NCBI RefSeq assembly: GCF_003012735.1
Contig: NZ_PXYI01000011.1
Location: forward strand, 1 to 32,000
Length of the DNA stretch: 32,000 bases
Source of the DNA: Allosphingosinicella deserti
GTDB taxonomy: Bacteria; Pseudomonadota; Alphaproteobacteria; Sphingomonadales; Sphingomonadaceae
Direction of reading: 5' to 3'
Below the pieces are notes generated by a model. It did no database searches. It was given only the letters and a program-made list of their open reading frames with translations, and was not told where the DNA came from. Below are positions 1-32,000 of this stretch, in pieces. The translations under genes were made by a program, and so were the position numbers. Position 1 is the first letter of the stretch; each line of letters begins with the position of its first letter.

Positions 1-122
1 CCCTGCCTCGGCCTCCTTCAGGATGCCGACGATCTGCTCTTCCGAAAACCGCTTCCGCTTCATCCATCCGTCCCTTCATTGGGCCGGACTCTAGCTCAAA
101 CTGGAGGAGAAAACGGGGGTCA
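1..122 (-). mobile_element. Partial IS3-family insertion sequence: terminal repeat plus the first 21 codons of orfA (HTH transposase). It runs off the left edge.
   Basis: The reverse complement of 1-63 reads ATG MKRKRFSEEQIVGILKEAEAG, the typical N-terminus of IS3/IS911-type OrfA. The reverse complement of 114-122 starts TGACCCCCG, a TG-initiated terminus about 59 nt upstream of that ATG. Family call is from motif memory only. Confidence 0.7.
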
Positions 123-210
123 CGTCACGCCGAACTGTGAACGGACGAGTCCAGCAAAGAACGGGATCGGCAGGAATGTCCGGTATCAAGTTTGAACCCT
201 TCAAGAAGCT

Positions 211-354
211 AGGTCAGCTATGGGTCGGAGCACGTCCTAGGTCCCAACGTGACGCACACCGGCGGCGAACGTCAGCGTGCCGCGCGGAAGCGGACCTCCG
301 CAGGGGCGTCTGGCGATTGCGCCAGGAACAGCCGGTGGGCTGGAAGTCGGACAC
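211..354 (+). repeat. Copy A of a ~140-bp structured intergenic repeat family
   Basis: Aligns by eye along its whole length with 3707-3851 and 5659-5801. Shared blocks are GGGTCGNAGCACGTCCTAGG, CCGGCGGCGAACG, CCGCGCGGAAGCGGACCT and CTGGCGAT. It ends GTCGGACAC. A possible partner half-site, ATGTCCGG, lies at 176-183. Confidence 0.85.
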
Positions 355-356
355 TA

Positions 357-773
357 TCACCATCCGATCAGCTCACCGGTTCCGCCATGCTCTGAGGGAA
401 TATCTCGGTAATGGGGAAGATCGTCCACGACCGGTGCCACGGCGTATCGGGTGTGAATGTGAGCCCGCGGTTTGAATTTCCCGGGCGGAAACAAGCCTGC
501 ATTAACGCCCCTGAACGGGGTGCCGTCTATCTCGCCGTAAAGATGTGAGCCGCATGCGCTGCAGATAATCATTGTCCGAACGCGATTGACCCACGAGCTG
601 GTCGCTCCAGCAGCCACGGTCACGGATCCCACAGGATAGATAGCCCTCGGCACATAGGCTGCTCCGTGCGCGTTCTGGCAATCGTCACAATGACAGAACA
701 CCTGCCCGAGCGGCTCGCCTTCCAGCTGAAGCGTGACAGAACCGCAGGGGCAACGGGCTTCAAATGTATCCAT
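357..773 (-). CDS. GFA/CENP-V family protein (glutathione-dependent formaldehyde-activating-like, Zn-binding)
   Basis: 138-aa ORF with the family's cysteine pattern: CPCGS ... CHCDDCQ ... CSACGSHL. Confidence 0.8.
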   Translation of the reverse strand: MDTFEARCPCGSVTLQLEGEPLGQVFCHCDDCQNAHGAAYVPRAIYPVGSVTVAAGATSSWVNRVRTMIICSACGSHLYGEIDGTPFRGVNAGLFPPGKFKPRAHIHTRYAVAPVVDDLPHYRDIPSEHGGTGELIGW

Positions 774-857
774 GCAGGCTCCTGATCGAATAGCAGACTC
801 AATATCCGTCTTTTCGACCGCTATCGATGTCTTGCGGCTCGACGGCGAATGACGCGA

Positions 858-1355
858 TTACTGGACGCGCTTCAACTCGAGCGCATAGCTCTGGGCGGCT
901 CCCTTCTCATCCGTCCAATTCTGCGTCACCTCTACAGTGTCAGTATCGACCCGACGCCAGCTGAACGAGCTGGGCGCGTTCATCGGCGAGAAGCTGACCC
1001 TCCCATCCTCCACAGACGTCGCCACCCAGGTGAACTCGCCCCAGGTGGAGATCAACTTGCCATCCTTGAGCGCCACCGTGCTACCGTTCACGGCCTCTGA
1101 GAAGCTCGCGTCCTTATAGCGTTGGCTGCGCATCAGCGTCGGCTCGGGCCGGCTATATTCTTCGTAAAACGTTCTGCCGTCCGGGGCGTTGCCCGACCAG
1201 CGACCGATCAAGAAGCTCAGCTTGTTCAAGTCCTCTACCGTTAGCACGTGCTTCTCCTGGATAGGTGGGGAGGTCTGGACGGAAGTCGCGCCAGCTAGAT
1301 GAGACGAGACCGCGATCGAGGTTGAAACCGCGAGCTTGAGCATCGAGACGTTCAC
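858..1355 (-). CDS. Secreted hypothetical protein
   Basis: 165-aa ORF with a hydrophobic N-terminus (MLKLAVSTSIAVSSHLAGA) and beta-rich composition. No family recognised. The start could be ATG 1355 or ATG 1343. Confidence 0.6.
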   Translation of the reverse strand: MNVSMLKLAVSTSIAVSSHLAGATSVQTSPPIQEKHVLTVEDLNKLSFLIGRWSGNAPDGRTFYEEYSRPEPTLMRSQRYKDASFSEAVNGSTVALKDGKLISTWGEFTWVATSVEDGRVSFSPMNAPSSFSWRRVDTDTVEVTQNWTDEKGAAQSYALELKRVQ

Positions 1356-1787
1356 TCCCGTCGTTTACCGCGCTCGTGCCGAAGCGCGGCGAATAGCTCC
1401 GCTTTCGCCGAAGAGAAGTCAACGGTCGGAGCCGGTGCACCGTCCCCATTCGAGCGCACGTCGGCACCAACGTCAGACTGCGGCGCGAGCGCGGACAGCG
1501 GCTGCCGAGCCCGGCGATCGCGCCGGCTAAGGCAGGAGCGGTGATTGCCGGACTGGTCTCGGAACTCTGACCCTGTCTGCTACGGCGGTTCAGGTTCATC
1601 CGCGAAGCGTCTCTGGAAGCGCCGCTGCGCGCGCTGTTTGAACCCGTTAACAACGATGCAGAGATCAGCGGGGCACGTCATACTGTCGTCAAAAAGGCGG
1701 ATCAGGTAAAGCTACAGGCCGGGCGCTTGTTCGGTCATAAGCCGCCCCGGTCTCGGGGCGTCATCGCAAAGACAGTAGGATCAAGCC

Positions 1788-2585
1788 ATGGCGGCTCGGA
1801 AGCACGTACTTTTTGGTTTGGTTTGGGGCGTTGCGGCGGCGGCGTTGGCGCAGGACGTCCCGGTCATGGATTGGGGCCCAATCATGCAAACCGAAGCCAT
1901 GAACAGCGTCATCGAAGAGATCGGCCGTTCGGAGGCGAAGAAGGCCGGATTGACCTACCCGGGTGACCGCAAGGTTGCTCGGTCACCCCAGGCGGTTCGC
2001 TCATCCCTGGCACAAAATCTGCGGAGCCAGATGAGAGGGGAGGGTTCGCGCGCCGCGCCCGTGAACGCTGGGTACGCGCCTAGCTCCGCCGCCCGACAGA
2101 GGCTTGCAGACATCATGGCGAACGCGGCCGCGAAGCAGCATCCCGCTAAGGGCGAAGAGATGCGGCAACTTGTAACGTCCGGCCGTGCAGTCAGCGAGTA
2201 TCAGCGCATCGCTCCCATTCTCGATTTCCGCGCGAACGATGCGATCGATGCATACGCCTTCTACCTGCTTGCGCAGTGGGGTGTCGCGAACGATCATCGC
2301 GCGGACGTCACCCGAACCCAGGCCGCTGCGGTTCGCCGTCAAGCGGCGAACGCCTACGCCAGCATCGCCAGCCAGCTCGCCACCGATGCCCTGCGGCAGG
2401 AATTTGCCGAGATGCTGGTAATCCAAGGCGTGATCCTCGCAGGCGCCCACGAAGCCGCCGTACGCAGCGGCGACGATGAAGCGACGGCCCGGTACGCTGC
2501 TCTGGCCCGCCGCGGCGGCGAGATGATCTTCTCGATCAACCCAGCGGAGATCATCCTCACCAATCGAGGCTTCCAATCGAAATAG
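1788..2585 (+). CDS. Secreted helical protein of unknown function, paralog L
   Basis: 265-aa ORF with a signal-like N-terminus (VLFGLVWGVAAAALAQD). It is roughly 75-80% identical by eye to the minus-strand ORF 4608-5408. Confidence 0.8.
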   Translation: MAARKHVLFGLVWGVAAAALAQDVPVMDWGPIMQTEAMNSVIEEIGRSEAKKAGLTYPGDRKVARSPQAVRSSLAQNLRSQMRGEGSRAAPVNAGYAPSSAARQRLADIMANAAAKQHPAKGEEMRQLVTSGRAVSEYQRIAPILDFRANDAIDAYAFYLLAQWGVANDHRADVTRTQAAAVRRQAANAYASIASQLATDALRQEFAEMLVIQGVILAGAHEAAVRSGDDEATARYAALARRGGEMIFSINPAEIILTNRGFQSK

Positions 2586-2643
2586 AACCCCGCGAATGCG
2601 CCGCTGCACCTCGCATCACGCTCCATCCGACGAGGTTAGTTGG

Positions 2644-2775
2644 AGCTTGGGTGATCGGAATACGTGATCTGGAGCTCGCCAGCACTCTTCGTCAGCTTGC
2701 CGCGCGTAAGCAGACCTTCGACGTCGCAGCGCGATCGCGGTCCGGGAACAGCTGAATCGGGTGGAAATCAGACAT
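2644..2775 (+). repeat. Copy D (diverged) of the structured repeat family
   Basis: Retains CGTCAGCTTGCCGCGCGTAAGCAGACCTTCG ... GCGATCGCGGTCCGGGAACAGCTGAATCGGGTGGAAATCAGACAT in the same order as copies A-C. Starts 59 bp after the stop of paralog L. Confidence 0.65.
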
Positions 2776-2899
2776 TCCTGATGGCAGGGATGCGCCCGTG
2801 AAGGCAATTGGCGGATGGCTCTTAGCGGCTGGCGAGTTGTTCATTTTGGCGGTCAACTGCCCGTGACCCCATGCTCGATTCCAGCATAGCCGCGCGGGA

Positions 2900-3619
2900 G
2901 TGGTGAGATGTGATTTTATGGTGGTAACCATGGTGATGCTAGGTTCGGAACTCACAATCAGGGAAATGTTCAAGGGGGCACCGGAAGGACAGGTTTCCAC
3001 ATTTGGAATGACTATCCCTGACTCCGGTGAAGAGAGCTACTATCGAGTGCGGCAAAGTTTCGATTATCGGCCAGCGCGGCTCGACTGGGCTAACAGGCCG
3101 TCAAGAGAAGCATCCCCGTGGAACGGTAGTCGGACGACCACCCGAATTCCGGTGGCGATCCTGCCGATTCCCGATGTCAGGTTTAAGGGATTTTCGAAGG
3201 ACGTTGTTGATTTCTATCATCCCGATCAAGACGTGTTCTTCATCTCCGATGCGCTGTTCCGGCAAATTGAGCAGGTCGACCCCGCATCGCTGGAGCACGT
3301 CGAATTCTACGTTCAAGCGAAGGATGCGAAGCTGCCGTTCCACGCAGTGATGCCGCGTCGTGTCATCGAAGCGGTCGATCCGCGGCGAACCAGAGTGGTC
3401 ATCAAAGACACGTCCTACGGCTTTCGAGTTGTCAAGTTTCCTGATGGTGTAGTCTTCAAGAGTAACAACCTGCAAGGCGTGGCTTCATTCTCGGATATTG
3501 ATGCGGGAGGCTGGTATTGGTCAAAGGACCTCGTCGACATCGTGCAGTCACGCGGCGTGCGCGGGTGTTACCTGCAATCTGTGGCCTCCGTGCCGCCGCG
3601 GGAAGTCGCCCGGCTGTAG
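2900..3619 (+). CDS. Imm11/DUF1629-like polymorphic-toxin immunity protein (orphan); start codon uncertain
   Basis: The ORF has visibly lower GC than its flanks. Its C-terminal two thirds (VFFISDALFRQIEQVDPASLEHVEFYV ... HAVMPRRVIEAVDPRRT ... WYWSKDLVDIVQSRGVRGCY) match my memory of the DUF1629/Imm11 pattern. Candidate starts are 2900 (GTG), 2963 (ATG) and 3008 (ATG). Confidence 0.55.
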   Translation: MVRCDFMVVTMVMLGSELTIREMFKGAPEGQVSTFGMTIPDSGEESYYRVRQSFDYRPARLDWANRPSREASPWNGSRTTTRIPVAILPIPDVRFKGFSKDVVDFYHPDQDVFFISDALFRQIEQVDPASLEHVEFYVQAKDAKLPFHAVMPRRVIEAVDPRRTRVVIKDTSYGFRVVKFPDGVVFKSNNLQGVASFSDIDAGGWYWSKDLVDIVQSRGVRGCYLQSVASVPPREVARL

Positions 3620-3706
3620 TCCGTCAACGGCCGGCTTCGGAATCGGAAGAGTCCGCCCAGCGTGGAAGCCGGTAGCTGGGCCTATGCAGCGCCTCGGCCA
3701 TTCGCA

Positions 3707-3851
3707 ATGTCCGATTAGGGTCGAAGCACGTCCTAGGTCCCCACATGGCGCAAGCCGGCGGCGAACGGCAGGGTACCGCGCGGAAGCGGACCTTCGGCGG
3801 ATCGCCTGGCGATTGCGTCGGGAACAGCAGAAGCGGGTGGGACTCGGACAT
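3707..3851 (+). repeat. Copy B of the structured repeat family, with perfect 8-bp terminal inverted repeats
   Basis: Begins ATGTCCGA (3707-3714) and ends TCGGACAT (3844-3851). The interior aligns with copies A and C. An internal imperfect stem pairs CGCAAGCCGGCG with CGCCTGGCGATTGCG. Confidence 0.85.
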
Positions 3852-4027
3852 TGATCGCTCGACATCAGCACGCACGGAGGGCATGCGAAAACATCGGAGT
3901 TGCACCGACCAGGCAGTCTGCCGCGGCTCTGCGGGCCAGGGACGAACCGGCTCTGGACGATCGCGGGCCGGGTTCAGACTAGCCGTGGTTCCGCTGCCTC
4001 AGTTGGCTCTGTGGCTCGGCCGCATGG

Positions 4028-4408
4028 GTGGCTGTCTTCCGCCGCCGTAGAGACGTTGCTTGGAGTTGGTGGGTGGTGATACCTTGGGTTCGGATCCTGG
4101 CGGGTTTGCTGATCATCGTCTGCGCGTTGGCGTTTATGCACTCGCTGCTTGTAGCCCTCCTTGCGATGCTGTGGGCTTTTCCGGCTTCTCCAATCGCTGG
4201 CGCCGAGATGGCGACCGGCGTCGTAGCGATCCTCGCCACGCCACTCTCCCTGGCGCTTGGCATCGGCTTCGCTTGGAAGCCCCTCCGCACCGGTGAACGG
4301 TCCCACCTGCTCAAGGCTGCCGCGTACGCTCTGTTCGGCTTATTGTGTCATATCAGCGTATTTTTCTGGATTGGGAACCTTCCGCCAAATCCCGGTGCTT
4401 TCCGCTGA
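4028..4408 (+). CDS. Small integral membrane protein (3-4 predicted TM helices)
   Basis: 126-aa ORF with a GTG start. Hydrophobic stretches: WWVVIPWVRILAGLLIIVCALAF, LLVALLAMLWAF, VVAILATPLSLALGIGFAW and ALFGLLCHISVFFWIG. Confidence 0.55.
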   Translation: MAVFRRRRDVAWSWWVVIPWVRILAGLLIIVCALAFMHSLLVALLAMLWAFPASPIAGAEMATGVVAILATPLSLALGIGFAWKPLRTGERSHLLKAAAYALFGLLCHISVFFWIGNLPPNPGAFR

Positions 4409-4607
4409 CGCCATCAGGCGTTCCTGACGAAGGTCAGCTTCCGGGTAGGGCGATTGATGCTTGAGCGGCAAATATTGGAGCGGACCATGCCGTTCTCCGC
4501 TTGGTAGGTAGCGCCTAGCTTTGACCCTCAAGTCCGGGTCGCTCTTATGCTGACCTTGGCCGCGCTGCGGTGGTCGGCTTGCCACCAGGCTGCGCCAGGT
4601 GCTCAAG

Positions 4608-5408
4608 TCACTTCGTTCGAAAGCCCGCATCGGTGAGGGTGATCTGCGCTGGGTCCATCGAGAAAATGTTCTTGCCGCCTCGACGGGCAAGCGCGGCGTA
4701 GCGTGTTCTAGCCTTATCGTCGCGGCTACGCACGGCGGCTTCGTGAACGCCGGCGAGAATCACGCCTTGAATGACCAGCATTTCTGCAAACTCCTGCCGC
4801 AGCGCGTCCGTAGTGAGCTGGTCGGCGATGCCGGCGTAGGCAATAGCCGCCTGGCGGCGGACGGCCGCTGCCTGAGTGCGGGTCACGTCAGCGCGGTGAT
4901 CGTTGGCAACGCCCCACTGCGCCAGCAGGTAAAAGGCGTAGGCATCGATTGCATCGTTCGCGCGGAATCCCAGCATGGGGGCGATGCGCTGATACTCCCT
5001 CATCGCCCGACCAGCGATAACTAGTTGCCGCATCTCCTCGCCTTTGGCGGGATCCTGCTTCGTGGCCGCATTCCCCATAATGCCCGCAAGCCTCTGCCGC
5101 GCGGCCGAGCTAGGTGTGTACCTGCCCTCGACGGCCGTGGCCCGTGCACCCCCGCCTCTGACCTGGTCGGCCAGACCCCGCGACAGGGTTGAGCGAACGG
5201 ACTTGGGTGACTGTCCAACGTTGCGGTCACCTGGATAGGGCAGCCCGGCGCGCTTTGCCTCCGAACGGCCTATATCTTCGATGACGCTGTTCATCGCCTC
5301 TGTCTGAATGAACGGGCCCCAGTCCATGACTGGAAAGTGGTCCTGCGCCTGCGCCTGCGCTGAGATGCCGCACAGCGCGACCAAAAGAGCGCGCTTCCAT
5401 ACCACCAT
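4608..5408 (-). CDS. Secreted helical protein of unknown function, paralog R (inverted relative to 1788-2585)
   Basis: ATG at 5408 is preceded by GGAGGA. The protein starts MVVWKRALLVALCGISAQAQAQD. A block of about 40 aa (FRANDAIDAYAFYLLAQWGVANDHRADVTRTQAAAVRRQAA) is identical to paralog L despite many synonymous nucleotide differences. Confidence 0.85.
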   Translation of the reverse strand: MVVWKRALLVALCGISAQAQAQDHFPVMDWGPFIQTEAMNSVIEDIGRSEAKRAGLPYPGDRNVGQSPKSVRSTLSRGLADQVRGGGARATAVEGRYTPSSAARQRLAGIMGNAATKQDPAKGEEMRQLVIAGRAMREYQRIAPMLGFRANDAIDAYAFYLLAQWGVANDHRADVTRTQAAAVRRQAAIAYAGIADQLTTDALRQEFAEMLVIQGVILAGVHEAAVRSRDDKARTRYAALARRGGKNIFSMDPAQITLTDAGFRTK

Positions 5409-5658
5409 CAATGATCCTCCGTCCTGCGGCACCGGCGAGCCGCCCTTCGACTGTCGCGAGTAATCTGACTTTTGGACGAGCGTGTGACGTCCCGCGAAAT
5501 CTCCCTCTCTCGCGTTCTATTTGCTTGCTTCGCACTGCGACAATCGGCCGTCATCCGTCGCTGTTGCTCGGTCCGAACAATGTCAGCTTTCGGGTAGCGA
5601 GTCCGCATCCGTGAACGATGGGACGTGGGCGTTTCCTGCCGTACCCGGCGATTGGGCA

Positions 5659-5801
5659 AGGTCAGCTTTGGGTCGGAGCACGTCCTAGGGCCCCACATGG
5701 CGCACGCCGGCGGCGAACGTCCGGGTGCCGCGCGGAAGCGGACCTTCGCAGGGTCGCCTGGCGATCGCGTCAGGAGCAGCTGAGGAGGGTGGAAAGACGA
5801 C
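5659..5801 (+). repeat. Copy C of the structured repeat family
   Basis: Near-colinear match to copy A from AGGTCAGCTTTGGGTCGGAGCACGTCCTAGG through GCGGAAGCGGACCTTCGCAGGGTCGCCTGGCGATCGCG. Confidence 0.85.
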
Positions 5802-5890
5802 GTTCGTCCGGAGCATCTAACGTTGCCTTGCAACTCGGCTGCCATCGCGAACAGCTGATCGAACCTCAAGCCATTCTCGTGAATTCCAGA

Positions 5891-6271
5891 TCACCAAAGA
5901 GGCGGTCCACTCATGTCGAACCCCGCATTGGAACACATATTCTCCACGATAGAGCGCTTATCTCCGGATCCAAGTGTGACATCTCCGGCGATGAACCCGT
6001 CCACGTCCACAATCCCACCAATCACGAAGAACGGCTCGAAGCCTTTATATTTCCCGTAGACGTTCTTGTCGTTAACCCACGCGCAGTACAGCCCGAATTC
6101 TCGTGGCGGCGGCCAACGGAATTGTGCCGATGTCGGATCTACAAGTTGGGTCCCAACCTGCTTCACGATCTCTTCTTTGTGCGCTGATGTAAGGAATCCA
6201 AGCGTTGTCTCGGCGGTCGCGGACGTGGCCCACAACAGGCACGCCAGATGGAGCACGTGGCTGAGTCTCAA
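5891..6271 (-). CDS. Small secreted protein
   Basis: 126-aa ORF with a signal peptide (MRLSHVLHLACLLWATSATAE). The motif YCAWVNDKNVYGKYKGFEPF resembles widespread small periplasmic proteins. GC is lower than the average of the rest of the window. Confidence 0.6.
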   Translation of the reverse strand: MRLSHVLHLACLLWATSATAETTLGFLTSAHKEEIVKQVGTQLVDPTSAQFRWPPPREFGLYCAWVNDKNVYGKYKGFEPFFVIGGIVDVDGFIAGDVTLGSGDKRSIVENMCSNAGFDMSGPPLW

Positions 6272-6502
6272 ACGTTTTCCCTTTCTCGTTGATCCGATTG
6301 TCTGTAGCGGACTGTATCCACGGCCTCGCTAGATAACAATGTTCGCTATGAACGATGCTTAGCACGGCAAGCTAGGGGCCGGTTCATGGAAGCTACGCCA
6401 TTGCCAATGCTGCCTGCCATCGGCAATGTGAGGCAGCAAACACGCCATGTGCCTGATTGAAGGTGTCCTATCTTCGTAAGCTCTGCCCCCGCAACGATCT
6501 TC

Positions 6503-6982
6503 TTGATCGTCTCTCTCGCATGTGCGCCTCTCCAGTCGGCGCGAGGGCAGGTCGCGGTTCCTACCTTGGATTCAACAACGGTGAACGGGGTGTTCGACCT
6601 TTGCCCGCATTTGGTTCGCAACGAGGCTGCGCCGTCGTTGGCCGACCTCGACAACTGGGGCTGGGAGTTCCTACCAGCTTCTAGGCCCGGGCACCTGGAG
6701 TTCCAGGCCGGCGGTCCAGCTGGAGGGTTGATCCTCTCCTACGATACCGGTGAACGACGCTGCACGGTCAACTATGCAGGTGCCGCCTATGAACAGATCG
6801 CCGACGTTGCTCGGGAAGCGGTGATACGAAAGCGGTACCAGCGTATCACGGGAGGAGATCAAGGTGGGGCTAAGGCAGACGTCTTCCAAGGGCCGGCCTC
6901 GAATTCAACGAAAACGGCTAGGGTCATTATCATTGAGAACTATACCCAACCGTCAGCGGCCGTAAGTTACACAGAAAGGTGA
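6503..6982 (+). CDS. Hypothetical, possibly exported or lipoprotein; N-terminus uncertain
   Basis: 159-aa ORF starting at TTG. The frame is open from 6461 and encodes a hydrophobic leader (IFLIVSLACAPLQSA) with no canonical start upstream. It may be N-terminally truncated. Confidence 0.4.
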   Translation: MIVSLACAPLQSARGQVAVPTLDSTTVNGVFDLCPHLVRNEAAPSLADLDNWGWEFLPASRPGHLEFQAGGPAGGLILSYDTGERRCTVNYAGAAYEQIADVAREAVIRKRYQRITGGDQGGAKADVFQGPASNSTKTARVIIIENYTQPSAAVSYTER

Positions 6983-7161
6983 TTGCTTCGGCACAGATCG
7001 AGCAATGAATCGATCCACTGTGGAGGACGGAGTGCCTCCTACGGCCGCGGCTGCCGTTCAGAGGGATCATAAGCCGGCGTTTAGAGGACTACATAATTTC
7101 ATTCGAGAAATGCCGTCTGGCTGACGCTCAAATCGTCAGTGTCGCTCGTGTCGACAGCGAC

Positions 7162-7434
7162 TTGCACGTGACCTATCGTGATTGGCGTGAAAACACATTT
7201 GTTTTCAAGTTCAAAGATGCGATCGGATATCAGTCGTTTAGTCCTGAGAACCGGGATCTGGATCGGGGGACGGTCGAGGAGGGCGACCCGTTGGCAGTAG
7301 TGGCCTGCAGGGCCGCTGGAGAAGAGGTCAGCACGTCTTTCCGCGTATATTCGTTCGTGGCCGCTTGGGACGATCAGCAAATCCTCCGCATCGTGGCCAC
7401 GGGCGTTGATCACGAAAGGGCCACTAAGCCGTAG
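7162..7434 (+). CDS. Small hypothetical protein; weak call
   Basis: 90-aa ORF starting at TTG. The frame stays open upstream with no ATG or GTG. Composition is protein-like (VTYRDWRENTFVFKFKDAIGYQSF). Confidence 0.3.
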   Translation: MHVTYRDWRENTFVFKFKDAIGYQSFSPENRDLDRGTVEEGDPLAVVACRAAGEEVSTSFRVYSFVAAWDDQQILRIVATGVDHERATKP

Positions 7435-7483
7435 GGTATCTCACAAGAGCCGGCTCGAGACCGGCCACGGAGCAGAAAGGTCT

Positions 7484-7684
7484 ATGTCCGATTTGGGTCG
7501 GACACGGCTGTAGGAGCCTGCCTGACCTCGGCCCGCCTCGATTGTCGGCTTTTTGTGAGCAAGCGGACCTTCGCGCTCCCGTGAGCTTCGACGGTTCGAT
7601 GGACTGGGCCGGGGGGCGGCCGCGTTCGTTGCGCCTGCGGGGATCTCCGAGGCGATGTCCGCTTCGGGGTTGGACAGCGGACAT
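7484..7684 (+). repeat. Copy E (diverged, composite) of the repeat family, with two short ATGTCCG/CGGACAT hairpins
   Basis: 7484-7505 (ATGTCCGATTTGGGTCGGACAC) matches the 5' end of copy B. The AAGCGGACCTTCGC core is at 7561-7574. 7656-7684 forms ATGTCCGC-N13-GCGGACAT. An extra half-site, ATGTCCGG, is at 7703-7710. Confidence 0.6.
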
Positions 7685-7801
7685 AAGTCGACGTGCCGCG
7701 GTATGTCCGGTTTGGGGGTGCATCCGCGACGTAGCAGCCTGCGATCGCGAATGTCTCGAATGGAGATGGAGGATCAGGAGCGGGGAGGGGCGCCTTGGCG
7801 C

Positions 7802-8188
7802 CTAGCGGATGTGCTCAACCTTGAGGCTCTTCACCTTGACCTTCTTCCACTCACGATCAGCTGTCAGAGCCGGAACGCCCAGCTGCAACGCCAACGCTAG
7901 GCAGGAGCGATCGCCGAGGCCGCGCCCAAACGCCTTTGTTTGGGCGTGCAGTGCTGCGGCGGCGTAAGCGGCTTCCACATCATGGGCGCGAGCGTCGAGG
8001 CGGAGCTCGTTTAGCAACTCGCGTATGGTAGGCTCATCCAGGCCGCTCAGGAGCAGCTCTTTGACGACCTCTTGCAGGTTGACCGCCGAGATCGCGGCAC
8101 GTCCGATATGGGGCACGACTTTGTCCGCTCCCGGCTCATTACGGACGAGCGCCAACACCGCGGATGCGTCGAGAACGACCGAGGTCAC
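7802..8188 (-). CDS. vapC: PIN-domain ribonuclease toxin VapC
   Basis: 128 aa. PIN acidic positions are present (VVLDASAV, DRSCLALA, LTADREW). It overlaps the upstream antitoxin gene by 4 nt. Confidence 0.9.
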   Translation of the reverse strand: MTSVVLDASAVLALVRNEPGADKVVPHIGRAAISAVNLQEVVKELLLSGLDEPTIRELLNELRLDARAHDVEAAYAAAALHAQTKAFGRGLGDRSCLALALQLGVPALTADREWKKVKVKSLKVEHIR

Positions 8189-8469
8189 TTTGACAGCTTC
8201 TTCGGACCAGGCGCGTCAGCGTCCGCGAGCGCCTCCTCTTTCCGATCGCTCAGGAAGTCGTCGGTCGTACGCACCGTCTTGGCATGTTCCCGATAGAGGG
8301 CTTGCGCGCGAGAGACACCGCGGGCGATCGGCGACAGTCGTACCTCATCGTCCTCGATGGTAAGGATGACCTTCGCCTCACCATGGAGGCCCATAGCCTT
8401 CCGCACCGACAGGGGTAGGACCATGCGACCGTTGCTCGCCACCTTGATGTCTATGGTTCTTATCGTCAC
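8185..8469 (-). CDS. vapB: AbrB/SpoVT-fold antitoxin VapB
   Basis: 94 aa. The N-terminal swapped-hairpin motif is SNGRMVLPLSVRKAMGLHGEAKVILTIEDDEVRLSP. It sits directly upstream of vapC and overlaps it. Confidence 0.85.
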   Translation of the reverse strand: MTIRTIDIKVASNGRMVLPLSVRKAMGLHGEAKVILTIEDDEVRLSPIARGVSRAQALYREHAKTVRTTDDFLSDRKEEALADADAPGPKKLSK

Positions 8470-8849
8470 CTGCCACGTGCCTCACCCATGCCACAACGCC
8501 TAAGATACCGTTCAGGGCTAGGTAGCACAAGGTCGCACGCCGCCACACATCGTCACGGCGTAGCAGTGGTCCTTTATGGGTATACCCTTATCGGACCGGC
8601 AGGAATCGGTACTTTTCACCCTGTTTTCGGACGTAAAAAGGACCGAACTCAAAGAGACCACGCATAGCGGACCAAGGTATGTTCACCGCACCTACGGGCG
8701 AGGCGATCGCGTGAACCCCAGGACGTTTCCGTCTCAACATTGTGCCTGTTTTGTGTACCGATTTGTGTCCTTGCTCAGCCTCGCGATTCTGATATGATGC
8801 GCAAGGCCATGGAATCCCATGGCTTTTGGAAGGCTGAAAACGGCGGCTA

Positions 8850-8899
8850 CAGGTTTTTGGTACCGGCATTCGCAGGTTCGAATCCTGCCGCCCCAGCCA
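8850..8899 (+). pseudogene. 3' half of tRNA-Gln(UUG), from anticodon arm to CCA, without a functional 5' half
   Basis: AGGTTTTTGGTACCGGCATTCGCAGGTTCGAATCCTGCCGCCCCAGCCA matches the E. coli tRNA-Gln(UUG) 3' half almost base for base in layout: anticodon loop TTTTGGT, T-arm GCAGG-TTCGAAT-CCTGC, acceptor CGCCCCA, discriminator G, then CCA. The required 5' acceptor strand TGGGGCG is absent. The upstream 23 nt cannot form an acceptor or D stem. Confidence 0.8.
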
Positions 8900-8998
8900 G
8901 ATTGCAAGATCCAGGCGTCGAGCCGTCGCATGGCAATCGCGCAAGCTCTGGCAGTGGCGATGCCCGCATGACGCCAGGTGAATTCGGGAGCTCGGCTG

Positions 8999-9418
8999 AT
9001 GACGCGCGCCATCCTTGGACTTGGCCTCTTGCTTGCAACGTGCATCGAAACGCCGGCCTCCGCCATTAGCCCTGAGACCATGCAGGTGGAACGCGACCTG
9101 GTCGACTATGCAATGGCAAGCTGCTTCGCCGCCCAGCAGAACGCCTATCTGAAGGATCAGGGCCGGCGATGGGCTGGTGCCGTGATGCAGCGGGCGCATG
9201 GGCCGGTGGAGCAATGGACCGTCGTTGCGGATGCAGTCGAGGCCGAGCTCGCGCGTTCCGGCATCGGCAAGAGCAAGCCCGACGGTCCCCATGGAGCATC
9301 CGTTCCCATGCCTCTGATGGCCTGCGTCCACATCCCCGATGCCACAGACGTTCGCGCCGCCATCGCTATCGCGGCACGGGCGCTTTCCGCCGATTATGCG
9401 GCGCAGCCGAAGGAATGA
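8999..9418 (+). CDS. Periplasmic Tai4-like T6SS amidase immunity protein (orphan)
   Basis: ATG 8999 follows GGGAG by 8 nt. The signal peptide is MTRAILGLGLLLATCIETPASA. The helical body shows the pattern I associate with Tai4 (LVDYAMASCF ... VPMPLMACVHIPD with paired Cys). No amidase gene is adjacent. Confidence 0.5.
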   Translation: MTRAILGLGLLLATCIETPASAISPETMQVERDLVDYAMASCFAAQQNAYLKDQGRRWAGAVMQRAHGPVEQWTVVADAVEAELARSGIGKSKPDGPHGASVPMPLMACVHIPDATDVRAAIAIAARALSADYAAQPKE

Positions 9419-9732
9419 TCGCCAGTTACAGGCGACCGTCTCGATCGATGGCAGCTCGCATGCTCACGTGCAGGTAGGCCGAGCGGTCCGGTTCGCCACC
9501 TGTCCAGACCTGGCAAAGGCACTTGTCGAGGGGGGCAGGTCAACCGCGCAAGGTTGAAATGACGGCTCAACAATGCCCGATCGTACCAGCCGCGCTGAAG
9601 CTCGCGATCCGCGATCTCCTTCCTGCGTCTGCGATCATCGAAATGCCGCCCCAGGGATGAGATGGCGGCCTGGTACGAGGTGGCGCCGGTACTGCGCGGC
9701 GGAGCGCAAGTATCGCCACGGAGGCCCCGTTC

Positions 9733-10470
9733 TCAACCTGCCGACGCGTTCAGCATCGCCCAGATCGCATCGCCGGCTTCGTCAAACGAGGCCAGTACGC
9801 CCGTGCTGTCGTCGCGGTCGCTTATCACCGTGTACATTTCGTCGTGCGCAAAAAGGATTTCGATCACGTCCCCCTTATGGTTGATGATTTCTACGAAACC
9901 GTCTTCCACACCCATGAGATTGCCGACCTCGAACATCGCAGTCTGGAAGGTCACCAGCGCGTAGCCGTTGCCTGTGCCGCCTTCTGTTTTCCCATTGTGA
10001 TATCGTAGCTGCACTTTCGGCTGGATCGTCCGATCCCAGCGTTCATCCGGAATGATGTGGCGGCGAAGCGTATGAAAATCTTCGATGGTTTCGGTGCCCG
10101 AGAGCTCCGGCTCGAAGATGGGGACGACCAGCACGGTGGCCGACCGATCCAATCCCGATCTGCCGTTTAGCGCAGAGTGGTATTGGGGCGCGGCGAGGAT
10201 CAAGTGCGTGAGGCCGTACCGATTTTCTCCCAAGGGGATCTTCTCGAGCCCCTCGGGCCGCCGGCCCGCCGCCGTTTCCAGCACCTGCCGGGCGAACCTG
10301 TCGTCGATGTGATCGTCGGAAATTAGGAAAGGAACGGGCTCGCCCTTCTCATCCGGAAGCAGGAAGTAGGTGTAGATCGTCCTGCTCTCCAGCTCGTCCG
10401 CGCCCCGCGCCAGGCGTTCGCTCACCACCACCGGATAGAAATTCTTCTCAATTGTCTGAACATCAACCAT
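9733..10470 (-). CDS. Hypothetical cytoplasmic protein, 245 aa, no family recognised
   Basis: Clean ORF with an ATG start and protein-like composition. It is divergent from the eag-rhs operon across a 416-bp spacer. Confidence 0.65.
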   Translation of the reverse strand: MVDVQTIEKNFYPVVVSERLARGADELESRTIYTYFLLPDEKGEPVPFLISDDHIDDRFARQVLETAAGRRPEGLEKIPLGENRYGLTHLILAAPQYHSALNGRSGLDRSATVLVVPIFEPELSGTETIEDFHTLRRHIIPDERWDRTIQPKVQLRYHNGKTEGGTGNGYALVTFQTAMFEVGNLMGVEDGFVEIINHKGDVIEILFAHDEMYTVISDRDDSTGVLASFDEAGDAIWAMLNASAG

Positions 10471-10886
10471 CCGACCCTCCGCCGTGCTTGCCCGCGAGGG
10501 ACGTGAGGCTGACAGACGAGGGTCGATGCATGTTGCCTGCCTTGTGACGCAACCGGATCCGACCTCTCATGATGCAAGAGAACAGGTCAAGGTAAAGGAT
10601 ACGCCGTGCTGCATGGTGGTGATCCGGCCGGATGTTCCCTTCGTGTGCCGACCAAGCTTGCACCCGGCGCCGTGCCGGCGAAACGCGTCAAGAGCCCCGG
10701 TCCGAAGTCTTCGAAGCCCAATTTCAACTGTTCCCTGAAGATCCGGCTGACCTCGTGCCGAAGCTTGAATGAGTCTCGCGCATCGACGTTTCGGCAGGAT
10801 CTCCTCGATTCTCGCGCCGCCGCCGGGAAGAGGGTAGGCGAGCCGTCCTTCCTCCGATATGGAAACTCGAACGGCGTCGTACAGGG

Positions 10887-11318
10887 ATGCAGATGGTGTA
10901 TCGGATTGCGGAGGGGTCGCTGTCGCTGGCCTCCGAATGGCAGGATCAGAGCATCAACGTGCTGCTGCCGAAGCAGGCCAAGGTGCAAGGTGCCAATCTG
11001 GTGATTGCACGCGACCAGGTGCCGCTCGGCATGACCTTCCAGGACTATGTCGCCCAGCAGCGCCAAAATTTCTCGGCGCAGCTCGCCGGGTTCGAGATGA
11101 TCGCCGATACCGCCGCCACCATCGATGGCCGTCAGGCGCATTTCCTCGAGCTCGGCTGGCGCAGCGACGGCAAGCCGATCCATCAGGTGATGGCAATGGT
11201 GCTTCACGACGCCAATGCCGTGCTCAACTTCACCGGATCGATCCCCGGCGGGCCTGACGAGGAGACTCGAAACGCGATGATCGCGGCGATCACCTCCTTC
11301 ACCTTCGCTCGTGACTGA
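10887..11318 (+). CDS. DUF1795/DcrB-fold Eag-type chaperone for a prePAAR effector
   Basis: 143 aa. It begins MQMVYRIAEGSLSLASEWQDQSINVLL ... LVIARDQVPLGMTFQDYV, typical of DUF1795. Its stop lies 8 nt inside the start of the PAAR-Rhs gene. Confidence 0.75.
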   Translation: MQMVYRIAEGSLSLASEWQDQSINVLLPKQAKVQGANLVIARDQVPLGMTFQDYVAQQRQNFSAQLAGFEMIADTAATIDGRQAHFLELGWRSDGKPIHQVMAMVLHDANAVLNFTGSIPGGPDEETRNAMIAAITSFTFARD

Positions 11319-14300
11319 CAGCGGGCGGACCGCCGACGAGAAGCTGCGCGATCTCCGCGAGCGCACCGCGGCGTCGAGCAATGCCGGCACGGTATCGACG
11401 ATCGCGACGACGGGTCACGTCGCCTCGGCGGGGATTCTCGCCGCCGGTGCCTATTCGGCTTTTTCATCGGGCGGCGTGACCGCACTCAAATGCTTCGGCG
11501 GCAGGATCGCCGCGCCCATCGCCGGTGCGATGGCCGGGGCGTGGATCGCCGAGAAGGTCCATGCCGACGAAGCCGCCGTGTGGGTGGCGCAGCAATTCGG
11601 TGCGCAGCGCCTCGCCGGACCAGGCAAGCAGGCGGCGCATCTCACCCACCAGATCGCGCACAGCAATGCCTTTGCCGGCCTGCTCGCCGGGATCGCAGCC
11701 GGAATCGTGGTCGGTGCGGTGGTGGCGATCAGCGCTGCCGCGATCATCGGCACGGCGGGCATGGCGGCACCGCTGGTCGGCGCGGCCGTGGCGTTCGGCG
11801 CGGGCGCCGCCGGGGGCTTCGTCACCGCCGCGATCGCCGGCGCCGGCGCCAAGACGGCGACGCTCTCAGGCCCGATCACCAGCGGTTCTCCGAACGTGTT
11901 GTTCGAAGGAAAGCCCGCCGCCCGGGTGACCGACGTCGCCGCCTGCACCAAACATCCCGGCACGCCGCCCTCGGCGATCATCGAGGGCAGCGAGACGATC
12001 TTCATCAACGATCTGCCGATGGCCCGGATCGGCCACAAGCTGTCCTGCAGTGCCGTGATCCAGGAGGGCTGCAAGACCGTCTTCGGCGACGATACCACCG
12101 GCAGCTACGGGACTCCGGATGCGGAATTCTCGGTCGCCGAGCAGCTTCTGCTGTCGATTGCCGAAGTCGCCGGCATGCGCTCGGCCGTCCGCCAGGGCGG
12201 ACTCCTCAACGGCTCGCTCCGCCGCCTGTTCGGCGAGCCGGTCGACATCGTTACCGGTGACTATGCCGATCAGCGGGTGGATTTCGAATATCCCGGCATC
12301 CTCCCGCTGCGCCTGGAGCGCACCTATCCGGGCCGGATGCGGGTGGAGGGGATGCTCGGTCCGCGCTGGATCTGCAATTGGTCGCAGCGTTTGCTGCTCG
12401 ATGCCGAGGCCGGAACCGCATTGCTCGAGGATGCGGGCGGCGAGCGGCTGCTGTTCGCCATTGGTAGCGGCCGCCAGATCGACGCACGCCACCTCAAGGC
12501 GCCTCAATATCACCTCACCGGCAGCCGCGATCAGATCAGTCTGTTCGATAGCCGGACCCAGCAGTTCCTGCTGTTCGCGCCGGTGCGGGACGCAACGATT
12601 CTGGAAATGATCGGGATCGAGGACCGCAACGGCAACCGCATCGATTTCCTGCGCGGCGCAAACGGCCAGCTCGCCGCCATCCGCCATCCCGACGGTTCGA
12701 TGTTCCGCGTGGAGATGACGGGGGAGGGCTGGCTTCGCGCCTTGTGGCTGGACGGAGAGCCGGATCCGCTGGTGCGCTACGATTATGACCGGGACGGCCA
12801 TCTGCTGCACGTGTCCGGCAGCTTCACCGGAGAATTCCACTACCGCTACACGGCGCAAGGCTGGCTGAACGGCTGGCGCGACAGCGGACTGACCGTCGTC
12901 GAGATCGGTTATGACGAGGCCGGCCGGGTCATCGGCACCCGTACCGCCGACGGGATGTTCAACGACCGCTTCTCCTATTTTCCGGAAGAGCGGATGTCGC
13001 GCTATGTCGACGCGACCGGAGCGGTCACCACCTTCCGGTACGACGCGAACAATCTGGTCACCGAGGAGGTGGATCCGAACGGCGCGCGGACGCTCAGCGA
13101 ATGGGACATGCTCGAGCGGCTGCAGCGCCGGATCGACCCCGCCGGCCGCGAGACCCGGTTCGCCTATGACGGCGACGGCCGGCTGATTGCGCAAAGCGAT
13201 TGGGCCGGTCGCACCGCCAGTTGGTCCTACGATCGCTGGGGCCAGCTCGCAAAGTTCGAAGGTCCCGACGGGGTCAGCAGCTGGACTCGCGATTCCCGCG
13301 GCAACATCGTCGGCTGGGCGGCACCGGACGGCACGTCCGGCACCGCCGCCTATGACGATCGTGGCGTGCTGGTTCGTGAGCAGACTCCAGGCGCGGGAGC
13401 CGTTGCGTGGGAGACGGACGCGGCAGGCCGGCCGATCACGCGCCACGATCCCGGTGGGCGGGTCACTCGGTACGAATGGGACCGGATGGGCCGCCTCGTC
13501 ACGCTGACCGATCCGGCAGGACGGACCAGCCATTGGGCCTATCAGCGCTCGGCGGACAATCCGCGAGGCGCCGTCAGCCACGCCCGCACGGCCGACGGGG
13601 GCGAGATCCGCTTCGCCTATGACGGGGAAGGTTTGCTCGCCGCACGCATCCGCGGCGATGGCCAGACGACGCGCTTCGTTCATGGCGCCTTCGACACGCT
13701 GCGCCAGGTCATCGATCCGCTCGGCGCCACGACCCAATTCGCTTATGATGGCGCCGGGCGCCTGGCGGCGATCACCGATGCCGCCGGGCAGCAATGGCAG
13801 TTCCGCTACGATCCCGCCGGGCGGCTCGCCGCGCAACTGGATTGGGCCGGGCGCGAGACGCTGTACCAGCGCGATCTGCTCGGACGCGTTCTCGCCAAGC
13901 GCATGCCAGACGGCGCCGAACAGCATTTCGAATGGGATGATCGCGATCGCATCGTGCGCGTGATCGCGGGCGAGGACGCGATCTCGTACCGCTATGACGA
14001 GCAGGATCGCCTGATCGGCGCGAGCACTTGGGCCGCGGTGGGCGGCGCTCCCGAGCGGATCGCCGACGTCGCTCTCGCCTATGACGACAAGGGCCGGATC
14101 GTTGCCGAGGAGCAGAACGGCATTGCGATCAGCTATCGCTATGACGAGGCCGGCCGCTGCGTCGGCCGCTCCAGCCCGAGCGGCGAGACCATGCTGGCGT
14201 TCGACGAGGCCGGCCTGCTCACCCGCTACCAGAGCAACGGCCACATTTTGCGCTTCGCCCATGATGTCAGTGGGCTGGAGACGCTGCGCGAGCTCGCCGC

Positions 14301-15774
14301 GATCGGCACGCCGACAGCGTTTCAGCTGCGCCAGAATTACGATCCTGCAGGGCGGCTCGCGGAGCAGCGCGCCGGCTCCGTTGCCGTCGTCGCGCACGAG
14401 CGGCACGCCCCCGACGCGCTGACCCGCCGCTACGAATGGGATCGCGCCGGCCGGCTCGCCGCGACGCTCGACTCCGGTGCGGATGTGGGCGCGAAAGGCG
14501 AGACCCGATACCGCTACGATTTGCGCGATCAGGCGGTGGCGGTGGAGCGGCCGGGTGCCCGCGAATCCTATCGCTACGACGCGCTGATGAACCTCGCCGA
14601 GGGCCTCGCCGGCGAGCATCGTTACTGGCGCGACTGCGTGGTCGAGGCCGGGCCCAATCGCTTCCGCTACGATGCCCGCGGCCGCATGGTGGAGCGGGTG
14701 CTCACCCAGGACGGCTTCCGTCCGCGGCGCTGGCGCTACCGTTGGGACGGGTTCGATCGGATGGTCGGACTCGAGACACCCGATGGCGCGCGCTGGCGCT
14801 ACACTTACGACGCATTTGGCCGCCGCGTGGGCAAGATCCTGCTCGACGAGCCCAATCGGCGGGTCGATTATGTGTGGCAGGGCCAGGCAATCGCCGAAGC
14901 ATGGCATCGCAGCGGCGGCGACGATGCTCCCGGCCCCGGATCGGTGCGCGTCGAGCGCTGGCATTTCGAGCCCGACGGGGTCCGTCCGCTCGCCAAGGAG
15001 CGGGTGCGCATCGGGGAGGACGGCGCACCGGACATCGCGGAGGCGGAGCTGCTGCCGATCGTCGCCGATCAGATCGGCGCGCCGCATGCCCTGTTCGATG
15101 AGGACGGCAATGTGCGCTGGCGCGCCGAACCGCAGCTTTGGGGCCGCACACGCGCCGCCCAGGCGCTGCTGCGCGAGCGGCGCGGCGATGAGGAGGAGGA
15201 CGAGGCCGAGGGCGGGACCACCTGCGCACTTCGCTTCCCGGGACAGTGGGAGGATTCCGAAAGCGGGCTCCACTACAATCTCAACCGTTATTACGATCCG
15301 GACACCGGCCAGTATCTCTCGCCCGATCCCATCGGGGTGAGCGGCGGCCTCAGAACCCACGCTTATGTGCACGATCCCATGCGGTGGATGGATCCGCTCG
15401 GACTGGCGGAGTGCAATTGGGGTCAATGGTTTGCTGCCAAAACTGGAACGCAGCCGCCGGCGGGCATGCCCCGTCCGCATGCTCATCACATCATCTACAA
15501 GGGCCCATTCGCTCACAACCCCGCAATGCAATCGGCTCTTGGGCGAAGTCGGAACGTTATGTCGAAGTACGGGATTGATCCCGTGAATGATCCAGACGCG
15601 CTCATGTGGGCTCCCAACCGCGGGCACAGCGTCGCGAACGCGAGAACGGTAGCCTCGCGCCTAGAGGCCGCCGATGCACGAATATCGGCGCAGAACCTGC
15701 CCAAGGGCGACGCCACTGCAGCCATGAAAGCCGAGTTGCAGCAAATTGGTAAGGATGTATTTGGCTGGCCGTGA
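11311..15774 (+). CDS. PAAR-domain Rhs/YD-repeat T6SS effector with a C-terminal AHH-like nuclease
   Basis: 1487 aa with a GTG start. PAAR motifs (GKPAARVTD, LPMARIGHK) are at aa 186-261. The Rhs shell opens at FGEPVDIVTGDYADQRVDFEYPG. There are many YD repeats (RYxYDxxGRL). The core ends HYNLNRYYDPDTGQYLSPDPIG ... DPMRWMDPLGL. Confidence 0.97.
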   Translation: MTDSGRTADEKLRDLRERTAASSNAGTVSTIATTGHVASAGILAAGAYSAFSSGGVTALKCFGGRIAAPIAGAMAGAWIAEKVHADEAAVWVAQQFGAQRLAGPGKQAAHLTHQIAHSNAFAGLLAGIAAGIVVGAVVAISAAAIIGTAGMAAPLVGAAVAFGAGAAGGFVTAAIAGAGAKTATLSGPITSGSPNVLFEGKPAARVTDVAACTKHPGTPPSAIIEGSETIFINDLPMARIGHKLSCSAVIQEGCKTVFGDDTTGSYGTPDAEFSVAEQLLLSIAEVAGMRSAVRQGGLLNGSLRRLFGEPVDIVTGDYADQRVDFEYPGILPLRLERTYPGRMRVEGMLGPRWICNWSQRLLLDAEAGTALLEDAGGERLLFAIGSGRQIDARHLKAPQYHLTGSRDQISLFDSRTQQFLLFAPVRDATILEMIGIEDRNGNRIDFLRGANGQLAAIRHPDGSMFRVEMTGEGWLRALWLDGEPDPLVRYDYDRDGHLLHVSGSFTGEFHYRYTAQGWLNGWRDSGLTVVEIGYDEAGRVIGTRTADGMFNDRFSYFPEERMSRYVDATGAVTTFRYDANNLVTEEVDPNGARTLSEWDMLERLQRRIDPAGRETRFAYDGDGRLIAQSDWAGRTASWSYDRWGQLAKFEGPDGVSSWTRDSRGNIVGWAAPDGTSGTAAYDDRGVLVREQTPGAGAVAWETDAAGRPITRHDPGGRVTRYEWDRMGRLVTLTDPAGRTSHWAYQRSADNPRGAVSHARTADGGEIRFAYDGEGLLAARIRGDGQTTRFVHGAFDTLRQVIDPLGATTQFAYDGAGRLAAITDAAGQQWQFRYDPAGRLAAQLDWAGRETLYQRDLLGRVLAKRMPDGAEQHFEWDDRDRIVRVIAGEDAISYRYDEQDRLIGASTWAAVGGAPERIADVALAYDDKGRIVAEEQNGIAISYRYDEAGRCVGRSSPSGETMLAFDEAGLLTRYQSNGHILRFAHDVSGLETLRELAAIGTPTAFQLRQNYDPAGRLAEQRAGSVAVVAHERHAPDALTRRYEWDRAGRLAATLDSGADVGAKGETRYRYDLRDQAVAVERPGARESYRYDALMNLAEGLAGEHRYWRDCVVEAGPNRFRYDARGRMVERVLTQDGFRPRRWRYRWDGFDRMVGLETPDGARWRYTYDAFGRRVGKILLDEPNRRVDYVWQGQAIAEAWHRSGGDDAPGPGSVRVERWHFEPDGVRPLAKERVRIGEDGAPDIAEAELLPIVADQIGAPHALFDEDGNVRWRAEPQLWGRTRAAQALLRERRGDEEEDEAEGGTTCALRFPGQWEDSESGLHYNLNRYYDPDTGQYLSPDPIGVSGGLRTHAYVHDPMRWMDPLGLAECNWGQWFAAKTGTQPPAGMPRPHAHHIIYKGPFAHNPAMQSALGRSRNVMSKYGIDPVNDPDALMWAPNRGHSVANARTVASRLEAADARISAQNLPKGDATAAMKAELQQIGKDVFGWP
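15406..15771 (+). other. Rhs C-terminal toxin domain (122 aa after DPLGL): AHH-type HNH/EndoVII nuclease, tentative
   Basis: The motif PRPHAHHIIYKG is followed by GIDPVNDPDALMWAPNRGHS, consistent with the AHH ... N ... H layout. GC drops visibly right after the DPLGL codons (15391-15405). Confidence 0.55.
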
Positions 15775-15788
15775 ATAAGGAAAAGCAG

Positions 15789-16319
15789 ATGGATTGGAAT
15801 GCAAGGGGTAGAGAATTAGCCGACGCTGCGAGCAAGGCCTTCGACGAACTCAACTCTGCGCTGGCGGGCGAGAAGCTGTATGCGATCTGTCTGCAGACAG
15901 CGGACGACGGGATGAGCGTTGGCTTCTGTGCCAATACAGAAGAGGGCTATGCCGAGAAACGTGCGTCGGAAGCCGAGTTCGAGGAAATGACCTCCGGCTA
16001 TGAGGCCTATCTCCGCTGGGCGCCTGCCGAATGGCGCTATGAGATGTTCGGCGACGCACACTTCATGGATGTGAATCGTGATCTCAGCGCGGCGGCGCTC
16101 AACCCGAAGGAGACGTTCGACGTCCATTTCGAACGCCTGATCGAAGTAATGATCGAGGCACTTGCGAAGCTGCGTGCCGAACGTGGGGCAGCGCTCGGCG
16201 GAATCACGCTCTTCGTGACGATCTCCGACAGTGAAGACGCCGAGGCTGTCGAGCGGCGCTCGGCGATGCGGCTCAATACCCCCGAACAGGCTTCTGCCTT
16301 TCTCGAGCGGTTTGGGTAA
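15789..16319 (+). CDS. Cognate Rhs immunity candidate, DUF4303-like (paralog 1)
   Basis: ATG 15789 follows AAGGA by 7 nt. An alternative GTG at 15771 overlaps the rhs stop. The pattern EKLYAICLQTADDGMSVGFCANTEE ... RWAPAEWRY ... ITLFVTISDSEDAE fits my memory of DUF4303. Confidence 0.7.
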   Translation: MDWNARGRELADAASKAFDELNSALAGEKLYAICLQTADDGMSVGFCANTEEGYAEKRASEAEFEEMTSGYEAYLRWAPAEWRYEMFGDAHFMDVNRDLSAAALNPKETFDVHFERLIEVMIEALAKLRAERGAALGGITLFVTISDSEDAEAVERRSAMRLNTPEQASAFLERFG

Positions 16320-16734
16320 AGGTTGTTCGGCAGTGGTCGGCCATCAGGAATTCGACACGGTTCACGGCCCGAGGTCGACGCCGGGCCAAGTAATGAGCTG
16401 CGGCGGATTTCATTGCCTTTGCACCAGCCTTGGCTCACCCTAATCGTCGCGAAGCGCACCAGTTGCATCGGCGGCGCGCCTGCGTCGGCGCTTCGGCTCG
16501 AGGCGGAGCGTTCCGCCGGACCTGCGATGGCGTTTGCGGTGCTTCTGAATCGCTCTATCCCGAGCCGTAACGCTCGTCGAGGCCCCGCACGGTTTCTCGG
16601 GGCGTTGCTGGGTAGGCCAAGCCAGGTTCCGGCAAGCTCGCGCGACCCAGGTGATCGGTAACACCGGTTACGTGATGAGAGAGAGTCGAGGTTCACCATT
16701 CTCTCAGATTCGATTCAAGATGGAAGGCTGCAGC

Positions 16735-17151
16735 ATGATGACCGACGAGATCGCCACGGCGACATCTGCATTTTCTCATTTCTCGTCGAAAATGAAACGT
16801 TGGAATGAGCATTTCTACCCTCTGATGGTGCAGGATGCCGAAGAAGCAGCCGGACACGCGATTGCTGAGCTCGGGCCAATCTTCGAATCTCACGTTTGGC
16901 CGGATGCAGTTCGCAGTGTCGAGCGCCTGAACAGTCCATCTGCCGGGCTGCCTTCTGATTACGACCCGGAGAATGACGTTATTGAAGAGGCTAATTTGCA
17001 ATCGTCTACATGTGTTTTACTTGTGCAATCTAATACCGGGTTCAAAGACAAGTTTCGCTACACGCTCAAGAAACGCGGCGGCGAATGGAAATTGTTTAGG
17101 AGGGATCTTTTCCTCGATGACACTGGGAAGTGGAGATCTCATCACATCTAA
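16735..17151 (+). CDS. NTF2-fold (RhsIA-like) immunity protein
   Basis: ATG 16735 follows GGAAGG. 138 aa with low GC. The pattern KMKRWNEHFYP ... LPSDYDPENDVIEE ... VLLVQSNTGFKDKFRYTLKKRGGEWKLFRRDLFLDDTGKW resembles Imm-NTF2/RhsIA proteins. Confidence 0.55.
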   Translation: MMTDEIATATSAFSHFSSKMKRWNEHFYPLMVQDAEEAAGHAIAELGPIFESHVWPDAVRSVERLNSPSAGLPSDYDPENDVIEEANLQSSTCVLLVQSNTGFKDKFRYTLKKRGGEWKLFRRDLFLDDTGKWRSHHI

Positions 17152-17224
17152 GTGGGGAAGGTACCTTCCAAGGTAGAGCCCATCAAGCACCGCATCCTGC
17201 TCGTACCTAGAGGACAAACAAAGC

Positions 17225-17746
17225 ATGGCCTGGACGGACGTCGCCGGCGCTCTGCAAAGCGCCTCGGCAACTGTTGTCGAAGGCTTGTTGGCCCCTCATA
17301 GGGACGAAAAGCTTTACGCTGTGGCCCTCTATGCCGCTGAGGATGGCATGAGCGTCGCCGTGGCGGCCAACTCCGAGGAGCAGTACCGGGCGCATCTTGC
17401 ATCCGAAGCTCTTGCCGGCGCCAACTCGCCGGGGGACGAGGTCTATTATCGATGGGCAACGTCCGAATGGTCCCTCGAACGATGGCACAGCGACTTGTTC
17501 GCCGAGGCCAACGCGCTGATCCGCGGGGAGGATAGGCGAGACTTCGACCGATATCGGGAGGCCCTGATCGAAGCGATGATCTCAGCGCTTGCCGGGGTAA
17601 GGGAATCGTTCGGCGACCGCCTTGCCGATGTCACCATGTTCGTCTCGGTAACCGACAGCGATGAAGCGGAAGGGATCGAGAATGACTCGGCCGCTCGCCT
17701 CAACCCAAAGGGCCTGGCGGATGGCTTTCTGTCTCGCTTCGAGTGA
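17225..17746 (+). CDS. DUF4303-like immunity protein (paralog 2, divergent)
   Basis: 173 aa. It shares EKLYAVALYAAEDGMSVAVAANSEE, RWATSEW, LIEAMISALAGVRE and VTMFVSVTDSDEAEGIENDSAARLNP with paralogs 1 and 3. Confidence 0.7.
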   Translation: MAWTDVAGALQSASATVVEGLLAPHRDEKLYAVALYAAEDGMSVAVAANSEEQYRAHLASEALAGANSPGDEVYYRWATSEWSLERWHSDLFAEANALIRGEDRRDFDRYREALIEAMISALAGVRESFGDRLADVTMFVSVTDSDEAEGIENDSAARLNPKGLADGFLSRFE

Positions 17747-17927
17747 CACCGGCCCGGTCGAGGCAGCGGAGGATAAGTGTTCATGACGCCTGTCAGCGCG
17801 CCCTCGCGCGGTTCCGCGGGTCAGGAAGCGAGAAACGCTCCCATCTGTTCGGATTCGTGCCGCTTGTCAGCCGTCCGACGTGTTTTCTCGACGGTACGCC
17901 GCTCCGCCGAAAAACCGGGAATGTACG

Positions 17928-18521
17928 ATGAGTCCCCTGGAACAAGTCCGATCTTATCTGCAAGGCGAAACTCCGCTGAAGGTATTTTACGACGCGGTGT
18001 CGCGCGACAAGGATCTGCAGGCGTATCTTGAGCAAGAAGTCCCTCTCCCTCGGTACATCGAGGAAGATACTCTGTTTCTGTACGTGATCAAACAGGAGCC
18101 GGGTAGCGTAGCGGCAGACCTGAACATCAAGGATGCGCTTGCACGCTTCCTGGTAGAGCTCGGAGTTGAGGCCGGCGTGGATCAAAGCTCCATGCGCAGT
18201 TATGAGTCGATCCTGGATGCAACCCCATCCTGGTTGGTCTTGCCCGACCATTACGCTACAGGGCTCATCAATCAGTTGCCTCAAGATTGCAGTCGAGCGG
18301 CCCGGATCAAACTCGCGAAAGAGCAGATCGCGCGAGACTTCCGCTATCTCAAGAGGCCGCCGAAGTGGCTTCAAACCGCAATGTGGCCTTGTGAAAACGG
18401 ACGGCCGCTGATGTTCGTCGGCCAGATGGACGTCGGTGACCTGATGCACGATGACGCTCAGCTCTACGTGTTCTTCGATCCGGAGGTGAAAGCTTTCCAT
18501 ACTCTGCTGCAGGTTTGCTAA
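17928..18521 (+). CDS. Hypothetical protein in the immunity array, 197 aa
   Basis: ATG 17928 starts a clean ORF. The C-terminus (PPKWLQTAMWPCENGRPLMFVGQMDVGDLMHDDAQLYVFFDPE) is faintly reminiscent of YwqG/DUF1963-type proteins. Confidence 0.6.
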   Translation: MSPLEQVRSYLQGETPLKVFYDAVSRDKDLQAYLEQEVPLPRYIEEDTLFLYVIKQEPGSVAADLNIKDALARFLVELGVEAGVDQSSMRSYESILDATPSWLVLPDHYATGLINQLPQDCSRAARIKLAKEQIARDFRYLKRPPKWLQTAMWPCENGRPLMFVGQMDVGDLMHDDAQLYVFFDPEVKAFHTLLQVC

Positions 18522-18620
18522 AGCATCGGGAGAGCGGGAGTTTGGTGGCGGCCCTCGCCGATCCTGACGACCGAACCCCCACGGCAGGAACCCACGCATT
18601 CTCGGGACTTGGAGACGAAG

Positions 18621-19451
18621 ATGGGCAAGTATCTGCGAGTTGTAGAACCGAATTATGCAGGCGAGTATGGCGCACTCGCCGATGACAAGATTTTCGCGCG
18701 CATCGCGGAAGCCACGACGGTGTATGAGTATCGGCTGCAGAACGGGAAGGTCGGGACGGGGGGCATCAGCAAAGTGATCCTCCTTGGCCCGGCGGCAGAG
18801 CGCCGGGTCGAGGATCTTATCGGTGTCCTCCGCTACGAGCATCCGCTGGGCGAGAACCCCGAAGTCAACGCATTGCCGACGCCGCACGAGCGCTATGTCG
18901 GCGAAGCGCATTACGCATTGCGCACGTTGGGTGCCGATCGCGGGTGGGATCTTGATGCGCTCGAGACGGTCTATCGCGGGGTGAAGGATGTCGATTATCG
19001 GTTCAACGGTACCTGGGCCAAGCCCAAGTGGAATCTGCGCCGAAGCTGTGCCGTCGGAGTGGAGTGGCGGACGGGCCGGCAACTGGAACTGGGCTTTACC
19101 GTGAGCCCCAAGGGCGGCGAGACACGCTGGTTGCCGTTCCTCGCCTCGCCGATTGGGCTAGGCAAGATCGACACGGCGGCGGGCAAGCTGGTCTGGGAGG
19201 ATGATCGGCATGCGCTGCTCTGGCACAGCAACAAACGCGACCGTTGGCGACTCGATACCGAGACGCTCCAGGCCGACTTCCTGTACGCGCCCGCCGAATG
19301 TGGAAACCCCCATGGCCAGTACGCCCTGGGCAAGATGTATCTCGATGGCAAATCGTGGGTTTCCGAGGACCGGGCCAAGGCGCTGTACTGGCTTCGGAAA
19401 TCGGCGGATCAGGGGTTTGCGCGCGCTGAGCGCCTGCTCGCGACCTTGTGA
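18621..19451 (+). CDS. Hypothetical protein with a C-terminal Sel1-like repeat, 276 aa
   Basis: ATG 18621 follows GGAG by 7 nt. The C-terminus (GNPHGQYALGKMYLDGKSWVSEDRAKALYWLRKSADQGFARAERLL) is a recognisable Sel1 (SLR) repeat. The N-terminal 230 aa are unassigned. Confidence 0.65.
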   Translation: MGKYLRVVEPNYAGEYGALADDKIFARIAEATTVYEYRLQNGKVGTGGISKVILLGPAAERRVEDLIGVLRYEHPLGENPEVNALPTPHERYVGEAHYALRTLGADRGWDLDALETVYRGVKDVDYRFNGTWAKPKWNLRRSCAVGVEWRTGRQLELGFTVSPKGGETRWLPFLASPIGLGKIDTAAGKLVWEDDRHALLWHSNKRDRWRLDTETLQADFLYAPAECGNPHGQYALGKMYLDGKSWVSEDRAKALYWLRKSADQGFARAERLLATL

Positions 19452-19500
19452 TGCGAGGCGTTCGACCGAAGTCGGACATGGCTTCGATCATGGAGGTGAC

Positions 19501-19872
19501 ATGAGTCGTATCGTCTTGGTGATAGATCCCGCGGGCGCTGTTCCTGCCTCCGTTGTCGTCCAGATCGCCCGTGTGTCCGGAACTGCTCTGTCGGAAACGA
19601 AGCGCGCGTTCCTGTCGGGCGAGCCGGTTCTCGACCTGGCCCTCTTCGATCGCAAGGACCCCCTCGGCACGACGCGGATCCTGGGCCTGTTGCGGGCATT
19701 GGAGGAAAGGGAGATCAGATACCGAGCCCGTGAGTTGACCGACGACATGGCCTACGACGCGAACGCGAACCATTTCGAGATCGATGCGATCACGCTCGAA
19801 AACATGATCGATGCCCACCGTGTATCCCTTTCCTACCAGTGTACGATCGGCTGGCTGGAGGATCCGGAGTGA
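19501..19872 (+). CDS. Small hypothetical protein in the immunity array, 123 aa
   Basis: ATG 19501 is preceded by a strong GGAGG site. No family recognised. Confidence 0.6.
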   Translation: MSRIVLVIDPAGAVPASVVVQIARVSGTALSETKRAFLSGEPVLDLALFDRKDPLGTTRILGLLRALEEREIRYRARELTDDMAYDANANHFEIDAITLENMIDAHRVSLSYQCTIGWLEDPE

Positions 19873-19894
19873 GGGCGGCGACGCCGGGAGAAGC

Positions 19895-20422
19895 ATGATG
19901 CAAGGAGAAGGCCCAGACCTCGTAACGGCGACGATCGGGGCGGCCGACGACCTGATCTCCTCCCTTGCGGCTGAGAGGCTCTATGCGATCTGCCTGCAGA
20001 CCGCGGACGATGGAATGAGCGTCGGCCTCTGCGCCAACACCGAAGAGGGCTATGCCGAGAAACGGGAATCCGAGGCCGAGTTCGAGGACATGACCGCTCG
20101 CTACGAGGCCTATCTGCGCTGGACGCCGGCCGAGTGGCGCTACGAGATGATCGGCGACGCCCATCTCGTGGACGTGAATCGCGATCTCACTGCGGCCGCC
20201 CTCGACGCCAAGGAGGCGTTCGACACTCATTTCGATCGCCTGATCGAGGCGATGATCGACGCCCTCGCGACGCTGCGTGCCGAACGTGGGACTGCGCTCG
20301 ACGGGATTACGCTGTTCGTGACGATCTCCGACAGCGAAGAGGCGGAGGCGATCGAGCATCGATCTGCGGTGCGGCTCAATCCGCCCGCACTGGCTGCTCC
20401 CTTCGTCGGCCGTTTCGAGTAG
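19895..20422 (+). CDS. DUF4303-like immunity protein (paralog 3, close to paralog 1)
   Basis: ATG ATG at 19895/19898 follows GGGAG. I counted 32 differences over a 147-aa core aligned with 15789-16319 (about 78% identity). The N-terminal ~30 aa are unrelated. Confidence 0.75.
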   Translation: MMQGEGPDLVTATIGAADDLISSLAAERLYAICLQTADDGMSVGLCANTEEGYAEKRESEAEFEDMTARYEAYLRWTPAEWRYEMIGDAHLVDVNRDLTAAALDAKEAFDTHFDRLIEAMIDALATLRAERGTALDGITLFVTISDSEEAEAIEHRSAVRLNPPALAAPFVGRFE

Positions 20423-20450
20423 GCCGGACGGTGTCGAAGAAGGAGCCTGA

Positions 20451-21134
20451 ATGATGACTGGCAATGCAATCGGGCGCTTCATGGACACCGCGCGGCGGGC
20501 CGGGATCGCCTTCGAAGCAACGCTGCCGTCGGTGATCGCCGACAAGGACGCAATCGACCGCCTCTTCGGGCAAGACATCGCGGAAGCCATCCAGCAATGT
20601 GGCTATCCCGGCGGCGTCGAGGTGCCGGGCATCGCCGAGGATCTCCTCATCTACCCGTTGGAGGAGATTGCCGCCCGCCAGGAGGGCTACCGATCCGGGG
20701 CCGGGGAGGAGCAGTGGGACAAGGATCATTGGGTCTTCGCCGATCGGTCCGCGGATCCGTTCACCGTCGGTACGGGTGGACGAATATTCTTCTCCCGGCA
20801 CGGGCAGGGGGCGTGGTCCTACGAGTATCTCTGCGCCAACCTGCTCGTCTTCTTCGATCTCGCGTCGGCATGGATCGAGTTCTTCGTGATCGATAACCAG
20901 AGCCAGATCGTCGACGATGACTTTTCCGTGCTCCCCCAGAAACGGGCGGAGTTCGAAGCGCGGGTGGGGGCGCTCGGCGGCGAGATCGACCGGGAGGCCG
21001 CGGTGCCGGTGATGCTGGGAGACTGGAGCCGGCTGGTTCGCCCGCCGCCCCGCGGGGCTGTCGTGCGCCCCGCCCCCACATTCTGCTGCAAGCGGATCAG
21101 CGGCCGTTGGCGGACCAATGCGGCGGGTCGGTGA
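20451..21134 (+). CDS. SUKH/SMI1-KNR4-like immunity protein, tentative
   Basis: ATG follows AAGGAG. The core WDKDHWVFADRSADPFTVGTGGRIFFSRHGQGAWSYEYLCANLLVFF resembles the SUKH layout. The 3' end overlaps the convergent gene by 38 nt. Confidence 0.5.
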   Translation: MMTGNAIGRFMDTARRAGIAFEATLPSVIADKDAIDRLFGQDIAEAIQQCGYPGGVEVPGIAEDLLIYPLEEIAARQEGYRSGAGEEQWDKDHWVFADRSADPFTVGTGGRIFFSRHGQGAWSYEYLCANLLVFFDLASAWIEFFVIDNQSQIVDDDFSVLPQKRAEFEARVGALGGEIDREAAVPVMLGDWSRLVRPPPRGAVVRPAPTFCCKRISGRWRTNAAGR

Positions 21135-21933
21135 TCAGTTTGTGAACCCCGTAGGTTGCGCCGACGGCGTGGAGTGCGGTGTTGGTGTTGCCGGATCGGG
21201 GCTGGTCGATGCGGTGGGTGCGCCCGGCGGCATCGACGACGTCGATCGCGTGATCCCAAGTGATCGTCATGTCGATGGCCGTGCCCTGGATATGGTTGGA
21301 GGTGAGCGACGGTTTGAAGCGGATCCCGAACAGCTCGACCATCGTCTGAGCCGCGCGCTTCGAGCTTCTGAGATCGCCGTGATCCCACAGGATGTCGACG
21401 TCGGGATTGGCGGGCACCGCGCCCGGCTGGATCTCTCCTGCAGCGATGCGCCAGGCATGGTGCATGATCCAGGCGCGGTGCACGTTCCGTCGCGTCGAGC
21501 TGACGCGCACGGTCGCCGGCGCGCGGCGGAGCGCCGTCAGGAAGCTCTCGACCTGGGTCGCGAAGGCGGGGGCAAGATCGCTGACCCGGTCGCTGTTCGG
21601 GAAACGGGCTTCGTTTGCCCGGAACCATCGCTCGCCGCTCAGCCGTGCCCGCCCCGCCGTGGCGCGCACGCGCTCCTGCATCAAGGCGGTCGGGGCGGTG
21701 GCCGAAAGCGCCGAAAAGGTGCGACCGACCGGCTCGACCCGTCCATCGGAGGGCACGCCCATCACGAGCGCCTGGAAGCGGCCGATCGCTGCAGTCGTGG
21801 CATCGTCGATGACGCCGTCGGTCCGCACCGGCGTGATCCCCATGTCCGCTGCGCGCAGGTTGAGGAGCTGCTGAACCGCGGCAACATCCGCCCGGACATT
21901 GGCGCCGTTCCTGCCCACCGACCCGGTGATCAT
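21097..21933 (-). CDS. Peptidoglycan-binding domain plus VanY-like LAS (M15) zinc peptidase with no signal peptide: candidate T6SS cell-wall effector E2
   Basis: The N-terminus (GRNGANVRADVAAVQQLLN ... DGVIDDATTAAIGRFQ) fits PG_binding_1. The C-terminus carries an exact SxHxxGxAxD motif (SNHIQGTAID) and a distal His (DPPHW). An RBS (GGGGAGAG) precedes the start. Confidence 0.75.
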   Translation of the reverse strand: MITGSVGRNGANVRADVAAVQQLLNLRAADMGITPVRTDGVIDDATTAAIGRFQALVMGVPSDGRVEPVGRTFSALSATAPTALMQERVRATAGRARLSGERWFRANEARFPNSDRVSDLAPAFATQVESFLTALRRAPATVRVSSTRRNVHRAWIMHHAWRIAAGEIQPGAVPANPDVDILWDHGDLRSSKRAAQTMVELFGIRFKPSLTSNHIQGTAIDMTITWDHAIDVVDAAGRTHRIDQPRSGNTNTALHAVGATYGVHKLITDPPHWSANGR

Positions 21934-21944
21934 CCTGCTCTCCC

Positions 21945-22250
21945 CTATTCGATGTTGTCGTCGTAGTCGGCGAGGGCGGCCTGAACCAGCCGGTTGGCGG
22001 CATGCGCGCGTTTCAGGCGGGCAAGCTCGGCGTCGGTGCCGGTGCAGAGACGTTTCAACTGCGCCTCGATCTGCTTGCGCCGCGCGGCATCATAGCCCTC
22101 TTCGCCGCGGAAATGATCGCAGCCGTCCCGGCGCGTGATGAAGGCACGAACGTCGGGGGGCAGCGCCCCTGCGCCCGCTTCGACCTTCGCGCCCGGCCCT
22201 GCCGCCGTGCAGGCGGACGCCAGGAGCGCAAGCAGAAGGAGACGCGTCAT
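21945..22250 (-). CDS. Small lipoprotein, candidate immunity partner of E2
   Basis: 101 aa with a lipobox-like leader (MTRLLLLALLASAC). The mature part contains two further Cys. The start overlaps the upstream methyltransferase stop (ATGA). The gene ends 11 nt before E2. Confidence 0.7.
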   Translation of the reverse strand: MTRLLLLALLASACTAAGPGAKVEAGAGALPPDVRAFITRRDGCDHFRGEEGYDAARRKQIEAQLKRLCTGTDAELARLKRAHAANRLVQAALADYDDNIE

Positions 22251-23677
22251 GCCAGGATCAACCCTTCGCTGACCAGAGTGCGCAGCCCCTTGTCGAGCGC
22301 CTCGGGCGTGTCGAGCCCGGCCTCTTGCCCGACGGCGACCAGCGCGGTGCGATCGCGGGTGCCGTCCAGGTGCGCGAGCAGGTGCCGCGGGCCGAATTCC
22401 TGGATGGTCATCAACCGATGATCGAGCGTGCAGATATTCTCCAGACCTTCGGCAAGCATGGCACGGATCAGCGGGCTGGCCCGCGGCCGTTCGCCGACTT
22501 CGCAGGCATAGGGCTCGGCTTCGGTGTAGAGATCGATGAGACCCGCGTTGAACATCTCGAACATCGCGATGCGGCGCGCCGGGGTGTCGACGAGTTCGGA
22601 CACCCTGAGCCGGCGGGGACGCTGCTCGACGAGCCGGGTCAGCGCCTCGGCGAGCGGCGCATCCTGCACTTCGAAGACGTTCGCGTTGATCCGGAACATC
22701 CCCTCCTCGTCGCGAAGGCAGCGGGTGACTGCATAGAGCTGCCCGAGGGCCTGGTGGTCGATGGTTCTGCGCGGGATGCGATCCGCCCGCACCAGCAACG
22801 TCTGCCGGAAGAAGCGGAAATCCTGGTAATCGCGTGCGCCGAGAATGCGGAGCAATTGTGCCGACGGGTCGCCTGCGGCCTCGATGCCATCCGGCAGAAA
22901 CGCATCGTTCATGCGCTCCCGGTCCGCGTCCCCGAGGAACTGAAGCCCGTTGGCACGAGCGGTTGCTTCGACGTCTGCCAGCGATTGCGGGTGGAAGTGG
23001 GGGCCGAGCTCGTCGTGGCAGAGAACCGACCAGGGCTTGTCGAGCGTGTGTTTGGCGGCGTCGCGAAGCGCGGCCTGGGCTGGATTCTGGCCGCCCTCCG
23101 GCTCGGCCGAAAGGGTCGTCAGATAGGCGCGTGCCGCACGCCAGCGGTCGGCGCCTTGCAGATCGCCGAGCTCGAGCAGCAGCGCATCGCGCAGCGCCTG
23201 CCTGAGATATCCGCCGGGAAGGGCATTGTAGCTGAGAAAGGCGACTCCGTCGGGCGCGAGCAACCGGCCGATCAGCGCCATGGTGGCCGACCGCACCTCG
23301 GCCGGCACCCAGGCGTAGATTCCGTGAGCGATGATATAGTCGAAGGGGCCCTCGAGGCGATGGTGCGCCTCGAGAATGTCGAGCACCTGCAATCCGGCAT
23401 TGTCGAGCCCGGCGAGCGCGCGCCAGCGCTCCCCGCGCGCCACCGCGGTCGGCGCGAGATCGAATCCCTCGAAGCGCGCCTGCGGATGCGCTGCGGCCAG
23501 CGAGAGCAGGTTCATGCCATCGCCGGCACCGATCTCAAGCACCCGTGCCGTCGACACCGGCGGCGGCGCCAGCCCGGTGAGCCGCGCGATCACGGCCAGC
23601 CGTTCCGGCGCGGTCTGGCTGAAGATCGCGCTTGGATAGGCGATCTCGTCATATGGGGTCGGCGCCGGACCGCTCAT
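22247..23677 (-). CDS. Class I SAM-dependent methyltransferase with a C-terminal predicted methyltransferase regulatory domain
   Basis: The start is MSGPAPTPYDEIAYPSAIFSQTAPERLAVIARLTGL. The SAM motif I is VLEIGAGDGMNL. The ~300-aa C-terminal extension resembles the PF10119-type architecture. Confidence 0.8.
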   Translation of the reverse strand: MSGPAPTPYDEIAYPSAIFSQTAPERLAVIARLTGLAPPPVSTARVLEIGAGDGMNLLSLAAAHPQARFEGFDLAPTAVARGERWRALAGLDNAGLQVLDILEAHHRLEGPFDYIIAHGIYAWVPAEVRSATMALIGRLLAPDGVAFLSYNALPGGYLRQALRDALLLELGDLQGADRWRAARAYLTTLSAEPEGGQNPAQAALRDAAKHTLDKPWSVLCHDELGPHFHPQSLADVEATARANGLQFLGDADRERMNDAFLPDGIEAAGDPSAQLLRILGARDYQDFRFFRQTLLVRADRIPRRTIDHQALGQLYAVTRCLRDEEGMFRINANVFEVQDAPLAEALTRLVEQRPRRLRVSELVDTPARRIAMFEMFNAGLIDLYTEAEPYACEVGERPRASPLIRAMLAEGLENICTLDHRLMTIQEFGPRHLLAHLDGTRDRTALVAVGQEAGLDTPEALDKGLRTLVSEGLILA

Positions 23678-23771
23678 GCCCTGCCGCCATGCGCAATCCG
23701 CAGCGCCGGAGAATGCAGGCGTGCGCAAAGCCGCTTGTGCTCCACCCGGACCTTCGCGTCGGTGATCCTGA

Positions 23772-24275
23772 TCATTCGATCTGCATGTCCAATGTTTCCG
23801 CGACCCGCTTGTAGAAAGCGGCGGAGCGCGGGTTCTTCTGTGCCGCATAGCGGGCGCTCACGGCGCGCGCCGCGCGGGCCGCCACCCGAAAGGAATCGAG
23901 GCGTTCCTGCCATTCGGTATCGCGTGTTCCGATGTCGCCGTTGACGAACCGTCCGACGACGTAGCCATCGGCCAAATCAAGGACTCCGATGGCGGGGACG
24001 CCGTCGCGCAGCTCGCCGTAAAAGGCGGCGCTGCTCGCGCCTCCATCGCGGCGGCGCAGCATGCCGAGACCGTCCGCCTTGCCGCTGCGGCAGGCGCCCG
24101 CCCAATGGGTCGGACCCTCGGTCAGCGAGGCCGGCCTGACGAAGCGGCAACCGGTGGCCGGATCCTGCGACCAGGCCGAGCCGGGCACAGGCCTGAACGG
24201 AGACTCCGCAGCCGATGCGGGGAGCGCCAGACCTGCAAGCCCCAGGACGGCGCCCAGCAAGTGCGCGCCGTTCAT
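23772..24275 (-). CDS. Periplasmic protein with MORN-like repeats, candidate immunity partner of E1
   Basis: The signal peptide is MNGAHLLGAVLGLAGLALPASA-AE. The ATG overlaps the E1 stop (ATGA at 24272-24275). WAGACRSGKADGLGML and YGELRDGVPAIG are MORN-like. Confidence 0.75.
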   Translation of the reverse strand: MNGAHLLGAVLGLAGLALPASAAESPFRPVPGSAWSQDPATGCRFVRPASLTEGPTHWAGACRSGKADGLGMLRRRDGGASSAAFYGELRDGVPAIGVLDLADGYVVGRFVNGDIGTRDTEWQERLDSFRVAARAARAVSARYAAQKNPRSAAFYKRVAETLDMQIE

Positions 24276-25216
24276 GACGCGAAGCTCGCGATCAGGGACG
24301 TGCTGCATTCGAAATGCATACCGTCCTCGACTCCGAACCCGGCACCCCAATACCAGCCCCGGGCATTGAAGAAGGGCGCGAGCAGCAGAAGGCCGTGCTG
24401 GACCTTGCTGTCCCCGCGCGGATCGAGCCGTCCGCCGATCTTCAGATCGATGGCCGTGCCCCAGCTGTGATTGGAAATGGCAGTGGATGAGCCGCGTTGC
24501 AGGCGGCACACCGTCATCCCTGCCGAGCTGATTGCATTGTAGAGGGTCGGGACCGCGGCCTGCACGTCGCTCATCACCTGGCGGAGGCTCTGAACCGCCG
24601 GGCGCAGACCGGTGGCGCGGAACGGGCCGACCGATTCGGTGACGAGCATGCGCTTGAGACGCTCGTTGGTGATCGGCTGATCGTTCTGGCTGTAAGTCTC
24701 CCGCGGGGAGCCGAACTTCTCCAGCAACACCCGGTTGGACGGCGAGTGCAGGCCCTTGTTGATCGTGTTCCGTGCCGGCTTCGGCAGCAAGGTCGTGTAG
24801 GATATCGAATTATTGGCGGGGATCGGGGCCGGTGCCGATGCGGGGAGCGGCGAGGCTGCCGAATGCGTCGGCGGCGGAGACTCTGGCCCGGCTGAGGTCG
24901 CCGGCGACCATCCGGTGCGAACCGGGGTCCTCACCGGAGTCACGTAACGGATCGGGGTGGATCCGGGGAGACCCTGCCCGCCCACTTGTCCGGTGAGGTG
25001 TCGCCAGGTGGTCGCGTTCGGCTCCACCAGTCCGTCAGGGTGGCGCAGGAAGCCGTTCTGGTAGTGGATTATCGCGGAGATGGTCCTCGGCCCGCAGCGT
25101 CCGTCGACCAGTCCGAGGCGCATCCCGGCGCGTGTCAGCAGAGTCTGGACGGCGATCGTGTCGCTCCTCTCGTTCACCCCGTTGATCCCAACCGAACATC
25201 GCAAAGCTGCTGTCAT
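24272..25216 (-). CDS. Peptidoglycan-binding domain, Pro/Ser/Ala linker and M15_4-like LAS zinc peptidase with no signal peptide: candidate T6SS cell-wall effector E1
   Basis: ATG 25216 follows GGAG by 6 nt (the ORF also opens at GTG 25228). The N-terminus (GINGVNERSDTIAVQTLLTRAG ... DGRCGPRTISAIIHYQ) fits PG_binding_1. The C-terminus carries SNHSWGTAID and EDGMHFE. Confidence 0.78.
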   Translation of the reverse strand: MTAALRCSVGINGVNERSDTIAVQTLLTRAGMRLGLVDGRCGPRTISAIIHYQNGFLRHPDGLVEPNATTWRHLTGQVGGQGLPGSTPIRYVTPVRTPVRTGWSPATSAGPESPPPTHSAASPLPASAPAPIPANNSISYTTLLPKPARNTINKGLHSPSNRVLLEKFGSPRETYSQNDQPITNERLKRMLVTESVGPFRATGLRPAVQSLRQVMSDVQAAVPTLYNAISSAGMTVCRLQRGSSTAISNHSWGTAIDLKIGGRLDPRGDSKVQHGLLLLAPFFNARGWYWGAGFGVEDGMHFECSTSLIASFAS

Positions 25217-25313
25217 GCGCCACTCCACTGCTGTTGCTGGTGTTGTTGCTGGCCGATGTGACTGTCCCGGCGGTCTTCTTCCTGTCTCCGGGCCGAGAAG
25301 CTTAAGCCGCCGC

Positions 25314-28064
25314 TCAGCGGGCGTCTATCGTCACGGCAACCGGGCCTGCCTCGGGAGCGGCGATTTCAATCGTCTCCGGGGCGGCCGGTGAAGCGGCCGC
25401 GCCGAGCTGGTCGCCGAACGCGTAGACGAAGCCCTGCGGACCGGCATCGACGTGGATCGATTCGGTCTCGTCGCCCCTGATCTGACGCTCGAGCAATGCG
25501 ATCGACAGTTCCGGGAGCATCGTGTTGGTCAGGATCGCGTCGATCATGCGTCCGCCGGATGCGACCTCGTTGCAGCGGGAAACGATGAGATCGACGACCG
25601 CGTCGGCATAGCTGAAGCGGATCTTGTGATTGTCGCCGATCCGGCGCTCGACCCGCTTCAACTGAAGCCGAACGATGCTGCTGAGCATGTCCGGGCTGAG
25701 CGGGTAATAAGGCAGCACCAGCAGGCGGCCGAGCAATGCCGGCGGAAACACCTTGAGCAGTTCGGGGCGGAGCGCGCCGGCCAGCGCTTCGGGCTCGGGC
25801 TTCATCTCCTCGTCCTCGGAAAGGCTCATCACCAGATCGGTTCCGGCATTCGACGTCAGCAGGATGATCGTGTTCTTGAAATCGATGAAACGGCCTTCGC
25901 TGTCGTTCATGAAGCCCTTGTCAAAGACCTGGAAAAACATCTCGTGGACGTCCGGATGGGCCTTTTCGACCTCGTCGAGCAGCACCACCGAATAAGGGCG
26001 CCGGCGAACCGCTTCCGTGAGCACACCGCCCTGGCCGTAGCCGACATAGCCAGCCGGGGCGCCTTTGAGCGTCGAGACCGTGTGCGCCTCCTGGAACTCG
26101 CTCATGTTGATCACGATCAGCGAATCGTCGCCGGAAAAGAGCAGCTCCGCCAGCGCGTGCGCAGTCTCCGTCTTGCCGACGCCCGATGGGCCGCAGAGCA
26201 TGAACACGCCAACCGGCTTGTTGGGATTGTCGAGCTTGGCACGGCTCGTCTGAATGCGTTTCGCGATCGCGTCCATCGCATGATCCTGCCCGACGACCCG
26301 CGCCTTCAGCTGATCGGCGATGGTGAGCACGCTCTGGATCTCGTCCTTGACCATCCGGCCGACGGGAATGCCGGTCCAGTCCCCGACCACGGCCGCCACC
26401 GCATCGTGATCGACGACGCCGAACACCATCGGCGCATCCTCTTGCGCCGCGCGCATCCCGGCGATCGCCTCGTCCAGGGCGGCACGGAGCTCAGCCTCCG
26501 TCTCCGGTGCCGCGTTCTCGCCATCGGCACGCGCATCGCGCAGCGCATCGCGAGCCTGCGTGACGGTCGCCAGCGCTTCCTTTTCGCGGGCCCATTTCGC
26601 ATCGGCCGCCTCCAATGCGCTCCGTGCCTCGACCAGTTCCTCGTCGATACGATCGAGCCGGTCGTCGGCGCGATATTGGCCGGCCGCTTCCCGCGCGACG
26701 ACGTCTCTTTCCACCTCCAGCAACTGCACCTTCCGGCGTCGGTCTTCCACCGGCGCAGGTGTCGCATGCTGGGAAACGGCGACCCGGGCGCACGCGGTGT
26801 CGAGAAGGCTCACCGCCTTGTCGGGCAGCTGCCGCGCCGGAACGTAACGCTGCGACAGCAGGACCGAAGCCGCGACGGCCTCGTCCAGTACGACGACTCC
26901 GTGATGGTCCTCCATCATCGGGGCGACGGAGCGCAGCATGTCGATGGCCCTGGGCGCTTCGGGCTCGCTGACGTCGACCGTCTGGAACCTCCGGGTAAGC
27001 GCAGGGTCCTTTTCGAAATATTGCCGGTATTCGGCGTAGGTGGTGGCGGCAATGGTCCTCAGCCGGCCGCGCGCCAGGGCCGGCTTCAGCAAATTGGCGG
27101 CGTCGCCGGTACCGGCCTGCCCGCCGGCCCCGATCAGGCTGTGGGCCTCGTCGATGAACAGCACGATCGGCGTCGGCGAGCTTTCCACTTCGTCGATCAC
27201 CTGACGCAGACGCTTCTCGAACTCGCCCTTCATGCTCGCACCGGCCTGCATCAGCCCGATGTCGAGAGCCCGGAGCGAAATCCCGGTCAGTGCCGGCGGC
27301 ACGTCTCCATCGACGATGCGCTTGGCGAAGCCTTCCACCACCGCCGTCTTGCCGACCCCGGCCTCTCCGACGAGGATCGGATTATTCTGGCGGCGGCGCA
27401 AAAGGATGTCGACCAGCTGCCGGATTTCGGCGTCGCGCCCAACGACCCCATCGATCTCGCCCGAGCGGGCCCTGGCGGTGAGGTCGATGGAGAATTTCGC
27501 CAGCGCTTCGCCGCCGGCGCTGCCGCCACCCGTGTTGCCGGGTTCCGCACCCGCAGAGACATTTGCGGGTGCGTCGACGATGGTCGTTTCGGAAGAACCG
27601 CCGACCAGGTGATCGAAATCCGTGCCGAGGGTCTCGACTGCGACCTTCCGCCACTCGCCGCTGAGCGAGAACAATGCGTTCCGCAGCGTCGGCGATTTCA
27701 GCATGCCGTGGAGAAGGTGCCCCGTGCGCACCCGGGCCGCTCCGAACTGGAGCGAAGCGTACAGCCAGCCCTTTTCGATCGCTTCCTCGATCTGTGGCGA
27801 GAAGTCCGAGATCGCGGTCGCGCCCCGGGGAAGCGCATCGAGCGCCGCCACGACGTCGGTGGTCAGCTTGGCATCGTCCAGGCCGAATGCCGATCGGATC
27901 GCGGCCACGTCGTTGCGCGGATCCTGTAACAGGATGTGCACCCAATGCGCCAGCTCCACATAGGGGTTGCCGCGCATCTTGCAGAAGCTGGTCGCCGTCT
28001 CGATGGCCTTGAGGGCGGTCGGGTTCAAGCGGCCGAACAAGGCGGTGCGGCTGATCTCGGTCAT
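25314..28064 (-). CDS. clpV: T6SS AAA+ ATPase ClpV (TssH)
   Basis: The start is MTEISRTALFGRLNPTALKAIETATSFCKMRGNPYVELAHW. There are two Walker A sites (GEAGVGKT, GPSGVGKT). The ATG overlaps the tssG stop (ATGA at 28061-28064). Confidence 0.97.
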   Translation of the reverse strand: MTEISRTALFGRLNPTALKAIETATSFCKMRGNPYVELAHWVHILLQDPRNDVAAIRSAFGLDDAKLTTDVVAALDALPRGATAISDFSPQIEEAIEKGWLYASLQFGAARVRTGHLLHGMLKSPTLRNALFSLSGEWRKVAVETLGTDFDHLVGGSSETTIVDAPANVSAGAEPGNTGGGSAGGEALAKFSIDLTARARSGEIDGVVGRDAEIRQLVDILLRRRQNNPILVGEAGVGKTAVVEGFAKRIVDGDVPPALTGISLRALDIGLMQAGASMKGEFEKRLRQVIDEVESSPTPIVLFIDEAHSLIGAGGQAGTGDAANLLKPALARGRLRTIAATTYAEYRQYFEKDPALTRRFQTVDVSEPEAPRAIDMLRSVAPMMEDHHGVVVLDEAVAASVLLSQRYVPARQLPDKAVSLLDTACARVAVSQHATPAPVEDRRRKVQLLEVERDVVAREAAGQYRADDRLDRIDEELVEARSALEAADAKWAREKEALATVTQARDALRDARADGENAAPETEAELRAALDEAIAGMRAAQEDAPMVFGVVDHDAVAAVVGDWTGIPVGRMVKDEIQSVLTIADQLKARVVGQDHAMDAIAKRIQTSRAKLDNPNKPVGVFMLCGPSGVGKTETAHALAELLFSGDDSLIVINMSEFQEAHTVSTLKGAPAGYVGYGQGGVLTEAVRRRPYSVVLLDEVEKAHPDVHEMFFQVFDKGFMNDSEGRFIDFKNTIILLTSNAGTDLVMSLSEDEEMKPEPEALAGALRPELLKVFPPALLGRLLVLPYYPLSPDMLSSIVRLQLKRVERRIGDNHKIRFSYADAVVDLIVSRCNEVASGGRMIDAILTNTMLPELSIALLERQIRGDETESIHVDAGPQGFVYAFGDQLGAAASPAAPETIEIAAPEAGPVAVTIDAR

Positions 28065-29095
28065 TGCAATTCCCCCGGTGCGCCATGGGCGATTCTGATA
28101 CGGCGTAAATGAGCATCCGATCGGATGCGAGACGTCTTCTGCGGGCTCAACCACCCCGTCCATCCCAAACGGGTCCGGCCGTCGAGCCGGGCTGGAGGAA
28201 CGAGCTGCTCCTCGAGTTCCAAGCGGATGTCCCATTCGAGGTGGCCAGGGGCGAACGCCTCGAGCGCTTCCGAGGCGATCGCGAACCGTTCGCTGGTCGG
28301 CAGAAGCCTTTCGAACTCGTCGGCCGATCGCGCGCGGATGACCACGCTGAACGCATCCGATGCCGTTCGAATGCGGCTGCCGAGCACCAGATCGTCGCCG
28401 AGGCGAGCGAAGCTGCGTCCCAGGCGGCTGCGGTCATCGACGGGAATCTCGCGCCAGCGGGGCTGGAACTGGTGGATCCGGACCGGTTGGCCGAGAAGCT
28501 GGCTGAGAGCATCCTCGATCGCGATGGCGCTGCGGCGGGACGCGAACAGGGCCGCATAATAGACCCGCGCCCGCTTCGGAAACAAAGCACGGTCGGATAC
28601 GCCTTCGGCGGCGCCCGAGAGCGCTGCGAGATAGCCGGCGAACCGGTCGTCATCCGGTCGGTCGGCGTGGACGACAGGTTGGGAATCGCCCCAGGCACGG
28701 AAGAAGAATTGCAGCATGCGATTGGCGAGGACGTCCAGCCAGCGTCCGAACGGCCGCTTCTTCGCGTATCGGTGTTCGAAGGTCGCGAACTCGGTGAGGT
28801 GAATGGGCAGGGCGCCCTGCGGCCCGGTCAGCCCGAGCCAGTATCCGTTGAGCTGCGGTCGTCCGTTCCGGAACTCGACCGATTCCAGCGTCGGCGCCGG
28901 AAAGTGCATCGCCGGAACCTGGGCGAGATCGACGATGCTCTGGCTCGGCCGCCGCGCACGGCCGACGCGCGGAAGCTCCGGCGCGCGTGCCTCGGCTCCG
29001 CGCACCGCCGGGAACATGCCGAACCGCCGCGCAGCGTCGCCGACGCGCTTCAGGAAGCTCAGATGTTGTGTTGGCGGCCCATCCGCGGCGGCCAT
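28061..29095 (-). CDS. tssG: T6SS baseplate protein TssG (ImpH)
   Basis: It lies between tssF and clpV, with the typical N-terminus LSFLKRVGDAARRFGMFPAVRGAE. ATG 29095 follows GGGGAG by 8 nt. ATG 29134 is an alternative start. Confidence 0.88.
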   Translation of the reverse strand: MAAADGPPTQHLSFLKRVGDAARRFGMFPAVRGAEARAPELPRVGRARRPSQSIVDLAQVPAMHFPAPTLESVEFRNGRPQLNGYWLGLTGPQGALPIHLTEFATFEHRYAKKRPFGRWLDVLANRMLQFFFRAWGDSQPVVHADRPDDDRFAGYLAALSGAAEGVSDRALFPKRARVYYAALFASRRSAIAIEDALSQLLGQPVRIHQFQPRWREIPVDDRSRLGRSFARLGDDLVLGSRIRTASDAFSVVIRARSADEFERLLPTSERFAIASEALEAFAPGHLEWDIRLELEEQLVPPARLDGRTRLGWTGWLSPQKTSRIRSDAHLRRIRIAHGAPGELQ

Positions 29096-30921
29096 TGCGC
29101 GAACTCCCCTTCGTTCGGGCTGTAGAAGCTGCATTCGGTAAATGCGTTTATACTGGCGAACTCGGCCAGGAAGCGTTCGAGAACCGCAGTGAACAGGAAC
29201 ATGCCGCCCTTGTCGAAGGCGGCGTCGTCCAGCTTCATCCGGATGCGATGCCCGCGGGCCAGCGCCATCCGGTCGAGCCCGGGCACCCGGCGCATGACCT
29301 TGCTGGATCGGATGGCGAGGACGCCATCGATCTGCCGGCGGAGGGCCGCATCGTCCTGGCGGCCGTAAAGCGCGAGGTGATCGCGCAAGGCGGACGGATC
29401 CTCATGGTCCTCGGGCGCAAGCGTCATGTAATTGGGCGTGAGATGGGCGATGACCCGCCAGGCAGCATCGCCCAGGCCCAAAGGCGGCCGTGGGCGCGTG
29501 GGCGCTCGCAGCACCGAGATCGCGCGGGCGGGGACACCGGACGCCACGAAATGCTTATCGCCCCGAAAGGTGAGCAGCTCGGGGAGTTCCCGATTGGTGA
29601 CCAGCGCCCGGACCGAAAGTTCATGGACATCCTCGATCCGCGCCGGGTCGCCTGGCGAGGTCAGGCTCAGCCAGGTTTCGGTGCCGACATATTCGCTGCG
29701 ACGGCGCAGCCGCTGCTCACGAGTCGAGAGCCGCCGCGGCCGGAGCTGCGACGAGTAGAACAAGGCCTCGCGCCAATCATAAAGCAGCGCCCCGAAGGCG
29801 TAGAGCGGGGCGACCGTGCGGGCGTCGAGATTGTCGCGGGCATAGGCCTTCACCTCGAGCGGGCGGAACACTTCGAAATCGTAGCGCCGGGTGCGATCGG
29901 GGATGAGGTGATATTCATGCTCGTGCGGGCGGACCTGCACTCGATCGAGCTGCTTCTCGAAGAGGTTGATGGCCGGGCTCGCGTAGAGCTTGAAATTGCT
30001 GACATCGACGGCACGCGCCAGCACCGGCGACGACCGGCCAAACAGCAGCACGACGTCGCAGGCCTTGGGGGATGTTCGGAACGCGCGGTCGAGCTGCATC
30101 AATCGCGCGAACAGGAACCGCTCCGGGCAGGCGAAATATTCTGAGAGGAGCCGGTAACCGCGAAAGGCGCGCTGCTCGGCGGGGAGCAATGCATCTTCGT
30201 CCTCGAAGCCGACCTGTTCGGGCCGGGGCAGCGACATCCAGGCGGCATTGGCGGGCGCATCGGCGGAGCGGGCGAGCACCGCCTGCGTCTCTCCGATGAG
30301 CTGCCGGTACAATTCATTGGGCACAGCTTCCGCGCCATGAAGATAGAGTGGCAGCTCTTTCGGAAGCACCTGGGGCAGCTCGGCGCCCGCGGTCGCGGCG
30401 AAGCGCAATCGCAGGCCGGCTTCGGCCCGTACCTTGGCCGCCGCGGCAAAGGGCGCGACAGCAGCGCGGGTCGACAGATATTCCGCCTCGACGATCTTGA
30501 GCGGCCAAAGCGTTACGTCGTGACCGGTGCGGAAGATGACGGGGGCATTGTCCTGATCGGATGCCGTCGCGATCAATTGCGTACCCCTGGGGACGCGATG
30601 GCCCTTCAACAGGATCTGATCACCTTCCTGCGGCTCGAAGCCCGCGATGCAGATCGACGGCATCGGCGCCAGATAATGGGGCTGGATGGCGTGAAGCAGA
30701 TGGGAGGTGAACTCCGGATACTGGTCCGCCATCTTGAGCTGCACGCGAGCGCCGAGATAGGCGACTCCTTCGAGCAGCCGTTCGACGTAAGGATCCGGAT
30801 CCGTCGGGGTCTTGAGGCCGAGGCGCCCTGCGACGCTTTCATGCTCCTCGCCGAACTCGCGTGCGGCTTCGCGCAGATAGGTCAGTTCGTCGTTGTAGAA
30901 GCGCAGGAGCCGGGGATCCAC
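29059..30921 (-). CDS. tssF: T6SS baseplate protein TssF (ImpG)
   Basis: GTG 30921, 4 nt after the tssE stop, gives VDPRLLRFYNDELTYLREAAREFGEEHESVAGRL, the canonical TssF N-terminus. The longer ORF upstream overlaps tssE and is Arg/Ser-rich. Confidence 0.92.
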   Translation of the reverse strand: MDPRLLRFYNDELTYLREAAREFGEEHESVAGRLGLKTPTDPDPYVERLLEGVAYLGARVQLKMADQYPEFTSHLLHAIQPHYLAPMPSICIAGFEPQEGDQILLKGHRVPRGTQLIATASDQDNAPVIFRTGHDVTLWPLKIVEAEYLSTRAAVAPFAAAAKVRAEAGLRLRFAATAGAELPQVLPKELPLYLHGAEAVPNELYRQLIGETQAVLARSADAPANAAWMSLPRPEQVGFEDEDALLPAEQRAFRGYRLLSEYFACPERFLFARLMQLDRAFRTSPKACDVVLLFGRSSPVLARAVDVSNFKLYASPAINLFEKQLDRVQVRPHEHEYHLIPDRTRRYDFEVFRPLEVKAYARDNLDARTVAPLYAFGALLYDWREALFYSSQLRPRRLSTREQRLRRRSEYVGTETWLSLTSPGDPARIEDVHELSVRALVTNRELPELLTFRGDKHFVASGVPARAISVLRAPTRPRPPLGLGDAAWRVIAHLTPNYMTLAPEDHEDPSALRDHLALYGRQDDAALRRQIDGVLAIRSSKVMRRVPGLDRMALARGHRIRMKLDDAAFDKGGMFLFTAVLERFLAEFASINAFTECSFYSPNEGEFAQWPPRMGRQHNI

Positions 30922-30925
30922 GGCG

Positions 30926-31459
30926 CTACTCCCGCACGTCGACGGCGACCGTCTCCGGATCGACTTCGGTCCGGAACTTGACGGGCATCGCGTGGGCGGC
31001 GGCCGTGATGTCTCCCCGGATGACGAAGGTGACGGCATTGTGCCGGTCGGGATTGTCGGCGGGTTCGACGGTGAGCGAGCTTTCGGCCAGGCGCGGCTCG
31101 AACAGGCGGATCGCCCTGCGGATCTCGCGTGCGCGGTGGAGGATCGCACGGCGGGTGAGCGCCTTGCCGGCAAGGTCGCTCAGGCCATAGTTCAGGACCG
31201 AGCTCTGCACCTGCGGGTAAGGCGCCAGGTCGTGAAGGGCTTCGATATTGGTGGTGTTGAGCAGCCAGGCGAGCTCCCGGCGGATCGTCGCCCGCAAAGC
31301 CGCCTCGTTGAACCGTTCCAGCTTGGGGACGGCATAATGACGGAATTTCTCCCGCGAGACCTCGGGCGCCTCCGAATGGATGTCGCGCAACCCGGAAATC
31401 TCGATATCGGCGACGAGCTTGTCGAAAAGGGTCGGCGTCAGCCGATGGCGTACTGCCAT
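30926..31459 (-). CDS. tssE: T6SS baseplate protein TssE (gp25-like, ImpF)
   Basis: 177 aa. It begins LTPTLFDKL and contains IRRELAWLLNTTN and SVLNYGLSDLAGK, GPW/gp25 family hallmarks. Confidence 0.92.
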   Translation of the reverse strand: MAVRHRLTPTLFDKLVADIEISGLRDIHSEAPEVSREKFRHYAVPKLERFNEAALRATIRRELAWLLNTTNIEALHDLAPYPQVQSSVLNYGLSDLAGKALTRRAILHRAREIRRAIRLFEPRLAESSLTVEPADNPDRHNAVTFVIRGDITAAAHAMPVKFRTEVDPETVAVDVRE

Positions 31460-31463
31460 GGGC

Positions 31464-32000
31464 TCAGGCGAAACTCAGTTCGCGCAGCGACAGAAGGGGA
31501 TGATCCTCACCGCTGGAGAGCGTCCAGAGGCGCTGGCCGAGCCCGATCGCCACGCCTCCCGCATCCTTCCACGTGGTTGCATGTCCGAGCCGCTCGGCGG
31601 CGTTCGACGAGGTTTCCGATCCAGGATAGCGCGCCGGCAGGAAAGCGGCAACGGACTGGCCGGATTTGAAGGCGATCTGAACAGGGTACCAGATGAGATC
31701 CCGAAGATCCCGCGGTCCTTCGCTGGTGATGCGCGCGACCTGATCGAAGGCTTGCAGGCCGTACCGTCCGGCAACGATCACTTCGAAACAGGGACCGAAA
31801 CGGGCGTCCGCGTCCGCGATCCAATCGAACGCCGTGCCGTTGAACGTACCGGGCGTATCGGGAGCCGCGTCGAAGGCGGTCGCCCTGGCGGCTTCTGCGG
31901 CCTCGAACCGGCCCTGGCCGAGTTCGGAGATCGCATCGATCACGCCTTCGGCCCACGGCGTTTCGATCTGCTGCCGGGCGCGTTGGCGACCGGCAAATAC
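31464..32000 (-). CDS. tagJ: T6SS accessory protein TagJ/ImpE, C-terminal part (gene starts beyond the right edge)
   Basis: The frame is open to position 32000. The C-terminus (DWIADADARFGPCFEVIVAGRYGLQAFDQV ... LRDLIWYPVQIAFKSGQSVAAFLPARYPGSE) matches the ImpE family pattern. It sits directly upstream of tssE, as in imp clusters. Confidence 0.8.
   Translation of the reverse strand, partial: VFAGRQRARQQIETPWAEGVIDAISELGQGRFEAAEAARATAFDAAPDTPGTFNGTAFDWIADADARFGPCFEVIVAGRYGLQAFDQVARITSEGPRDLRDLIWYPVQIAFKSGQSVAAFLPARYPGSETSSNAAERLGHATTWKDAGGVAIGLGQRLWTLSSGEDHPLLSLRELSFA

Follow-up and report, generated by a model that had tools for sequence, protein, structure and literature searches.

Gene order downstream of clpV

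The window, the whole 32,000-nucleotide stretch of Allosphingosinicella deserti DNA that we analysed (NCBI RefSeq assembly GCF_003012735.1, contig NZ_PXYI01000011.1, positions 1 to 32,000), contains clpV/tssH, the gene for the T6SS AAA+ ATPase (25314–28064, minus strand; Pfam: AAA_2, AAA_lid_9, ClpB_D2-small, and Clp_N). Translation probably begins at 28064 (MTEISR), giving a 4-nt overlap with the tssG stop, and the gene shares 85% identity with its counterparts in Sphingomonas T6SS clusters. Five genes follow 3′ of clpV on the minus strand, in the order E1, P1, a methyltransferase gene, P2, and E2. The successive gaps are 97 nt (from the clpV stop at 25314 to the E1 ATG at 25216, with a GGAG 8 nt 5′ of this ATG), −4 nt (the E1/P1 overlap), 94 nt (from the P1 stop at 23772 to the methyltransferase ATG at 23677), −4 nt (the methyltransferase/P2 overlap), and 11 nt (P2 to E2), and no terminator-like site was found on the minus strand from clpV through E2. 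An earlier note on this DNA had described a minus-strand string continuing after clpV with gaps of about 97 nt or less, and our coordinates and spacings agree with it. The third-position GC of the five ORFs is 0.79–0.85, which is consistent with real genes.

The methyltransferase (22247–23677, minus strand; 476 aa) is SAM-dependent and of the PKMT type (Pfam: Methyltransf_12/25/23, MethyTransf_Reg, and PKMT_2nd), and its gene separates E1-P1 from P2-E2. It was found in six Sphingomonas-type loci and is missing in a Novosphingobium locus (L008), in which P2-E2 comes immediately after P1; it probably belongs to neither pair. Other weapon-type genes in the window encode a DcrB/Eag chaperone, a PAAR-Rhs toxin, and the immunity-type proteins DUF4303, Imm-NTF2, and Imm11. 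Judged by its gene content, the window is a T6SS weapon locus.

Domain architecture of the peptidases and their partners

E1 (24272–25216, minus strand; 314 aa, 33.5 kDa, pI 10.1) is a predicted peptidoglycan peptidase effector with more than 620 homologues and is 100% identical to the NCBI protein "M15 family metallopeptidase" of Allosphingosinicella deserti. It matches Pfam Peptidase_M15_4 over aa 242–303 (43.2 bits, cut-off 25; E value 6.2e-11), to which TagX also belongs. The N-terminal region (aa 1–78; 24983–25216, minus strand), with the motif GINGVN...VQTLL, is a divergent PG_binding_1-like domain that scores 19.8 bits, under the Pfam cut-off of 23 bits, and the E1-family profile matches the solved peptidoglycan-binding domains of phiKZ gp144 and SleB with E values of 8e-6 to about 1e-5. 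A Pro/Ser/Ala-rich linker (aa 79–139; 24800–24982, minus strand), which forms a gappy, unconserved block in the alignment and varies in length between homologues, leads to the LAS/M15_4 catalytic domain (aa 140–314; 24275–24799, minus strand). This domain contains the motifs SNHSWGTAID (24446–24475, minus strand; H250 and D257) and DGMH (24314–24325, minus strand; D298 and H301), and all four residues are invariant in an alignment of 20 E1-family sequences. By analogy to Ply500 and TagX (PMC5061870), H250, D257, and H301 are the predicted zinc ligands and D298 is likely the general base.

E2 (21097–21933, minus strand; 278 aa, 30.0 kDa, pI 11.0) is likewise a predicted peptidoglycan peptidase effector, on the basis of its structural model and motifs, and nearly all of its 146 homologues carry no Pfam domain annotation. 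Its N-terminal PG_binding_1-like domain (aa 1–80; 21694–21933, minus strand), with the motif GRNGAN...VQQLL, scores 22.9 bits against the Pfam cut-off of 23. The catalytic half (aa 97–278; 21100–21645, minus strand) matched no model in Pfam or NCBIfam, but fold prediction supports a LAS fold of the VanY/M15B type: the AlphaFold2 model (pLDDT 94.5, pTM 0.85; ordered from approximately residue 5 at pLDDT 95) retrieves only LAS peptidases among its top 12 Foldseek matches in the PDB, including Ply500 (probability 1.00), LysECD7, VanY, ChiX, LysB4, LdcB, and VanXYc, and its best BFVD matches are annotated as Peptidase M15B. Its motifs are SNHIQGTAID (21271–21300, minus strand; H214 and D221) and DPPH (21118–21129, minus strand; D269 and H272), with H214, D221, and H272 as predicted zinc ligands. 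The motif residues (His-x6-Asp...Asp-x2-His) are invariant in an alignment of 24 E2-family sequences, as are R149 and R153.

The peptidoglycan-binding module, the SxHxxGxAxD motif, and the distal histidine that the earlier note had pointed out are thus verified in both proteins, whereas its description of the two as non-paralogous is too strong. The N-terminal domains are clearly homologous (hhalign probability 99%, E value 1.4e-18). The catalytic halves, which the earlier note had called otherwise dissimilar, are indeed only distantly alignable, yet they do align (81%, E value 1.3e-5) with their zinc motifs in register, and they are best described from these profiles as remote relatives inside one superfamily.

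P1 (23772–24275, minus strand; 167 aa), the predicted periplasmic immunity protein for E1, is assigned from its signal peptide and its pairing with E1. The signal peptide comprises aa 1 to about 23 (24204–24275, minus strand), with the N-terminus MNGAHLLGAVLGLAGLALPASA ending before AE. Two cysteines, C43 and C62, are invariant among homologues, and the AlphaFold2 model (pLDDT 86.6) combines a MORN-like sheet with a helical hairpin, with junctophilin-2 as the best match (probability 0.96). P2 (21945–22250, minus strand; 101 aa) is a lipoprotein and the predicted immunity protein for E2, on the basis of its lipobox and its pairing with E2; its N-terminus, MTRLLLLALLASAC, includes the lipobox LASAC with Cys14 at 22209–22211, and C44 and C69 are invariant. 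Neither protein matches a model in Pfam, NCBIfam, or PHROG, nor does the MORN-like P1 or P2 match any described immunity family.

Signal peptides were called by eye and with a hydropathy heuristic rather than a dedicated predictor, and by these means we found neither a signal peptide nor a membrane anchor on E1 or E2. A hydrophobic N-terminal segment is present in 52 of 52 P1 relatives, 47 of which pass a stricter hydropathy cut-off of 2.0; only 1 of 60 E1 relatives reaches this cut-off. The N-termini and the hydropathy of relatives confirm the earlier observation that the enzymes lack signal peptides while their small neighbors carry them.

Distribution of the pairs

A P1 profile matches at 53 of the 64 loci with the E1 architecture, adjoining the E1 relative, and gives no match in phage loci or in loci with a short form of the peptidase (M15_4 followed by a C-terminal PG_binding_1). 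At 11 of the 51 loci with enough flanking sequence, clpV lies directly upstream of the E1 relative. Seven of these belong to sphingomonads, and the others to a betaproteobacterial MAG, Aquabacterium, a Methylococcaceae MAG, and Sphaerotilus; there the order clpV-E1-P1 is followed by VgrG, by DcrB/Eag and PAAR-Rhs, or by DUF4280. The slot between clpV and vgrG/PAAR is thus occupied by E1-P1 in unrelated T6SS clusters of alpha-, beta-, and gammaproteobacteria. In Falsiroseomonas the order is E1-P1-VgrG, and in a Polyangiaceae MAG the gene for a DUF2169 adaptor protein lies directly upstream of the E1 relative. The remaining E1-P1 loci are free two-gene cassettes amid unrelated housekeeping genes. 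Variovorax and Rhizobium carry lone P1 genes, about 52–66% identical to the P1 of the window; orphan immunity genes usually show this pattern, which fits an immunity role.

At loci L001, L004–L009, and L086–L090, a P2 homologue immediately precedes the E2 homologue. The settings of P2-E2 include sphingomonads, a cassette inside a liv-type ABC transporter operon (L086 and L087), and a position beside tssK-L-M (L088 and L089). P2 keeps company with the E2 catalytic domain in prophages as well, which adds to the evidence for co-inheritance. One E2 relative (L084/L085) has no adjoining P2, which counts against the effector/immunity reading.

Both catalytic domains also have relatives in contigs of uncultured phages, at 34–57% identity, an aspect missing from the earlier note.

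Predicted function of the two modules

We assign a probability of roughly 0.65 to the reading of E1-P1 and P2-E2 as two antibacterial T6SS effector/immunity modules at the end of the tssE-F-G-clpV operon. This reading best fits every comparative result, and we favor it over a TagX-like role because of the conserved partners, the clpV-vgrG/PAAR slot, the mobile cassettes, and the lone P1 genes. The enzymes would be produced without a Sec signal in the cytoplasm, where their substrate is missing, and would be delivered by the T6SS into the periplasm of a neighboring cell. E1 and E2 lack a PAAR, VgrG, or known adaptor domain, which makes transport as Hcp-borne cargo the most likely way of loading. 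A Pfam search for the delivery markers PAAR, MIX, FIX, and WHIX found none in either protein, and this counts against the reading, as does their size of 30–33 kDa, close to the limit generally given for Hcp cargo. The N-terminal domain would anchor the enzyme on the sacculus and the C-terminal zinc peptidase would cleave the peptide stem, most probably at the L-Ala-D-Glu bond by analogy to TagX, Ply500, and ChiX, with carboxypeptidase or other endopeptidase activity as alternatives; the weakened wall would lead to lysis of the target cell. Sister cells would be shielded by the Sec-exported, periplasmic, MORN-like P1 and by the lipoprotein P2, each presumably binding and inhibiting its cognate catalytic domain.

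Several findings count against this reading: no T6SS gene lies within 10 kb at about 75–80% of the surveyed E1-relative loci, E1 falls into the Pfam family of TagX, and relatives of both catalytic domains occur in genuine phage contigs. The last of these raises the question of phage-derived lysin/inhibitor cassettes that would act independently of the T6SS, for example after release like that of ChiX through lysis, vesicles, or a holin-like mechanism, and that would have reached the operon as a hitch-hiking insertion, with the exported partner protecting the producer or lysogen. In IMG/VR, the catalytic domain of E1 has 105 relatives (at most 57% identity) and that of E2 has 25 (at most 46%); the examined contigs are real phages, in which head-tail adaptor/connector, scaffold, and tape-measure/lysozyme genes adjoin the peptidase, and in 15 of the 25 contigs the E2-type gene is immediately followed by one for a P2-type lipoprotein, an exception among endolysins, which lack an immunity partner. 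Endolysins classically combine a peptidoglycan-binding with a catalytic module and lack a signal peptide, as E1 and E2 do, and the short form has an endolysin-type architecture. The structures closest to that of E2 belong to the phage lysins Ply500, LysB4, LysECD7, and T5 endolysin and to Serratia ChiX, a LAS endopeptidase that also lacks a signal; these proteins also match E1 weakly in sequence. The distance of most cassettes from T6SS genes would also be accommodated. Nevertheless, we regard this reading as unlikely: the window contains no phage or holin genes and no lysis-cassette context, no phage genes were found among 148 neighbors of the free E1-P1 cassettes, and P1 is absent from phage loci. 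None of the phage matches has the domain order and N-terminal domain of E1 and E2, save one weak case (L106, 27% identity), and 50,697 GenBank phage genomes gave one match for one family and none for the other. A T6SS-independent cassette would not be expected to insert repeatedly at precisely the clpV-vgrG/PAAR slot in three proteobacterial classes, or beside a DUF2169 adaptor gene.

TagX (Acinetobacter ACX60_11600/ACIAD2699, Burkholderia BCAL0352) is a T6SS-associated L,D-endopeptidase related to Ply500 (PMC5061870), a Peptidase_M15_4 (pfam13539) enzyme that cleaves L-Ala-D-Glu and is required for Hcp secretion (PMC5061870, PMC13584744). E1 shares with it the catalytic family, the LAS zinc site, and the T6SS-cluster location. 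In a TagX-like role, E1, E2, or both would locally cut the producer's peptidoglycan to let the T6SS membrane complex or tube through, with P1 and P2 as spatial or temporal regulators rather than immunity proteins. The fixed position of E1 relatives after clpV, even where ClpV is only about 60% identical, is in line with such a role, as is the proposal of an M15 "TagY" for the Sinorhizobium fredii T6SS (PMC11872809). In addition, membrane-anchored M15_4 proteins with the TagX layout, 46–49% identical to the E1 catalytic domain, are found within Rhodobacterales T6SS loci, adjoining tssA-B-C-hcp at L073 and an IcmF-like gene and vgrG at L080. TagX, however, is an unsecreted inner-membrane protein whose two N-terminal transmembrane segments hold a periplasm-facing catalytic domain against the producer's own wall (PMC5061870), whereas E1 has a peptidoglycan-binding domain in place of an anchor, and the catalytic half of E2 is not recognized by the M15_4 model. 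Without an anchor or signal, E1 and E2 could not reach their own wall by Sec. Most E1 relatives lie outside T6SS clusters, and each enzyme keeps a dedicated exported partner, P1 being also solitary elsewhere, while descriptions of TagX include no partner (PMC5061870, PMC13584744). One assembly task would also hardly justify two different peptidases per operon. The TagX-like alternative of the earlier note is thereby weakened, and we consider it improbable.

Most improbable of all would be cytoplasmic precursor or recycling enzymes, VanX- or LdcA-like dipeptidases or carboxypeptidases with unrelated exported neighbors. The missing export signals and the presence of VanX, VanXY, and LdcB among the fold matches of E2 are compatible with this view; a peptidoglycan-binding domain has no obvious cytoplasmic use, the exported partners are tightly spaced, often overlapping, and co-inherited, and the T6SS and vgrG context and the very basic character of both enzymes (pI 10–11) likewise argue against it. 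A high pI is common among wall-binding lysins. VanY, VanXY, and LdcB (MEROPS M15B) resemble E2 in fold and in the SxHxxGxAxD...DxxH metal site at a Foldseek identity of only 10–17%, and differ as membrane-anchored or exported housekeeping or resistance enzymes that lack PG_binding_1 and a partner gene.

As effector/immunity modules, E1-P1 and P2-E2 would resemble Tae/Tai, Tse1/Tsi1, Ssp/Rap, Tge/Tgi, and Tlde1/Tldi1, in which a signal-less wall enzyme is encoded beside a Sec-exported or lipoprotein immunity protein, in or away from T6SS clusters. The Agrobacterium Tae-Tai pair is likewise located between clpV/hcp and vgrG. Enzymes of these systems are NlpC/P60- or CHAP-type amidases, muramidases, or YkuD-like, whereas E1 and E2 are predicted zinc LAS/M15 peptidases with a peptidoglycan-binding domain. 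The LAS class is not as poorly described as the earlier note had proposed: a literature search found no published account of either family, but TagX is a Peptidase_M15_4 enzyme, M23 effectors have been characterized, and M15 effectors have been predicted, so that the class is partly known already. LAS-type effectors on record comprise Tse4/Tpe4 (M23), Tpe14AB (LysM + Peptidase_M15_3 + M23), WHIX effectors whose N-termini are "Peptidase M15-like" or "PG_binding1 + Peptidase M15", and Neisseria LysM-M15 proteins (PMC6833914, PMC12135965, PMC10210955). These share with E1 and E2 a LAS metallopeptidase domain, a peptidoglycan-binding module, and signal-peptide neighbors (PMC6833914, PMC12135965, PMC10210955), but they are proteins of 600–850 aa that are VgrG-linked or WHIX-marked and whose M15 domains are predicted, while E1 and E2 are small, consist of two domains, lack a delivery marker, and use an M15_4 or unmodelled M15B-like domain. 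The effector/immunity proposal of the earlier note is partly supported, by the co-inherited exported partners, the T6SS slot, the mobility, and the orphan P1 genes, and gives way where it took the two enzymes to be non-paralogous and their class to be poorly described. On sequence evidence, E1-P1 and P2-E2 are most likely toxin/immunity pairs directed at neighboring bacteria, two new examples, not described before, of a familiar kind of system.

Gene string downstream of clpV

The minus strand of the window encodes an ImpE/TagJ protein (31464-31943), TssE (30926-31459), a TssF-like ORF (29059-31173) and a TssG-like ORF (28061-29134) that are, respectively, 82% and 79% identical to Sphingomonas sp. 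S2-65 genes matching Pfam T6SS_TssF and T6SS_TssG, and ClpV (25314-28064). The string continues on the same strand with a predicted LAS/M15 peptidase, E1 (24272-25216; 314 aa, 33.5 kDa, pI 10.1), its exported partner P1 (23772-24275), a PKMT-type SAM methyltransferase (22247-23677; Methyltransf_12/25, MethyTransf_Reg, and PKMT_2nd), the lipoprotein P2 (21945-22250), and a second predicted LAS/M15 peptidase, E2 (21097-21933; 278 aa, 30.0 kDa, pI 11.0). From clpV to E2 the successive spacers are 97, -4, 94, -4, and 11 nt, and the minus strand has no terminator-like site over this span. The third-position GC of the five ORFs that follow clpV is 0.79-0.85, which supports that they are genuine genes. 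The anatomy described for this string in an earlier note on this DNA, including its coordinates, its short spacers, and the strand shared with clpV, is thus correct.

A plus-strand set of chaperone, Rhs, and immunity-type genes converges on the clpV-E2 string. It is composed of a DcrB/Eag (DUF1795-type) chaperone (10887-11318), a 1487-aa PAAR-DUF6531-Rhs toxin with a weakly matching AHH nuclease C-terminus (11311-15774), three DUF4303 genes (15771-16319, 17225-17746, and 19811-20422), an Imm-NTF2 gene (16651-17151), a Sel1 protein (18609-19451), and two ORFs of no known family (17880-18521 and 20451-21134). The stretch from 10887 to 21134 looks like an array of orphan immunity genes that runs toward E2. 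Positions 1-11000 have a GC content of 0.57-0.62, versus 0.65-0.70 beyond, and encode two DUF6683 proteins (1788-2585, plus strand, and 4608-5432, minus strand), an Imm11-like protein (2900-3619), and several family-less ORFs; this region may be more toxin/immunity cargo or a separate island. No phage genes were identified within the window.

In the window and in six Sphingomonas-type loci, the PKMT-type methyltransferase gene separates the two pairs. A Novosphingobium string (L008; L numbers designate loci of relatives extracted with flanking DNA) has no methyltransferase gene, and on that basis we rejected the idea that the module requires one. In Aquabacterium, an unrelated TPR and methyltransferase protein (L027:11371-12741) occupies the same slot after E1-P1 and before vgrG, and the occurrence of methyltransferases in this slot may reflect either chance or a recurring association.

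Two predicted M15 peptidases with a shared type of N-terminal domain

An NCBI protein, "M15 family metallopeptidase [Allosphingosinicella deserti]", matches E1 at 100% identity. In the C-terminal domain of E1, Pfam Peptidase_M15_4 matches aa 242-303 with 43.2 bits (cut-off 25, E 6.2e-11), and the N-terminal domain matches PG_binding_1 at 19.8 bits, slightly below threshold; a profile of this domain built from the E1 family matches the solved peptidoglycan-binding domains of phiKZ gp144 and SleB at approximately 1e-5. The two domains are separated by a Pro/Ser/Ala-rich linker whose length differs between homologues. Residues H250 and D257 (SNHSWGTAID) and D298 and H301 (DGMH) are invariant among 20 diverse homologues, in agreement with the zinc motif and distal histidine previously claimed for E1, and they correspond to the presumptive zinc-ligand pattern of His-x6-Asp plus a distal His with an Asp-x2-His general base. 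We therefore predict that E1 is a LAS metallopeptidase of MEROPS family M15. The NCBI protein is 301 aa long, 13 residues fewer than the ORF that starts at the ATG at 25216 (25178-25216), and this shorter form would drop the conserved M-x-x-x-I-x-x-SVG..G start of the domain.

E2 has an N-terminal domain of the same kind (PG_binding_1 at 22.9 bits), while its remaining residues (aa 97-278) match no Pfam, NCBIfam, or PHROG model, and its catalytic half, including as a family profile, matches no PDB sequence. The Pfam check proposed for fixing the M15 subfamily succeeded for E1, as Peptidase_M15_4, but not for the catalytic half of E2. PHROG matches are confined to the peptidoglycan-binding domain. 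An AlphaFold2 model of E2 made with 24 homologues (pLDDT 94.5, pTM 0.85) has best Foldseek matches in the PDB that are exclusively LAS/M15 enzymes: Ply500 (probability 1.00), LysECD7, VanY, ChiX, LysB4, LdcB, VanXYc, and VanX. Among predicted viral structures, its best matches are "Peptidase M15B" proteins. No Foldseek E-value is better than a modest 2e-3, so the assignment of E2 as a predicted LAS-fold M15 metallopeptidase rests on the consistency of this list together with conserved residues: H214, D221, and H272, which constitute the zinc motif and distal histidine claimed for E2, are invariant in 24 members, D269 is nearly so, and R149 and R153 are conserved alongside them. The closest database cluster to E2 (98% identical) consists of a Logan assembly sequence alone with no NCBI entry listed, and E2 may be unannotated or otherwise annotated in its source genome (21097-21933).

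A full-length profile comparison of E1 and E2 aligns only their N-terminal domains (hhalign 99%, E 1.4e-18, 80 columns). Comparing the catalytic halves by themselves gives an alignment of 101 columns in which both zinc motifs coincide (hhalign 81%, E 1.3e-5). The two proteins thus have a homologous N-terminal domain in common, and their catalytic domains are remote relatives that belong to two M15 subfamilies; calling the pair non-paralogous goes too far. We also considered the N-terminal domain as a T6SS-specific delivery marker and rejected this idea, as it is a generic PG_binding_1-type module: its profile matches 24,267 proteins at E <= 1e-3 among 1.84 billion representatives, and the best matches carry 2-17 tandem copies at internal positions of proteins of 300-1500 aa (P0267-P0416).

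Exported partners and the distribution of the pairs

Export signals were judged from sequence and a hydropathy heuristic, without a dedicated signal-peptide predictor. The N-terminus of P1 reads MNGAHLLGAVLGLAGLALPASA/AE, and all 52 P1 relatives have an N-terminal hydrophobic segment; a stricter hydropathy cut-off of 2.0 is passed by 47 of the 52, compared with 1 of 60 E1 relatives. P2 begins with MTRLLLLALLASAC, which includes a lipobox that is kept in its relatives. In E1 and E2, the peptidoglycan-binding domain starts at about residue 5 and no hydrophobic segment is present. These data bear out the proposal that signal-less enzymes adjoin exported neighbors. P1 and P2 each have two invariant cysteines, and P2 has a conserved core, LPADVxAF..RDxCDHFRGEE...CTGTD...Y...IE. 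Neither protein matches a curated family in Pfam, NCBIfam, or PHROGs, and sequence searches of the PDB, NCBIfam, and PHROGs with E2, P1, and P2 found nothing. The P1 model (pLDDT 86.6) is a β-hairpin sheet packed on a C-terminal helical hairpin, and the MORN-repeat region of junctophilin-2 (probability 0.96, E 0.03) is the one PDB structure that it matches meaningfully; no known immunity protein was recovered in this fold search.

Clustering at 90% identity divides the E1 family into more than 620 groups. When one genome per species was scanned, 290 E1 relatives were recovered, of which the best 80 were examined with 10-kb flanks. The domain order of the window, an N-terminal peptidoglycan-binding domain followed by M15_4, is found in 64 of these 80 loci, and the P1 profile identifies a partner in 53 of the 64, directly downstream of the E1 relative wherever position was scored; two of the 11 loci lacking P1 stop at a contig edge. 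Among the 51 loci with enough flank, 11 have clpV directly upstream of E1. Seven of these are sphingomonad loci that retain the full string clpV-E1-P1-(methyltransferase)-P2-E2, usually followed by a PAAR gene and a DUF4123-Rhs toxin. The other four, none of them alphaproteobacterial, belong to a betaproteobacterial MAG, Aquabacterium, a Methylococcaceae MAG, and Sphaerotilus, and their ClpV proteins are approximately 60% identical to that of the window. Three of these four loci have spike or cargo genes after E1-P1: Aquabacterium encodes VgrG and a DUF2169/pentapeptide protein, Sphaerotilus encodes VgrG, DcrB/Eag, and PAAR-Rhs, and the betaproteobacterial MAG encodes a DUF4280 PAAR-like protein; nothing T6SS-related lies downstream in the Methylococcaceae MAG (L028). 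Falsiroseomonas has the gene order E1-P1-VgrG, and in a Polyangiaceae locus (L012), the only one with DUF2169 directly upstream, a DUF2169 adaptor protein ends 44 nt before the E1 relative.

Approximately 12-14 of the surveyed loci have any T6SS gene within 10 kb, and most have none. The remaining E1-P1 loci are bare two-gene cassettes amid unrelated housekeeping genes, and a Pfam census of 148 neighbors of these free cassettes revealed no recurring theme and no phage functions. Lone P1 genes with no E1 gene or remnant nearby occur in Variovorax (L091/L092 8001-8546, 66% identical to P1 of the window) and Rhizobium sp. N122 (L093 8001-8522, 52%), either with a non-ribosomal peptide synthetase/MFS pair on one side and a GntR regulator on the other, or following Tad pilus genes. 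Identity this high between bacterial classes suggests horizontal movement of orphan P1 genes, which putatively encode immunity proteins.

The E2 family is composed of 146 clusters, chiefly from sphingomonads, and in sphingomonad strings a P2 homologue is directly upstream of the E2 homologue. Elsewhere, a P2-E2 cassette is inserted mid-operon among genes for a branched-chain amino-acid ABC transporter (L086/87), adjoins tssK-tssL-tssM and an M23 peptidase in Sphingomonas pseudosanguinis (L088/89), or lies near a fragmented clpV (L090); one E2 relative has no adjoining P2 (L084/85). S. pseudosanguinis also has a free E1-P1 cassette on a separate contig (L036), so the two pairs need not lie together in a T6SS-bearing genome: one can be at the cluster and the other elsewhere. 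Directly upstream of its P2-E2 cassette and divergent from tssK-tssL-tssM is a gene for a 446-aa Csd3_N2 and Peptidase_M23 protein (L088/L089:6170-8873), which is a second LAS-type peptidase at this T6SS locus.

Two other protein forms contain an M15_4 catalytic domain that is 46-58% identical to that of E1. The short form (L065-L083) is a signal-less protein of approximately 253 aa in which the catalytic domain comes first and a canonical PG_binding_1 domain last. Its gene is followed by one for an exported partner of 180-200 aa that belongs to no known Pfam family, has a signal peptide and a mature part beginning with a conserved Y-x-S...C, and is not matched by the P1 profile; L069:9965-11329 is an example, and hosts include Nitrosomonas, Methylobacter, Bosea, Ca. 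Nitrotoga, and Vicinamibacteria. The anchored form (approximately 285 aa) has an N-terminal transmembrane helix, as in the layout of TagX, and is encoded inside Rhodobacterales T6SS loci, divergent from tssA-B-C-hcp (L073:6999-7856) or upstream of an IcmF-like gene and vgrG (L080:9764-10624); the L073 and L080 proteins are 46-49% identical to the E1 catalytic domain.

Deposited phage genomes, 50,697 in all, contain almost no members of either family. For the catalytic domains, IMG/VR contains 105 relatives in the case of E1 and 25 in the case of E2; bar one weak full-length match, these consist of the catalytic domain only. The inspected contigs are real phages in which the peptidase gene lies amid head-tail adaptor/connector, scaffold, or tape-measure/lysozyme genes. 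Of the 25 E2-type contigs, 15, most of them belonging to a single group of related prophages, encode a homologue of the P2 lipoprotein (blastp 1e-11; profile scores of 112-121 bits) directly after the peptidase. These prophage-like contigs (L179-L190, L195, L196, L198, and L181, approximately 4995-5860) have a GC content of 0.44-0.49 and encode an E2-type catalytic domain of 186-192 aa between virion structural genes and the tape-measure/lysozyme gene; the lipoprotein gene overlaps and then trails the peptidase gene. We found no such prophage with an E2-type gene in GenBank phages or E. coli genomes. The two genes are a putative lysin-plus-inhibitor pair inside a phage structural module. P2 thus travels with the E2 catalytic domain whatever the vehicle, as a specific binding partner or inhibitor would.

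Proposed effector-immunity pairs and competing explanations

Cell-wall effectors with cognate periplasmic immunity proteins are textbook T6SS biology. We propose, with a probability of roughly 0.65, that E1-P1 and P2-E2 are T6SS effector-immunity pairs, as the earlier note had suggested. The pairs are linked to T6SS genes by the tssE-F-G-clpV string of the window and by VgrG, PAAR-Rhs, DUF4280, or DUF2169 neighbors in several loci. The proposal accounts for enzymes that have no Sec/Tat signal and are unable to cross their own inner membrane beside partners that are exported, for the tight co-inheritance of each pair (often as overlapping genes), for two-gene mobility and orphan partners, for the recurrent placement between clpV and vgrG/PAAR and the adjacency to DUF2169, and for residence in a locus rich in T6SS toxin and immunity genes. 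E1 and E2 have no PAAR or VgrG fusion, no MIX/FIX/WHIX motif, and no adjacent DUF4123/DUF2169/DUF1795 adaptor; by analogy, they may be loaded as Hcp cargo, a route needing no marker, and they may cleave the L-Ala-D-Glu bond of peptidoglycan.

The earlier note had offered a TagX-like role in T6SS assembly as the alternative, and it is one to be taken seriously. TagX is a Peptidase_M15_4 L-Ala-D-Glu endopeptidase (PMC5061870; PMC13584744) with two transmembrane segments (PMC5061870) that acts on the producer's own wall. The kinship stands, in that E1 matches the same Pfam model and anchored E1 relatives are located in T6SS loci. However, E2 does not match this model, both window enzymes lack the membrane anchor that TagX possesses and that makes the L073 and L080 proteins a different architecture from E1, the families are not confined to T6SS clusters, and no partner protein for TagX is described in PMC5061870 or PMC13584744; we accordingly consider an assembly role very unlikely. 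Somewhat more weight is due to a phage-derived lysin and inhibitor acting independently of the T6SS, which would explain the phage relatives and the many free cassettes but leaves the repeated T6SS placements unexplained; P1 and the N-terminal domain architecture are missing from the phage loci, no release function is encoded near E1 or E2, and we view this origin as unlikely. A prophage endolysin in the window itself was rejected based on the absence of phage genes both there and among the 148 cassette neighbors. A cytoplasmic role for the enzymes is extremely improbable.

A broader possibility, quite unlikely in our judgment, is that one set of LAS modules is common to three conflict systems and that the prophage P2 lipoproteins are true inhibitors. 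An anchor would then specify a self-directed, TagX-type hydrolase, an N-terminal peptidoglycan-binding domain with an immunity gene would specify a fired weapon (E1 and E2), and the phage module among virion structural genes would possibly be a virion-associated lysin. If so, prophage P2 would cross-protect lysogens against E2-type effectors or the lysins of superinfecting phages, and one protein family would serve immunity to both T6SS attack and phage entry.

The effector-immunity proposal was compared with the literature outside subscription journals. LAS enzymes are represented among T6SS effectors by M23 peptidases, and M15 domains appear in lists of predicted effectors (PMC6833914, PMC12135965, PMC10210955). 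This literature yielded no account of the E1-P1 or P2-E2 families, of a MORN-like or P2-type immunity protein, or of an experimentally characterized stand-alone M15 effector, and no match joining Peptidase_M15_4 by name with the T6SS; several mentions of "M15" in the T6SS literature proved to be lacZ deltaM15 strain genotypes. For Re78/Re79 of Rhizobium etli, the literature gives no peptidoglycan-hydrolase domain. The LAS-metallopeptidase class that the earlier note called "poorly described" does have some description already, in the M15_4 domain of TagX, the M23 effectors, and the predicted M15 effectors.

The general picture of T6SS warfare is unchanged by these pairs. If confirmed, E1-P1, which is spread over more than 600 sequence clusters in Alpha-, Beta-, and Gammaproteobacteria, Acidobacteriota, Myxococcota, and Planctomycetota, and P2-E2, which is centered on sphingomonads, would be two more families of cell-wall-targeting T6SS effectors and the first characterized stand-alone effectors of the M15 type. 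P1, which is MORN-like, and P2, a lipoprotein with two cysteines, would in that case bring in two new folds or families of immunity protein. The E2 catalytic domain would provide an annotation handle for a family that has no model and is mostly labeled "hypothetical protein". Of some wider interest are the P2-type lipoprotein common to prophages and the possible reuse of the TagX module as ammunition; if the proposal is confirmed, this catalytic module would serve both to open the attacker's own wall and to arm it.
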